From a virus (Duplodnaviria; Heunggongvirae; Uroviricota; Caudoviricetes), in IMG/VR virus record IMGVR_UViG_3300012979_000028, positions 85,985 to 149,984 of that record: 64,000 bases of DNA; one strand, written 5' to 3'. Made by a program: the position numbers and the translations under genes. Positions 1 to 64,000 of this stretch are shown here, piece by piece. Numbering within the stretch: position 1 is the stretch's first letter; each line of letters starts with the position of its first letter. The notes below the pieces were generated by a model, which did not search any database, was not told where the DNA came from, and saw only the letters and a list, made by a program, of their open reading frames with translations.

Positions 1-42
1 AGACCCAGGAATAATAACTGAGTCTATCTTTTTTTGTTCCCT

Positions 43-438
43 CTAGAAAGCTGCATTAACTATCTTAGAAAATATCTTATCAACTTCAGCTCTCTGGAAT
101 AATAGTGAATAACCTGTATATTTCAATTTTTTATCTTCCCATTGAGCTACAGGATATCCATTTTCAGCACTATATATATCCAGTTGTTTATTAAAAGGAC
201 AGTAAACTATATTACCGAAGGGATACTTATTAGCTCCTGGGGTTAAGAGATTTATTTTATATACACGATCACCCTGACTAACATAAAGCTCTATACAATC
301 GGAAGGCAAGTGAAATAATATCTTAGCTTGATCGAATATAGCTTTAACTTTTGTAATTTCAGGTAATCCAGCACGAAAGAAGTCATTAATATCCTCTACT
401 ATAGAAAATTGTAATCTATTGTAATATAAAGATAACAT
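43..438 (-). CDS. hypothetical protein (131 aa)
   Basis: ORF whose start overlaps the stop of the upstream SbcCD fusion by 1 nt; no recognisable motif. Confidence 0.7.
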   Translation of the reverse strand: MLSLYYNRLQFSIVEDINDFFRAGLPEITKVKAIFDQAKILFHLPSDCIELYVSQGDRVYKINLLTPGANKYPFGNIVYCPFNKQLDIYSAENGYPVAQWEDKKLKYTGYSLLFQRAEVDKIFSKIVNAAF

Positions 439-3260
439 TATTTAAAATCTATTTCGGACATGCAGTTATGATTTAGTGATAGCTTACATGTCTTGTTATT
501 AAATGTTGCTACAGATTCCATATGACTTGAGAGCATAATACAGCCAATATTCATATCTGAGATCATATCTATACAAATGTCATGGTTCTGAGGATCTAGG
601 TGTTTCAAGAATTCATCCATTACTAATATTCCTAGTCTAGTCACTATATTTTGTAAGAAATGAACATCTAAGACTGTCTTTTGTCCAGAACTACATGCAG
701 CATAATCAACCCAGTTACCATTATTATTAAATTGAGATTCTAGGTTTAAGTGATCTCCGAATTTTGTATATTTCTTCACAACATAGTTTACATTTGTATC
801 AGAGAATTGAGCTGCTAGTGATGTTAATATTTCGTAATAAATTTCACCAGTCGGACCAGTCATATTAATGTATTTCTGTAATTCTGCCTGCTTTTCTTGA
901 ATATCAGCTATAGCCACTTTATATGAATCTAGTTCTTTCTGTCTAGTTGCAAGATCTTCAGAATAAGTTTCAAAAGAATTCCACGCTGATAGATTAGATT
1001 CAATAAGAGACATAGTACTCATAAAATTGTCTGGGAGATAAACTTCTTCAGGCTTTACTAGTTTCTTCAGGTTATCTTCTACAGTCGCCGCTTTATTTTT
1101 TGCATTCTCTAGATCTCTTTCTACCTGACTTATGTGATTAATTTCAGACATAAGGATAGAAACTTGTTTATTCAGATCAGTTATTCTTTGAGAAATTGTT
1201 TGATAAAGGTTTGTAGAATTTTCCCAAGTCACCCTAAGCTCTTCAAATTCAGAATCTAGAGTTACTTTCTTTATTTTAAGCTCTTCTATTTTCTGTTCTA
1301 GTGCTCTCTTATGTTCTAGTGCTGCCTCAGAAGTTTGAATAGGTTGATGACAAGTTGGACAAATAGATCCCTTCTCAATATTCTGTGCCTCTAACCAAGC
1401 TTTATTACCCTCTGCTCTTAGGTCTTCAATTTCTTTAGCCTTATAATCTAGTTTTACCTTTATAGAGCCTAAGTTGTTAATTTCAGCCTGACTATCACTT
1501 ATTACACTCTGAAGATTACTGATTTCTGCCTCTATAATATCCTTAGGGCGAAGTTTAAGTTTCTCTGTCTCCAACTCTCTTATTCTCTCTACAGAAGCAT
1601 TCCACGTAGCCTGGAGAGAAGCTGTAGTAGTTACAAAAGAGCTCCACTCACTACTCTTCCTTTGAATTTCCATACCTTCGAGCCTGCTTTTTTCAAGATC
1701 GGCCTTAGAGATGTTTGGTAGTTGAATCTCTGATAGCTTAGTGTTGATGAACCTGATAATTTCCTCAGTAGAGTTGATTCTCTCTTTCCAAGCTCCTCCT
1801 TCTTTATCGAGGAGTTTAAGCATTGCAACTGCTGTGTCATGTAACGTATCAATTTTATCTAGTTTAAAAAATTTGCTAACTAAGAGAGATTTCTTCTCAA
1901 CACTCATACCTCCGATTAATTGATTATGATCTGCATCTAGGAAGAATACATCTATATATTGAATAAACGGAAATCTAGCTCTTGCATCAGCTTCAAAGGC
2001 TTTTTTATTAGAATATTTTTGAGGAACATCATTTATCCACAATCCATATTCCTTTGTACCTCTTCTAAGTCTATAATTATTACCCTGATATATAAATTCA
2101 ACTTCGGTAACACAATCTTTAGCTCCGAATTGAATAAAAGGATTAAGAGACATTAAACCTGCTGTATCTTTAGTATCTGCGAAGGCATACTTAATAGCAG
2201 ATGTTAGTGAAGATTTTCCAGAACCATTGTCTCCTACTATCAATACCTTATCTCCCTTTGAAAAATATAGAGTAACTTCTTCAATAGACCTCCAGTTTCT
2301 ACAGTAAAATTTTGTTAAAGTAAAGTCGAAGTCTATACAACCAGCATCAATATCAGGAACTTCTTTCAATACTTTAAGGTGAACAGGCATTAAGTTATTT
2401 GCTGTTATGTATTGATTGAAAAGCTCTTCTACATTATTTGCCGGATTATCCACTTGTACCATTGAATCATCCTCACCTCGTATTGCTGCTCTTCTATACT
2501 CTAACCAGGTCATTGTATCTCCGTGCCATCCATGTTGACTAATATCAGAGGTCCAGTTAAATTTCATCAAGTTATTATCTGGATTTAAGTCTACCCATTT
2601 CCATTCTTTAGTAACACAATCCAAGACAACACCCGTAAACTCTTCTGTCTCTCCCATCTTACACTTTTGAGGAATTCCTATAGATACATATTTTCCTATA
2701 GTAGCCTTCTTATGTATATCTCCACAAATAGCAAGATCAAATTTACTTTCATCTAATTCCTGAGACTGTATAAAATCACTGACAGCATAACAAATAGTAG
2801 CATGAGTTATAAGTACATCTACCTTTGTCGGAATCCATGAAAGATCGAAGACATCCTGATAATTACTAAAACCTATTACAGTATTATCGACCTGCTGAAT
2901 AGTTTGATGTGCATATACTAAGTTATCTGGCAATACAACCCCTAGTAAAGAATCTTCAAACTTAGAATCAGAGGACTTACAATCTAGACAATGATTACCG
3001 TAAATTAACCAGCCATATGAAAATTCACTCATTATTCTGTGTAGGAACCTCTTAACTTCAGCTAGTACATATGGTCTGAGGATAGCTTTTTCTATAACAT
3101 CACCAGCAAAAGCAATATAATCACAACCCTCGCTTTTCGCTACTTTTATTATATTTTCAGCTACAGTTCTACTCCCTTGATATAATCTATAGTCTGGGGT
3201 AGGATTCTTTGACGCATAAGAACCAATGTGAACGTCTGATACTATAAAAATCTTACTCAT
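438..3260 (-). CDS. sbcCD: SbcD/Mre11 nuclease fused to SbcC/Rad50 ATPase (940 aa)
   Basis: N-terminal metallophosphoesterase motifs SDVHIG, GDV, GNH, GDIH; then Walker A GDNGSGKS, coiled coil with CPTC zinc hook, signature-like CSSGQ, Walker B VMDE and H-loop SSH. Confidence 0.9.
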   Translation of the reverse strand: MSKIFIVSDVHIGSYASKNPTPDYRLYQGSRTVAENIIKVAKSEGCDYIAFAGDVIEKAILRPYVLAEVKRFLHRIMSEFSYGWLIYGNHCLDCKSSDSKFEDSLLGVVLPDNLVYAHQTIQQVDNTVIGFSNYQDVFDLSWIPTKVDVLITHATICYAVSDFIQSQELDESKFDLAICGDIHKKATIGKYVSIGIPQKCKMGETEEFTGVVLDCVTKEWKWVDLNPDNNLMKFNWTSDISQHGWHGDTMTWLEYRRAAIRGEDDSMVQVDNPANNVEELFNQYITANNLMPVHLKVLKEVPDIDAGCIDFDFTLTKFYCRNWRSIEEVTLYFSKGDKVLIVGDNGSGKSSLTSAIKYAFADTKDTAGLMSLNPFIQFGAKDCVTEVEFIYQGNNYRLRRGTKEYGLWINDVPQKYSNKKAFEADARARFPFIQYIDVFFLDADHNQLIGGMSVEKKSLLVSKFFKLDKIDTLHDTAVAMLKLLDKEGGAWKERINSTEEIIRFINTKLSEIQLPNISKADLEKSRLEGMEIQRKSSEWSSFVTTTASLQATWNASVERIRELETEKLKLRPKDIIEAEISNLQSVISDSQAEINNLGSIKVKLDYKAKEIEDLRAEGNKAWLEAQNIEKGSICPTCHQPIQTSEAALEHKRALEQKIEELKIKKVTLDSEFEELRVTWENSTNLYQTISQRITDLNKQVSILMSEINHISQVERDLENAKNKAATVEDNLKKLVKPEEVYLPDNFMSTMSLIESNLSAWNSFETYSEDLATRQKELDSYKVAIADIQEKQAELQKYINMTGPTGEIYYEILTSLAAQFSDTNVNYVVKKYTKFGDHLNLESQFNNNGNWVDYAACSSGQKTVLDVHFLQNIVTRLGILVMDEFLKHLDPQNHDICIDMISDMNIGCIMLSSHMESVATFNNKTCKLSLNHNCMSEIDFK

Positions 3261-3292
3261 ATTTGTTAATTGTTATTTTATATTATTATTAC

Positions 3293-3808
3293 TTAAGACT
3301 TCATTATTGCTGCATAATTATCTATTAACCAATTCAAAACAGCATAAGAGTGTTTACAAAGTAAGGTAGTATATTGTTTTCTAGGCGGTTCAGTTAAAGA
3401 AGGACCTAGCTTAGTTTTTACAATATTAGATAAGAATACTGAATCTCGTTTCCCTAGAGTATATGCAGTTCTATATTTAAAATCTTCACAGTCACAGTAT
3501 ATTTTTATTTTATTATTCAAGTAAGCATTCATATTAAAATCAGGACTGAGTCTAACATAAACCTTGTGCTCACTCCCCGTATCTGATGTAACCTTAAACT
3601 TTAGAATCAGGTAATACGTATTGATTGTGTTCCTTCCAAATAGACCTGCTTTGAATTTATTAAGCAAACTCTCATTCTGTAATTCATGAAAAACCTTAAC
3701 TAGCTCAACTTTACATGCACCTGCTTTCTGTTGTCTAGTATTATCTATGTTCATTAACTCCCCTATTGTAAATTGACTCGGGGATGAACCTCCTGTAAAA
3801 AATCCCAT
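3293..3808 (-). CDS. SWIM-type zinc finger protein
   Basis: CDCEDF...LCKH fits the CxC-xn-CxH SWIM pattern. Confidence 0.7.
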   Translation of the reverse strand: MGFFTGGSSPSQFTIGELMNIDNTRQQKAGACKVELVKVFHELQNESLLNKFKAGLFGRNTINTYYLILKFKVTSDTGSEHKVYVRLSPDFNMNAYLNNKIKIYCDCEDFKYRTAYTLGKRDSVFLSNIVKTKLGPSLTEPPRKQYTTLLCKHSYAVLNWLIDNYAAIMKS

Positions 3809-3816
3809 AAAATAAA

Positions 3817-4050
3817 CTAATCTACTAAGTTAATATCGGTGATTGCTTTATTCTCACTACCACCTAAGCTAATCACAGTACCCCTATCCTTTACGTAAAT
3901 TCCACTAAAAACAGGTGCACCAAATGTTGAGGATGATGTAAAAACTGGCTCAACCTTAGAAGAACTTAATAAAACGCCATCCTTAAATACTCTCAATGTA
4001 TCAGGGTCATATGAATATGTTTCACCCTTTAAAGTTGTTATATTTATCAT
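3817..4050 (-). CDS. hypothetical protein (77 aa)
   Basis: ORF preceded by the recurrent CTTATA promoter-like motif (4072-4084). Confidence 0.7.
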   Translation of the reverse strand: MINITTLKGETYSYDPDTLRVFKDGVLLSSSKVEPVFTSSSTFGAPVFSGIYVKDRGTVISLGGSENKAITDINLVD

Positions 4051-5336
4051 TTCCTATATTTAATTTATTTATCACATATATAAGAAACCTTGATGTGCTT
4101 ATAGGAAAATTTGTAGAAAAAAAAAATAAAGCTCAAGTATAGGTTAATATTTTCACCCATCTCTGTTTTTAAATAATAACCGAAGGTAACTTTCTTAATT
4201 AATAATCCAGTTTCTTTGTCAATTAACCTGTAATATAGATAATAAGATACTATAAAACTACTCTCCTTAAATTTATTCTGTGTTATTACTATATCTACAG
4301 TCTCTGGATCTAAGTTACTAATATTATCTGGTTTCTTTAATATTAAGTAAAGTACCTATAATACTTAGTCTTTGCTAACATAATTAATAAGTTTTCCTTT
4401 AGGGTTTATTAAAGTTAATGTTATTCGTCTCTCTCTTTTATCATCCCTAACAGATACAACAGTTACAATAACAAAGCCTCTTATCTTAGTCCTAGATTCA
4501 GTTATTGCCAATATAATGGGATTACACATTACCTCACAGCCTATATAAAAATCCCAACCACCATCACTAGTAGGACTGAACCTAAATCCCTTCTTAAACT
4601 GCTTTACAATGTTTCTGTGATATTTCTTGTATAACATTATCTACTTCTTTATTTAATTCTCCATTATATTTTATTATAGTAATCGTACGTTTCTTCCGAG
4701 AAAATACTAATCCTACTTTCTGTATTAAATATACTATAATGCAAGAATTATCTATAAAAACTCCTCTTCGAAAACATGTCCAATCACTACCCTGTAATTT
4801 AGAACTCAATTTTCTCTTAAATTTCCTAACGTGTCTTCTATGATACTTTTTGTATAACATTTGTTATGTGTTGTTCAAGTTTACCATCAGGAGATACTAG
4901 TCTGTGACGATTCATACTGCAATCTATACATACTACTTTATTATCAACAGTAAAAGGCTTTCTGATAATTGTTTCAACCACATCATATTGTAAGCTATTT
5001 TTATAAGTAATCCTAGCTCCAACTTTAAACTGCCTGATGTAGTCTCTATGATATTTCTTATACAGCATCTTCTATAAATTTCATACTATCCCCCTTTATA
5101 CCTGATCCATACATTAAAGGCACCTGTACTGGAAGATCACTAATAGCAAGCTTAATTACTGAAATATCTATACTAAAACCAATAGGAAATAGTAAATTTA
5201 TAAAAGGTTCACCAACGACCTCACAATCTATTTCTTTACCATACTTAGAAAACTTAAACTTAGTTCCTATCTTAAATCGTCTAATATAGTTTCTGTGATA
5301 TTTTTTATATAACATCTCAAGTATAAGATTTCTCTG

Positions 5337-5594
5337 TTAATATATCTGTATAGGTTCCTTCCATCTTATTATGCCATTAGAATGTATTATGGCAAACGGA
5401 AACTATATATTACCTATGACATTTATACAAATCTCCTGATTACTATCAATGTAAGGTTTTTTTAAGACTTGTAGTTCATCTGTAACCTTCTCTACTGCAA
5501 AGGTATCTGGATCACGCTTATAATAACTGAGCTTAAACTTACCACCTACCTTAAACTGCTTAACATAGTCTTTATGATATTTTTTGTAAAGCAT
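5337..5594 (-). pseudogene. MLYKKYHR-family member with premature TAG
   Basis: Stop at 5403-5405; the same frame continues as FPFAIIHSNGIIRWKEPIQIY*, which carries the family C-terminal motif. Confidence 0.7.
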
Positions 5595-8500
5595 TATATT
5601 CACTTGCAATTTTTCCGTTAGCATTTACCAGTAACAATTCTAAGGTCTCTGGAAAAATACGTGAACGAGTTATTATTACTGAAATCTTAATCCACCATGT
5701 TCCATCTTCAATAAAAGGGTTACTATTTACTTGAAGATCACTCATCCACCAAATAAACTTATCTCCTTTCTTAAACTGCTTTACAAAATTTCTATGATAT
5801 TTTTTATATAACATATAGATTCTTATTAATTTTACCTCCTGGTAACACTAATTTCCACCAAATATAACCAGAACCTCTTACCTCAATGTAATTAGTACGC
5901 TCAAAATAATAAGGTCCATCTTTTACTATCTCAGTTAAATTATTATTAGCTATAAACTTAAACCTAGTTCCTATCTTAAACTGGCTGACAAAGTTTCTGT
6001 GATATTTCTTATATAACATCATATTTTATTAATTTACCATTGGACTTTATTAATTTCCACCAAAGATAATGACCCGGGGATACCTCAATACAATTATTAC
6101 CCTTAGAATAAAAAGGCTCTACTTCAACCATATATGGCCTATCACTACCACTCCACCTAAACTTAGCTCCTATCTTGAATTGTTTAACAAAGTTTCTGTG
6201 ATATTTTTTGTATAACATTATCTAATTCAGATTTATTTAACTTTCCATTCCAATCTACTACAGTAACATTACATGTCCTCAAATAAAGTGGTAAAATTAC
6301 GGCAGAAATATATGGTAGAATATCACGATTACAAATTACAAAGACAATGAAAGGTGATTTTAGGTTACATCCTGTAGAGTGTATACTAACTACAACATCT
6401 CTCTTAAATTTTCTAATAAAGTCTCTATGAATCTTTTTATATAGCATCAGTCTTCTAACCACTTTACTTTATCTTTTACCCTTGTAGTGCCTTTAAGTAA
6501 ACCTGCCAAGCGAACTAATTCCCACATTCGATCAACTGGAAAAGTACTGCAAACAACTTCAATACTGATATTATATTTACTTATACGAGGTTTGCTAGTA
6601 ACTTTAAACACTTCTCTAAAAAATCTAAACCTTCTTCCTATCCAATACTCTCTAATGTACTGTCTGTGAATTTTCTTATATAGCATTAATCTAACCAAGT
6701 TATTAGGTTATCATACGATCGACCACTATCTAAACTTAATATAACGCTATGTGACAATATTCCACCACGATCTATCATAATATAAATTCTATTCTTATCG
6801 TATTTATGTATAAATGGTTCTTTGGTAATTTTACATATTTTCTTAAAACCAGCAAACCTATACTTTCTTCCTACTCTAAATTGTCTAACGTATTGTCTAT
6901 GAATCTTCTTATACAACATATATTACAATAACTTAACATTCTCAATAGTACCGTCACTAAATATTAAAGTAAACTTAGTATGGAACCCAAAACTGTAATC
7001 ATCCCTTGAAACTGGAATCCGTATACAGTAAGCTCTATCCCATACAGTTTTATCAATTATAGGTTTTCCTGTACAATGAATAAGAGCTGTAACAGTAATA
7101 TTTTCACCTTTACTATTATCATCAATGTACATATACTCAAATCTGGTTCCTTTCTTAAATTCCCTAATAAAGTTTCTATGATATTTTTTATATAGCATAA
7201 TTTGAAGGCCATAATTTCTCAATTCTTCTGACAAGCTTACCAAGACGAGAGATGATAACTTTAGTTCCGCAATCAGTAGTTACAAGAACTCCATTACAGA
7301 CTACTACTAAGTTTTGTGAAAGTAATCCATTGTTAAATTCATCAAGTCTCCTAATATAGTTTCTATGATATTTTTTATACAACATCTTCTTTTATTTTTA
7401 TATCATGATTAATTTTACCTCCCGAGAATATTAACGTCCATTCATAAGTACATCTAATACAAATTTCGCCATAATCACTATCAATGAAGGGTTCTGATAT
7501 AATCTTATCACCTCCACCTATATCAAACATTAATATAGCTCCTTTCTTAAATTGGCTAACGTAATTTCTGTGATATTTCTTATACAACATGTTCTCCTAC
7601 TATTTTTATATCATAATTAATAAATCCTGACGGGTATATTAATGTCCAAACCGAAATAATACTATTACTTTGAAATTCAATGTGTTGATAATACGTAGAA
7701 TAATAAGGTTCTTTAATAACTGTATACGTATAACATTTATAATTGTATTTAAATCTAGTCCCTTTCTTAAATTGTCTAATGTAATTTCTATGATATTTTT
7801 TATACAGCATTTAGTACATTTATTTTATAATTAATAGATCCACTTGAGAATATTAAGGGCCAAATACCAAAATAACTACTACTCTGAAATTCAATACGAT
7901 GATTAACATTAGAATAATGAGGCTCTTTAACTACTTCATAGAGTGGGGAATCAAGGCGATAACATTTAACTCCTTTCTTAAACTTCCTTATAAAATTTCT
8001 ATGATATTTCTTATACAGCATACTCTAGCCAAGTATTTTTATACTATTTCTACTAATAGATCCTCCCGGGAATACTAGTATCCAATTAGGGTCTCTACTA
8101 TGATTACTCTCAAATCTTATACAATGATCGTTAGAATAATAAGGATCACGAACAACTGTATAAAATGAGAAATAAATATTATACTTAACCTTAGTTCCTT
8201 TCCTAAACTTCCTTACAAAGTTTCTATGATATTTCTTATATAACATGACACAATGGTCTGAGTTTTCCATTAGAATATACTAAATTCATACAGCAACACA
8301 TGCACTTGTCACCAATAGGTAGCCTACAAAGCCCAACCATGATTACTGCTGTAGGTAAATTATAGTTATAGTAGCTGCAGTCTACAAAGGGGCTGGAATC
8401 TACTATAAATTCAGAACAATCAAGCACTATCTTAACACCTTCCTTGAATTGTCTAACAAAGTTTTTATGATATTTTTTATATAGCATAACTTACTTATTT

Positions 8501-9030
8501 TTTCAGTACTATCATCATTAACTATACTTATACCATCACTTAATTGACCTCCTGGATATACTAAAGTCCAACAGCCAGATTTATTACCAGATATGTAAAT
8601 TCTTCCACTATTTTCACACCATGGTTCTACCTCAATAGCCTCTGGTCTAAAACCTCTATACCTAAACTTAACATCTTTCTTAAATTGGCTAACGTATTTT
8701 TTATGATATTTTTTATATAGCATAACTTACTTATTTTTTCAGTTTCAGGTACAGGTACATTATCATCATCGTTAACTATACTTATTTTATTGCTTAATTT
8801 ACCATCAGGTTCTATTATGCATATATCAGCACCAACAGCAACATTTATAGAAACATTATATCCCCAGTATCTATGACCCACGTGACTTATACAAATACCT
8901 ATGAAAGGATTGAATATAACTGAGAGAATAGGTTCATTTGCTCTAGATCCATTAAACCTAAACTTAACACCTCTCTTGAATTGTCTAACGTAGGATCTAT
9001 GATATTTTTTGTATAGCATCTTTTAATTCT

Positions 9031-9096
9031 TTATAACGTGTACATATAAGATCTCGTAGATTTCCTAACATGATTCTTATAGTATTTTTTGTACAG
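9031..9096 (-). pseudogene. vestigial MLYKKYHR unit (no ATG, body deleted)
   Basis: Reads LYKKYYKNHVRKSTRSYMYTL* in an alternative frame inside the 3' end of ORF 8997..9323. Confidence 0.65.
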
Positions 9097-10388
9097 TTTT
9101 TTATAAATATATTTCTGTTTACTACACCACTATGAAATATCAACGATTCCTTCATATTATCTATACCTATAAAACGATTATATATTACAATCGGTTCCTT
9201 AAGTACAACATACTCTACATTAGTATCAATAATTGTATTGCCGCTGATTTTAATTCTTATAATAAACTTAACACCTTTTCTAAATTTCCTAATGTAGTCT
9301 CTATGATACTTCTTATACAACATGGCGTGTAATTATTATCCTGGCAAATTTTCCGTTTATAGATATTAAGTATATTTCAGCATCACCTCCACCTATACAA
9401 ACCAGCTTTCCAGATATAAAAGGTTTATTGGTAACTACATTAATCGTATGAAGGGATCTATGTATAAATTCAACTCCAACCTTAAATTGCCTTACAAAGT
9501 TTCTGTGATACTTCTTATATAACATTATCCTACTATTTCTATATCTTTCTTCATTATCAACTTACCATTTTGAGATATCAGGACCCGAGGTAGAAAAATA
9601 TCCATAATACGTATCTGTGAAAATTCAATATAAGGACCTCTCTGTATAATAGTACAACTACCATCAAAGTGAACTTTAATTTTTGTTCCAACTTTAAACG
9701 GTCTAATGTAGTTTCTATGAAATTTCTTATATAACATACTACCTCCTTCTATTTATTATTTCTATATCTTTTCTTAACCTGCCCTTGCGAGTCATCAGAG
9801 TACGAATTCGTAAATTATCTATAATACGTATCTGTGAATATTCGATATAAGGGGCTCTCTGTATAGTAGTTGTACAATTGTTTTCAAGGTGTAATTTAAT
9901 CTTTGTTCCAACCTTGAATTGCTTAACAAAGTCTCTGTGATATTTCTTATATAACATATACTATTCACCTATTATTTCTATATCCTCTCTTAACTTGCCA
10001 TTCATACGTATCAGTTTCCGAATCATAAAATCATCTTCAATAAGTATCCATGAAGGATGATAAAGATCGACATGAGGATCTCTCAGTACAGTAGTTATAT
10101 CACTATTATCAAGGTGTACTTTAATCTTTGTTCCATACCTAAACTGTCTAACAAAGTTTCTATGATATTTCTTGTATAACATCTTCTATTACCTTTATAT
10201 AATCATTAATTTTACCATTATAGAATACTACTTCTACCCAAACTCTGTTGTATTTACCTAGTATCTTAATATCATTATCCTTGGAAATACGTGGTTCTAT
10301 TTCTACTATATCTTTTTCACAGGGAGAATACTTATCCCTAAATTTAGTTCTCTTCTTAAACTGTCTAACAAAGTTCCTATGATATTTT

Positions 10389-10630
10389 TTATATAACATG
10401 TATATATTTAAATTCGTTACTTAATCTACCATCTTCAAATACTAGGATCAACCCCTTATAAACATACCAAGTCTATCAAAAAAAGGTTCTGTATTTATAA
10501 AAATATCTCGACACTCATCAATAGTAGGTCCAGATAATATTTCTACTTCAGCTTTATCCAATTCAAACTTAATCTTAACTCCTTTCTTAAATTGGCTAAC
10601 AAGGTTCCTGTGATATTTTTTGTATAGCAT
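10389..10630 (-). pseudogene. frameshifted MLYKKYHR-family member
   Basis: GGT TGA TCC TAG; restoring one G gives GGT TGG ATC CTA = GWILVFEDGRLSNEFKYIHVI*, the family C-terminus. Confidence 0.7.
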
Positions 10631-11080
10631 CTTTATTTTCTCTTAATCTACCATCAGCATACACTATAGTCCATTGACTCCAATAATGAGATTTATCATC
10701 AGAAATAAATTCTATCGCTATAAGAATCTCCCGATACTCATCAATAAAAGGTTCCAATATTATTTCTCCTTCATGTTTATCAAATTCAAACTTAAACTTA
10801 GTTCCTATCTTAAACTGGCTAATATATTTCCTATGATATTTTTTATACAGCATCTTCTATAAAACTTCAATATCATCTGCCAATCTACCATCAGCATACA
10901 TAAGACAAAGATCGTAATCATCAGACTCTCCCCAATATACGATAATAATATTTCCTTTACAAATAGGATTTCGTCTAATCTGGCGTTCACCACTAGCAAA
11001 TTTAAATTCAAATCTAGTTCCTATCCTAAATTGCTTTACAAAATTTCTATGATATTTCTTGTATAACATTTATTTTTATC

Positions 11081-11154
11081 TTTTTATATAAGGATTATTC
11101 ATCTTCTGATATACGAAAAAAAAAAAATAATTCCCCATAATCGAGGAACCTATA
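11081..11154 (-). promoter_or_regulatory. terminator plus internal promoter splitting the array into two transcription units
   Basis: Only clearly regulatory gap in the array: minus-strand hairpin TTCCTC-GATTAT-GGGGAA followed by a long T run, then a CCTTATATA motif ahead of the 11069 ATG. Confidence 0.6.
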
Positions 11155-12089
11155 CTACCCTACTATATCCAGTCCTATATTTAATCTTCCGTATTCATCT
11201 ACTAGAACAAAAATACCAAGACAAAGATTAACAATAATTCTCCTTGGCGGATAGAATTCAATAATAGGGTTACTAATTAATGTAAATACAGAAAAATTAT
11301 TAGTATTTCTATCCTTAATCTTCTTACTTATAACCTTAACATCTTTCTTGAATCGTCTAACGTAGGATCTATGATACTTTTTATATAACATGTAGATACC
11401 TATTAACTCTACCTCCCGAATGTACTAAAGTCCATATATATTCACCATCTTCTATATCAATTCTAGACGATGAAAAATTAGGTAGATAAGGTTCTTTAGT
11501 AACTTCAATAATAGTTTTGATACACATAACCTTAGCTCCTTTCTTAAATTGCTTTACAAAATTTCTATGATACTTTTTATATAACATGTAGGTACTTATT
11601 AATTTTACCACTAAAGTATACTAAAGTCCATGTACATGATTTACCATCTTTTATATAAATTCTAGATGGTGAAGGATCAGGTATATAAGGTTCTATTGTA
11701 ACTCTATATCCATTACCATTTCCATATCTGCCTACGATGAACTTAACTTCTTTCTTAAATCGGCTAACAAAGTTCCTATGATATTTTTTATACAGCATTT
11801 CGCAATCTACCACTAATAAATACTACAAACATAAACACACCGGAATTATAATAGTTCATTGCCTTTATCAAAATTCCATCTTTATCAATAAAAGGTTCTC
11901 CAATAACTAAGTACTTACCTCCACTAAGATAAACTGTAACACCCTTCTTAAATTGCTTTACATAGGATCTATGATATTTTTTATACAACATCTTCTTCTA
12001 TTTTGATACTATAATATTACGATTAATATTAATAGATCCTTCCGAATATATTATTACCCAGTGATCTTCTTTTTTAATAATATCTTCAA

Positions 12090-12136
<47 letters not shown>

Positions 12137-15100
12137 CTAAATGTATCTCTATTACTCACCACTAATCTAGTTACTGTAGCTTTGTAGGAAATAAAACAAC
12201 CTAACCTAATAACTTTCTTTCCTTTCCTAAACTTTCTAATGTAGGATCTATGATATTTCTTGTATAACATTTTATTTATTTACTTTTACTAATTGTCCGT
12301 CACGATTAATTATAGTCGTCTGAACTGGAATATAAGTGTAAGCCCTAATTACCTTAGAGATTATATTAATATTAATAAAAAACTCATTTATAAAAGGTTC
12401 ACCAACGACCTCACATATCTCTTTTTTATTATTAATATAATTACTCATAAACCTAAATCCCTTCTTGAATTGACTAACGTATGATCTATGATATTTCTTG
12501 TATAACATTGTATTTCATTAATTTGCCATCAAATTCTATTAAAATCCAATAATCATTATAACCAATGTAAACTCTTCTTCCATATTTCATTATAGAAGGT
12601 TCAACAAAAACTTGATCAATAATTTCAAAATCACCTTCAAGTTTAACACCTATCTTAAACTTTCTAACGTAGGATCTATGATATTTCTTGTATAGCATTT
12701 ATATTATCAACTAATCGACCGGATGGCATTACTAGAGTCCAGGGACCGTATTTACTATCAATAATACGAATTGTTCCTCCAACATAATACGGCTCTATAG
12801 TAATTTTTCCTTTAACACCATTATTATACCTAACTTTAGCTCCTTTCTTGAATCGGCTAATAAAGTTCCTATGATATTTCTTGTATAACATCTTATTTCA
12901 ACATTTCGAGAGCATTTCTTTTACTAATCTACCAAGACTATTAACTATTACTCTTATGTGATATCCACCAAAAATATTCACAACCACTGATTTATGTTTA
13001 ATATAAGGATTTCCAGATGTCATATAAGATCCTGGGATAGAACATTTACTAAATCTATATCCACTCCTAAATTGCTTAACGTAGTTTCTATGATATTTTT
13101 TATACAACATCTTCTATAAATTTTACCTTCTTATATACAATAATACCCAATGAGCTTATTAAATTCCAATTCAACTGTCGTTTCGTACTACATATTATAG
13201 ATGATACGAATATGCAACTTTTAAAAATGCAAGGATCTTTAAGAACTTCATAAGTATTATTATAACTTTCCAATTTAAATCTAACTCCAACCTTAAATTT
13301 CTTGACAAAGTCTTTATGATACTTCTTATACAGCATCTTCTATAAATTTTAATCTATCCTTGCCTAGTCTACCATCTGGAAAAACTATAGTCCAATGTTC
13401 TGGAAAATTATCAATATCACCATTCTGAATTACCATAGCATCTACATGTATAACATAACGGTAATTCATTATAAAAGGTTCAACTTCAACCTCCTTAAAC
13501 CCATCAAAGCCCTCATGTCTAAACTTAACTCCCTTCTTAAATTTCTTGACAAAGTCTCTATGATATTTTTTGTATAGCATATTATTTTTACATCATATCA
13601 CGATTAATAGATCCATTCGAGAATACTAGAAGTGCACGAATACCACTATCAGTCATCACACTAATATTACTTAGAGTATAGTTAGAATTAGGTTCTCCAA
13701 TTGTGTACGATGACCTTCCACTACTCCACCAAAACTTAGTTCCTTTCTTAAACTGTCTAACGAATTTCCTATGATATTTCTTATATAGCATATTAATCAT
13801 CTATATCCTCTCATTCAAGTTATCTACATCAAATAGTAACTTACCTTTATAATCTATTAAGTATATATTGGAATATCTATTAGTAATAAGCTCATGGCAG
13901 GAGGCAACTACGTATGATGTAAAATTAACTTCTGGCTCAGTAGAAATTCGACCCATGTATATACCTTTACCTTGACCAATTTGCTTCTTGATTACAGTTC
14001 CCTTCTTAAACTGCCTAATATATTCTCTATGATATTTCTTGTACAACATATAGATTCTTATTAATTTCACCTCTCGAATATACTAGATCCCAACAGCTAT
14101 ATTTACTATCTTTCATAAAAATAAATCCATTGCATATATAAGGCTCTTTCCTGACTGTTTCTACTGAACATCTATTCCACTTAAACTTAGCTCCTTTCTT
14201 GAATCGGCTAACGTAATTTCTGTGATATTTCTTATACAACATGGATATCACCAATTAATTGACCCTCCGATGATACTAGAGCCAAATTATGATGTTCACT
14301 ATCAATCAAGCGGATATTTCTTCTCCAAAAAGCTTTATCATAATATGGTTCAACAACAACCTCAACAACCATTTCTTCATGATTGTAAAAACTAAACTTA
14401 AACTTAACTCCTTTCTTAAGTTGTTTAATGTAATTCCTATGATATTTTTTGTATAATATATAGGTACTTATTAATTTTACCGTTCGGATATAATAGATTC
14501 CAAATTCCTTCATTATTAGTCATTCGGATTACCGAGACAAAAGCATCATAATAAGGATCTCTTTCAACTGTATATCTTGATCTTGAATATCTAATACCAT
14601 CTCCATAAGCAAACTTAACACCTTTCTTAAATTGCTTGATAAAATTCCTATGATATTTCTTGTACAGCATTTTATAATTTCTACTTCAACTAATTGACCG
14701 CTTGGAAATATTAGAAATAAGTCATTTTTACTACCAGTTATGCGAATATTTCTTCTCCAAGACCTTCCATCATAATACGGTTCTCTTTCAACTACATCTT
14801 TATAATCCTTATTATAAGTTTTATAGCTAAATTCAACACCTTTCTTAAATTGGCTAACAAAGTTTCTATGATATTTCTTGTACAACATGTAGATTCTCAT
14901 TAATTTGACCTCCTTGATATACTAGGTTCCAATAGCCCTTACCACTAATCATGCGAATTGCCTTAAGAATTCCATCATAATATGGTTCTGTTTCAACTAT
15001 ATATCTGTATATTCCCGTCGTACCAAACACAGCTCTAAACTTAAATTGCTTGACAAAGTTTCTATGATATTTCTTGTATAACATATAGATTATTATTTAA

Positions 15101-17734
15101 TTGACCATCTGGATATAATAGATTCCCTTATAAAGTTTTTAAGAATTTTACCTTCTGAATGCACTAAAAACCACACACCGCCTCCATTATCCTTTATATA
15201 AATAGAATTTCTACCTATTATTAGTTTTGCATTTGTAAATTCTCTAAAACGTGCAAATACCTTACTAACATTTCTAACAAAATTCCTATGATATTTCTTG
15301 TATAACATTTATAAGGTTTTTAAAAGTTGTACCATCAAAAAGCACTATTATCTGATCTACTACTTGACTTGGACGTTCCTGAGAGTAGACGAAGCAGTGT
15401 ATATTTCCACATTCAATATGAGGTTCTTTATCAACTACACATTTATAAACTTTAGTTTCTGAACCTTTTATTATATACTCAACTATAACACCTTTCTTAA
15501 ATCGCTTTACGTAATTCCTATGATATTTTTTGTATAACATGTAGGTACTTATTAATTTTACCTCCCGGAAATACTAAATCACATATACACCTTCTATTAT
15601 CCTCTATGCAAATAAAACCTCCACTCGCTAAAAAACCTCTTACAACTTTTCTAAGACACACATCACCTATAGCCTTAAACTCAGTTCCTTTCCTAAACTG
15701 CCTAATGAAGCTCCTATGATATTTTTTATACAACATATATAGTCTTATTAATTTTACCTTCCGGATATACTAGGGTCCAACTATTGTACGTTGTTTTACT
15801 AGTTATATAAATACTTCTATCAATAGGAGAAATCACTATCTCATCTACAATACTCTCCGAATAATGATCCTCGTAACAAAGCTCTCCATTAACTTTCTCA
15901 ACCACACCATCAGCTACCTTAATTAATGAATAAAGAGTGTATTTAAACTTAGCACCTTCTTTAAATTGGCTAACGAAGTTTCTGTGGTATTTTTTGTATA
16001 ACATCTTCTACTAGTTCAATTCTATGATTAATTTTACCATCTGAAGATACTAGAGCCCACCTAATCCAACCACCAGGTTCATCAATAGTAGTATCAACAG
16101 TTATGTAAGATCTCCCAGTCACTAAATTCAACCTAGGAAAAGGTCTTGTAGTAACGGTTTGAATATCACTATCTTTTCTCAATTTAGCACCTTTCTTAAA
16201 TTGACTAACGTAGTTCCTGTGATACTTCTTATACAGCATTTTCTTCTATTATTTTTATACTTCGTTCAATCCTACCTCCTGGAAATACTAGAGTCCAACC
16301 AAATTTTTTACCTGTCATGTTAATACCTCTATTATAAAAAGGTTCTTTCCTAACTATATCCTTATAAATTTCACCACTATAAGCTTTAAAACCATACCTA
16401 GTTCCCATTTTAAACTGCTTTACAAAATTTCTATGATATTTTTTATATAACATCTTTTTCTATTTTGATATTATAATTAATCTTACCATCTAAGAATATT
16501 AAGACCCAGCTACCAGACCTGCAAACCCCACTATAAACATAAGGCTCTATCACAACTTTCTCCCTATAATAAGCTTTAAACCAAAACTCAGTTCCTTTCC
16601 TAAACTGACTAATATAGTTCCTGTGATATTTCTTATATAACATGTATAGACTTCTTTCTAACTCTACCATCTGAGGATACTAGAATCCAACGACCAGTAC
16701 GTTTACCAGCCACATAAATTCCTCCATAGTAAGGCCTTATTTCAACTTCATCAACATCAACTACATCTCTATCAAACATTTTATCTGGAGAAGTCGTCGG
16801 ACAACCAAATTCAACACCTCTCTTAAACTGTCTAACGTAGGATCTATGATATTTTTTATATAACATATATAGACTTCTTTTTAATTATACCATTCGAAAA
16901 TACTAGAATCCAACTGCCATGTCTACGTTTATCAACCACATAAATCCCGCGAGGCTCTATTTTAATTTTATCAACTACACCTCTTTCATATATTTTATCA
17001 GGTGAAAGAGAAGGACGATCAAATTCAACGCCTTTCTTAAATTGGCTGACGTAGGATCTGTGATATTTTTTATATAACATCTTTTTCTATTTTAATCTTA
17101 CAATTAGTAGTTCCATTTGAAAATACTAGAATCAAATCATAATTAATTCCAGTTATGCGGATATTTCCATAACCTATATAAGTATAAGGCTCTTTATTGA
17201 CTACATCCCTATGAGTTTCATAACTAAACTCAGTTCCTTTCTTAAACTGCCTAATATATTCTCTATGATATTTTTTATATAGCATTATATTACTTTTATA
17301 TTTCGTTCAATCCTACCAATTGAATATACTAGAATCCATCTATATTTATCACCATTTACATGAATCTCATGAAAATCAACTTTAAAATAAGGCTCTACTT
17401 CAACTACCTCTGCTGAATACTCTTTATACCTAAACTTAACGCCTTTCTTAAACTGACTAACGTAGGATCTGTGATATTTTTTATATAACATCCTTTTTTA
17501 TTTTAATCTTATAATCAATTCTACCTTCTGGGAATACTAAAGTCCATTTACTGAATTTACCAATCACTTGAATCTCAACTTCATAATGATTTGTAAAAAC
17601 ATCAATAATACTAGGCTCTATTACAACTATATCCCTACAAATTCCTTTATACTCAAACTTAATTCCGGATCTAAATTGCTTGACATAATTTCTATGATAT
17701 TTCTTGTACAACATATTTTCTATAAACTTTCATC

Positions 17735-17744
17735 CATATATAAG
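17735..17744 (-). promoter_or_regulatory. putative phage promoter at the head of the array (CTTATATATG)
   Basis: The same CTTATA core recurs just upstream of many genes or units (about 4072, 20258, 20944, 23551, 29044, 29149, 29696, 54771, 61969, 62099, 62192; plus strand 58790). Confidence 0.6.
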
Positions 17745-17809
17745 TGATTATTGGGACTAAAAAAAGAAGAGAGAAGGCATTAACCAACTCTCTTTCTTGT
17801 TATCTCTCC

Positions 17810-18829
17810 TTAATCTTTATACATAGAAGAGTCTAGTCGTGAGATAAAATTATTATAATATTGTTCTGAAATTCCTGAGATATTATACTTCTTACAGAAC
17901 TCCATAAACTCTGAACTTGTTCCTATATGACCTATTGTACCATACTTATTAACTACGATATCTCTAACTTCATTGAATCTAGGGAACTTACTAACATCGA
18001 ACGTAGACATCTGAGTTTTATACATATCCAGATTTTCTACATCACTATAATCGCCACCTAAGATTCTAAGAATAGCTTGAGTTGAATCAGTACCAGTCTT
18101 CTTTGATACTCCTAACATGTTATGACCAAAACCAAGAGCATCAGTCATACAATGGTAATCATACAGACTAACTCCCTTAGCTTTAATCTCATCAGGTATA
18201 GTTAAGTACATCTGATCATAGGTTATTATCTCTGGATTACTACCTTTCTTTGGTAATGAGAAATAATCCATCTTTGGGCTTAGGTTATATTTCCAATCTG
18301 AATCTTTTGTAACTAGAATACTTGGTTTGTCTTCAGGGTTATAAAGAAATCCGGTAGAAGCCCAACTTAGATCATCAGCTTCCCAACCCTCAACTAAGAT
18401 AGATGGAACTCCGAAATATCCTAAGTCATTAATAATAGCATACTTAGCTTTATACTTTACGCTATTCATGTAAGCTTCATCTTTTACTTTTTCTATTTCT
18501 TCTTCAGTGTGTGTTCCTTCAGCTATAAAATCCTCTACTTTCTTATCATCCCAGTAAACTCTATCACCTTTATATTCAGTGAAATCTTTAACCAAGTAAG
18601 TTCTATAATATCCACCAAAGTCTTTACTCCATTTATCTCCAATCAGAATAGTTTTATCAGCACATATTCCATAATCTTTTCCGAGTTTTGCTAAGGTTTG
18701 AATTACAGACTTTATCAGATCAGCTTCAGTATATTCTCCTCTCTTCTTACCAGCACTTACAGCAAATGTATTTCTAGAAAGGATATATGAGAAATCTATT
18801 AATGCGTACTTATATTTATTACAGATCAT
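17810..18829 (-). CDS. 5'-3' exonuclease / flap endonuclease (T4 RNase H, Pol I N-terminal type)
   Basis: Motifs LIDFS, YKGDR, EADD, TKDSD. Confidence 0.85.
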   Translation of the reverse strand: MICNKYKYALIDFSYILSRNTFAVSAGKKRGEYTEADLIKSVIQTLAKLGKDYGICADKTILIGDKWSKDFGGYYRTYLVKDFTEYKGDRVYWDDKKVEDFIAEGTHTEEEIEKVKDEAYMNSVKYKAKYAIINDLGYFGVPSILVEGWEADDLSWASTGFLYNPEDKPSILVTKDSDWKYNLSPKMDYFSLPKKGSNPEIITYDQMYLTIPDEIKAKGVSLYDYHCMTDALGFGHNMLGVSKKTGTDSTQAILRILGGDYSDVENLDMYKTQMSTFDVSKFPRFNEVRDIVVNKYGTIGHIGTSSEFMEFCKKYNISGISEQYYNNFISRLDSSMYKD

Positions 18830-18902
18830 TATTTAAAACTAAAATAAAAGAGCTTGAAGAGTTTTTTATCCTCCCCAAGACTCTTGATTATTATAAACTT
18901 TA

Positions 18903-20189
18903 CTAGAATGGAAGATTTCCGTTGTTTCCTCCAGCCGCTGTTGTAGTATTTCCAGCATTACCAAAATTTGCAAAACTTGGTGCACTGAAAGGCGCTGACT
19001 GCTGAACTCCAGGGTTATTATTATTTACTGGAGCACCTGTAATTGGAGACGCCTGAAATACTGGAGGAGTCTGGAAAGGTGCTGTATTATTATTCTGGAC
19101 ATTAACTACATTTGGCTGAGCTGCTGTCGGTGCATTATTCTGAAGCATTGGATCATTTGTTGTAACTGGCTCTGCTATAGTACTATTAACAGCATTATTT
19201 GTATCCTGAATAGCCTGTGCAATAGCTGCATTTACGTCCATTCCATTACTTGCTGCTTTTGCTGTACGAATCGCTGCTAGTCTATGAGACATAAACTCCA
19301 TGACCTCCTTCATTAGTGGTGCATTAAACAGTCTTCTATACTCTGGACGCTCACCTTCTTCTTCACGTCTAGCCTGCCAACCTAGGAATGTAGCTAGAGG
19401 ATCCTGCATCAACTCCATATCCTCTTCTGGAATAACAATATCCTTAACTCCAATATTAGATCCGATATAGTGACTAATCTTAACATCAAATCCAGCTCCT
19501 GAAGATGCCTTACCGATTGTCATCATAATACATCCACCACGATTTGTAAGATCTCTGTTATAGATATCCTTTAGCCACTGATCATCTCCACCTCTCTCAA
19601 AAATTTTATCCTTAATGTCTGCATCTACATTAGTAATAAAACCTTTTGCTGTAGAGATAAACAAACCAGCAAACTTCTCACGATCTGGATTTCGACCTGT
19701 ATTTCCCTCACTCCATCTCTGTGCACAATAGCCGTTAAAGATAGTGTAGTTACGGCGGCGAATAAGATCTCTGCAAATGTCCTGGTTGTTCTTTGCATCT
19801 AGCTCTTTATACAACTCCTCAAATACCATTCTAGTCTGATGTAGGAGTTGCTCTTCCTCGTTCGTAAGTGAAGATACAATTCGTCCAGTCTGATCTCTCA
19901 TAATGAAACCCTCCTTTGGAAGAATCTTCACCCAAGTTGCTCTCTCCTCCTCTGTACCATCTGCATTCTTGTACTTTCTAGGAATTGAGACCTCTAGAGT
20001 ATTAAACAAAGTTACATAAGGATGATTGGTTACTACACTATCAACAGGCAAAATCTGATATCTACCAAAATTACCGTTAAAGTTTAGAGCAACCTTCTCC
20101 AACTTCTTCTCATTTGACTTCTGAGCACGTTTCATCAAAGGTAACTGCTGCTCCTTTAGTCTTGCCATGAATTCTTCTACTTTGTTCAT
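18903..20189 (-). CDS. probable single-stranded DNA-binding protein
   Basis: Low-complexity N/Q/P/A-rich tail ending in NLPF, next to the flap nuclease; inferred from tail and context only. Confidence 0.5.
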   Translation of the reverse strand: MNKVEEFMARLKEQQLPLMKRAQKSNEKKLEKVALNFNGNFGRYQILPVDSVVTNHPYVTLFNTLEVSIPRKYKNADGTEEERATWVKILPKEGFIMRDQTGRIVSSLTNEEEQLLHQTRMVFEELYKELDAKNNQDICRDLIRRRNYTIFNGYCAQRWSEGNTGRNPDREKFAGLFISTAKGFITNVDADIKDKIFERGGDDQWLKDIYNRDLTNRGGCIMMTIGKASSGAGFDVKISHYIGSNIGVKDIVIPEEDMELMQDPLATFLGWQARREEEGERPEYRRLFNAPLMKEVMEFMSHRLAAIRTAKAASNGMDVNAAIAQAIQDTNNAVNSTIAEPVTTNDPMLQNNAPTAAQPNVVNVQNNNTAPFQTPPVFQASPITGAPVNNNNPGVQQSAPFSAPSFANFGNAGNTTTAAGGNNGNLPF

Positions 20190-20380
20190 AAAAATAATAA
20201 TTTAAAAAATTAATTAATTAAATAGGTTTTATAAAAGTTTTTTATTTATTTATCATCAAGTATAAGAAACTTCCTGCTTCTCAACTTCCTTTTTTATTTT
20301 TTTTTTCAATTAATACAGAGTCCAGGTGTAAAAAAAAAATAAAGCCTAATCTACTATAGACTAAGCTTTAAATGATCTTA

Positions 20381-20947
20381 CTATTTCTTTCTTCTCAATT
20401 CATCTTTAATCTGTGTAATAAGATCTGTGGCCTTTCTTAGATCATCTTTCCCTATCGACTCTCGCTTCATAGATTCAAGAGCTATAGATAAATAATTTAC
20501 AGCTCTCATAGACGTATCTTTCAGCATGTCCATTCCGATAGAAGATCTCTGAAACTCCTTAACACTCCCCGGCAAAACATCATAATCTATACCAAGCTCC
20601 TTCTTATAGATTGAATTAACTACTGGAATAAAACTTGGAATAGAGACTAATGATACCAACCTCTTTGCTACTCTAGTTAGGTCTGTACTTGGATCAATAC
20701 TAACACAACAGCCCTTCTTAGAATCATAACTAAAACTCCACTTAATATACACCAAGTGGTTTTGTAAGGTGTTCTGCCATCTTAGTAGTGTTTCAGTTCC
20801 TACATGCTTTAAGTTGAACCACTTCTTTAATTCACTGTAAGATATCTTTCCCTTGAAATCAGTCTTCTCAAGTTCCGATAAGATAACGACAGCTCTGTTT
20901 AAAGTTATATTACCACTTCTTGCCATAATTATAAGTTTTTTTTTCAC
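20381..20947 (-). CDS. hypothetical protein (true start probably the Met at 20923)
   Basis: ORF; the promoter-like motif at 20944-20956 overlaps the annotated start; hairpin terminator at 20340-20370. Confidence 0.65.
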   Translation of the reverse strand: MKKKLIIMARSGNITLNRAVVILSELEKTDFKGKISYSELKKWFNLKHVGTETLLRWQNTLQNHLVYIKWSFSYDSKKGCCVSIDPSTDLTRVAKRLVSLVSIPSFIPVVNSIYKKELGIDYDVLPGSVKEFQRSSIGMDMLKDTSMRAVNYLSIALESMKRESIGKDDLRKATDLITQIKDELRRKK

Positions 20948-20975
20948 TTATAAGAAATTCTGGCGTTCTAGGGAG

Positions 20976-21182
20976 TTACCATCTTCCTCGGTATGTCTTG
21001 AAAATAGTACCATCACCTTTTACAATATAGCATAAGAAGTGAGTTAGTAAAAGTACCCTGAGTATAAACATGTTTCTACCCGGCATAAATAATTCTAACT
21101 CTACTTTATATGCAGCTCTATCCACTATACTACCCTCTACTAAACCTGATAAAACTAGTCTAGCCGTCTTCTTACACAACAT
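20976..21182 (-). CDS. divergent orphan relative of the MLYKKYHR family
   Basis: MLCKKTARLVLSGLVEG keeps M1, L2, K4, K5, R8 and G17; the C-terminal YIVKGDGTI matches the family motif; 68 aa. Confidence 0.55.
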   Translation of the reverse strand: MLCKKTARLVLSGLVEGSIVDRAAYKVELELFMPGRNMFILRVLLLTHFLCYIVKGDGTIFKTYRGRW

Positions 21183-21505
21183 TACTCTGGTTTGTATAAT
21201 ATCTCAAATTGTCTAGGTCTAAGGGAAAATATCTTATCTCTATCATACTTACTTACATCCCCGAGACAAATCCAATCCGAGTCACTACTAACTTTAACTA
21301 TAGGCAGAAGATCAGGGGTAATATATTCGTAAGACCCATCATCATACTTTCTCGTAGATAACACATAAACACCATCATCCTCTATTCTCTCTACCTTCGA
21401 TTTATCTGATAACCATGTTGGAGGTGTAGTATTATCTATCTTTCTCCAACACTTAATTCTCTTTGGATATGCTGGATTCTCTCCTCTCTGAACAAATATT
21501 TTCAT
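21182..21505 (-). CDS. hypothetical protein
   Basis: ORF overlapping both neighbours in the operon. Confidence 0.7.
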   Translation of the reverse strand: MKIFVQRGENPAYPKRIKCWRKIDNTTPPTWLSDKSKVERIEDDGVYVLSTRKYDDGSYEYITPDLLPIVKVSSDSDWICLGDVSKYDRDKIFSLRPRQFEILYKPE

Positions 21506-22251
21506 ACAGCTCCTAAATTTAAAAACTCTATACTATCATTATGCACCTTCTCCTTAGTCTGGCGAAGAATAGATGCAAATAACTTATCAATCTCAGTACC
21601 ATTAAAAGTATCTAAGTATCCTGGGTGTTGAGATAGAAACCTAATAAACATCTCTACACTATTCCTTCTAAAAAACTGTACCCTAGAGATTGTTTTCCAT
21701 GATGTATACATATTCTTACAATCCTCGGCTAGCTCTTTATCCTTCCTCCAGAACATCAACTTCTCTAGGTAATAATTCTTCTTACTACTATTATCCTCCT
21801 CCTTGTAATATCCATAGATCTCTTCACTCTTCAATCTCTCTATCTTTAAAAACGGCCTAAGTACAGCAGATCTATTTAGTTTCATTGCATTCTCTCCCGC
21901 TAACTTAAATTCCTCCTCACTAAGACCTACTAAATCCGACAACCTGAATAATAAGAATGAATAGTGCTTCTCAAAAATCTCTAATGAATATTCAAAACTC
22001 TTTACAACCATCCTTAGTAAGTCATCATTAAACCTACACTTTATAAAACAATTTCCGTCGTATAATGATGTAAACTTACGAACATTTATACCAGAACTGG
22101 ATGGAAATATAAAACACGTATCTGAAAACTCTCCAAGCCTGTCTAAGTATAAGTGAGCAGTAGTTGATAACGGATACTCTAAGTCCATTACAATAACCGA
22201 AATAATAGTCTTTTCCGGTTGTTTTAATACATAAATCTCATTACTCTCCAT
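21502..22251 (-). CDS. hypothetical protein (249 aa)
   Basis: ORF in the operon downstream of nrdG. Confidence 0.75.
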   Translation of the reverse strand: MESNEIYVLKQPEKTIISVIVMDLEYPLSTTAHLYLDRLGEFSDTCFIFPSSSGINVRKFTSLYDGNCFIKCRFNDDLLRMVVKSFEYSLEIFEKHYSFLLFRLSDLVGLSEEEFKLAGENAMKLNRSAVLRPFLKIERLKSEEIYGYYKEEDNSSKKNYYLEKLMFWRKDKELAEDCKNMYTSWKTISRVQFFRRNSVEMFIRFLSQHPGYLDTFNGTEIDKLFASILRQTKEKVHNDSIEFLNLGAV

Positions 22252-22756
22252 ATAGTATAATTTTATTCTCTCTTAATGACTTCTTAACATCTATAACTCT
22301 CTGATTCTCACTACCTACCCATGGCTTACTAGGTGACTTGAGACTAGAGATAAACGGACCATCACAAAGAACATCTATAAACTTAAGACATTCCTCCCGA
22401 TATCCCCCTGACTTCATAATATTCTCCCATGTGTATCCAGTATAAATCCAGATAGTCTTAGTTTCTCCAAATCTCTCCTTAAACCTCTTACATAAATCTA
22501 GAATTCCCTCTACGTTCGGCTCTGATAAACAATCTCCTCCAGTTAGTGTAATTCCAGAAATATACTCAGGCTCTGCTTCCTTAATTAATTCTTCAAAATC
22601 AGCCTCCGTCCATGGTCTAGAATTCTCAGGCTCTAATTCCCAAGTCTCCTTATTAAAACACTCTAGACAATGATGCGGACAATAACTGAAAAAATAAACA
22701 TTTCTCAAACCAACTCCATTTAGTAAGTCAGCTTTGTAAATTTGAATTATTCTCAT
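22241..22756 (-). CDS. nrdG: anaerobic ribonucleotide reductase activating enzyme (radical SAM)
   Basis: NGVGLR, CPHHCLECFN (CxxxCxxC), GITLTGGD, IWIYTGY, DVLCDGPF, GSENQRVID. Confidence 0.95.
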   Translation of the reverse strand: MRIIQIYKADLLNGVGLRNVYFFSYCPHHCLECFNKETWELEPENSRPWTEADFEELIKEAEPEYISGITLTGGDCLSEPNVEGILDLCKRFKERFGETKTIWIYTGYTWENIMKSGGYREECLKFIDVLCDGPFISSLKSPSKPWVGSENQRVIDVKKSLRENKIILYGE

Positions 22757-22763
22757 TTTATTA

Positions 22764-23543
22764 TTATATATTTACTACTTCCACTGATATTGGCTTAACA
22801 TAACACGTACTTCCATTCCACCTCAACCAATTCTCTCGTACTATCGATAAATTCTCTGCTATATATGACTCTAAGATCTTGGCTAACTTTATAGAAACTG
22901 ATTTATCACCTCTATTAAAATTCACAGATACCGTCATTACTAGGTCCCTGTTATAGTATTTATCTGCACTGAAGCTTATATCCTCAATTAAAAAATAAAC
23001 TCCTCCTAATATGCCTAACTGACTCTTTATGACCTTGAGAACTAATATCTTTACTATCGGATTTACTATAACTCTGTCAGGCGTAAACGAAGAAAATACA
23101 TCACGCCATTCTCTGTTATAATTTTTCCAGTCTTCCCCTAGAGTCTCCTTATCTACTATAAAATGACAGTCAAGATTAGAAAAGAACTCAAAAAACATAA
23201 TAGACCTATGACTCGGATTGAAGATAAAACCTGGCTTACCAATAATTAACCTAATCTCATCACTACTTAAATCATCATAGGGAATCTCAAAGTCTATCCT
23301 GCCATATTTTCCAGCATACCCGACAATACTACATCTACATAACTTTCGCTTATTACTCTCTATCCCAATTCCATTCCACTTCGAAATAATCAACTTGTCT
23401 CCTCGTCTTAGAAATGTAGGCTTAAATAACTCATTACATAACTCTAATTTCTCATCCAACTCTTTCTTCTCTAAGTATTGGTAAAAAATAATTGAAATAA
23501 TAAAAGTACACAAAAAACTCAAAATAAACATCACTTCTCTCAA
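22764..23543 (-). CDS. hypothetical membrane-anchored protein
   Basis: N-terminal hydrophobic helix (FILSFLCTFIISIIFY). Confidence 0.7.
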   Translation of the reverse strand: MREVMFILSFLCTFIISIIFYQYLEKKELDEKLELCNELFKPTFLRRGDKLIISKWNGIGIESNKRKLCRCSIVGYAGKYGRIDFEIPYDDLSSDEIRLIIGKPGFIFNPSHRSIMFFEFFSNLDCHFIVDKETLGEDWKNYNREWRDVFSSFTPDRVIVNPIVKILVLKVIKSQLGILGGVYFLIEDISFSADKYYNRDLVMTVSVNFNRGDKSVSIKLAKILESYIAENLSIVRENWLRWNGSTCYVKPISVEVVNI

Positions 23544-23645
23544 TTATTCATTCACTTATAAGATAACTTAGTCAATGAATCAGAGTTTTTCACTTTAACA
23601 AAAAAAAATAATAGAGAAGGATATAATCTCCCTCTCCCCTAATTT

Positions 23646-23915
23646 TCATAATAGCTTTCTCCAGGCCTTTATGATACAATACTTTATAAATCTCTGTAGC
23701 GTAATCTGTTTTCCCCAACCACTACACTTAACTTCTCTATCTTTTCTAACTTCATGACACTTCGGATTAATACTCTCTCCATCTCCGGTTACAGGGTCCT
23801 CATTCTTCTTCACAAACTCTGGACACTTACATTTCCACTTATAACTCCAACCTAGATCTCCTCCATATTCATCCTTATTACACCACTTACAATTCTTACA
23901 ATAATTTCTTTCCAT
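23646..23915 (-). CDS. Cys-rich small protein, paralog of 23896..24273
   Basis: NYCKNCKWC...GWSY..C..P...C..VR...C pattern shared with its neighbour. Confidence 0.7.
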   Translation of the reverse strand: MERNYCKNCKWCNKDEYGGDLGWSYKWKCKCPEFVKKNEDPVTGDGESINPKCHEVRKDREVKCSGWGKQITLQRFIKYCIIKAWRKLL

Positions 23916-24273
23916 ATCTAATTAATTTTAAAAATACTAACTTCCAAAATCTCCCTAACGTAAGCTTCTTTCTATATAAAGGGCAAACTCGATAATCCTT
24001 ACTGCTGTCCTCATATTTCTCAGTCAACTCGTCTACCCAATTTCCTCCCTTTATGTTATTCCTAACTCCACTCTTAAACTCTTTCCAAAACTCGGGCAAT
24101 CTATTCGCATCTAACCCTCTGACGGCTCCGCAAGGGACATACTCTACTCTGCCATCTATGAAATTATGTAACGTTGCCTTAGGATTTGTACAATAATAAC
24201 TCCAACCTGTAATTTCCTGCTTGTGATGACTACAGAACTTACAATCTTTACAAAAATTTACTCTCTTTCCCAT
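23896..24273 (-). CDS. Cys-rich small protein, paralog of 23646..23915
   Basis: NFCKDCKFC...GWSYYC..P...C..VR...C. Confidence 0.7.
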   Translation of the reverse strand: MGKRVNFCKDCKFCSHHKQEITGWSYYCTNPKATLHNFIDGRVEYVPCGAVRGLDANRLPEFWKEFKSGVRNNIKGGNWVDELTEKYEDSSKDYRVCPLYRKKLTLGRFWKLVFLKLIRYGKKLL

Positions 24274-25340
24274 TATAACTTCTTTATTAATTTTAAACCA
24301 GTGGCTCTAAAACCTGTTTCATCTGCTGGCTTTTTTGTTCTTACTACTTCAAAATAATTCTCTAGATCATTGGCTTTTGGAGATTTATTATAATTATGCT
24401 TACTATAAATCTCAGTCAATACTTCTTTAGCTTCCTTATTAGAGTATACTTCCCCTACAGAAAACCGCTGATAAATTTCTTCTTTCATTCCATCCTTATT
24501 CATTACAGTAGCTGAATATTCTCTATCAACATAAGTAACATTATAACCATTAGCTTTACATCTCTCCGGTCCAAGAACTAGGTAATAATTCTTATAGATT
24601 AGTGGAACTTGATCAAGGATAACACTAACCTCACTCTCACTAAAACCACTCTCACATAGGGTTTTCAGTTTATCATTGAATGAAGAAAGTGTATTAAAGT
24701 GTTCTATAAAATCTAAGATAGGCTTCTCTAATAACTTCTCATTCTCTTCCATAACTTGTCTAATACTCTCACCCATATCCTCTTCAAATTTATCTAAAAA
24801 ATTATCCTCTGTAAAAATACTCTTCCCTATCTCTCCTACATAGTATTTAATATTCCTAGTAAGATCTGATTCAATATTGTTTGAGTTTTTTAAAGTTAAA
24901 GAGGATGTTATTTTCTTGTTATAGAATATATTTAGACAGTTTTTTATATAACTTCTCAACTCTATAAATTCTTCAGTAAGTTTACCGGTAGCATCTCTAA
25001 CAAAATACTTCGGATCTCCAACTCCTAGTACATTATTTAAGTCATCTACAGTTTTATAAGTATTAAAGAAATTTACTATTGAACCGTCATCATCATCCTC
25101 AAACCATTCTCTTCTATATACTCTTAAATCTTTAAACCTATTATGTATTAAACTCTCATGTCTTTCTGTACCTCCTGGAATTGTATATAAAACTTTACAG
25201 AATGGATTATGTAAGTAGTAAGTATTAAACCTTCTCTCATCATTTCCTCCATCTCCTGTATAACCTATTTTATAATAAGTTTTAATATTTCCTTTACCTT
25301 CCTGAAGATCTTCACCTTTTGATATTATTAAGTAAATCAT
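24273..25340 (-). CDS. GIY-YIG/T5orf172-like nuclease with a C-terminal domain shared with the adjacent helicase
   Basis: IYLI...YKIGYT...RR...E..IH.....REWF pattern; the C-terminal region of about 150 aa is clearly homologous to the end of 25337..27379. Confidence 0.75.
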   Translation of the reverse strand: MIYLIISKGEDLQEGKGNIKTYYKIGYTGDGGNDERRFNTYYLHNPFCKVLYTIPGGTERHESLIHNRFKDLRVYRREWFEDDDDGSIVNFFNTYKTVDDLNNVLGVGDPKYFVRDATGKLTEEFIELRSYIKNCLNIFYNKKITSSLTLKNSNNIESDLTRNIKYYVGEIGKSIFTEDNFLDKFEEDMGESIRQVMEENEKLLEKPILDFIEHFNTLSSFNDKLKTLCESGFSESEVSVILDQVPLIYKNYYLVLGPERCKANGYNVTYVDREYSATVMNKDGMKEEIYQRFSVGEVYSNKEAKEVLTEIYSKHNYNKSPKANDLENYFEVVRTKKPADETGFRATGLKLIKKL

Positions 25341-27379
25341 AGCTTCTCCAATATTTTTACACCTTCAACTCTTTTTCCTTCTACAGTCTTAGTCGCTCTC
25401 ACAACCTTGAAATAATTCTCTATATCATTAGCTTTAGGAATTTTATTATATCCATAGCTATTGTATATTCCAGTCAACCACTCTTTTATCTCTTTATTAG
25501 AATAGATTTTTCCTAGTTCAAAGGTTTTATGAATTTCTTTTTTCATTTCTCCTTTATCCATTACCAAATCTTCATATTCTTTTCTGATATCTGTAACACT
25601 ATAACCATTAGCCTTACATCTTTCAGGACCGAGGACTAGATAGTATTTCTTGTAAGTTAGTGGAATTTGATCAAGAATAGCTGACATCTCATACTCACTA
25701 AAACCACTCTCACACAAGGCCTTCATCTTATCATTAAAATTTGAAAGATTATTAAATTCTTCTATAAATCTACTAACTTCGCCACCTTTATTCATCAATC
25801 CCTTTTTCACCAAAGTATTAAAGACTGAAAATCGATCTTTATAGTCAATCTGCTGTATATCGAATGCTCTCTGCTCTGCAATTAAAACTAAGTTATTAAG
25901 AACTGGGAACATATCTTTACCAGAGTGCTCATTAATAGCTATATAATCGTACTTATAGTTAGACGCGTTAGTATCTCTTTTGTACTTTTCAGTTAGGGTA
26001 TGTTTAAATTCTGTAGTGTCATAAGTAGAAAGTAACTCATTGGTTTTTTTCATTTTAAACTCTATAAACTTATTAAATTCTTCTTGAGTCTTTATATTTT
26101 TGCTAGTCTTATAATAAAACTCTGCCCTATTCTTCCAAGGATTACTATCGTTTCTCTGTCTCCCTAGGATCTGAGGTAAATCTAGAGAAATATCGACTGC
26201 TAGGGTCTCAACATTTGCGTCACTGATTATAACTGTTCTAGCATTTGTCGAATAAAAATCGGCTCCTAAGTAAACTGTTCTTGTACAAAAGGTAAACATT
26301 TTATGCGGCTGACCTAATAATGGTATATCTCCAATTTCCCACTTTGAACCTAATCTTCTCTTTAGTTTTTTCTTATTATCCGGTGTATCTGCTATCATAA
26401 TATTACACTGATCAGGCTTTAATCCACACTTATTAATTATTCCGATAATATTTACAACTGAATTTACAAAGAAACAAACTTCTTTCGATTCTATTGTTTG
26501 TATATTTCCTTGTTCATCTTTGTAGCTCATCTTTTCAAAATTTCCCTCCAGGTACTCTTTGATAATTTTATAAGCAGGCTCATTCACACTCTTACATGTT
26601 CTCACTTTTAAATCTGGTTTAAGTATTCTACAAGGATCCTCAGTTTCCCAATCTAATTCATAATAAGGAAGATCTTTAAACTCATCTAGTCTTTCTAAGT
26701 ATTCATCGATCATTGGAGTGGCTGAAAGATAACAAACCTTCTGCAATCCTTGAAGATGATGTACAAATTCTAACTCTGTATCACTCTTAAAACGACTATC
26801 TGTGAAAATACTCTGAAATTCATCAATAACTACTCTAAAATTTTTCATTCTATCCCCTAGAGTTTCCTTTACAATCCTGAAAGAATCGTAGGTAACTATA
26901 ATCTTTACAGGAAAACCGGAAAGACTTCTATTAAGAGAATACGAATTTATTAGATTCTTTAAGGCTTCTATAATCTCTTGCTGTGTAGTCTCCGGAGTAA
27001 TGTCTGTAAGCTTAGTCGGAACAATACCTGATGATCTATTAAACTTTTCAAGATCTTTATCAGTAGTCTCATCCTGATCTAGACTATTATTAACATAGAG
27101 TACTTCTCCAGGGTGTTGTTTCTCTTTATTCCTTAGTAGTAATTTTCTTGGAGAACAAAGAATAACATTTTCAGAGTTGGTTAGGCAGTACTCTGTAAAA
27201 CCACAACCAGGTATCTTTTTATCTACAATACATGGCTCCTCCGGAATAACAAAATCCTTCCACTGTGACATAAACCTGATTCCCGCAGGAACCGTAATCT
27301 TAATCTTTTTCATTTTATTTATTTTTTTTTTGTTAAACATCTCGAATTGTGGAAAAATCAAGTCGCAGAAGGAGCCCAT
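25337..27379 (-). CDS. SF2 helicase-like protein (possible origin-binding/initiator type)
   Basis: Variant Walker A PGCGFT, IDEFQ (motif II), LSATP (III), TRTVYLGADF (V), QILGRQR (VI). Confidence 0.75.
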   Translation of the reverse strand: MGSFCDLIFPQFEMFNKKKINKMKKIKITVPAGIRFMSQWKDFVIPEEPCIVDKKIPGCGFTEYCLTNSENVILCSPRKLLLRNKEKQHPGEVLYVNNSLDQDETTDKDLEKFNRSSGIVPTKLTDITPETTQQEIIEALKNLINSYSLNRSLSGFPVKIIVTYDSFRIVKETLGDRMKNFRVVIDEFQSIFTDSRFKSDTELEFVHHLQGLQKVCYLSATPMIDEYLERLDEFKDLPYYELDWETEDPCRILKPDLKVRTCKSVNEPAYKIIKEYLEGNFEKMSYKDEQGNIQTIESKEVCFFVNSVVNIIGIINKCGLKPDQCNIMIADTPDNKKKLKRRLGSKWEIGDIPLLGQPHKMFTFCTRTVYLGADFYSTNARTVIISDANVETLAVDISLDLPQILGRQRNDSNPWKNRAEFYYKTSKNIKTQEEFNKFIEFKMKKTNELLSTYDTTEFKHTLTEKYKRDTNASNYKYDYIAINEHSGKDMFPVLNNLVLIAEQRAFDIQQIDYKDRFSVFNTLVKKGLMNKGGEVSRFIEEFNNLSNFNDKMKALCESGFSEYEMSAILDQIPLTYKKYYLVLGPERCKANGYSVTDIRKEYEDLVMDKGEMKKEIHKTFELGKIYSNKEIKEWLTGIYNSYGYNKIPKANDIENYFKVVRATKTVEGKRVEGVKILEKL

Positions 27380-27429
27380 TTCCCTAAGAGGTATTCCTCT
27401 TTCATCCCTTCTAATTAATCAATTATAAG

Positions 27430-27940
27430 ATAAATAGATTATTAAATCAGTAAATTTGTGGAAATATCAACTGAAATTTTACGAACATCTAATATAATAT
27501 TTTCCCAAAAAAAAATTCCACACCTTTATTTAACTTACTCTAACTAACTCTCCCTCACTCCTCCATTCATCCACCCCTCTTCTCCTTCTCTCCTTTCAGT
27601 CGATCAGTAAAGAGGGTTGCACGATGCGCCTCAGCCGGCGAAGCCTGAATTGAAGTAATATTATTTCCTCTTTAATTGACTTAACTAATTTAAATAGACT
27701 AACTAAATGAGGCTTTTGTTTAATCTCTTTAAAGAAAATAAAAATAGATTAATTAGGGTTTATTAGATATCTCTTTAGGGATATCAACCAATTCATCACC
27801 CACCCCCTCTGGATAGCCGGCTGGCGTTTATCCAGGGGGATTAGGTGGGGAGGGATTGGGGAAACGCTCCCTACTCGACCTATTTTCACCACATCAAGCA
27901 GAAAAAAAAGAAGAGTCTACCTAACCCTTCTTTTTCTATT
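27430..27940. other. structured non-coding region (candidate origin or ncRNA)
   Basis: About 500 nt with no ORF; GC-rich inverted repeats (CCCCCTCTGGATA 27803-27815 / TATCCAGGGGG 27829-27839; CCCTCTT / AAGAGGG at about 27575-27616) alternate with AT-rich tracts. Confidence 0.45.
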
Positions 27941-27946
27941 TATTCT

Positions 27947-28660
27947 TTATCTTTCTTTCTTTCTATTCTTATACATCATACCAGCCCCAATACCAGTTAC
28001 TGCTAAAGCAGGTAGACCATATTTTAAAGCGCCGGACTTAATAATTTTTCCTCTATTAAAAGCTGCTTTCCCCTTTATTTTATTTACCTCCCGGTCTGTT
28101 ACTTCTTTACCAAATTTTTCTTCAATACCTTTTACTTCCTTTTCTAAGTCTGAATCTATTCGTTTTAATGTATCATTATGACGGTTTTTTAACTTAATCT
28201 TTTCCATTCCTAAACTATCAATCTCCTTTAAATGTTTACCTCTATTACTAAGCTTCTCATCGAGCATCTTCATCTCACTCTCTATTTCTCCATCAATTTC
28301 CTTAAGAGATTTGTCATATCTGGATTTAGCAGAATTTCTCATCCACTCTGCCTCACCTTTTGCTTGATTAATACGTTTATCATAGACTTCTTTATTATCA
28401 GCTACTAGATCATTTATTTGTTTATTATAGAAAGTTTTATTATCATGAACGTCATATAGTGTTTTTCCAAGTCCAATTCCAGCTCCAACAGCTCCAATAC
28501 CTGTAAGTCCTATTCCAATTTTTCTATTACGATCTCTAGATTCCTCTTCTGCAAATTCCTTTTGAGCAGCCTGGTATCCTTCACAGAATGCCTTTTCTTC
28601 TATAGCAGATATTAGATCTTCCTCACTATAGATACTAAATACTTTTCTTGTAATTCTCAT
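27947..28660 (-). CDS. MRITRKVFS-family protein, two Gly-rich hydrophobic segments
   Basis: N-terminus shared with 52668 and 53835; close paralog of 53835..54470. Confidence 0.8.
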   Translation of the reverse strand: MRITRKVFSIYSEEDLISAIEEKAFCEGYQAAQKEFAEEESRDRNRKIGIGLTGIGAVGAGIGLGKTLYDVHDNKTFYNKQINDLVADNKEVYDKRINQAKGEAEWMRNSAKSRYDKSLKEIDGEIESEMKMLDEKLSNRGKHLKEIDSLGMEKIKLKNRHNDTLKRIDSDLEKEVKGIEEKFGKEVTDREVNKIKGKAAFNRGKIIKSGALKYGLPALAVTGIGAGMMYKNRKKER

Positions 28661-28766
28661 TTTATTTATAGTTTTATTAGTTTATTCTCTTTCAAATTTA
28701 AGGTACGAAAAAAAAAACGGTTTAAGAATGGTGAAAAAAGAAAGCCCCACAACCAGGGCTTTTTCT

Positions 28767-29015
28767 TTATTTAAGGACTTCTTTCAGGTAATCTCTTATT
28801 CCATCTCCTGTTTCATCAAGTTCCCAGATATCAAGGTCATTTATTTTCTGGAACCACTCCAACAGATTTCCTACCTTAACCTCTACTATATCATCTTCAT
28901 TTAGTATAATATAGTCTGATGGTTTTGAACAAGTATTCCTATATATTTCAGCATGACTACGTTCTTCACCTGAATATACAACTTTCCAACTTGATTTATC
29001 GACAACTAACCACAT
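28767..29015 (-). CDS. hypothetical protein (82 aa)
   Basis: ORF with upstream CTTATAAGTGA motif and downstream hairpin (AAAGCCC...GGGCTTT). Confidence 0.7.
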   Translation of the reverse strand: MWLVVDKSSWKVVYSGEERSHAEIYRNTCSKPSDYIILNEDDIVEVKVGNLLEWFQKINDLDIWELDETGDGIRDYLKEVLK

Positions 29016-29075
29016 AATATTTAATTTATTTATTGTTTGTTATTCACTTATAAGACTTACAGACAGATTAAAGCG

Positions 29076-29160
29076 AAAAAGAAAAATAAAGCCAACCCCT
29101 CTCGAGCTGACTTTACTAATAATATGGAAAATAAACAACAAAGTATATTCACTTATAAGG
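29076..29160 (-). ncRNA. candidate small RNA unit A
   Basis: CTTATAAGTGA motif, about 35 nt of unique sequence, hairpin TAAAGTCAGCTC-GAGAG-GGGTTGGCTTTA, T run; no minus-strand ORF. Confidence 0.5.
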
Positions 29161-29173
29161 GTTTGTTCGGATT

Positions 29174-29557
29174 TTAATTCTCCCCTTCCCTTTTTCTTCT
29201 TTCTAGTTCTTCTTTTGCTATTCTTTTTCTTTTAGCATGATGAATTCTAGAAAGAGCATCAACAGCACCAGCACCACCCAAGCCTACTGCAGCTCCGATT
29301 AACGCTCCTCTAGGTACAGAAGAATTAAGATGACTTGCACCTCCTATTGCTGCACCAGAGATAAGACTACCGCCGTAAAGTAGAGCTCTATTCTTTCTAA
29401 AGTTCTTTTCTTCTTCAGGTGTTCTTTCTCTACTAGTGTTTTCTAAGTACTTGGTTGGTTTATTTCTTAGTCTATCGTAATCCCATTCTTCTCTATAGCC
29501 TATATATTTTTCAGCAGGGATATCATCATTTGATTTAGAAAAACGTTTAATTCTCAT
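29174..29557 (-). CDS. MRIKRFS protein with Gly-zipper-like hydrophobic segments
   Basis: Same CCTTAAATTTGAAA upstream motif and leader as the MRITRK genes; GAAIGG and GALIGAAVGLGGAGA segments. Confidence 0.75.
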   Translation of the reverse strand: MRIKRFSKSNDDIPAEKYIGYREEWDYDRLRNKPTKYLENTSRERTPEEEKNFRKNRALLYGGSLISGAAIGGASHLNSSVPRGALIGAAVGLGGAGAVDALSRIHHAKRKRIAKEELERRKREGEN

Positions 29558-29621
29558 TTTATCTATAGTTTTTATTAGTTTACTTTCTCTCTTTCAAATT
29601 TAAGGACAGGAAATAAAAAAT

Positions 29622-29706
29622 AAAAAAAAAATAAAGCCAACTCTCTCGAACTGACTTTACCGTTGACATATTGCTTAAATAAACAAATTCTACTTGCATA
29701 TATAAG
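29622..29706 (-). ncRNA. candidate small RNA unit B
   Basis: CTTATATATGCA motif, about 38 nt of unique sequence, hairpin TAAAGTCAGTTC-GAGA-GAGTTGGCTTTA, T run. Confidence 0.5.
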
Positions 29707-29784
29707 ATTTTTAGCCGAAGTAAGAAATAATAAAGGCTGGGAACTTTAATTATATATTCCCAACTCTTTGTTCAACTTTTTATA

Positions 29785-30420
29785 TTATTTTCCGTTATTC
29801 TTCTTTTTCAATACACTTAAATTAGCTTTTATAGAAACTGCTCTTAAGTGGGTATGGTTATTGTGAAAGTTTATAAAATCATTAATAATATCTTGATTTG
29901 TAAATACAACCTTTGAGTTTTTATCTTCACTATCATTATTAAGTGAATTTATTAATAGTTCTTTATTTTGATTTACTAACCAACTTTTAAAAACTTCTTT
30001 AAATGTGAGATCATAATGATCTATATGAAAACTATTACTATCTAAAATTAAATCTCCTGTAATTGGACAATTGAATGGGAGTTTATTAATATATTTATTT
30101 CTTTCTTCGATTATTATTTGAGATATTGCATTTCTACAGGCACATTCTATCTTTTTGTCAATAGAAGTGCTGCTTATGCACTCATTAAATGAAATATCTG
30201 TATTAGTGTTATCTATTCTATAAATCCAAAAACACTTATTCTTCCAAGTTGGGTTAATCCTTACTTCAATGTGATCAATTCCGACTCCTTGTTTTTTAGT
30301 CCAATTTGGATGATTCTTAAAGATAGCTATTAAAAATTCATAATCACTCGGATCAGATACTAAACCATTATACTTGTATAATAGTTCTCTGCACTTTTCT
30401 GTTAATTGCTTTTTATTCAT
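29785..30420 (-). CDS. DCL/DeCL (DUF3223)-like domain protein with C-terminal HNH-like motif
   Basis: HPNWTKKQGVGIDHIEV...KCFWIYRIDNTNTDISFNECI resembles the DUF3223 consensus; CPITG...HIDH follows. Confidence 0.65.
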   Translation of the reverse strand: MNKKQLTEKCRELLYKYNGLVSDPSDYEFLIAIFKNHPNWTKKQGVGIDHIEVRINPTWKNKCFWIYRIDNTNTDISFNECISSTSIDKKIECACRNAISQIIIEERNKYINKLPFNCPITGDLILDSNSFHIDHYDLTFKEVFKSWLVNQNKELLINSLNNDSEDKNSKVVFTNQDIINDFINFHNNHTHLRAVSIKANLSVLKKKNNGK

Positions 30421-30481
30421 ATAAAGATTAAATTTAAAGAAAAGTAACAGAGGGATTCTTACAGCCCTCCATTACTGATTT

Positions 30482-33400
30482 TTACATATTTTTTCTTATT
30501 TTAAATTCTTTCTCTTTACCATCATTGAATTTAGTTTTTCCTTGAGCAGTCTTACTAAAACCTAGGTATCCGTTCCGAAATTTCTTTAAGTTCTAATTTT
30601 CTTAAAGACTAGACTATATCATTACCTATATTTCAAGGTAGCTCGCACTTCGAAAATTGGAATTTCACCAATAATCTACTCCCTATCAGGATAGTCGTTG
30701 CACTTTCTCTGTTTCCAGAGCTTAGCACAGGATTAGCATCTCAGCCTTCCCTGTTAGCCTTAAAGAGAATCCTTTAAGACACCCTAGATTTCTAGGTTCA
30801 CGAGCTTTTCACTTATAAATTTCTTTATAAGGGGACAAATTAGTTCATCCTTCTGATACCGATTGTGTTAGTAGAACCGCACTTAGGACAGGTATAATTC
30901 TCTTCGAAAGGTAATGAATCATCTCCTATCCAATGATTACCACATTCACGACATCTATTCTGAGCATGATTAATACTCTGATACATACCAAGGCTCATTG
31001 AATATCGAAGAAGACTTTTAATACCTTCATTCATTTCTGGAGCGATAGATGGAATTCTCACATGACAGATACAACCTCCAACTGATAATGGGAAAAATAC
31101 AGATTCTTTCTTTATCTTCTCTATTTGTATAATGTCATCTTCTACATTCATATGGAAAGAGTTAGTAAAGAATCCATTATTAGTTACTCCTTTAACCTTG
31201 CCATATTCTTTGATAAATTGTTCACACGCCAATGGCAGCCAACTTTCCCCGGGGGTACCATAGAGGGCCCATAATAATCCATCTTCTTTTTTATAGCGTG
31301 CGATATTTTCATTAATATGCTTCAAGGTTTCTACTGCAAAACTACTATCTTCAGACAATTTTTTACCTAGATGTAGTTTAGTTAGTTCATGTAATCCACC
31401 GTAACCAAAGCTAATTGTTGATTTCTTAAGTACAGGTTCAATACAGTCATCCGGACCAAGTGTACCTCCGTCAAATCCACCTTCCATAAATACTAGTGGA
31501 TCACACGAAGCCTTGAGTTTATAGAGATAATTAGCAGTTTTCTTACCAATATTTCTACCAATTGACATATAGTAATCAAGTACATCAAAGAATTGTTTAT
31601 TTTCTGTTTTTGCCTTCATATAGATCATAGGCAAGTTAAGTGAAACAACGCCGAGATTACAACGATAGATCTCAAATTCGTCATTTTCATTTTGCGGTAT
31701 ATAAGTTCCTGATCCTTTAAATTCAGGACCAAGGAATGCTCTACACTTTAACCTTCTAGAGGTTAACGGACTATCTCTTCAGAGGTGATTAGTCTCTGCT
31801 TCGCGCTTCGAAATAAGGAGTTTCACCCTAAATCTACTCTACTTGGTTATTCATAATATCACTTATCTAATAGTGCAATATTATTATCCGTTCGATAGTC
31901 TCTACACTTTATTGAATTAGTTCTAACTTATAATTATTAGTTTTATAAATTTTATTTAGTTTTAGCTGTTCTGTTATTTTATTTTTATTTTTCAAATTTT
32001 CATCTCTTATTAATTTAGATATGGACTCATATATTTTTGAAAAACCAGTATTAAGATCCGTGTACATTACTTGAATTCCTCGCTTAGGAGATTTTTTGAT
32101 ATTTTTCATTTTCTCCCTAAACTCAGGATCTCTCCACATCTCTTTTCGTTTCTCAATAATATTATCCCTATACTCCTTACTTTTCCACGCAGCTTTAACA
32201 CCTTTAGATACTTTATTTCTATATTTGTCTGATTTCCATAGATCCTTCATTTCTTTTGATCTCTTTTCCTTAAATTCCAAATTACTCCACTGTAATTTTG
32301 CAGCAGATGACATCTTTTCTAATGCATCACTATCGAACTCAGATTTATTAGATTTTCCACCAGGCTTAATATTATATCCATTACTAATTGAATTATACTT
32401 AGTTATATAATAAATTTCTAGTTCATCTAATTTTGTTTTTACTTCTGCTTTAGTTGGAAGATCTATCTCTTCTAATATACTAAACTCAAAAGCTTCGTAT
32501 CCGTATTTTTTAACTGCTTTATCGAAGTAAAAGTTTCCTCTTGCTTTCCTATGTTCATGCTGCCGTCTAACTAAATGAATAGTTTGACCAACATAATATT
32601 TTATCTCCGTTTCACTCTTTCTATGAGTATATAAATAAATATATCCTTTCATATTAGTAATTTAACGAAAGAACTAATTCAATCTTAGCACGGTATTATC
32701 TATCTGAGAATTAGAGCTTTCTCAGCAGCCTTCACCGTTAGCACTAATAGGTTAATCAATCCTATCAGAACACCCTAGTTTTCTAGGTTCACGAAGTTTT
32801 ACATGAGCTGTTTCTTAAATTCCCAGAATTCTCAGATTTCTTAGGGGTTTCTAAAGTTCTTAACTTAGATTCCTAGATTTCTTAGATTCTAGTGTTCTTA
32901 GATCCGACCCATGGGGCTCACGACTACTTTATATTTATGATATATCTCTCCGACATATCCAGCATCGAGTGATAAAAAGTCAGGATACATACAATTTTTT
33001 GCAGTTTCTACAGCTCGATCAAATAGGTCTTCCATTGGAGCTCCCTCGCCATGAAGTTCACTATCGTACAAAAATACAAGCTTAGGGAAAAGTACTGGCA
33101 CTTTAGCATTCTCTTTACCCTGGCCACCTCTACGTACATCAAGGAATACTTCACTTAGCATCTTAGACCAACGATCAGTACCATGACCGAATGTAAACGT
33201 TATGACAACTTGTCTTTAATTTTCATTAAAGGTTAGACTATATCATCTTCCATTAATCTGGAAGGATTGCACTTCGGAATAAGGAATTTCACCTTAAACC
33301 TACTCCCTCTCGGGATAGTCGTTACACTTTCTTACTTATCTAGTAAGCTTAGCACGGTATTACCAGCTACCCATTTCTGGGCCTTAGGCTTTCTTAGAGA

Positions 33401-35132
33401 GTGTATTCTTTAACTCATTGATGGTTAAAATTATATAACTCTTACCGTTAGCATTATAATCAATACCTAATACTTTCGCAACTGTTGTTTTAATATATAC
33501 ATTGTTAAATTTATCTACTCTAGCAAAATGTTTTCCTTTGTAGGAGAGTCTATTGTTTTCCAAGTTAGTTACTTTACTTAACTGTTTCATTGCTAACCGG
33601 TCATTGTAGATCTTTTCTGCACAGTCTATCATACTTCCATATAGATCTAATGTATCTAAGTCTATAATCTTTATGGCTCTAAGGGCATCTTTACCCTTTC
33701 TACCATAAGACGGATTATTCTCTCCTCTCTGGGAAATTCTCATTTTTGCTTTTGTATATTCAGATTTCAGTCCATTATACCCTCCGTACTCCAGGTTATA
33801 CCCTTTTCCGTGGTCTATAATAGTATCCAAAGTTGCGATATAATAGATCTCTCGTTCATTAAGCTCATCTAATGATGAACAATGTTCTATGATTTCTATT
33901 TCGAAATTAGTTATTCCATATTTCCTGATAGCTCGATATAGAGGGTAATTGTAACATTCAGCATTTTTATTAAACCCCGTTTCCTCGTGCAATCTGGTTC
34001 TGTTATTGAAATCAACGGTCTGTCCTATGTACAGTTTATTGTTGATAGTATTTGTTATTTTATAGATTACCCCGAAATATCCGACATAATCTTCTTCCGT
34101 AAACTTCTTATTAAATTTCTGTTTTTTCATAATTCATTAGAATTTATTTACGAAAGTATTATTTGATTATAATACACCCTAGATTTCTAGGTTCACAATC
34201 TTTTCATTAGCAAATTACTTTACTAAGGCGCCCATAATTTGACTTGACGCAAAATCTCCACGTGAGCTAGCAATCGAATTCATACTGTGTTCCATGTGTT
34301 GATATTGCTGCTCCGCCTCACGTCTAACTCGATTATATGCATATTTATCAGCCAAGGATTTATCTACATTACCTCCGGCCTCTTTAATTAGATCTTTATA
34401 CTGTTCGATGTAGAATTTGTAAGATTTTTCAGCATACTTAGCAAACACCCGGTCGATTTCTGGGATAGTGAAGCCTCCATATTGTTGTCCCGCTGCAGCG
34501 GAGATTAGATCCGTAGTTACTGACATTGCTGCTGCTAGAGATTTAGGCTCAGTATAATCTAGGTTAGCCAAACTAAAACCACCTTCAAGCACTCGACCTA
34601 GATTAAAAAGGCAACAATTGAAAGTACTAAGTCTATCTTTCATATCATGTATGTAGATAAAACCTTTCTCAGCAGCCTCTAGTTCTTCAGGGTTTAGAAA
34701 CAATCTTTTATATTTCTCTTTCTGCATCTCACCGAACAGGATACTTCTCTTTGTTGAAACTAGTAAAGAGTCAGCATTAGCATTACTTCTATCCTCTTTA
34801 TAGGATAGTTCAAGAGTTTTAGCATCAACTGCCTCCATGATTTTCAATGCACTCTCTTTATAATTTCGATACTGCCTGTAGCTTTCGGCAACTCTATGAA
34901 AACCAGAATCATCAAGAGCTACTTCTACGATATTATGAAGTTTTCTTACACCAATTTCAGGTTCAGTAATAAGTTCTAGGACTCGATCAGATACTTTCTT
35001 ACAATCCTCATCAGACATTACTTGGAGAATTCTTTCAGCGCTTTTTCGGATTGCTGTATGAATTTTCTCACGATCAAATGCCTCAGTAAATCCTTTCTGC
35101 TTTTTCTTTACTGTAATTTCACTGTCAATCAT
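30482..35132 (-). CDS. nrdD: class III anaerobic ribonucleotide reductase, 4 exons (35132-34247, 33205-32907, 31745-30847, 30575-30482; 725 aa)
   Basis: N-terminal ATP cone, YIHD, SSRGDFA|FITFTFG, PMG|CRAFL, CxxC...CxxC and glycyl-radical motif RRM|NGYLG are restored by splicing at U|...G junctions; exons sum to 2178 nt, in frame. Confidence 0.93.
30576..30846 (-). mobile_element. group I intron 3 of nrdD (271 nt, no ORF)
   Basis: Exon ends in U and intron ends in G; core elements CAACGACTATC and GATATAGTCTAG; removal restores RRMNGYLG. Confidence 0.88.
31746..32906 (-). mobile_element. group I intron 2 of nrdD (1161 nt) carrying a homing endonuclease
   Basis: GGT|...G|TGT junction; TAGAGACTATC and GAGATAGTCC core elements. 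Confidence 0.88.
31909..32652 (-). CDS. intron-encoded GIY-YIG homing endonuclease
   Basis: GYIY...YVGQT...R..EH...E..YI...GYN, followed by NUMOD3-like repeats. Confidence 0.9.
   Translation of the reverse strand: MKGYIYLYTHRKSETEIKYYVGQTIHLVRRQHEHRKARGNFYFDKAVKKYGYEAFEFSILEEIDLPTKAEVKTKLDELEIYYITKYNSISNGYNIKPGGKSNKSEFDSDALEKMSSAAKLQWSNLEFKEKRSKEMKDLWKSDKYRNKVSKGVKAAWKSKEYRDNIIEKRKEMWRDPEFREKMKNIKKSPKRGIQVMYTDLNTGFSKIYESISKLIRDENLKNKNKITEQLKLNKIYKTNNYKLELIQ
33206..34246 (-). mobile_element. group I intron 1 of nrdD (1041 nt) carrying a homing endonuclease
   Basis: GCG T|...G|TC ATA junction; TAACGACTATC and GATATAGTCT core elements. Confidence 0.88.
33384..34130 (-). CDS. intron-encoded GIY-YIG homing endonuclease
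   Basis: GVIYKITN...YIGQT...E..YI...GYN. Confidence 0.9.
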   Translation of the reverse strand: MKKQKFNKKFTEEDYVGYFGVIYKITNTINNKLYIGQTVDFNNRTRLHEETGFNKNAECYNYPLYRAIRKYGITNFEIEIIEHCSSLDELNEREIYYIATLDTIIDHGKGYNLEYGGYNGLKSEYTKAKMRISQRGENNPSYGRKGKDALRAIKIIDLDTLDLYGSMIDCAEKIYNDRLAMKQLSKVTNLENNRLSYKGKHFARVDKFNNVYIKTTVAKVLGIDYNANGKSYIILTINELKNTLSKKA

Positions 35133-35306
35133 TTCTTTTTGTTTTTAAGTAAACTAATATCAGTCAAGTTCCATAGTATCCAGCCATATATACTAAGAAC
35201 TATTTTCACAAGTTTTCTAAGATATAATTTATTCCTAGACCTAAGAGAAAAATAAAACTCATCATTGTGAAGTATAGGATCATTGTAGATATTCTTCCTG
35301 GCCTTT

Positions 35307-35492
35307 TCATAGTTTTTCTTTGAATTTATTTAGGAAGTCAGTTTTCTCTCTGGTATAGCAATTTCCAGTTTCAATAGACCTATATACAACACACGGAATC
35401 CATTTTCTAGTACTTGGGTCTTTAAGTTCTCCCTCCTCTAAAACCACATATTCGTTACCGGTTTTACTGAATATATAAACTTTACCTTTCAT
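35307..35492 (-). CDS. DUF1653-like small protein
   Basis: GNEYVV...VVYRS...YTRE..DFL.KF pattern. Confidence 0.6.
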   Translation of the reverse strand: MKGKVYIFSKTGNEYVVLEEGELKDPSTRKWIPCVVYRSIETGNCYTREKTDFLNKFKEKL

Positions 35493-35556
35493 AATTTATA
35501 ATATTTATTTATCACTTTCAAATATGAGGTTTTAGGTGGAAGTTATAGGAGAATCT

Positions 35557-36168
35557 TTAAAAAATGCCTAGTAAATTAGTAATCAGGTTATCGTTATCAT
35601 TAGGTAGTCCTCCGAAATCGCTACAATTGACTTCAGTGATAGTAGTTTCCTCAATAACCTCACCTACTGTTTCGCTAGATAGGTCGTAATTAATTTTTTC
35701 TTTAGTTACAAATGATATTTCTTTTTTCTGTAAGCACCCTGTCTTAGAGTAGTTAGCATCTGCGTCTCTAAATTCTTTTGCCCAGTATCTTGCCCAATCA
35801 GATTCAAATACAGAGTTTATAGTATCATCATCGCCCCAATCTTTAGGAGAGGTACCAGCGGGGAAGAATTTGTCTAGTAGTCCGGGTTTTGGTTTAGGGC
35901 AATCTAGTCTAATATCAACCTCAGTATAATTTCCGTCGATTAGTAGTGAAGTATCGGAATCAGTCTGTTTGAATTCCCAATAAAAGTAGCCTGGTTTATT
36001 TCCTTGTTTCCATAGACCATTATTACTTAGTAGGTCATCCCAGATATCATCAATAAGAACTACGGTATTATCAGCAGTTCCGGTAGTAGTTATAAGTGTT
36101 TGGTCTTGAAGGACTTGAGAATTATCATAGATCCATGGTTGACCTTTAATAGTTACAGTGTTGCTCAT
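35557..36168 (-). CDS. hypothetical acidic protein (203 aa)
   Basis: ORF; upstream CCTTAATT motif. Confidence 0.7.
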   Translation of the reverse strand: MSNTVTIKGQPWIYDNSQVLQDQTLITTTGTADNTVVLIDDIWDDLLSNNGLWKQGNKPGYFYWEFKQTDSDTSLLIDGNYTEVDIRLDCPKPKPGLLDKFFPAGTSPKDWGDDDTINSVFESDWARYWAKEFRDADANYSKTGCLQKKEISFVTKEKINYDLSSETVGEVIEETTITEVNCSDFGGLPNDNDNLITNLLGIF

Positions 36169-36255
36169 GTTATATTTAAAAATTAAGGAAAAGAAAAAAG
36201 AAGTATAACAAACAACTTTACATTATTCATTATACTTTCTTTTATATTCTATAGT

Positions 36256-37263
36256 TTATTTTTCATCGATAGTTAGTTTCTCAGCCGCCATCAGATAAGA
36301 ATAGACGTTAAAGAATTCGCTATCATAAGGTGGGAAGTGTATAAAGTCAGTTGAGAAGTGTCTATTAATCATGCCTATAACTTCTTTATCACCAGCTTCG
36401 ATATATTTTTTGAAGAAGTAAGCTAGACCTCCCAAGATAAGAATACCTTCCACCACATCAATTTGATTAGAGTATTCGTTTTCAACTAATTCAAGAACTT
36501 CCTCTAAGTATTTTTTAGTAAATTCGTCTACCTGTTTAGAGATATCATATTTAACACCTCTTCTCACAAAAGTTCCATTATTATCTAGGATTTTCTGAGC
36601 TTCTTTAACGGAGATTTGATATTTATACTCTTTGAATAGGTAGTCTACAATTTTATAAGCTATTCGAATGACTCCAGTATTTTCTAGACCAACCGCAGTA
36701 CCAGAGCTTGACTTAGAATTAACGATCTCACAGCAGTCAACGGTTAAGAATCCACCATCAATGATAATAAAGTTTTTCAATTTTGGTTCATTCTTAGGGT
36801 CTTTAATATCTAGTCCTCTTTCGTAGTATGCTAGTTTACAGCTTAATCCTTGAGGTAAGCACATAAAATAGTTGTCATCGCGAATCATAAGGACATCTCT
36901 CAGGTGGTCTAGGAGTTCATCTGCTTTATCTGAAAATGCCATACTAAGACCGATTACAACTTTATCGAATCTATCTGCACCTCCGTATTTCTTTAGAAGG
37001 TAAGAGATCCAGATTGGGTAGACAGCTTTAAGATCTTCAAAATTTTCAAGTTTCATAATATTAGATCTTGAAGTTTTAAGAGCTGACGGACCGATAATAT
37101 AGTAATTAAGACCTAGCTGGAACATTACATCATCATCTGCTTCCATAGGTTGATCTACTTTAGCTACAGCCGAAATAAATTTATCAAACTGTAGAGCACC
37201 TGTTTCAGTATAATAAGCCACTTTTACATTTGAATAGCCTAAGTCAATTGCTAAGATTCTCAT
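36256..37263 (-). CDS. ParM/StbA-like actin-family ATPase
   Basis: Phosphate-1 AIDLGYSNVK, PQG, phosphate-2 IIDGGFLTVD, adenosine motif LILGGLA. Confidence 0.85.
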   Translation of the reverse strand: MRILAIDLGYSNVKVAYYTETGALQFDKFISAVAKVDQPMEADDDVMFQLGLNYYIIGPSALKTSRSNIMKLENFEDLKAVYPIWISYLLKKYGGADRFDKVVIGLSMAFSDKADELLDHLRDVLMIRDDNYFMCLPQGLSCKLAYYERGLDIKDPKNEPKLKNFIIIDGGFLTVDCCEIVNSKSSSGTAVGLENTGVIRIAYKIVDYLFKEYKYQISVKEAQKILDNNGTFVRRGVKYDISKQVDEFTKKYLEEVLELVENEYSNQIDVVEGILILGGLAYFFKKYIEAGDKEVIGMINRHFSTDFIHFPPYDSEFFNVYSYLMAAEKLTIDEK

Positions 37264-37571
37264 AATTTTTCTATAATATTTTTTAATGATTCTAAGACTT
37301 CTTTTTTCAATTTCTGTGATTTTAATTCTTCTATAAAAATGTTAAAATATTCTTTTGGCATATCGGGTAGTAATTCAGTGAAGCCGTTAGCAATAAGTCC
37401 AATACCGAATAAGTTATTTTCAAATCTTACTATAATGAGTTGTTGAATATCACCATCTCCCGAAGTATTTTTATAACCCAATAATAATTCACCTTTTAAC
37501 AATGAAGAGTGAATACTACACCAGACTTCATTAGCAACTTCCTCTGAATTAGTCCAACCGAATAGTTCCAT
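37260..37571 (-). CDS. hypothetical protein
   Basis: ORF overlapping the start of the ParM-like gene. Confidence 0.7.
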   Translation of the reverse strand: MELFGWTNSEEVANEVWCSIHSSLLKGELLLGYKNTSGDGDIQQLIIVRFENNLFGIGLIANGFTELLPDMPKEYFNIFIEELKSQKLKKEVLESLKNIIEKL

Positions 37572-37580
37572 AATATTATT

Positions 37581-38048
37581 TTAAAATTTACCAGAATGAC
37601 CAAAACCACCACCTCGATCGTTAGTAGTATCAATCTCAGAGACTTCAACGGAATTAACGTCATTTACAAGTTTACCTACTACGAATTGTGCTATACGTTC
37701 ACCCGGTTCTACTGTATATGGGGTATTGCTTAGGTTTACTAGGATTACTTTAATTTCGTCTTTGTAACCTGAATCAATTGTCCCGGGTGTATTAAGAACT
37801 GTAACGCCATATTTTAGAGCCAATCCACTTCTCGGTCTCACTTGAATTTCGTAACCCTCTGGAATATTAGCACAAAGACCTGTCGGGAATAAGTATCTTT
37901 CGAGTGGTTGGAGTGTGATAGGTTGTTGAATAGTAGTCCTCACATCCATTCCTGCGTCCCCTGGTTTAGCATAACTTGGTAGGGTAGCTGTTTCATCAAT
38001 CTTTTTAAATTCTAGTTTCATAAATTGTAGTTTACTTTTGTTCTCCAT
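37581..38048 (-). CDS. dut: trimeric dUTPase
   Basis: AGMDV, RPRSGLA, GTIDSGY, RIAQ, RGGGFGHSG. Confidence 0.97.
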   Translation of the reverse strand: MENKSKLQFMKLEFKKIDETATLPSYAKPGDAGMDVRTTIQQPITLQPLERYLFPTGLCANIPEGYEIQVRPRSGLALKYGVTVLNTPGTIDSGYKDEIKVILVNLSNTPYTVEPGERIAQFVVGKLVNDVNSVEVSEIDTTNDRGGGFGHSGKF

Positions 38049-38467
38049 TTAAATAGCCAAGAATTACCTGAAATAAATCTAATCTTACCGCCCGCTAGGA
38101 TATCAGGTCCTTTTTCCAGTTCCCTTGGGTTAGTCCAGAATACATTAAACCCCCAATTCTCTGGACTTAGGCAAACTCTTTCTTCAATCAATTTACCGGA
38201 TCCAATCAATTTATTTAGGTTATACATTAGTTTTTCGTAATCCTCTGGAAGTAGATAAGTTGGTTCTACAAGTTCCTCTAAGTCTAAGCAGTAATAATTT
38301 AGGACATGCAATCGTAAAGAGGTTCCTGGGACTTCGAATGCTAATGACTTTGTATCAATATCGAACCATACTTTAATAGGCTTAGGATTCTCGCACACTA
38401 TTACTTTATCATTGAAAACTGTCAGTGAGTTATGAATCTCTATTAAGTCTGATTGTAACTTTGTCAT
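38018..38467 (-). CDS. hypothetical protein
   Basis: ORF. Confidence 0.7.
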   Translation of the reverse strand: MTKLQSDLIEIHNSLTVFNDKVIVCENPKPIKVWFDIDTKSLAFEVPGTSLRLHVLNYYCLDLEELVEPTYLLPEDYEKLMYNLNKLIGSGKLIEERVCLSPENWGFNVFWTNPRELEKGPDILAGGKIRFISGNSWLFKWRTKVNYNL

Positions 38468-38540
38468 AATATTTATATCTCAATTAAGGAAATGAAAGGC
38501 TGCTACAGTTTTATATTAAGTAAACAGCCTCTTATATTTA

Positions 38541-39167
38541 TTACTCTTCACTAGCTGCAACGAAAATATCAAGGCCACATTCACTAAGTAGATCATAAAT
38601 TTTATTCACAAGATTATAGTTAATTTGACCAGATAGTGATTTAATAGAGTCTAGGTCATTTAGTAGTTTTGTGAAAGGATTCTTAAGACCACTAAACTTA
38701 TCTGAATCAAACAAACCTGACTGATCTACAATCTGATGAAGAATCTTAGTAAGGTCATTTCTATCAGCCGGAATAATCTTTGTAGCCGTAGGATAGTCAT
38801 TCTGAATAAAGTTTCTATCAATAATATTCCACTCAGTCTGCTCTCCATTCGTAATACCTACCGGATTCTCCTCATCATCAGCTACGTTAATAATCTGGAA
38901 CATATAACCAGCCTCTACCAAGAAGTGATTAATACAAGATAGGTCACGTCTAGTCAATACTCTATTCGATGAACTAATAGCCTCTACTAGTGCATCATTT
39001 CCAATACCACCTTCGAATTTCTCTAGATTATTCTTTAGAAAACCTTTTACAAACTCTTCAGCAGTTACACCCATTGCATCACGATCAAAACGATTACGTG
39101 CAATACATCTACCAGCACGTGCAGAACTTTCACCTGCCGGAATTGAATACAAATTTACTTCAATCAT
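38541..39167 (-). CDS. hypothetical protein (208 aa)
   Basis: ORF. Confidence 0.75.
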   Translation of the reverse strand: MIEVNLYSIPAGESSARAGRCIARNRFDRDAMGVTAEEFVKGFLKNNLEKFEGGIGNDALVEAISSSNRVLTRRDLSCINHFLVEAGYMFQIINVADDEENPVGITNGEQTEWNIIDRNFIQNDYPTATKIIPADRNDLTKILHQIVDQSGLFDSDKFSGLKNPFTKLLNDLDSIKSLSGQINYNLVNKIYDLLSECGLDIFVAASEE

Positions 39168-39579
39168 TATTACTATTATTTATTAAATTTAAATCTATTG
39201 TTCCTGTAATCATAAGCATAATAGCCCATAATCTTTCTTCAATCTTTCCATCTGCAAATAACATCTTTTCAAAACTAGTAAACTCACCAGCTGTCATAAG
39301 AGCCTCTGCAATATCATGAAAATCTACTTCTTTACCATCCATCCACTTAATCTGTTCTTCAATAAGGTAGGATTGTAGTGGACCATTCATAATAACTCTA
39401 GGATCAAGAAGTTCAAATTCCTCTATTAGAAAAACATCCTTCAGTAATGTCCATATGTCTGAAATTCTAAGATTCATTTTCCAGTTATTACCTAGTATAG
39501 TACAAGCTGAAATTACTGTAGACGTATAATCTTTAGAATATTTTGTCTTTATCATAGTCTTTCTTTTAATACTATCCAA
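39160..39579 (-). CDS. hypothetical protein
   Basis: ORF overlapping the 3' end of the ligase gene. Confidence 0.7.
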   Translation of the reverse strand: MDSIKRKTMIKTKYSKDYTSTVISACTILGNNWKMNLRISDIWTLLKDVFLIEEFELLDPRVIMNGPLQSYLIEEQIKWMDGKEVDFHDIAEALMTAGEFTSFEKMLFADGKIEERLWAIMLMITGTIDLNLINNSNND

Positions 39580-41033
39580 GAAGCTTTCCAGACTAGTTCA
39601 AGATTTCTTTTCTGTAAGTCTGTTTTCATAAATCCTAACAAGTAATCATGATATTCTTTCTCCTGTGAATTCTTAACATAGCCGAGGAGAGTAAGTTTAT
39701 CAATCCCAGTAGTCTCCCATTTAAATCTATCTATGACTAAGAATTTATTAAGGTCAAGGTCTTCTGGTTTTGTGCAAGATCCCAGTACACCTCTCATTCT
39801 ATCCAATCTCTCAGAACATAATGGATTTCCACACTTCAGATTAGAACTATAAACATCAACCTCAGACATCTTATAACCACAGCTACACGTCGGCCACATA
39901 AAATTTCCGTTACCTTGAGAAAATACATCGCCTACCATTGGAATTGTTGAGTTAGCTAGGATTATACTTACCTCAGCCCCTGGAGTAATATTATTCTTAA
40001 CCATTTTACCAACCGAACCTGCACTAGGCTTTCTGATTGTAGTTCCTTTTATTACTACCGGATCAATCTCTACATTAGCTGACCAACTATCTTTTCCTTT
40101 AGGGTTTTGATTATTCCACTTTATTCCTCTTACTGTCGTTTTAATTACTGCATCCCCTACACCAGCCCCTGAATATTTAAGAGCTCCTTGACAAATACCG
40201 CAAGAATCATATAAAACCCAACCATCATTAAGGAAAGTACCAGTTGATGTTGAAGTTCTATCCAGTTCACAAAATCCAGGGAGTGCTTTTAATTCATCTA
40301 CAGTCCATACATCAGCGGGAGCAAAAAGCACATGACCATCAATAACAGACTTAACGGTTGGAAATGATCTAAGAACTTCTCTATAATCTGAATTTCTAAG
40401 TTTTAGTCCAAGAACTGTTTCATCTGTATAATATCTGTAGGCTCTGATTGTAAGTAGATTATTAACCTCATCATCACAATACTTCGAGTTTATCAGGCCG
40501 TTAGCTTTCTGTCTTGCTCTTTCAGGATCTCCATCATTAAACCTATCAATATCCACTAGAGCCTCTGCCTGAATAGCTACAATGCCTTTAGGAAATCGAG
40601 AGGGAAGAAATTTAATAAGCTTCCAAGTCTGATCTACACCAAAATCATCCAAGTTCAAGTTTCCAACAGTTACTACACGTCTTGGAATTCCTGTAAGTGG
40701 GTCAAGGTAGATAGCCAAAGAAGATCCATCATATTTAAGGTCACAGTATAATTTTTTGCCTAAGTTTGATTCCGCTGTAGAAATAGCCTCAAGCATAGTT
40801 TTATCAGTCACCTTTTCTTTTTTAATTCTTTCTATGTATGAGTTTTTTGTCTTAGTACCCATCAAAAAAGTCCTAAATACATAATCCCTGACATAGAATT
40901 TATCTTCCAACGCCGCTCTTTTCTCAAGTTCATCATACTCTGAATCTAACATACCTGTAGGAATTGAATCTACATAATAATTTTTACAAGCTATAATAAG
41001 CCTATCCCATTTGTTTAAAATTTCCTCTGTCAT
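39552..41033 (-). CDS. ligA: NAD-dependent DNA ligase (compact, divergent)
   Basis: Domain Ia YY...P...DSEYDEL, adenylation motif KYDG, EAL, DGWV, OB region and CSC...C..P.C zinc finger; no BRCT visible. Confidence 0.85.
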   Translation of the reverse strand: MTEEILNKWDRLIIACKNYYVDSIPTGMLDSEYDELEKRAALEDKFYVRDYVFRTFLMGTKTKNSYIERIKKEKVTDKTMLEAISTAESNLGKKLYCDLKYDGSSLAIYLDPLTGIPRRVVTVGNLNLDDFGVDQTWKLIKFLPSRFPKGIVAIQAEALVDIDRFNDGDPERARQKANGLINSKYCDDEVNNLLTIRAYRYYTDETVLGLKLRNSDYREVLRSFPTVKSVIDGHVLFAPADVWTVDELKALPGFCELDRTSTSTGTFLNDGWVLYDSCGICQGALKYSGAGVGDAVIKTTVRGIKWNNQNPKGKDSWSANVEIDPVVIKGTTIRKPSAGSVGKMVKNNITPGAEVSIILANSTIPMVGDVFSQGNGNFMWPTCSCGYKMSEVDVYSSNLKCGNPLCSERLDRMRGVLGSCTKPEDLDLNKFLVIDRFKWETTGIDKLTLLGYVKNSQEKEYHDYLLGFMKTDLQKRNLELVWKASWIVLKERL

Positions 41034-41124
41034 ATATGTTAATTTTCTGTTAGTATTTCATATATGAGAATAATAGACGATAATATATCCATTTTTGAAA
41101 AAAAAATAAGATGACTTCTTACTG

Positions 41125-41604
41125 TCATCCTATCACTGATTCTGAGTCGAAGATATAAATTGTCTCTACATCCCACGGGTTAAAGTCTAGGTAATCTTTT
41201 GGTGCGAAATGGTGAAACCTTATAACTCCTTTCTCAGTTAACCAGAATGCATCATATCCAAGCTCCCTTAGTTTATCCCAATCTACAACTTTCTTACCTA
41301 AGACTGAATTATATCTCATTGGAAGCTGAAATAAATCCTCCTCATTATTTAATATAAAAATCTTAGAACCTTTCTTTAATCTTAATTCCTGTACACTAGC
41401 CGGTTTATGTCCAATCTCTTCTTCTAAAAAATTTTTCCAACTTATTCTAGAGTTCTTGGGAGATGTCCAGAGTCCGTGTATAGGTTTATTCAAGAATTCA
41501 TTAAGCTCACTATGTATTCCTGTCTGATGTTTTTCTTTCTTATAGCCATCCTCAGAGCAAAATACAGTAACTATTTCCCAATCACTCCTCGTAACTAGTT
41601 TCAT
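41125..41604 (-). CDS. hypothetical protein
   Basis: ORF with GLWTSP, GYDA and WDVET motifs; function not assignable. Confidence 0.7.
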   Translation of the reverse strand: MKLVTRSDWEIVTVFCSEDGYKKEKHQTGIHSELNEFLNKPIHGLWTSPKNSRISWKNFLEEEIGHKPASVQELRLKKGSKIFILNNEEDLFQLPMRYNSVLGKKVVDWDKLRELGYDAFWLTEKGVIRFHHFAPKDYLDFNPWDVETIYIFDSESVIG

Positions 41605-41963
41605 ATAAATTTTTTAATAATAGATTTAAGTCGTTTTGCTATATTCTTAGCATTAATAGAAAATTCAATATAAGTATTAGAGACTTTGAGATCTTCTTCA
41701 AAAACAGAAAAACTACTATACTTTAATGAAGTTAACTTCATTATTTTTCTACTATGTATAACGTAGACCTGGTAGTAATATCCTTTAAATCTACTCGGGT
41801 TAGTTTTAAGTATTTTTTCAATAGTAGGTAATGCATTATCTCCCCATATTAGTAGAAAATTATCTTCACCGCAGATTGCATATTCTATTCCGCTAAGTGG
41901 TAAAATTATATCTCCATTACCAAAAATTATCTTACCATTAATAAAACTTTTCTTTATTAACAT
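41601..41963 (-). CDS. hypothetical protein
   Basis: ORF. Confidence 0.65.
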   Translation of the reverse strand: MLIKKSFINGKIIFGNGDIILPLSGIEYAICGEDNFLLIWGDNALPTIEKILKTNPSRFKGYYYQVYVIHSRKIMKLTSLKYSSFSVFEEDLKVSNTYIEFSINAKNIAKRLKSIIKKFI

Positions 41964-42047
41964 AATTTATCATTCTCTTCATTCTTAAGACTTTTAGGGG
42001 AAGAGAAAAAAGAAGAGAGCCATATTTCAGGTTCTCCTCTCTTTTAT

Positions 42048-42701
42048 TTATAGTAATGGTCCATTCGATAATAACTCATCATTACTAGCTTTCAGGTTCT
42101 CTAATCTAAAGTATCTATCTACGTTTTTAAATTGGGTTAGAAATTTTTGCTTCCAGACTTTATCACCATTATCTGAGGAGTAAATTAGGTCTTCAAAATC
42201 TACTCTACTGTCCTCTATAATATGATTCAGTTCAGGATTAGCTAAATATTTCTGAGCCTCTCCTTTTCGTAATTCAGCTAGTGTAATATGAGGTGTATAT
42301 TCAGCAAAACTTGATTCAACTCTATATTTTGTTCTAAGTCCTTTATTAATTAGATTCAGAATGCCATAGATCTCATTATTCTTCTTAAGTTTTAGGATAA
42401 CATAATCAGAGTCATTACTAAAGCTGGAAAGTTCGAATAGGTCTGAAACTTCTCTAAATCTTTCATTCTTACAATAACTAATAAACTCTTCGTATTTTTC
42501 ATCCCCCAGAATTAACTTAATGTCTTCGAGGATTGTATTTTTAGGAAGAATTTTATTAGAACTATAGAGCACTGTAATATGAGAATCTAGTTCAAGTCCT
42601 GTGTCATATAGATCATCTTCATTGAAAACACTACCTAGATCTACTGGAGTATATAAACCAATACCCCAGAGAAGGCAGCTATTGATATTATTTACTTCCA
42701 T
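42048..42701 (-). CDS. 2H phosphoesterase (T4 gp57B/Acb1-like)
   Basis: Two HxT motifs, SHITVLY and YTPHITLA. Confidence 0.8.
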   Translation of the reverse strand: MEVNNINSCLLWGIGLYTPVDLGSVFNEDDLYDTGLELDSHITVLYSSNKILPKNTILEDIKLILGDEKYEEFISYCKNERFREVSDLFELSSFSNDSDYVILKLKKNNEIYGILNLINKGLRTKYRVESSFAEYTPHITLAELRKGEAQKYLANPELNHIIEDSRVDFEDLIYSSDNGDKVWKQKFLTQFKNVDRYFRLENLKASNDELLSNGPLL

Positions 42702-45700
42702 TATTTCTTAGGTATTTTTAATCTAAATTTAGTTTTCATTCCTGCTAATTGAGATTTTAGATTAGAACCTCCTTGATTATAACCTTTATCATCCTTAACT
42801 GTTAATCCAAGTCCGAGAAGGTTATTTAGGAATTTCTGGTTATCTTCTTTAGCAGTTTCACCACGAGCAGATTGAATATAAGCTCTAGCATTTCTTGATA
42901 GTAAAGCCCATAACTCCATCTCTCCAATTTTCTGACCAGTTTCACGATAAAGTCCACGTCCTAGAATAGGTTGATCTTTTCTGAAATTAACACCACCGCG
43001 TCCAGGTCCATATAAGCTTGTAGTAACTTTATTAGAATAGCTAGGAATATGATATAGCTCCTCAAGAGTCATCCAACCGCACTGAAGAGGTTTATCAATT
43101 TTCTTAAACTTCCCTTTCATTCCATCTACTGCCTTCTTATAGTCTTCTGGATCTAGGTTTTCTTTCAATTCGTCCAAGTCAGTTATTTCAGTTTCAGGGA
43201 TTAAGATATCAGACTTAGAATCTACACCAAGCTCTTCCATCATTTTCTCAATCTTCTCACCAGTATAGTCAGAGTAACATCCAACACAGAAATGATAAGT
43301 CTCTTCGATAGGTTGAGTTTCGTGTAGGTGAATAAATTCTTCTACACTTAAGTCTGTATAACGTCCTGGATAATACTTTTCTATCAACGGCATTATTTTC
43401 TTCTGACCGGTTTTTGTTTTCTTATATTCATCCACTAGTCCATAAATTCGATGAGCAATATTACCCAAGTCTTGTTCCCATAGTACACCTGCAATCTTAC
43501 GGCTGATAGTAGAATAAGGGTTCATAATAGCTTCTACTCTATATTGCTTTCCTGAATTCTTGTCAACCATAATAGGCATAAGTTCATCTGGCTTTACGCA
43601 ACTTACTACACCTTTACCTCCATATCTGTTAGTAATCTTAGAACCAACCATAGCAATAGTCTTCTTTATAATACGAACTCTAACTGTATAAACAATCTTG
43701 AATTCCTTAGGGTTCATATTTACTGGTCTAAGTCTATCAGCAGCTACGTATTCTGGAAATTGATCATATATAATTTTTCTTTTCTTATCAAAGTCACTCA
43801 TATATTCATCAATGTCCTTCTTAGAGCTTAGGGCAAGTGTATAGTCAGGTTTCTTTTCTTTTGATGAGATTTGTGGGTCTGCGTTATATTGAATCATTAC
43901 ATCAGATACATAACCTTCATCAATATTATTACTAACCAATAGATCTTCAACGGTAAATGCTGTACTCATATCAGACTCTCCATAGACACCTCCCAGTTTA
44001 TCAGCTAATGCTTTTATTGCACTATCCATTCTGATGGCTCTATATAATGAAACTATAGGGTCACCAGATTTTACTTTAGTTCCAATAGGTGCAATCCATT
44101 TTAAACATTTCTGATCGGTAATATTAATAGAGAAGTCAATGATACTGTAAGATGTTAGTCGATTAGCAAAAGACTCAGAAACAACCAAGGCATCCTCATT
44201 AACTAGTCCGAAATAAGCATGGAATAGAACGAGAGCATTAACACCAGATTTATAAGAGTCCATTGTATTACCGATTTCACCTGTTATAATGTCACCTTTC
44301 TTTACTTTCTGACCTACTTTTACTTTAGGCTCTGTAAATACGGCAACATCATTCTGAGACTTAATAGCTGCTTTTCTAAGTATCTCTGTTATTTTTCCAG
44401 ATTTACCTTTAATTATAACTTTGTCTTCAGTAATTTCAGTAACAACGCCATCTTCATCCTCCTTATACTCCTCGTTCAGTGAGTTATTTCTTAATTCTTC
44501 ACCACGTCCTGTATCTACCAGTGGTCTCTGTGCATTAACTAGTGGAATACTTTGTTTTAACATTGAAGTACCCATTGAAATACGAACAGAGTCTGTAGAA
44601 TTAACGAAAGGAAGACGTCTAGTAACAGAAGATAATCGATAGTCTGGGTGAAGATCAATCAAGTCAACTTCTCCTACACTGACCATTTTTCTTTTCATTC
44701 TATACTTAACTTCTACCTCACCGTTTGGATCTGGTTTTAGAGTTTTATGTTCATAGTCTACATACTCACTAGAACAAACCTTTAAGTTAAGATAATCTAG
44801 GTATTTTATAGTTATCTTATTAAAGTTCTTATCAAATACGTCAAACAAAACACCTTCATCAGTAATATGAGTAGAGACGGTTAGTGAGTTTTGTTTATTT
44901 GTATTCTGATTAATTGGTGTATCAGCTAGGTCTATAATATCAGCAAACGTCGGATTATAAGCTACTGTATCCGGAATTGAAACTTTATCACTAAGAGATC
45001 CAAGATTTATAGCATTAATACCAGGAGGGACTTGTAGATTAGAATCATCTCCCTGACCTTGACCCTTCTTTTTACTATCCGCAGTACCTTTAAAGAATCT
45101 GATTGCTAAGTTTGTGATAACAGTAAGTGGATCAGGAAGCTTACCATACTTAATCATGTTACCTGAAATATTTCTCTTAGCTCTGATGAATTTAATAGGA
45201 CCTCCAGCACCACCTCTAATCATATGCTTCATAAAACTAGTAGAAACAGTATCAATAGTTTTATCAATAATCAGGTCCTTCATACGGTCATCTCCAAAGG
45301 CTATACATTGATCTATAAGTTCCTTTGTAATATACTCAGGTCTATAATCTAGGTCTAGTTTAATCTGGAGTTTACGTATTTGATCTTCAGTTAGTCTTAG
45401 TAATTCCTTCTTATCACCAGTCACCGAGTCAATATTATCATACTTAATCTCAACTCTCTGTTCAACTAGTGATAGATCAGTTTCACCACGTCTTTCAATT
45501 CTTAATATTTTCTTTGCGATATTATACCTACGATTGTAATCAAATATAATTAGGTGATCACCAGTTCCTACAGTTCTAAAACGAATATCAAAGTCTGAGT
45601 TTAGTGTATTAGTTGGAATTCTATATTTTCCCTCAATTATAAATACATCATTAATTTCTCTAGGGACTTCGAATGCTGTAGTTAGCTCCTCACCATCATC

Positions 45701-45901
45701 ATCTAGAATATACTTAATGTTTACTCTGAATGAAGCTGTTAACCCATTTTCAGTAAAGTAAGAAGCTGGATAGTCATCACTAGAGATATCGAATGTATAA
45801 GAAGTAATTTTTCTACTACTATACATGTCGACATTCTTTAGATATCTATCAACTAATGTTTTAGCACCCCTCGACTTGAAAAATTCATTAAAATCACTCA
45901 T
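42701..45901 (-). CDS. rpoB: phage multisubunit RNA polymerase beta-like subunit (1066 aa)
   Basis: RISMGTSMLKQ, GVNALV...NEDALVVS, GSKITNRYGGKGVV, MNPYS, GQKIGEMELWAL. Confidence 0.93.
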   Translation of the reverse strand: MSDFNEFFKSRGAKTLVDRYLKNVDMYSSRKITSYTFDISSDDYPASYFTENGLTASFRVNIKYILDDDGEELTTAFEVPREINDVFIIEGKYRIPTNTLNSDFDIRFRTVGTGDHLIIFDYNRRYNIAKKILRIERRGETDLSLVEQRVEIKYDNIDSVTGDKKELLRLTEDQIRKLQIKLDLDYRPEYITKELIDQCIAFGDDRMKDLIIDKTIDTVSTSFMKHMIRGGAGGPIKFIRAKRNISGNMIKYGKLPDPLTVITNLAIRFFKGTADSKKKGQGQGDDSNLQVPPGINAINLGSLSDKVSIPDTVAYNPTFADIIDLADTPINQNTNKQNSLTVSTHITDEGVLFDVFDKNFNKITIKYLDYLNLKVCSSEYVDYEHKTLKPDPNGEVEVKYRMKRKMVSVGEVDLIDLHPDYRLSSVTRRLPFVNSTDSVRISMGTSMLKQSIPLVNAQRPLVDTGRGEELRNNSLNEEYKEDEDGVVTEITEDKVIIKGKSGKITEILRKAAIKSQNDVAVFTEPKVKVGQKVKKGDIITGEIGNTMDSYKSGVNALVLFHAYFGLVNEDALVVSESFANRLTSYSIIDFSINITDQKCLKWIAPIGTKVKSGDPIVSLYRAIRMDSAIKALADKLGGVYGESDMSTAFTVEDLLVSNNIDEGYVSDVMIQYNADPQISSKEKKPDYTLALSSKKDIDEYMSDFDKKRKIIYDQFPEYVAADRLRPVNMNPKEFKIVYTVRVRIIKKTIAMVGSKITNRYGGKGVVSCVKPDELMPIMVDKNSGKQYRVEAIMNPYSTISRKIAGVLWEQDLGNIAHRIYGLVDEYKKTKTGQKKIMPLIEKYYPGRYTDLSVEEFIHLHETQPIEETYHFCVGCYSDYTGEKIEKMMEELGVDSKSDILIPETEITDLDELKENLDPEDYKKAVDGMKGKFKKIDKPLQCGWMTLEELYHIPSYSNKVTTSLYGPGRGGVNFRKDQPILGRGLYRETGQKIGEMELWALLSRNARAYIQSARGETAKEDNQKFLNNLLGLGLTVKDDKGYNQGGSNLKSQLAGMKTKFRLKIPKK

Positions 45902-45902
45902 T

Positions 45903-46265
45903 TTATAATAATGCTTTAATATTTACTTGTTTATACTCACAATCTACTGAACTAAAGTATTCTTCTAATTCTGATTTTATATGATCCTTAATTTCCTTTA
46001 CTTCCAGATAACTAGCCATTGGTAATCCGTCAGAACTTCTAATAAAAGCATCATAGGTAACTAAGTAATTGTAAGTATCTTTAAGTTGATGTAGAACTAA
46101 TTTAACAGAAAACTTCTCATACTTCTCTGGAATTATATCTTTCAGGTTCTCGTATAATGTTTTCTTTGCTTGAATAGCCGCAGAATCTTCACTATCAAGT
46201 ACGTTATAGGGCACTTCATAGGATACTGAAATTTTATAATAATACTCTTCCTTCATATTACACAT
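45903..46265 (-). CDS. hypothetical protein in the RNAP operon
   Basis: ORF between beta' and beta. Confidence 0.7.
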   Translation of the reverse strand: MCNMKEEYYYKISVSYEVPYNVLDSEDSAAIQAKKTLYENLKDIIPEKYEKFSVKLVLHQLKDTYNYLVTYDAFIRSSDGLPMASYLEVKEIKDHIKSELEEYFSSVDCEYKQVNIKALL

Positions 46266-46268
46266 TAA

Positions 46269-46607
46269 TTAAAATTCTACGTTCATCATATTCCCACTCT
46301 TTCTTTTCTTCTGAGTTGTTGTAGTTGTAGTAGTACTCTCCCCTTGACTATTACCATTATTATCCGTACAACAAGTTACAGGTAATGGATTTATCTCTGG
46401 TTTAGTATTATATCTTACAATCTCAGGATCATAAGGAATGTCATTAGTAGGGGTAGAGGTATAATAGTTTCCCGTTACTCCTCTACCATCCTTAACTAAT
46501 TCAATATTTATACCTAATGTATTCTTAAAATCAGGTATATCAAGCTCAATTTTAATAGTTCCTGCCATGTTTGTTAATTGTTTAGTTATTAAATTATTTA
46601 TCATCAA
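46269..46607 (-). CDS. hypothetical protein in the RNAP operon
   Basis: ORF between beta' and beta; Thr-rich tail. Confidence 0.65.
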   Translation of the reverse strand: MMINNLITKQLTNMAGTIKIELDIPDFKNTLGINIELVKDGRGVTGNYYTSTPTNDIPYDPEIVRYNTKPEINPLPVTCCTDNNGNSQGESTTTTTTTQKKRKSGNMMNVEF

Positions 46608-49600
46608 GTTTATTATTCAAGAGCAATCCAAGAATAGTTTCAGCCATAACGTCACCAGTAAGTTCAATATTGCCTTTAATAGCTTTACCTACTACCTGAC
46701 CACCATAACCGTAAGAAAGAACCGTGAAGAATGAATTTTTATTAGTAATACTCTTCTGTGATCCTCTATACTCAACTCCATCTATTTCTAGACTCTTTGG
46801 ATCATAATCAATCATAGTAATACCTCTGAAAAGTAATTCTACAAGCTCCTCCTGTGTACCAGATAGTGAACTTATTCCTGTTTTAGCAAAATCTTTATCG
46901 GAAATTGTTAAGAACTGTTTTCGGAAGATTAGATAAATATCTGATAGGTTCTTCTCTCCTACTCCTGAAATCACGTGAGCCATATTGACCACTCCAGAAC
47001 AGAATTTATCAAACTTCTTTACTTGTGCACCCTCTGGGAAGTAATACATACACTTAGGATTATACTGATATGTCTTTGATCCTATCTTTACTTCCACAAT
47101 AGAGCCACCTTCTTCTACATAATTGATAACCCCATCTTCATATGCATAACAGTCTGAGATTATTACGGTATCTTTCTCATAATAACGTTTTCCTGCAGAT
47201 CTTCTTGCTCCAATAAAGTCAATCAATGTATTTACCTGACTAATAGGGGATACGGTCTGATAAGCTACTCCGATACTTTCTCCCTTATCAAATTCAGTTT
47301 TACCTACATTGACAAAGTTAGTAGGTCTTGGATATTTAAATTCCTCTTTCTTAGTCTTAACATATATCCAAGCTCCCTCTTCTCTGATTGTACACTTATC
47401 TGGGGCTTTAAAATAGAAACTTTGATCTAGTACTCGTTCATGACCTCCGTGTTTCAATCCTAGAGCCGCCTGTGTAGAACCTTCCGTAAGAGATGTAGCA
47501 AATGAAAGTCCGATTGCTGTTCCATCTGTTAGATCTTTGAATTTATTTTTTCCAAGTAGGTCTGGAGTAACTGTACTAAGATCTCCGGCATTCTTAGAAA
47601 CAATAGATTTAACTGGAACTAGGTCTCTTTCACTTTCAGGAGTTGCCTTTATCAATTTATCTGGATATACTTCACCATTAGGGGCTGTTCTTCCTCCTGC
47701 TTTATATCTAGGTATTAGGATCCCCGGATTCTTATCATCTACACCCTCATGATAGATAAAGTTATTCATGATAAAAGTGATCTGACGTGTTAACCATCCA
47801 GAAGTAGGAGTACCTGATTGCTTGATAGACTGCAAACTACGGTTCTCTACAGAATGGTAAATCATATCCTTCTCACTATAACCTTGAAGTAGTGATCCTC
47901 TTGTAATAACTGGAATCTCATCAACACCCGAAATAATCAACTGAGGCATATTAAGAGCTGAGATAGAAGACAACTTAATCTTTCCAGCACGATCTAGTTC
48001 ATTTTTTAGATCAGCCGAGAATTTACCTTCAATCTCCTTCTCATAAGCTGCATATTTCTCTGTAAGGATTGCAATTTTCTGTTGATCTGTAAGCTCCTTT
48101 GAATCAGCTATCTTACAAATCTCCTTATAAAGATCAGTATTAGTATCAACAAACAAGGTCTTATAATCAAATGTTACTACACCTGCTATTGTTACTGCTC
48201 GGAGTGCAAATTTCTGAAGAGCCTGACGTTTCTCAACTCCCTTAGGATCTCCATTCATCCATTCACTAAGACGACCTGCCTCTTTAGCCTTTATTGAACT
48301 AGTTGGACTATCTACAATCTTAGTTTTATCCAAGTCTGTTTCAAGTATCTTACTAATTCTAAGTCTTCCGTAAGTTGTCTTCTTAGCTTTGTAATCAACT
48401 CCACCTAGCTTACCTGTGAAAACTATTGGAGTGCCTATTTTAATTTTCTTGTCAACCTCTACGTCTTTAAGAAGTTTTGTATAATCATCATAAAAGTATC
48501 TAGGCTCTTCAATATCTTTAGGATCCTCTGGCGTAACCTCTGTAGCTACATTAAGTCCATTCAATACCTCAAGATTAAAAGGATAGATTGCTTTATTATT
48601 CTTCTTATAGACATTAACGAAACGCGGACTCATCTTTTCGTAAGTATCCTGAGCTGCCTCCTCTGGAACTAACTGTAGAGCCGCTGTATCCAATTTTGTT
48701 ATCTGTAAGGCTTTTTATCCCTACATTCTAATAATTCTTGTTCTTATTAGTTCAGCATATATTTTCATCCTACTACATTTTATAGGATGGTGGACACTCT
48801 TGGAGAGATTATTATATTCTTCACTCTCTATGCGTTACACTTCTAAGAGACCCCTTACATTCCCTTAGTTAGCTCGGTATTAGCATCACAGCTTTCACCG
48901 AATTTGCCCACTGATAATCTGAAACATTACTGCATCAGACGGCAATATTGTTTACCATCAAAATCCAATTTCTTCTATATAGGTCGTTACTCTATATACG
49001 TTCTCTTATGAACTGCTATTGCATTCCTGCAAAGTTGAGACTATATCTTCAAGAATTATATTCTTGCTTCACATTTCGAATCACTTGATTCTACTCTACT
49101 CGCTTCTTCAGAATTTCTTCCTATGCTTTCGATAGTCGTTGGGGTTATTAATTAAATCTGCTAGTCAGGTAATAATTACTAATAACCTGCTGATTGACTC
49201 TATCTTATGAATTTTTAGGGTAGGGTGACTAATTCCTACGTTAACCTCCTATCATAAGCTTAACGAGTGTTCCCAGCATTTAGTGAAGTTTTAAAACACC
49301 AATTTTTGTTTAGCGTTTAGTGGTTGACAAACCGCTATTGGAAATTGGATCGAATATTCGTCACACAATCTCATCTTCATAGCGAAAATACCATACTCAT
49401 GTAGAGTTGGCTGACGATTTACTCTGTTTTTCTAGGTGTTTCCATCTAGCATAGACTATATCTTCTCTTTTCTCCTAGAGTTTCGTACATAGTCGTTGAA
49501 CTAAGAATCTAGAGTGAATTTTCGACTTCTATTTTTAGGTTTGGATTTTCTTGTAACTTCTCTTGTAAGAAATTATATACTCTCCTCTTTTCACTTTTGT

Positions 49601-51415
49601 CTAAGAATTCAGTATATCTAGTTTTTGTAGGATCTAGTTGAGTATGTTTTTGAAACTTTATCATAGTATCAAATTCTAGATCTGCCAAATCTGTTGTTGG
49701 ACCTGAGATAATCATAATAACTCTTCCTCCTAAATAAGTATGGAATAGTTCTCGATTAGTTCTTCTCTCCCAATCTTTAGAAAAACCTACTTTAATACTT
49801 CCAGGAAATTCTAGGAAATACATAAATCCTTGATCTCCTTGAAATTTATTATGTAGGAGGGTTTTGTTTGCAAGTCTCATATGGTACTCGCTTCCGTATC
49901 CGTGAGAAGATTTATCTAGAAGATTTCTTTCACGTATTTGTTTCATTCTATCTCTCTTTTCTTGAGACTGATTCCATATTCCAATCTTCGAAGTTCCAGC
50001 ATAACGACCGGATGCATGAAGTTGTCTCATATGTTCAGCCCTATTGAAAGTAGAACCTGTACCACTAGAAACTTGACTATTGATGTATTGGTTACTTAAT
50101 ATCATGTTTTCTGTGGTTTAATTAATATATTCACCCTTTTTAGATTCTCAGCTGCTGATTAGGTGTATTAGACCCTTCCCAGCAATTCTCGAAATTCAAT
50201 TAACCGGTCTCTTCTTTACCAGTTACCGTAGGATTTTCACCTAACGTACCATGAAGCTTAGGCTCGTCTTTATCTAAGCTCTAGCACGATTTGTTTTTCT
50301 GCGTACTCTTTAAATAATTTCTGTAGCTCTTCGTTTGAACTCTCTTTCTTTGTAGATTCTATTGCTTGTGCTGGAGTAAAGTTAAGTTCATCTACTAAGT
50401 ACTTAATAAACCCTTCTCTACACATCTCATAAGCAATATGTCTAGGAACTCCAAGCTCATCTATCGGCAGTGTTGTAGATGGGACTATCGGACATCTAGC
50501 GGAATTCTTTGTACGAACAGCATAAATCTCTCGAGCGAAATTGTCTTTAGAAGAGTTCAATAAGTTCGTAGCTACCTTCTTTCCTGAATTAATAAAGGCT
50601 TTAAGAATTGCTACATACTTTGCTTTTCCCCCCGGAGTTTTTATATTCTCCATTACGCTCGTATAATTATTACTACCACTCTTACTCTCAACACAACAGA
50701 ATCTAATAATCATACTGTATAGCTGAGATAATTTGTGTACATTCATTTTTGCTTCACCACCAGGACGAGAAATACGGAAAGGTCTCATCATAGCTGGTAA
50801 AACTAAGTAGTATTTATTGATAAGTGATCTAAATTCTGTAGCTCTTTCTGGAAAATGCTCATTAATAATCTTAAGCAATCCATCATATGAACACTTATCA
50901 AAGTCATCTACAAACTCAGTGATCGTTAATGTATTTTTCTTCTTATCATAATTAAACTGACAAGAATCGAATACCTTTATACCGAGTTTTCTTCCTGCCT
51001 TATCACTAGAATATCCACCAGCTTTCAAATTACCTGTAAACTGTAGGTCTATTGTAGTATCTTTAAAAATATCATCAAATAAGTCTTTAAAGATATCAAA
51101 CCTAAGCTCATTCAAGTAGTAGAAAGGTAACTCAATTCTTGCAAATCTCCTTAATCCTTCCTCTGCTGAAAATACTCTAGTTCCACAATTAGGGCATGGG
51201 AATGATGTAGGTCTTTTAATTCTTCCACAGACACATTCATTAGCTATCGGAGAACCAAAAATAAGCGGATCATATACACCTCCGATAAAACACTGAACTC
51301 CTGTGATTTTCATTAAGTTTACATCATGCCAATCATAAACAACGTGATCCTCTCCATCTGCTCTCGTATAGTCAAGTATCGCGTCATCTGTTAACAATTC
51401 TAGTGAAACTGCCAT
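46594..51415 (-). CDS. rpoC: phage RNA polymerase beta'-like subunit, 4 exons (51415-50283, 49423-49312, 48965-48954, 48690-46594; 1117 aa)
   Basis: N-terminal zinc finger CVCG...CPNC, RFARIELP, NSARCPI; spliced VL|VNRQPTLH...CQPLNA|DFDG|DTA; SGWLTRQ; exons sum to 3354 nt, in frame. Confidence 0.92.
48691..48953 (-). mobile_element. group I intron 3 of beta' (263 nt, no ORF)
   Basis: GGT|AAACAA...AATTG|GAT junction; core AAATTCGGTGAAAGC, ATACCGAGCTAAC, TAACGCATAG, AATATATGCTG. Confidence 0.85.
48966..49311 (-). mobile_element. group I intron 2 of beta' (346 nt, no ORF)
   Basis: GCT|AAACAA...AATTG|GAT junction; P/Q/R/S-like AAATGCTGGGAA, AATCAGCAGG, CAACGACTATC, GAAGATATAGTCT. Confidence 0.88.
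49424..50282 (-). mobile_element. group I intron 1 of beta' (859 nt) with ORF
   Basis: CT|AGAG...ACAG|A junction; AATTGCTGGGAA, AATCAGCAGC, CAACGACTATG, GAAGATATAGTCT; the ORF lies between Q and R. Confidence 0.88.
49509..50105 (-). CDS. intron-encoded putative homing endonuclease (GIY-YIG variant)
   Basis: C-terminal GFMYFLEF...IKVGFSKDWERR...LE; located inside the intron. Confidence 0.7.
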   Translation of the reverse strand: MILSNQYINSQVSSGTGSTFNRAEHMRQLHASGRYAGTSKIGIWNQSQEKRDRMKQIRERNLLDKSSHGYGSEYHMRLANKTLLHNKFQGDQGFMYFLEFPGSIKVGFSKDWERRTNRELFHTYLGGRVIMIISGPTTDLADLEFDTMIKFQKHTQLDPTKTRYTEFLDKSEKRRVYNFLQEKLQENPNLKIEVENSL

Positions 51416-51426
51416 AAAATAAATCT

Positions 51427-52518
51427 TTAATTAAATTTTCTCCAAATTATATTCTGCGCCATCTCTGAGTCAATCGGATTACTCTTTGACCAATCTGAAA
51501 ATAACTGCTTAACCTCTTCTACTGCTTCTTGTCTAGTTTTATCCTTTAGCGTCTCAAATGTTCCATCCTCTTGATAAACTGCAATTAACTTAGAAGCAAC
51601 ATCCTGGGTAATAACTCTACTGACATTATTAAATTTACTTTTGCTCTCTTTGTAAATCATAACATCCTCTGCAGTTAAACCTAGGTCACTGTATGTAGCT
51701 AATGTTCTAATTTCAGCGGGCTCTCTATCAAACCAAGAAATTCCCATCTCTCTTACTTTCGCAGCTACAGCAGGTCTTTTGTTATCCTCATACTTTCTGG
51801 CTAGTGCTTCTACCTGATCAAGTTTAGATTTAGTAATAGCTTTAAATGCATTATTAATCTCCCTATTATATACATCCGGCATCGTTGGGCAGTCTATAAT
51901 AAGGTCATACATTCCAGCATTAAATAAGAAAATAATAAAGGCTGGTATATGTCTCCTTTTTCTCTTCTTATTACTTAGGTTGTCTTTACTTAAATCTCTC
52001 TTCGCTAAGTAATCAATAAACCTAGCTACCTGATTTCTGGCATCTTCACTCAAACTTAAAGATGTATCTGAACGACCAGCTTTTATATAATCCTCATCAA
52101 CTTCGTCACTAGTCATAAGTCCGGTAGGGTTATATGCAGTTGATAGAATACGACTCTTACCCTGCATATTCAAAGCTTCCTTAGTCTGACTCTGAATAGT
52201 TCCTTTCTCAGTACTAGCCGGATTAGCAGAAATTACAGTAGATACAATATCAAAAATAGTCTGATCCCAATCTACAATTTTCGCAGATGCTGTTCTAATA
52301 TTATCGTATAGTGTTAATAAACCAACCTCATAGTCCGTCAGTTTACTCTCAGCATATGCAGCTTTGTCCGTAGTTCCTAAACCTCCACCAGCTAATGCCT
52401 CTTTCACATCAACATTATCTTCTTCACTCTCGTCAGAATTATCATCTTCAGGTATAATTAGACTACCACCGCTATCATCATCGTCGTCTAAGTAATAATC
52501 TTCTTCATCACCTCTCAT
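51427..52518 (-). CDS. hypothetical protein leading the RNAP operon (acidic N-terminus)
   Basis: 363-aa ORF ending 11 nt before the beta' start. Confidence 0.75.
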   Translation of the reverse strand: MRGDEEDYYLDDDDDSGGSLIIPEDDNSDESEEDNVDVKEALAGGGLGTTDKAAYAESKLTDYEVGLLTLYDNIRTASAKIVDWDQTIFDIVSTVISANPASTEKGTIQSQTKEALNMQGKSRILSTAYNPTGLMTSDEVDEDYIKAGRSDTSLSLSEDARNQVARFIDYLAKRDLSKDNLSNKKRKRRHIPAFIIFLFNAGMYDLIIDCPTMPDVYNREINNAFKAITKSKLDQVEALARKYEDNKRPAVAAKVREMGISWFDREPAEIRTLATYSDLGLTAEDVMIYKESKSKFNNVSRVITQDVASKLIAVYQEDGTFETLKDKTRQEAVEEVKQLFSDWSKSNPIDSEMAQNIIWRKFN

Positions 52519-52667
52519 AGTAAATAAAATAATTAAAGTTAAAAAATTTATTTATCACGTAAAATAGAATTCTATCTCCTAGATAAGGAATTTGAAGAAT
52601 ATTATCGGAGTTTTTAGAGAAAAATAAAAGAGAGAGAACTATTTCCCCTCCCTTTTAAATAAATTAA

Positions 52668-53708
52668 TTAGTCATTATTTCTATTTTTATACTTATAGAT
52701 ACCATAACCAATACCAGCCGCACCAGCTGTACCTAGTCCTATCTTACCAGCCTTAGAACTTGCTAATTCCTTAACTTTTCCTAGGATACTTTTACCAGCT
52801 TTCTCTTCCTGTTGCTGTGCCTTCGCTGCTGCTTCTTGTTTAGCTCTTAGTACTTCAGTTTGTCTAGGATCAGCAAATGGAGCCTGAATATTACTATAAA
52901 CTGGTCGTTCAGGTTTAGGTACTAAGGATCCAAGAACTGAATCTGCCTTCGCTGCTGCCTCCTGTTGAATTTGCTGTTGTCTCTTTAGTTCCTCAGCAGC
53001 TATTCTCTCTTTCTCTAGCTGATGTTGAATCTGTGGCTGGAATGCTTCTTGTCTTGCAGCTTTTTCCGCAGCAATCTTACTTCTTTCCTCCTGAGCTCTA
53101 TTAACTGCATTTTTGTATCTCCTATCGTGGACTAAATTTGAGACATCCTTATTAACACCCGACGCTCTGCTATCTTTCTTTGCCTGTTTAGATCTCTGAT
53201 TAAGTACACTTTCAACTAGTGCATCTACATGAGCATTCTTTACAGTATTTCCAGAATTAACTATAGTTTTAAGTGCTTTTCTATCAACTTTCTCTGGATT
53301 TACTGACTTATATCTCTTGACCTCAGGAAGAATTGAGTGCTCAACTTGTTTACGTCCTTCAACTAAGTTTTCAAGTGTAGTACCTGTCTCTAGATTACCA
53401 CTCTTGATCTCCTTATTGATTAGCTTATTTGTAGAACCAGAAGCCTTCTCTACTTCCATATTATATCTCTTACGTGCTGCATCAAGTTCTGCCTGAATCT
53501 TAGCTCTCTGACCATCTGATTGAGCCTTTAGTAGTTCTTTCTCTAGTTTAGCTACTCTATTTGCCTGCTTCTTCTGATCTTTTATCTTAGCAAACAATCT
53601 CTCCTCTTCCTCTGCAGCTAAGTAACCTTGACAAAATGCTCTTTCGGAGATTTCATTAATAAGGTCACTCTCACTATAGATACTAAATACTTTTCTTGTG
53701 ATTCTCAT
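52668..53708 (-). CDS. MRITRKVFS-family coiled-coil protein with C-terminal Gly-rich hydrophobic segment
   Basis: MRITRKVFSIYSE.DLI..I.E.AFC.GY.AA N-terminus; C-terminal GLGTAGAAGIGYGIYKYKNRNND. Confidence 0.8.
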   Translation of the reverse strand: MRITRKVFSIYSESDLINEISERAFCQGYLAAEEEERLFAKIKDQKKQANRVAKLEKELLKAQSDGQRAKIQAELDAARKRYNMEVEKASGSTNKLINKEIKSGNLETGTTLENLVEGRKQVEHSILPEVKRYKSVNPEKVDRKALKTIVNSGNTVKNAHVDALVESVLNQRSKQAKKDSRASGVNKDVSNLVHDRRYKNAVNRAQEERSKIAAEKAARQEAFQPQIQHQLEKERIAAEELKRQQQIQQEAAAKADSVLGSLVPKPERPVYSNIQAPFADPRQTEVLRAKQEAAAKAQQQEEKAGKSILGKVKELASSKAGKIGLGTAGAAGIGYGIYKYKNRNND

Positions 53709-53834
53709 TCTATTTATAGATTTTTTAATAGTTTACATCTTTCTATAATTAAGGCACGAAAAAAAAAACGGTCTGAGAAAGTGGGTAAGAAAAAAGAAGG
53801 AAAGATTAATTGCCTCTCTCCTCCCTTTAAAAAC

Positions 53835-54470
53835 TTATTCTTTATCTTTCTTCTTTCTATTTTTATATATCATACCAGCTCCAACACCCGTAACAGCTAA
53901 AGCAGGTAGACCATATTTAAAAGCACCGGATCTAATAATTTTTCCTCTATTAAAATCTGCTTCTCCTTTTAATTTTCTTATTTTTTCTTGTGTTGCATTA
54001 TAGCCAAATTTTTCTTCAATACCCTTTACTTCCTTATTTAAGTTTGAATTTATTTTACCTATTGCATCATTTCGTTGTTTGGCAAATTCTTGGTAGTTTG
54101 GATCTTGGAGATTATATTTAATATTTTCATTAAACTTTTTATTAACTTTATCTCTTAATTCTTTTGCTGCACCTTCCGCTTCATTAATACGTTTACTATA
54201 GCGTTCCTGATTATCGGTTACTAAATCATTTATCCGTTTATCAAAGTGAGTTTCATTTTCATAAGCATCGTACAGAGTCTTGGCAGTTCCTGCTACACCT
54301 CCAACAGCTCCTACTCCTGCAAGTACTTTTCCAATCTTTCTCTTACGATCTTTATCTTCATCCTCTTCTGCAAATTCTCTCTGAGCTGCCTGATAACCCT
54401 CATTAAAAGCTCTTTCTTCTATAGCATTAATTAGGTTTTTGCTACTAAATATTTTTCTTGTTACTCTCAT
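53835..54470 (-). CDS. MRITRKVFS-family protein, paralog of 27947..28660
   Basis: Shared N-terminus and near-identical C-terminal block EVKGIEEKFG...FNRGKII.SGA.KYGLPALAVTG.GAGM.YKNRKK. Confidence 0.8.
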   Translation of the reverse strand: MRVTRKIFSSKNLINAIEERAFNEGYQAAQREFAEEDEDKDRKRKIGKVLAGVGAVGGVAGTAKTLYDAYENETHFDKRINDLVTDNQERYSKRINEAEGAAKELRDKVNKKFNENIKYNLQDPNYQEFAKQRNDAIGKINSNLNKEVKGIEEKFGYNATQEKIRKLKGEADFNRGKIIRSGAFKYGLPALAVTGVGAGMIYKNRKKKDKE

Positions 54471-54544
54471 TTTATATAGTTTAGTTTAGTTTCTATCTTT
54501 CAAATTTAAGGACAGAAAAAAAACGATCCAAGAGAGTGGGGAGA

Positions 54545-54781
54545 AAAAAAAATAAATAGCATACTTTTAGTAATACTAGTTATCTTTTCTTGTTAGTGTG
54601 TTCTCTAAGATTATATTACAAATCCGTACTCCGAATATAGCCAATTTCAGAAGAACAAGTCATCTTACTCTTCAACTATACCTTCGCACCCCGTTAGTTC
54701 GCATCTTTAGTGCTCGCATCTCGTCTGAACAGCTGCGTAGAAGCCGGGTGATATGTGTTCAGTTTTTTATTCACTTATAAG
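54545..54781 (-). ncRNA. candidate ncRNA of about 220 nt
   Basis: CTTATAAGTGA motif followed by relatively GC-rich sequence with only very short ORFs (TGCGA three times; CACCC...GGGTG stem), ending at a T run. Confidence 0.4.
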
Positions 54782-54866
54782 AATTTGCCGGGATTTGAAA
54801 ATAACCTAAGGAAAAGAAAAATAAAGCTAATCCAATCATGAACTAGCTCTATTATTACTCTCACTA

Positions 54867-55262
54867 TCAGCTCTTAATTTCTCTGACTAGTAGGTGTTTA
54901 TTCCTGGCTAATCTTACTAACATGCTAATCCCCTTATTTTCTTCTTCAGATTCTAAGGAAAAGACTATACATGCATTTCCGAGTTCAGCCATCTTGTTAT
55001 TTCTTAGGTACCCAGCTCTTTTTCCATACTTATTCCAATCGGCAGTTATTATTCTAAGTTGGTAATTATTCTCCTTAGCATAATCTTCACCTAACTTATC
55101 GGCACCTTCACTTCCTCCTCCAGAGATTATAGTAATTTTCTCTCCCCTTTTTATTCGTTCGGACAGATAATAATTACACTTCTCTTTCAGTAAATTATAA
55201 TCTGAGAAATTTTTACTACCACAGATTATAACATTGAATTCCTTCTCTTTTTCTTTTTTCAT
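54867..55262 (-). CDS. SLOG/YspA-like (DUF2493) protein
   Basis: VIICGSK.F.DY, IISGG..GADKLG..YA, ADWNKYGKRAGYLRN..M. Confidence 0.8.
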   Translation of the reverse strand: MKKEKEKEFNVIICGSKNFSDYNLLKEKCNYYLSERIKRGEKITIISGGGSEGADKLGEDYAKENNYQLRIITADWNKYGKRAGYLRNNKMAELGNACIVFSLESEEENKGISMLVRLARNKHLLVREIKS

Positions 55263-57268
55263 TATTTTATCCAGTTTTTAACATCTTCTATCTTCTCTAG
55301 TTTTTTATAGTATGTTTTATTTTTTCCTGAATTTTCTATCAACTTTCTCAGTATCTCTATTCTGTCTATCTCTTCCGGACTATATTCTAAGAGATCACCA
55401 GTAACTCCAACATATAGAAATTTATCTGAGGTCTTGAATGTAACCTCTTCTAGGATTCTTTGAGATAGTTTTTCTGATAGATCCCCTGGAGTAATTAAGT
55501 AAAGCGTAGAATCACATAAAACATCCTTCTCACTTTTTCTTGTTTCAACATCATAGAGTTCAAGTTCTGGATTAAATACTTCCACTACATCCTTCAAACA
55601 ATCAGTTACAGTATCTCTCCATGGATTAGCTGGTGTAATAGGTCCGTCCAGATATAATCGTGTTGGCTTCTCTATTACATCAATTCTCTCTTCCATAAAT
55701 GATTCTCTAAGTATAAAACAGATCATTTCTTTTTTAGCTCCCGGACATATAGACTTAGTAAATGAACAATGAAATATCTCAGAGTCATCAAAGTGGTCTA
55801 CTCCTAAGTCGTTTTTAATGAAGGAAGTAATATAATCAATGACATCTTTATCTAGGTTGGAAACATCTCTTCTATAAACTCCTGTCTTGAGAATAAAATT
55901 AATTAAGATCTCATACTTCTTCGTTTTACGAAGCCATGGAATATAACCTTTTAAATCTAAGGCCCTCAGTTGGTCCATTATTACGTTTCCATTTTGTACA
56001 GACTTAGGATTTTTATAGAGCACTGGATAAGGTCTCCCTGCTTTATATGCTATCTTTGCTTTATAGAGATCATTTACGGATACTAGTTTTTCAGGAATAG
56101 TTAAGAGAATTTTCATTTCTGTAGTAGAGTCACTCCTCCCACTATCATCATCTTCTTTAGCATACAACTTATCCTTTAACTCTTTCTTTCGGTCTGGGTA
56201 AAGTTCTAGAAATTCTTTAACAGTTATCCAATAGTGATCGTTAAGTAATCTATCTTCCTTATCCTTCTTCTCAAAAATCCTCAAAAAAGAAGTGTAACTC
56301 TTGCCGCTCTTAGTATACTTATAGGCTTCCTCTTTAGATTTATGAATTTTAACAATATTATTACTACTATCTAGTTGAACAACATTTCTATAACTAAATA
56401 CTAAACCTGCATCTTCTCTAAGTTCAGGGTTGCTATAATATTCATCAAGTTTATCTTTCCTATCCCAATTTCCTAGTCTACACCAAAATACGCCCATGTA
56501 AGGATTAGAATTTTTAGAACTTGAATGGCGCATAACTCTACCTAGATAAAGTCCATCTTTAATAATCTCTTCACTATTTTTATAGATCTTAATTATATTA
56601 TACTCACTATCATAACAGAGAACTTCAGATCTATTATAGGTAGTTGAATTAAAATTACAAACAGGCAACTCTTCTTCACTTAGAGAATTATACAGAACAA
56701 CAGCCTCTGGGTAATTTGATTCTAGGTTACTAAGTTTATCCCAATAATATCCAAGAGACTTATGATTATTGCGAATAGCTTCTTTAATGGCTGTTCTATT
56801 ACATTCGAGTTCTTTAGCCGCTTTTGATGTACTGCTAAATATTCTATAAATTTCTATCTCTTTTCCGTCCTCATCCTTTTTTAAATAACATGCTATAGCT
56901 ATTTCCTTTGCCTTATTTGCCTTTTCACGAAGTTCTGCTAAAATCTCTAGAGGAATTTGAGAATAACAAGAATTTCTCTCCATAGTATATGTATAATTAA
57001 GCTTTAGCATACACTCCGCTGCCATAGCTAATTTAAGATTGTCGGGGTACATCCTATAGAGCAGTATGTGAGCTACAATATGTTCTAGTGCAGTAAAAGT
57101 CACTAAGTTATCATCACCATCCGTTCCTCCCATGCACCTAGGAAGAATATGGTGTCTCTCTGAATACTCTGTCTTTCCCAATTTTCTAGTTTTCCCGAGT
57201 TCGACTAGTTCTTCATAGAGTTGTTTCTGGTCTGCATCTTTGTTTAAATATTTTTCTAAGTCTAACAT
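55262..57268 (-). CDS. HNH endonuclease fused to RusA-like resolvase and nucleoside 2-deoxyribosyltransferase-like domains
   Basis: ERHHILPRCMGG...NLV...EHIVAH (HNH) with NUMOD1-like repeats; SVNDLY...RRDVSNLDK..ID...DDSEI (RusA-like); LYLDGP...WR...VFNP (NDT-like). Confidence 0.7.
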   Translation of the reverse strand: MLDLEKYLNKDADQKQLYEELVELGKTRKLGKTEYSERHHILPRCMGGTDGDDNLVTFTALEHIVAHILLYRMYPDNLKLAMAAECMLKLNYTYTMERNSCYSQIPLEILAELREKANKAKEIAIACYLKKDEDGKEIEIYRIFSSTSKAAKELECNRTAIKEAIRNNHKSLGYYWDKLSNLESNYPEAVVLYNSLSEEELPVCNFNSTTYNRSEVLCYDSEYNIIKIYKNSEEIIKDGLYLGRVMRHSSSKNSNPYMGVFWCRLGNWDRKDKLDEYYSNPELREDAGLVFSYRNVVQLDSSNNIVKIHKSKEEAYKYTKSGKSYTSFLRIFEKKDKEDRLLNDHYWITVKEFLELYPDRKKELKDKLYAKEDDDSGRSDSTTEMKILLTIPEKLVSVNDLYKAKIAYKAGRPYPVLYKNPKSVQNGNVIMDQLRALDLKGYIPWLRKTKKYEILINFILKTGVYRRDVSNLDKDVIDYITSFIKNDLGVDHFDDSEIFHCSFTKSICPGAKKEMICFILRESFMEERIDVIEKPTRLYLDGPITPANPWRDTVTDCLKDVVEVFNPELELYDVETRKSEKDVLCDSTLYLITPGDLSEKLSQRILEEVTFKTSDKFLYVGVTGDLLEYSPEEIDRIEILRKLIENSGKNKTYYKKLEKIEDVKNWIK

Positions 57269-57274
57269 ATATTA

Positions 57275-58690
57275 TTAATTAGTTTTAAATGGATTTGCTA
57301 AACACCCGGCTTGTGGATTAGAACCTTGTTGAAGCTGCTGATAGGTACGATTATTAAGGTTATTTACTGAACCTCTAAGCTGCATTTTCCTATCATTTAG
57401 TAATTTTATCTGAGCCTCTGTATACTCTATTTTATTCGTCTCCTTTTTTAGCTCTTCGTATAACTCTCTGCAGATAGGATAAAATCTTCCATTACCCAGT
57501 CTAATGCTATAGGACCTAACATCAATCTCTCCACGTCTACTTTTACTGATATTAATAGCATGAACATGATTAGGGCAGTCTGTATTTTTACCTATTCCAA
57601 TAATCATGTCAGCAGAGTGTTGTTTTCTACTAGATTCACCGACGTCTGTTAATTCTACGATCTCATTTTTCCACGAAGATACTTTAGTTTGAGAACCTAC
57701 AAAAACTAATTTATTCATCAAGCTAAGTTCAGTAAGTTTTTCATAAGCAGCTCCGAAAGAATTATACATATTATCACCTTCAGAAACACCCTTCAAGTTA
57801 GAGTCATAGTCTATTACAATAACATCAAACTTATCAGGATCTTCTTTAATTTTCTCTATGATCATTTCTGGACTTACTTTACCTGCTGGATTGATTGAGA
57901 TTTCTAGGTTATCATGGAGTAGGTTTTTCAGGGATTCATATATAGTTCCCAAGTTCTGCATTACTTCTCCAAAACTTAATCCAGTATACATAGCCCCGAG
58001 TCTTACAATAAAATCTTTCATCTTATTATCACCCAGACCTACGTAGAGAACTTTGTAACCCATAGAAGCCATATGAAGAGCCTCTGACATCATAAATAGA
58101 GATTTTCCTGTAGCTGGTGGTGCACAAACAATAACAATCTGACCTTTTTCATAACCGGGATAAGGTTTGAATGTGTTATTAATCCATTCATACTGACTTG
58201 GAATAAAACCTGTACCTGCTTCTGCTACAATAGTGTTTATATCTACATTACTAAAGCTAACAGAATTAAACATGTCTAGGTCTTCTGTCTTCAGGTTTAA
58301 ATTTTTGATATACTTAATGTAGTCTAGTGGAGAAGTACTGTATAATCTACCAGCTCTATCCAATTCTACCTTAGCACAGACTTGACCTAGATATTCTTTA
58401 GCCGGTCTCATCTGTTCTTTCGTATAATTCTTCCACTTTATGATCTCAGACATTATTTTACTAGCCTCAGCATCATTCTTTCCACATTTCATTAAGATTG
58501 ACTGAAATAATGGATGTCCTATTGATTCTAAGTCATAGTCTTTTATTGCCTGTATCATATTTTCTATCAGAGGATTTCCAGCAGTATTTAAGTTGGTGTC
58601 GAAATAATACTTAATCGTGGATATATTATTCTTTGCCTCTGTAAATAGATATTGATTAAACAACGAATACAGTAAATCAAAATTATCCAT
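57275..58690 (-). CDS. dnaB: DnaB/RecA-family replicative helicase
   Basis: Walker A APPATGKS, VIVIDY, GSQ, GESSRKQHSADMII, KSRRG. Confidence 0.85.
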   Translation of the reverse strand: MDNFDLLYSLFNQYLFTEAKNNISTIKYYFDTNLNTAGNPLIENMIQAIKDYDLESIGHPLFQSILMKCGKNDAEASKIMSEIIKWKNYTKEQMRPAKEYLGQVCAKVELDRAGRLYSTSPLDYIKYIKNLNLKTEDLDMFNSVSFSNVDINTIVAEAGTGFIPSQYEWINNTFKPYPGYEKGQIVIVCAPPATGKSLFMMSEALHMASMGYKVLYVGLGDNKMKDFIVRLGAMYTGLSFGEVMQNLGTIYESLKNLLHDNLEISINPAGKVSPEMIIEKIKEDPDKFDVIVIDYDSNLKGVSEGDNMYNSFGAAYEKLTELSLMNKLVFVGSQTKVSSWKNEIVELTDVGESSRKQHSADMIIGIGKNTDCPNHVHAINISKSRRGEIDVRSYSIRLGNGRFYPICRELYEELKKETNKIEYTEAQIKLLNDRKMQLRGSVNNLNNRTYQQLQQGSNPQAGCLANPFKTN

Positions 58691-58818
58691 AGTATTTAAA
58701 ATTTATTTATCATCTTTCTCATCTATAATGGATACAGGGTTAATTTTCGGCAAATTTCTAAAATTTTAATACCCTGATACCCTAGAATACTTATAGGTGT
58801 AATATAAAAATGTAATGT

Positions 58819-59253
58819 ATGAAGTATTACGACATTATATGTGAAGTATATGAAGATGAAGAACTTAATAATTCATTAGAAGAGTATAATTCTATCTTTC
58901 ACAGAGGAGATCGTGGAGGAATACATCTTAGTATATCACATAATTTAAATACACTCGATACACTCCACTTTAATATGTATGATGCAAAATTTAAAGAAGG
59001 AATATTTATAAATTTCACTGGAGATAATCCATTAGTTATGTCAATGTATTATTTCACTGGAGGTCAATTCTGTGTTATGAAAGAAGACAGGGATGGAAAT
59101 GAAATAGCAACTATTAGTACTGATGAAACTACTAGGATAGAATCTAAGGTAGTACTTGAGGTCACTTCGGAGAATAAAGATGTTGCAGTGTGTAAGATAA
59201 AGACAGCGATATATTTTATTATAACTAAAATAACTAACATATGGAAGAACTAG
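58819..59253 (+). CDS. hypothetical protein
   Basis: First of three plus-strand ORFs; preceded by CTTATAGGTG at 58790. Confidence 0.7.
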   Translation: MKYYDIICEVYEDEELNNSLEEYNSIFHRGDRGGIHLSISHNLNTLDTLHFNMYDAKFKEGIFINFTGDNPLVMSMYYFTGGQFCVMKEDRDGNEIATISTDETTRIESKVVLEVTSENKDVAVCKIKTAIYFIITKITNIWKN

Positions 59254-59741
59254 ATAATAGCTTTGATGGTTACAGAACCTGGAGTATAAGAGACTACGAT
59301 ATGTGTATGTATGACCGCCGTAATCCAATAGTATATCGTCCCACTTGGTTAGATGCTGAGTGGGATCGTCCTAAAGGAAAAATAAGTGAACTTCTGGAGA
59401 TGCCGGAATTTGGGTTGATTTCATCAGCACTCGATAGTATTTTAAAGGAGTTTAAGTATATCTCAGAGGATATTCAGGGACATCCTTATTTTCAAAATGA
59501 ACATCGACATGAGATAGCAGATCGACGCTATGATATACTAATACCTTTTCAGATAATCACAGAACTTAAATATGAGAATGATAAACCTCTTCTGAAAGTT
59601 AATTTTATCGGTTTTAAAGAAAATGATAGTTATGTAAAAGAATTTAAATCTTCTGATTGTCCAGAGGATATAGCAAAGACAAAGAAAGAGATATTGCTTT
59701 TTATATATAATTATATAAACAAATCTTTATTGAAGGAATAG
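59241..59741 (+). CDS. hypothetical protein
   Basis: ORF overlapping the previous gene. Confidence 0.7.
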   Translation: MEELDNSFDGYRTWSIRDYDMCMYDRRNPIVYRPTWLDAEWDRPKGKISELLEMPEFGLISSALDSILKEFKYISEDIQGHPYFQNEHRHEIADRRYDILIPFQIITELKYENDKPLLKVNFIGFKENDSYVKEFKSSDCPEDIAKTKKEILLFIYNYINKSLLKE

Positions 59742-59743
59742 AA

Positions 59744-60043
59744 ATGTTGCTTAAGAAAATAATTATCAAAGAGTTTAAGTTACCATGGTGGAAAAGAATT
59801 CTTGGAAAGTTTTTTAAAATAAAGGATACTAGGAAATTTAAGTACTATACACCTATTAATAAGTACACCTTCCTAGTTATATTAAATCAAGAGAACTTTG
59901 AATATTCAAATAAATCTAGAGTATTCTTCGGACTATATGATAAACTTGGGAAAAAGATTTATTCAGTAGATAGTTTTATTCCTAGGGTAAAGAATGTTCA
60001 GTATATATTAACTACTGCAAAAATAATAGTGAGGAAGAAGTAA
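59744..60043 (+). CDS. hypothetical protein
   Basis: ORF ending at the convergent terminator. Confidence 0.65.
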   Translation: MLLKKIIIKEFKLPWWKRILGKFFKIKDTRKFKYYTPINKYTFLVILNQENFEYSNKSRVFFGLYDKLGKKIYSVDSFIPRVKNVQYILTTAKIIVRKK

Positions 60044-60100
60044 AAAAAAATAATAAGAGGAAAAGAAGATTATAGCCTTCTCAACCTCTTTTTTTTTTAT
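60043..60100. terminator. bidirectional intrinsic terminator
   Basis: A run, AAGAGG...CCTCTT inverted repeat and T run between convergent genes. Confidence 0.65.
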
Positions 60101-60103
60101 TCC

Positions 60104-61965
60104 CTATAGTTGTTCTTCATAGATTACACTATCAACTATATCACAATACTTATAATATTCATGAATCATCTCATCTCTTCCTTCAGCTCCTTTAGAAAAT
60201 ATTGGAATTCTTTTCTTAGACTTGCTTCCTAGTGTTATAATGTTCATATGATTACCTCTAGCCACTCTACCTACCGATTGAAGAACTACACCTGCCACTT
60301 TACCTTGAATTAGTAGTATATTTTCAAGATTAGGAAAGTCTAGTGCACGATAACCTGAGGAAGTAGATGGAATTATATCAACCTCATTATTTCTTATCTT
60401 ATCACAGCTTTCTTGTAGAGTTAGTTTGCTTTTATTTCCTTGTAGATCATAATAAACATAACCCTCTCCGCAAACAAGAAGAACTCTAAATTTTCCTAAG
60501 AAGTATTTATCTATCCACTCATTCAGAATAGAGTTTAGGTTGTTTATAGGAATGAATAGTTTTGGAAATCTTTTAGCTATCTTGACTACTAGGTTACATA
60601 CTTCAGGGTTAGTCCAGATTCTATTCATTACATTCATATAAACATTACTATCCTCGCTAAAATCACTCTGTTCAAATTTAATAAGATCAAGGCAAGATGT
60701 TTGTATTTCGATGGCGTCAATTTTTATAGTTAGCGGCATTCTATAAACAAGACTAGGACCAAACCATTTAATCAAGTCTTTATTATTGCAAACTACATCA
60801 GATAAACCATTAACAAAGGAAATCATCTCACCTCCAGTTTTATCAGCAGTACCAGAGAAAGCATAAAATCTAGAAGCCCCTCTTAAAGTTGAAAATAAAT
60901 ACTCGCCCCCTGGATTTATAGTATACTCAACTTCATCAACCAGAACAACATCATAAGTACTCATTAATGTTTCAAAGCCTGATCGTTTATTAATATCTTT
61001 CACATCAGATCTATTCATTATTCCGGTAGTTATTATTCCATCTATACCTATCGAATTTTTATGACCAGGAGGAAGTACATCTAGGCTATATAATGATTTA
61101 ACTCTCTTTACTAATTCATCCATTGCTTTTTTCCCTGGAGCTACTAATAATACTTTTTTCCCAATTGAATGAAGATAATTTGCTAATACTGCTATGGATT
61201 GTGTCTTCAGTTTTGTTATCCTAAAGGCTTTTTATCCCTTAGTTCTAGTAATTCTTTTTTTTTATTCTTACTAGCTCGGCGTACATTTTCATCCTGCGAT
61301 TTAATTGGATGTTGGATACTCTTGGGAGGATTATATTTATTCACCTCCTACGCTCTACACTACTATAAAACCTTTCGCAATTTTCATAGTTAGCACGGTA
61401 TTAGCATCTCAGCTTTCACCGTTTTTACCCAATTATCATTTATGTATTTCTACATAAAGCGGCAAATTTTTTAAATTTTCTAATGGTAGATTTTTCAATG
61501 ATTGTTGATTTATTTTTCATAATGTATATATTAATTTTTACCGTAAGACGTATATACATTAAGCAAACCTATCCTATATTTGAGAATGTGTAAGATATCT
61601 TCATTTTGATAATCTCTAAGTTCTGGGAATGGAATATTTCTTGGAGCATCAGGAGAATATATAGCATCTGCAAGAAGGTTATTATAATCATCAGAAGAAA
61701 TGTAAGGGCTCAGAACATTAATTAAGTATCCTGCCCAACCTAATCCAATCAAGTAAGTTACAATTCCTCCTTTAGTAAACTTCTTATCATAGATCTTTAT
61801 ATTTGTTGTTACAGTTCCCCAAGACTTTTTCCAAGGTATGAACTTATTTTCTTTTTTTGTAACTTCGAAGAAATATTTTATAGATAAATCATCAGTTACT
61901 ACAACAATTTTATTAATAGTTTTATCAACGCTAATTTGTAACATAGAATAAAATTTATTTATCAT
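60104..61965 (-). CDS. SF2 (UvsW/XPB-like) DNA helicase, 2 exons (61965-61540, 61207-60104; 509 aa)
   Basis: Q motif LRDYQ, Walker A YTSYG|KT restored by splicing, LVDEVE, FSGT, ALDFP, QSVGRVAR; exons sum to 1530 nt. Confidence 0.88.
61208..61539 (-). mobile_element. group I intron in the helicase Walker A motif (332 nt)
   Basis: GGT|AAAA...CTG|AAG junction; core very similar to beta' intron 3. Confidence 0.85.
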
Positions 61966-62010
61966 TTATCACATATAAGAAAATAAACTTGGAATATCAG
62001 TAAAATTAAG

Positions 62011-62109
62011 AAAAAAAAAATAAAGCCAATCTATCTCAGACTAGCTTTATACAATAAAATTAGTAACAGTACACAAAAAGACAAAAATTGAATTTATTGC
62101 ATATATAAG
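62011..62109 (-). ncRNA. candidate small RNA unit C
   Basis: CTTATATATGCA motif, about 50 nt of U-rich sequence, hairpin TAAAGCTAGTCT-GAGAT-AGATTGGCTTTA, T run. Confidence 0.5.
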
Positions 62110-62123
62110 AAATCTAGAGGAGG

Positions 62124-62201
62124 AAAAAAGAAGGGTCAATCCATCTCGAACTGATCCCTCCAAAGAACATGACTTTTGATATAATTTCTACTGTATATAA
62201 G
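62124..62201 (-). ncRNA. candidate small RNA unit D
   Basis: CTTATATACAG motif, about 33 nt of unique sequence, hairpin GGGATCAGTTC-GAGAT-GGATTGACCC, T run. Confidence 0.5.
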
Positions 62202-62213
62202 AAATTCTGCCTT

Positions 62214-62648
62214 TTATAACTCAAACAACATTCTATCATAACTACTTGAGCTATCTTCTAATGAAAATAATTCTAAGATTAAGTTAATAAGAATGAGTTG
62301 TGCCTCTTTAATTGTCTGTATCTTATCTTGATTACATACTGTTCTTATACCTACCCATGGTTTAGAATTTGATGGTGATATAAAAATAAAAGTACTCCCT
62401 ATATTCCAAACTAATGTAGGTCTATCTTCAAGTGCTTCATCAGGAACATAGACAGGGCAAACTTTTAACCATTCTGAAAATATTCCTACAGCACTAATTG
62501 TTTCTAATCTAGTTTTTTCATATTCTACAGGTAAAACTGAATGAACTACAACTAGGTCATCATCAATCTTATCAACCTTTTGATGTACTCCTGCTTGAAT
62601 AGATACAAAAGTAATAAAAGTCATCAACAACATTAACAGTCTCTTCAT
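62214..62648 (-). CDS. hypothetical secreted protein
   Basis: Signal-peptide-like N-terminus MKRLLMLLMTFITFVSIQA. Confidence 0.7.
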   Translation of the reverse strand: MKRLLMLLMTFITFVSIQAGVHQKVDKIDDDLVVVHSVLPVEYEKTRLETISAVGIFSEWLKVCPVYVPDEALEDRPTLVWNIGSTFIFISPSNSKPWVGIRTVCNQDKIQTIKEAQLILINLILELFSLEDSSSSYDRMLFEL

Positions 62649-62683
62649 TCTTCCTCCTTATTTAATAAATTCTTCTTCATCAA

Positions 62684-63151
62684 TTAAGGAATTTGTTGTA
62701 ATAAAAGTTTAATTCTTTCTTTACACTGATTTTTATAGAATTCTAACCAATGCTGAGCTTCTTTGAATGTTATAGATTTACAAACCTCCACCTCTTCATA
62801 AGAATTACTCTCTCTTAGGTTATTCAGCATAATTCCATCATAACCTGTATCTATGATTATACATCTCAGCCGCCATTTATCCAACTCATTAAAAGAAGAT
62901 TCACGAATAAATACGTAGCTATTATCTATATCCATGTCTCCTTTTTCAGTAGGTCGATCAAGAATACAGATATCGAAACTAGGAGGATATTTTTCGTTTT
63001 TAAATTTTTCAAGGAAAGTTGATGTTGCCTTTTCTAATTTAGAGAATATTATTTCTTTATACTCCTCCATACTTATTTTCCTGGCATTACTATAGTCATC
63101 ACACAAGCGGTAACGAGTCTTTTCATTACTTAGAAATTCAGCATAAAGCAC
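62684..63151 (-). CDS. hypothetical protein
   Basis: Shares FIRESSxNE and WxxFY with 63337..63984. Confidence 0.7.
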   Translation of the reverse strand: MLYAEFLSNEKTRYRLCDDYSNARKISMEEYKEIIFSKLEKATSTFLEKFKNEKYPPSFDICILDRPTEKGDMDIDNSYVFIRESSFNELDKWRLRCIIIDTGYDGIMLNNLRESNSYEEVEVCKSITFKEAQHWLEFYKNQCKERIKLLLQQIP

Positions 63152-63155
63152 ACGA

Positions 63156-63359
63156 TCATCTTCTGTTTCTGCAAAGTAAAAGCGTGAATTTTTTTTTAAC
63201 GCTTAATTTTCCATCCTCTGAAACCCTAAACTCCCCAACTAGATTCATGTACATACCTGGATTAGATAGATAAAGATAACCTCTTGAAAAATCCTTCTCT
63301 ACTATATCTACTATATTACTTACTATATTACTACATTCAACCCATTCTGAAGTACTCAT
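63156..63359 (-). CDS. hypothetical protein
   Basis: ORF in operon. Confidence 0.55.
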   Translation of the reverse strand: MSTSEWVECSNIVSNIVDIVEKDFSRGYLYLSNPGMYMNLVGEFRVSEDGKLSVKKKFTLLLCRNRR

Positions 63360-63984
63360 AAAGAGAATTTTTTAATTTCCCTACATAAAATTTCATCCAA
63401 TTACCTACTTCCTCTAGACTTACCTCATCATAGATATAATCATCCAAGAAAACATCTATAGGAAATTCATTACACGAAGACTCTCTAATAAACCAATTAT
63501 CACAGATGCCTTTTTCATTGAATCCGAATGTAATATATCTCTTAGAATTAATTCTGATGTAGGTTTTCTGATCAAGAAATGTTGAGTACTTTGGTAGATC
63601 ATCAACAACCAGGCTCTTATCTACTTCAAGAAATCCGACACTCTCCTTATTTTCATTAGAAGAAACAACCCTTACCCACTTATGATTGCTGTTATTTTTA
63701 GGCATTGATCTTTCTTGAGTTTTATCCACTACGATATTAACAGACTTAGTAAATTCCTCAAAATTCGCTAACCTAGGCTTATTAATAATACACTTTCTAT
63801 TCTCGTAAGTAAATAAGTAAAATGCTCTATCATCGATAACTCCTATTTCAGAGTCAATTATTGATACTCCACGAATACTATTAATCGTGTTAGTTTCTGT
63901 AAAGATGTCATCAAATGTAGTTCCGATGTTAAAAGTTTTTCTACCTTCGACTTTAACTTCATCATCTATGAAATATTTTTCCAT
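63337..63984 (-). CDS. hypothetical protein
   Basis: 215-aa ORF; C-terminal similarity to 62684..63151. Confidence 0.7.
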   Translation of the reverse strand: MEKYFIDDEVKVEGRKTFNIGTTFDDIFTETNTINSIRGVSIIDSEIGVIDDRAFYLFTYENRKCIINKPRLANFEEFTKSVNIVVDKTQERSMPKNNSNHKWVRVVSSNENKESVGFLEVDKSLVVDDLPKYSTFLDQKTYIRINSKRYITFGFNEKGICDNWFIRESSCNEFPIDVFLDDYIYDEVSLEEVGNWMKFYVGKLKNSLYEYFRMG

Positions 63985-64000
63985 AATGAATTTTATATAG

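Follow-up and report, generated by a model that had tools for sequence, protein, structure and literature searches.

Short ORF-less cassettes, each made of a promoter motif, a variable U-rich segment, a hairpin, and a T run, are present in the window, by which we mean the whole 64,000-base stretch analyzed here. Judging from the sequence, the cassettes are real and are very probably small RNA (sRNA) genes when all RNA readings are taken together. By analogy with the FopS RNAs of Bacteroides thetaiotaomicron, we see about an even chance that their RNAs act in trans to repress translation initiation, probably on host mRNAs, with seeds that change from one strain to another. A repertoire of many different and changing seeds, driven by a phage promoter and set on a terminator marked by its loop, appears to be new, and it extends across a clade of jumbo phages. 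No published description of such cassettes turned up in the literature searched, which lacked most subscription papers.

The carrier phage and the cassettes in the window

The window corresponds to positions 85985 to 149984 of G000 (IMGVR_UViG_3300012979_000028), a linear virus record of 184,228 bases with an estimated completeness of 49%. Profile hits in the window include RNA polymerase beta-type subunits, a DnaB helicase, NrdD, and homing endonucleases. The metagenome runs with the best DNA matches to G000 were from bovine gut and rumen, and their contigs span parts of the locus; no RNA run was among the 24 listed. Only 3% of G000 genes are preceded by a Shine-Dalgarno-like motif, and 61% have an A at position -3. 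This is as expected with a Bacteroidota host (PMC6847099).

One relative, G013, is complete at 353 kb. Helicase relatives were found on contigs of up to 389 kb, and records of 340 to 400 kb have the promoter motif and the cassette in common with G000. The published Jug phage clade has genomes of 360 to 402 kb and predicted hosts in Bacteroides/Phocaeicola (available text of PMC12880540). The main text of that paper, as far as available, contains none of the terms small RNA, sRNA, promoter, terminator, and antisense (PMC12880540). An RNA polymerase query for relatives confirmed none.

(a) Unit A. Unit A is on the minus strand. Its class-1 promoter motif, CTTATAnnTGnA, is at positions 29148 to 29159, and in G000 the same motif precedes 29 ORFs of at least 50 aa with A-rich leaders. 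The variable segment (29116 to 29147) is 32 nt long and is predicted to be a single-stranded seed. Its complement reads as a leader, an ATG (plus strand, 29124 to 29126), and seven open codons, and so resembles a translation start, as the initial annotation had proposed. The hairpin (29087 to 29115) has the loop GAGAG, is followed by a T run to 29076, and is terminator-like.

(b) Unit B. Unit B is on the same strand. It has a class-1 motif at 29695 to 29706, found by the motif scan, a variable segment of 35 nt at 29660 to 29694, and a hairpin with the loop GAGA at 29632 to 29659, with a T run to 29612. The complement of the segment is A-rich as claimed, and it contains no ATG in the G000 strain.

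(c) Units C and D. Unit C is at 62010 to 62109 on the minus strand, with the promoter motif at 62098 to 62109, a U-rich segment of 48 nt, a hairpin at 62021 to 62049, and a T run. A probable unit D (62119 to 62201, minus strand) is in tandem upstream of C. It has a variant promoter-like motif at 62191 to 62201 and a segment of about 29 nt, the complement of which reads as ATG plus open codons. Its hairpin (62130 to 62161) has a GAGAT loop on a different stem that resembles that of the distant relative G013, and scores 38.2 bits on the cassette covariance model. The fold z of the whole unit is only -0.3.

The coordinates thus agree with the two ORF-less minus-strand units first described, each with motif, segment, hairpin, and T run. 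Unit C and the probable unit D, which the covariance model adds, had been missed.

The predicted RNAs of A and B are 65 and 67 nt long. In each, the 5' part is predicted to be open or only weakly folded, and a single terminator hairpin forms the 3' end (fold z of -3.9 for A and -3.2 for B). The RNA start was set about 5 nt after the TG of the motif by analogy with one B. thetaiotaomicron start. Rfam at gathering thresholds gave no hits in the whole window.

The genes downstream of A and of B each have their own promoter motif. The 82-aa ORF after A (28767 to 29015, minus strand) has a class-1 motif at 29043 to 29054, so unit A is not needed as its leader. Between B and A is a neighboring 127-aa ORF (29174 to 29557, minus strand) with a TAnnTTTG-type motif at 29593 to 29604 and no family hit. 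The neighbor upstream of B is a 211-aa DUF3223 ORF (29785 to 30420, minus strand).

Other features of the window were recorded alongside the cassettes. Paralogous minus-strand ORFs at 27947 to 28660, 29174 to 29557, and 53835 to 54470 begin with MR(I/V)(T/K)R..FS and contain glycine-rich hydrophobic stretches. Each is behind a CTTAAATTTGAA motif, which fits the host TAnnTTTG promoter. They have no PHROG or meaningful Pfam hit, and in relatives they are often downstream of cassettes. A long tandem array of about 60 overlapping ORFs of 60 to 130 aa occupies 4365 to 17714 on the minus strand, with a class-1 promoter at 17733 to 17744; at least some of the ORFs begin with MLYKKY. A comparable array, with ORFs of 140 to 180 aa, is near 238 to 244 kb in G013. 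The anaerobic ribonucleotide reductase gene (30840 to 35132, minus strand) is split into fragments separated by two GIY-YIG homing endonuclease ORFs; the interruptions are probably introns. A 680-aa helicase-like ORF (25337 to 27379, minus strand) has no PHROG or Pfam hit, and several diverged copies of it are present in G000 and G004.

Promoter, hairpin loop, and turnover of the cassette family

The class-1 motif reported for A and B was found in both, and it occurs 10 times in the window against 1.61 expected. Across G000 there are 50 occurrences, compared with 8 for the reversed pattern. The sequence after the motif is A-rich in gene leaders (A 0.60, T 0.28; n = 29, ORFs of at least 50 aa, G000) and U-rich in cassettes (T 0.54, A 0.29; n = 10, G000). 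The motif therefore behaves as a promoter, and the cassettes are unlike leaders that have lost their gene. Where the canonical sigma-ABfr promoter TAnnTTTG has TTTG, the promoters of A and B have TATG or AGTG within CTTATAnnTGnA. The motif is likely read by the phage's own RNA polymerase, given the beta-type polymerase genes that the phage encodes.

The hairpin pattern occurs three times in the window and not once in 100 shuffles. The initial annotation had described a near-identical hairpin with a GAGA(G) loop. A shared loop was found, of the form Y-G[A/U/G]GA(N) and not strictly GAGA. Of 18 cassette hairpins, 16 carry the loop Y-G[AUG]GA, compared with 7 of 170 gene terminators (p 6e-16); among unassigned hairpins it was seen in 3 of 67. 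Counts in G013 (16 of 16 cassettes, 3 of 36 gene terminators, and 15 of 23 unassigned hairpins, the latter probably variant-promoter cassettes) and in G015 (4 of 5, 2 of 35, and 0 of 18, respectively) are inflated and not independent because both records were retrieved with a pattern that contains the loop. G009, G011, and G012 were retrieved via the helicase. They carry the loop in six of seven cassettes (one of the six is doubtful), on stems unrelated to those of G000. Cassette stems thus vary between lineages while the loop recurs.

In the stem alignment of 18 rows, 99.1% of cells are paired and 5 of 12 pairs are changed on both sides, a level reached by 0 of 500 shuffles; these counts rest on related paralogues. 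The hairpins at 20340 and 54823 lack the loop motif, as first noted, and are 10 to 15 nt past stop codons. The stems of these two gene terminators are related to the cassette stems, with 27.5 and 39.8 bits, respectively, on the cassette covariance model. The consensus terminators in Rfam end in c-GuGaa-g for FopS and C-GuGA-G for BTnc231. Since the loop is cassette specific in the clade and is also part of the FopS and BTnc231 consensus, it points to a host-type sRNA terminator feature that is used for cassettes and rarely for genes. It may have a role in RNA stability or protein binding.

The promoter-plus-terminator scan retrieved 10 cassettes from G000, 1 from G004, 2 from G009, 5 from G011, 5 from G012, and none from G010; a few of these are probably ordinary terminators. 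Cassette lengths are uniform. G000 has at least 10 cassettes. The initial annotation had proposed a covariance-model search, which in the window added C and the probable D. The model was trained on 18 cassettes. At E of 0.05 or less it matched 15 places in G000, namely, 9 training cassettes, 3 new loop-bearing candidates (at G000 151066, 148103, and 64537), and 3 gene terminators with related stems. G013 contains 17 cassettes, several of them in tandem arrays.

A relaxed cassette pattern retrieved 32 IMG/VR loci (one of which, L081, folds poorly) and 10 metagenome loci, and reversed-pattern controls retrieved none. The tight hairpin pattern had no matches in IMG/VR. One cassette is common to 19 of the 32 IMG/VR loci. 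In L082 and 18 related loci, from human-gut records of 200 to 400 kb, one cassette is nearly invariant, and its complement reads MSLKI. Another unit of promoter, segment, and terminator, at G000:C1:36120-36215 (plus strand), has a long hairpin whose loop is of another type. Its segment contains an AUG complement that is followed by a stop.

Segments differ between strains. The segment of unit A is identical in L009 and L011. That of unit B differs in L008 and L011, with a constant 5' part and a different 3' part in relatives. One contig from run X1 has seven substitutions and two deletions in positions 29661 to 29681 of B, with the promoter and the 5' part unchanged. This allele has one loop change that keeps the motif, and it appears to gain an AUG complement (read by eye from the variant table). 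In the same contig the spacer upstream of B varies about as much, so the divergence of B is no evidence of positive selection. At the G000 179937 cassette, L005 and L013 carry a different segment, and two cassettes of L004 have no counterpart at the corresponding place in G000. Just before the window, at G000:C1:85765-85951 (plus strand), is a tandem pair with related 5' parts. One X1 contig skips 102 bases from hairpin to hairpin in this pair and lacks one unit, as expected from recombination between hairpins.

Variable segments and target searches

In the first set, the complements of 14 of 30 segments read as ATG plus at least four open codons to the end, compared with 6.2 in dinucleotide shuffles. 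The set was enlarged with cassettes from G013 and human-gut records to 36 clusters from 45 segments. Six of 51 segments, judged to come from probable gene terminators or hairpins of another type, had been excluded manually, and one of the six carries the loop. Start-like complements are present in 15 of the 36 clusters, against 7.8 in shuffles (p of about 0.005) and 5 on the sense strand. Start-like complements that also have an A at -3 are present in 11 clusters, against 5.4 (p 0.015; 36 clusters). An ATG alone is not enriched (23 of 36 clusters, compared with 20.3 in dinucleotide shuffles; p 0.15). About half of the segments, B included, have no open start-like complement.

The segment of unit A has 13 nt in common with a cassette of the distant G013 on another stem. 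Its 21-nt complement is exact in six IMG/VR records, in three of which it is at the start codon of an ORF of at least 60 aa. These exact matches read like a gene start and name no target.

The initial annotation had found no exact target for A or B in the window, and this held. In G000, the ungapped complement search and the genome-wide gapped search both gave matches at shuffle level. In RNAduplex on 303 G000 start regions, 14 of 15 shuffles did as well as A and 5 of 15 did as well as B. A gapped search on 2,963 start regions of eight clade records retrieved nothing above shuffles for either unit. At the level of the family, the enrichment of start-like complements hints at start regions as targets; for A and B, no specific target was found in the phage records searched.

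No own-genome match above shuffles was found for any of the 10 G000 cassettes or for 14 of the 17 G013 cassettes. Targets of the G000 cassettes in their own genome can be missing from the record because it is only 49% complete. The other three G013 cassettes beat all 14 shuffles genome-wide, where about 1.1 are expected to do so by chance, and all three best matches cover the phage's own start codons. One G013 pair is a clear outlier (-26.7 kcal/mol, z of -7), the only one among 53 segments against the 2,963 clade start regions.

In the outlier pair, the G013:C1:217976 cassette (minus strand) pairs over about 27 nt with 241125 to 241153 (plus strand), the start region of the phage's own 147-aa gene in the paralogue array. 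This pairing is conserved in G014 without compensatory change. The G013:C1:248062 cassette (plus strand) has its best genome-wide match at 267772 to 267800 (plus strand), the start of a 483-aa gene, and the G014 allele pairs less well. In the two pairs checked of the three, no compensatory change was found between G014 and G013. The 483-aa protein looks capsid-like, but PHROG returned nothing for it and the PDB nothing meaningful.

A 26-nt exact complement of A also spans the beginning of the gene for a head maturation protease in G016 (L168:907-1515, minus strand). G016 has a Shine-Dalgarno-like motif before 32% of its genes, compared with 3 to 5% in G000 and G013, it matches no other G000 seed, and it was picked out of 2.9 million contigs scanned. 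For these reasons the match is probably due to chance. A match of A to Prevotella phage Lak-C1 (23 of 23 nt, E 2e-3) falls within a 316-aa ORF, in its 3' end, where there is no terminator, and was treated as chance. BLAST of A, B, and one G009 segment against phages and plasmids gave chance-level matches only. A GTDB scan for the start shared by two tandem cassettes gave two matches, one in Paenibacillus and one in a MAG, neither at a start codon. Nothing was found in four further genomes of one phylum, and the available supplementary tables of PMC10994844, PMC11697453, and PMC7366714 contain no relevant row for the target motifs. Most targets are probably in the host, by exclusion and analogy.

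Comparison with known systems and alternative explanations

The cassettes have their own promoter and intrinsic terminator and no ORF, as do start-blocking sRNAs. FopS RNAs of B. thetaiotaomicron are paralogous RNAs of 65 to 70 nt that block the translation of susC-type mRNAs by pairing beside the start codon, and a FopS sequence was noted in one Caudovirales phage (available text of PMC11697453). GibS of the same species uses a single-stranded 5' seed over the start codons of mRNAs that lack a Shine-Dalgarno motif (available text of PMC7366714).

Like FopS (RF04319), the cassettes are multicopy, with predicted RNAs of about 65 to 70 nt that have an unpaired 5' part and a single terminator with a GUGAA-type loop. 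The FopS seed is complementary to a leader plus AUG, and the complement of unit A is of the same kind. Unit A aligns to positions 1 to 71 of the FopS model with seed and loop in register, at 13 bits (E 4.3). The gathering cutoff is 56 bits and the best score anywhere in the genome is 14.8, so A was rejected as a FopS member. The model has six weak matches across G000, none of which is a cassette at cassette boundaries. Only A resembles the FopS seed (p 0.013, uncorrected, for one of 30 segments), and the other seeds are unrelated. FopS copies have one R1/R1' seed in common, whereas the cassette seeds are nearly all different (36 clusters among 45 segments). FopS has a canonical sigma-ABfr TAnnTTTG promoter, and the cassettes have the phage class-1 motif. 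By analogy, the cassettes appear to work like FopS and GibS by design, yet they lie outside FopS membership.

In the BTnc231 (RF04180) consensus, as in the cassettes, an anti-AUG-like 5' end is combined with a terminator loop, here C-GuGA-G. Unit B scores 18.4 bits on this model, against 80.4 for BTnc231. Unlike the cassettes, GibS (RF04182) and BTnc231 are single-copy host genes of about 145 to 154 nt with internal hairpins. VpdS of VP882 and PreS of lambda are also phage-encoded sRNAs that change the fate of host mRNAs in infection, but both are single Hfq-dependent RNAs of Proteobacteria, and the available text of PMC12197685 describes no exchangeable seed repertoire on a common scaffold for them.

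CRISPR mini-arrays and other guide-repeat systems have a variable part of 30 to 50 nt beside a constant hairpin, in tandem arrays. In contrast to these, each cassette has its own promoter and terminator. The window has no hit to an Rfam CRISPR repeat, phage searches found no near-perfect protospacer-like match, and no effector was identified.

In the preferred reading, each cassette would be a stand-alone gene for a small RNA of 65 to 85 nt. It would be transcribed from the class-1 promoter by the phage polymerase and terminated at the hairpin. The unpaired 5' part would then pair in trans with the translation-start region of a target mRNA and block ribosome loading, as FopS and GibS do. The predicted target site of A is a leader plus AUG-GAA-AAU, and that of B is an A-rich leader upstream of a start codon. 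Recombination between the common flanks, a promoter on one side and a hairpin on the other, could add, remove, or exchange seeds. The initial annotation had proposed a modular guide-plus-handle sRNA system. The multicopy clade-wide family, the variable part, the cassette-specific loop, the stem covariation, and the start-like complements support its modular small-RNA-like character. The hairpin may be a protein handle or simply a host-style terminator, and no target for A or B was found in the phage records searched.

It is less probable that the cassettes encode antisense RNAs with phage targets, either the phage's own genes (for timing or dosage, the targets lying in the half of the genome that the record lacks) or genes of rival phages. 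The three G013 cassettes with best matches over own start codons, the outlier among them at -26.7 kcal/mol, would fit this, as would the half-complete state of G000 and the 26-nt complement of A in G016. About one such G013 result is expected by chance, two of the pairs show no compensation in G014, the outlier is single, and the G016 match has the Shine-Dalgarno share, the missing second seed match, and the scan size against it. We consider it improbable that the RNAs lack a specific mRNA target and are host-like mimics that titrate a host RNA-binding protein (RbpB-type or another loop binder). Conservation of the loop beside freely varying segments would fit this, as would the finding that RbpB binds FopS 5' regions and is titratable (available text of PMC11697453). 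No RRM_1 protein is encoded in any of the five phage records searched, so any RbpB-type partner would be the host's. A decoy would need neither open reading frames in its complement nor 10 to 17 different sequences, and the segment of A is identical in two other strains.

Equally improbable is an origin as promoter-terminator pairs that were left after gene loss, or serve as punctuation, and were duplicated with no RNA function. Related stems are indeed found at the ends of ordinary genes (20340 and 54823), close strains differ by gain and loss of cassettes, and in one contig the spacer upstream of B is as variable as its segment. Such a remnant would be expected to keep an A-rich leader, whereas the segments are U-rich. 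The loop sets cassettes apart from gene terminators, and does so on stems that are unrelated, and the uniform lengths, tandem arrays, and start-like complements above chance also argue against remnants. Action in cis, as an attenuator leader of the next gene or as an antitoxin-like RNA opposite a small peptide gene, is very improbable. Short opposite-strand ORFs do begin at the complementary ATG (17 aa for A and 63 aa for the cassette at G000 85864), but the gene that follows A and the one that follows B each have a separate promoter. None of the 10 cassettes has an opposite-strand class-1 or TAnnTTTG promoter within 200 nt, the peptides are unrelated, and 4 of the 10 lack such an ATG. With no opposite-strand promoter and no conserved small peptide, both the attenuator and the type I toxin-antitoxin readings were rejected.

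A bolder form of the FopS-like reading is a programmable RNA-silencing arsenal of Jug-like jumbo phages. In this form, 10 to 30 exchangeable guides on a host-type Y-G[AUG]GA(N) handle would load a Bacteroidota RNA-binding effector, be swapped by recombination, and shut off host receptor or defense mRNAs at their start codons. We regard this as speculative and unlikely in full.

Few sRNAs of Bacteroidota have been described mechanistically, and most phage sRNAs known so far are single RNAs of Proteobacteria. If the reading of the cassettes as trans-acting repressors is true, an abundant clade of gut and rumen phages uses at least a dozen distinct RNAs that block start regions. The targets of these RNAs would then show which host genes the phage needs silenced, such as those for receptors, defense, and transport. 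The loop that the cassettes have in common with FopS and BTnc231 would be a testable handle for a factor that stabilizes or loads Bacteroidota sRNAs. The cassette hairpin may also be a ready scaffold for synthetic sRNAs in gut Bacteroidales.

Follow-up and report, generated by a model that had tools for sequence, protein, structure and literature searches.

The catalytic motif NADFDGD of the RNA polymerase beta' subunit of a gut-type jumbo phage is predicted to be assembled by splicing from three exons, one of which is a micro-exon of only 12 nucleotides lying between two group I introns that, by comparison of their sequences, belong to unrelated families. The micro-exon is probably a by-product of the settlement of two mobile introns 12 bases apart, each of which would splice independently of the other and in either order. 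The DNA analyzed, referred to below as the window, is a stretch of 64,000 nucleotides from a viral genome record (IMGVR_UViG_3300012979_000028:85985-149984).

Structure of the beta' gene

When the four minus-strand exons listed in Table 1 are joined, they form a frame of 3354 nt with a single stop that encodes 1117 amino acids, with NADFDGD at residues 414-420; two of the three catalytic aspartates of the polymerase are contained in the micro-exon. At all three intron junctions the 5' exon ends in U and the intron ends in G. A preliminary description of this DNA had reported that no single ORF carries the motif, that the motif is built from three exons including the one of 12 nt, and that the U and G junction rule and the reading frame are preserved throughout. 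All of this was borne out: a scan of the window and of the 184-kb genome record (approximately 49% complete) in all frames found the full polymerase motif in no single reading frame, the exon coordinates are exact to the base, and the joined frame is open for its full 1117 residues.

Table 1. Features of the beta' locus in the window.
Feature	Position	Strand	Description
beta' exon 1	50283..51415	-	residues 1-378, Zn-finger region up to ...EKQIVL
Group I intron 1	49424..50282	-	859 nt, phase 2; guide 50250-50245; P/Q at 50187 and 50160, R/S at 49499 and 49464
Intron-1 ORF	49509..50105	-	198 aa, likely candidate for a T5orf172/MUG113-type (GIY-YIG superfamily) homing endonuclease
beta' exon 2	49312..49423	-	112 nt, VNRQPTLH...CQPLNA; PF00623, E 3e-7
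Group I intron 2 (A|D site)	48966..49311	-	346 nt, ORF-less, IA-like with P7.1/P7.2; P10 strand 49306-49301, P1 guide 49300-49294, R 49141, S 49049
Micro-exon	48954..48965	-	12 nt encoding D-F-D-G
Group I intron 3 (G|D site)	48691..48953	-	263 nt, ORF-less, core type unlike intron 2; P1 guide 48943-48938, P3 48911/48790, P7 48835/48754
beta' exon 4	46594..48690	-	third catalytic Asp is the first residue
Partner beta subunit gene	42701..45901	-	1066 aa, uninterrupted; PF00562, E 2e-17

The gene was recognized as beta' by a DPBB region with NADFDGD and by the beta gene located nearby, downstream, and the intronless homologue L018 aligns with bacterial beta' through the motif (E 4e-16). The junctions are fixed independently by relatives in which NADFDGD is contiguous (for example L018, L016, L019 and L025), and when the 621 nt between exons 2 and 4 were subjected to 20,000 dinucleotide shuffles, a 12-mer encoding DFDG, preceded by G and ending in T, arose in just 3 of the shuffled sequences. 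From these sequence comparisons we infer that joining of the exons by splicing restores NADFDGD. In one RNA run, in which 10% of the words were present and no contig spanned the introns, no reads over the junctions were seen, and a promoter scan gave matches at chance level only.

Exon 1 is 59-76% identical to its counterparts in 69 relatives, exon 4 is 89% identical to that of L096 over the part searched, and a tblastn search of cultured phages with exon 4 gave no match. The beta' subunit is 61-64% identical to those of the Jug-like loci and branches outside their clade. The surrounding genes include a ligase, a DnaB-like helicase, NrdD and an SbcC-like gene, and this gene context, together with the class of the record, indicates a large bacteriophage.

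The group I introns

In introns 2 and 3 the U of the 5' splice site is paired with a guide G in P1, the last nucleotide is G, and the alignments to Rfam RF00028 contain the P3-P7 pseudoknot, the P4-P6 core and the G-binding G-C pair. Intron 2 scores 56.7 bits against this model (E 3e-13) and intron 3, the fold of which has z = -4.6, scores 43.5 bits (E 3e-9), under the 50-bit cut-off; that a search of the whole window at the Rfam gathering threshold returned no matches is a filter effect. Both introns have stop codons in all three of their sense frames. Among 11 aligned introns of the G|D family, 93% of cells are paired and 50 of 72 pairs are compensatory (slid controls, 35-42%), while for the 3' half of nine introns of the A|D family, in a count that left out P3/P4, the values are 97% and 23 of 37, with the proviso that both family structures were drawn from one member each, which somewhat favours them. 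P7 is paired in 100% of cells in both families and P3 in 87% in the G|D family; P9.0 is paired in all nine A|D introns, with both sides changing, and fully paired in seven of nine G|D introns. The RF00028 scores and the compensatory pairing thus uphold the earlier assignment of the flanking segments to group I, and both segments do begin with AAACAA and end with AAATTG, as had been noted. Self-splicing of the two introns is predicted.

The two introns are members of unrelated families: the local alignment score between them is 29, against a mean of 28 for shuffled sequences, and in 10 of 11 loci with introns at both sites the likeness of the upstream to the downstream intron does not exceed that of shuffles. 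A rule that neighbouring introns must be dissimilar was considered and rejected as a generality, since in Jug loci compact introns that lie within 11-23 nt of each other are similar.

Intron 1 possesses P, Q, R and S elements, a P1 and a terminal G, its 3' half scores 23.4 bits against RF00028, and its site is filled in 68 of 70 loci, being empty in L018 and L021. The ORF between its Q and R elements may, as a lead only, be a T5orf172-type homing endonuclease: it has a score of 0.91 to a T5orf172 cluster in the ESM Atlas, with 156 features in common, and matches the phrog_681 endonuclease at E 0.002. It has 284 homologues, a weak T5orf172 match was found in 2 of 25 homologues, and a PDB profile search gave no match.

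Occupancy of the insertion sites among relatives

The window and 69 IMG/VR loci were splice-aligned over 94 codons, with the alignments of L028, L029, L033, L048, L053 and L021 set by hand. Within these 94 codons there are 14 insertion sites. The A|D site is occupied in 18 of the 70 loci and the G|D site in 6; 16 loci have the A|D intron alone, four have the G|D intron alone, two (the window and L020) have both, and 48 have neither. The gene is split inside NADFDGD in 39 loci, and L021 carries a group II intron directly 3' of the motif. On a tree of 26 tips, each of the A|D and G|D sites requires at least five changes of state. Loci L024-L069 appear to be Jug phages, judging from the RpoC fragment in table ST4 of PMC12880540.

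The closest relative, L064 (90% amino acid identity), lacks intron 3, and its A|D homologue of intron 2 carries a GIY-YIG ORF. Homologues of the A|D intron bear HNH/NUMOD or GIY-YIG ORFs, which intron 2 of the window lacks; none of the 11 G|D introns in the alignment contains an ORF. When lineages are counted, six have both introns, one has the G|D intron only, three have the A|D intron only and eight have none (Fisher p 0.05), so that the A|D intron is present in 6 of 7 lineages with the G|D intron versus 3 of 11 without it, a comparison that pools loci chosen for their G|D intron and loci taken without selection, and in which the lineages are not independent. Occupancy is more clustered on the tree than it is in shuffles, so that shared ancestry accounts for part of this co-occurrence.

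Recurrence of the DFDG exon

Three collections were searched with a pattern for the P1 hairpin of the G|D intron, which matched 26, 109 and 66 loci. Of these 201 loci, 125 that had neither an intron-profile match nor polymerase-like upstream text were discarded as chance and 76 were kept, 10 of them on upstream text alone, using profiles partly trained on the same loci; only 1 of the 66 matches in the genome collection looked genuine. The survey yielded 32 clusters, of which 10 have a 12-nt DFDG exon, two have a 15-nt ADFDG exon and 20 are contiguous upstream.

The 12-nt exon spans three polymerase lineages, namely Jug-related, phiKZ-type and YonO-like. The phiKZ-type beta' hosts are L073, L077 and L166, and the host gene in L084 is an SPbeta-type, YonO-like single-subunit polymerase, in which the two intron types are swapped. 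Both flanking introns are independently backed by Rfam in L020, L073, L075/L084 and L087, as is the upstream one in L077; the upstream intron of L131/L166 has no profile match and was assigned by its ends and motifs, and L184 and L128 were placed by likeness only.

Origin of the micro-exon

The origin favoured here is one in which two mobile introns would have settled at adjacent conserved codons of the catalytic motif, with the U ahead of each Asp codon providing a suitable insertion point. Conserved codons cannot drift, and they therefore make durable homing targets from which the loss of an intron must be exact. Intron 2 of the window would have lost the endonuclease that its homologues carry, and the ORF-less intron 3 would spread by co-conversion with a neighbouring endonuclease; the co-occurrence of the two introns tentatively suggests that it probably hitchhikes on the endonuclease of its A|D neighbour. 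The unlike cores and guides of the two introns would keep skipping of the exon rare. Crowding of mobile introns at this motif, and not a role of the exon as a switch, would probably also account for its recurrence in three distant polymerase lineages. The targeting of active sites is the textbook account of intron insertion (PMC12908238, PMC3984707, PMC11620839), and hitchhiking or trans-homing has precedents in T4 mobE/nrdB (PMC2790892) and in Bodo saltans virus, for the ORF-less introns of which trans-homing has been proposed and in which splicing is confirmed by RT-PCR (PMC5871332).

The pairings predicted for the micro-exon bear on the order of splicing. Exon 2 pairs with intron 2 in a P1 of 7 bp, and nucleotides 1-6 of the micro-exon pair with the same intron in a P10 of 6 bp, while intron 3 forms a 6-bp P1 with nucleotides 7-12 and a 4-bp P10 with exon 4, so that the two helices on the micro-exon abut exactly without overlap (6+6) and leave no spare base. 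It had been proposed that the two ribozymes must share the 12 nucleotides, and that ordered splicing follows. Neither part of this proposal was sustained: no nucleotide is used twice, neither guide requires a ligated junction or any other product of the other intron, and each intron occurs alone in relatives, with the identical 6-bp P10 present in L064, where intron 3 is absent. An order is therefore not implied by the sequence. Also in keeping with independent splicing, the sum of P10 and P1 is at most 12 in the 10 other loci checked, some of the automatic assignments being imperfect (those of the P1/P10 finder are weak or doubtful for L073, L077, L128 and L166, and the 3' ends of L073 and L084 are provisional).

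A purely steric order, in which ribozymes unable to dock together on adjacent 6-bp helices would have to act in turn without any regulatory role, with probably intron 3 waiting at its first step or intron 2 at its second, would still be compatible with the tiling of the entire exon by the two helices, but it is unlikely. The 10-11-nt exons of Jug loci also accommodate a P10 and a P1 (5+5 of 11). Against a steric order, P10 is short or undetected (0-4 bp) in several of the double loci, disruption of P10 merely lowered splicing in a model intron (PMC10136302), and both pairings are transient in the established mechanism (PMC3984707).

The preliminary description had further suggested that skipping of the micro-exon would give an in-frame, catalytically dead subunit and could gate phage transcription. 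The first statement holds in its computed part, since an exact skip is in frame and removes two of the three catalytic aspartates; that the product is dead follows from established knowledge of RNA polymerases, in which loss of these residues inactivates the enzyme. Regulated skipping as a gate is a different matter and is disfavoured, being very improbable. Cross P1 pairing between the two introns amounts to 1 bp in either direction. If intron 3 is removed first, the junction needed for a skip follows a U instead of a G, and stepwise routes have no usable splice site. P9.0 is AA/UU in both introns and a cross P10 of 3 bp can form, which means that intron 2 could reach the terminal G of intron 3 and that some direct skipping is allowed. 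This compatibility is peculiar to the present genome, interchangeable P9.0 elements being found in one of six Jug-related double loci and identical end hexamers in none of the nine other double loci for which both ends are available; the shared intron start may in part reflect the Asp codon that opens both downstream exons.

Skipping itself is documented in Twort, Coxiella and SIOphi (PMC10136302, PMC11878797), and the recurrence of the DFDG exon across several lineages would fit a regulatory role. In a model system, however, skipping was traced to chimeric cores or to splice sites compatible between the introns, and it was suppressed where these differ (PMC10136302); the present pair has dissimilar cores, with compatibility confined to P9.0 and 3 bp of P10. 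Most relatives lack the intron pair, and loss of the micro-exons of 10, 11, 17 and 23 nt found near by would shift the frame. Most of the short exons, which measure 10-30 nt, would shift the frame when skipped: among the 14 types of exon of at most 40 nt, five are in frame and nine would be frame-shifted by a skip, which is the chance expectation. A convergently evolved splicing checkpoint is equally improbable; in it, dissimilar ribozymes exactly tiling the 12 bases would act in turn, and an occasional skip would throttle phage transcription by supplying a beta' that still assembles but is dead. Decay of the gene, or an artefact of assembly, is scarcely credible, for although a second polymerase gene could exist in the missing half of the genome record, the 1117-aa frame is open, P7, P3 and P9.0 are intact, compensatory changes are found across both families, and the same junctions occur in the separate contig L191 and both introns are covered by contigs of run X2, either of which could share the source of the window, L191 perhaps being the same phage.

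Relation to known systems

Exon skipping, intron-laden viral RNA polymerase genes and mini-exons are already published. A DFDG micro-exon was found described nowhere in the literature searched, which was mainly open-access.

The Jug (jumbo gut) phages form a related group, delimited by clustering of TerL, MCP and whole genomes into four groups with sizes of 360-402 kb. Each of their genomes carries approximately 18 group I introns, RNA reads support 37 of 76, and the counterpart of exon 1 is a piece of 382 aa that is annotated there as RpoC (PMC12880540). The window phage differs from them in its beta' sequence (approximately 61-64% identity) and in its longer introns. That study is not known to treat exons, RNA polymerase introns or the catalytic motif, though its tables S8 and S12 could list rpoC introns.

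Pairs of group I introns also enclose a short exon in Twort orf142, Coxiella 23S and SIOphi, with skipping documented and exons of 23 and 34 nt (PMC10136302, PMC11878797). The Twort introns are highly similar to each other (PMC10136302), whereas those of the window are unrelated, have different guides and enclose catalytic residues. The viral RNA polymerase genes polr2a and polr2b of Bodo saltans virus likewise contain several group I introns, but in a eukaryotic giant virus, with near-identical offspring introns and with no exon sizes found (PMC5871332). Introns bearing endonucleases interrupt PhiPA3 gp210 and genes of AR9/PBS1 at conserved RNA polymerase aspartates; these introns are single or widely spaced and lie in other subunits or sites, and they are not known to border a micro-exon (PMC11620839, PMC12350094).

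A parallel in a cultured phage is the beta'-type gene of Escherichia phage Goslar (NC_048170), in which two group I-type introns again interrupt NADFDGD and leave a micro-exon between them, the upstream intron carrying an HNH gene. The RefSeq record marks one intron and leaves the exons unjoined, and the junctions predicted here give a 13-nt exon (168214-168202) and other insertion sites than those of the window. Splicing of organellar introns is usually assisted by proteins. Exons of less than approximately four codons between group I/II introns are regular in fungal mitochondria, where, in contrast to the present case, the genes are organellar and the exons lie outside any RNA polymerase active site (PMC10352661).

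Implications

With its 12 nt, the exon is only about half as long as its counterparts in Twort (23 nt) and in an engineered system (24 nt), and it is a natural test of the minimum spacing of ribozymes, one in which each splicing error would strike the active site. Goslar, which can be grown on laboratory E. coli, offers a cultured analogue in which the order of splicing and the extent of skipping can be measured. Polymerase surveys that demand the motif in one long ORF, such as the survey of the mReC phages, a clade in a beta/beta' tree, whose filter required it inside an ORF of at least 800 aa (PMC7481178), have a blind spot for genes of this kind and drop them; of the present loci, 39 of 70 are split within the motif. 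NADFDGD is a common landing zone for mobile introns, as the presence of the DFDG exon in three polymerase lineages indicates.

Introns in the polymerase genes of other loci

The family of intron 3, which occupies the G|D site of the window's beta' gene, also has members at the DFDG|D position of bacterial-type rpoC in L100 and L153 (match at 1801-1826), where rpoC directly follows the end of rpoB and the source may be a bacterium, an organelle or a phage. In L086, L104, L106, L107, L130, L146, L163 and L233 the coding text resembles RPB1 of eukaryotes or giant viruses, and the G|D site appears to hold a group I intron; in L130 and L163 a match to the intron profile is absent at this apparent intron. 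The layouts of L021 and L068 are given in the table; in L068, which resembles the jumbo gut phages, the exons are 12, 17, 11 and 23 nt long and the intervening ribozymes are compact (160-190 nt). Most relatives also carry an insertion near beta' residues 712-714 (window about 47800), which is absent from the window and from L064, its closest relative in beta'.

Introns and open reading frames considered
Feature	Location	Strand	Remarks
ORF-less group I intron, intron-3 family	window 61208-61433	(-)	inside helicase gene
Group I intron core	window 30595-30836	(-)	near anaerobic ribonucleotide reductase region
Group I intron core	window 33214-33343	(-)	near same region
669-aa ORF	window 55262-57271	(-)	N-terminus HNH-like, plus NUMOD1 repeat; fusion with resolvase-like C-terminal part
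GIY-YIG ORF	L064:8233-9116		inside A|D intron; broken into two overlapping frames
Neighbouring group I intron pair	about C1:41301-41616 and 40892-41163		Family A DNA polymerase-like gene
24-nt exon with whole NADFDGD motif	L021:7241-9829		group I intron before, group II intron after
Five introns within 63 coding bases	L068:8826-11224		

Other elements of the phage and the propensity for exon skipping

The 669-aa ORF is possibly an in-frame mobile element. Outside the window, the Family A DNA polymerase-like gene (G000:C1:36800-43200) contains many group I introns. The neighbouring pair in this gene (ends approximate) are closely similar to each other and have a P1 guide and an exon ending in common; they are predicted to be far more prone to exon skipping than beta' introns 2 and 3, which flank the 12-nt DFDG micro-exon.
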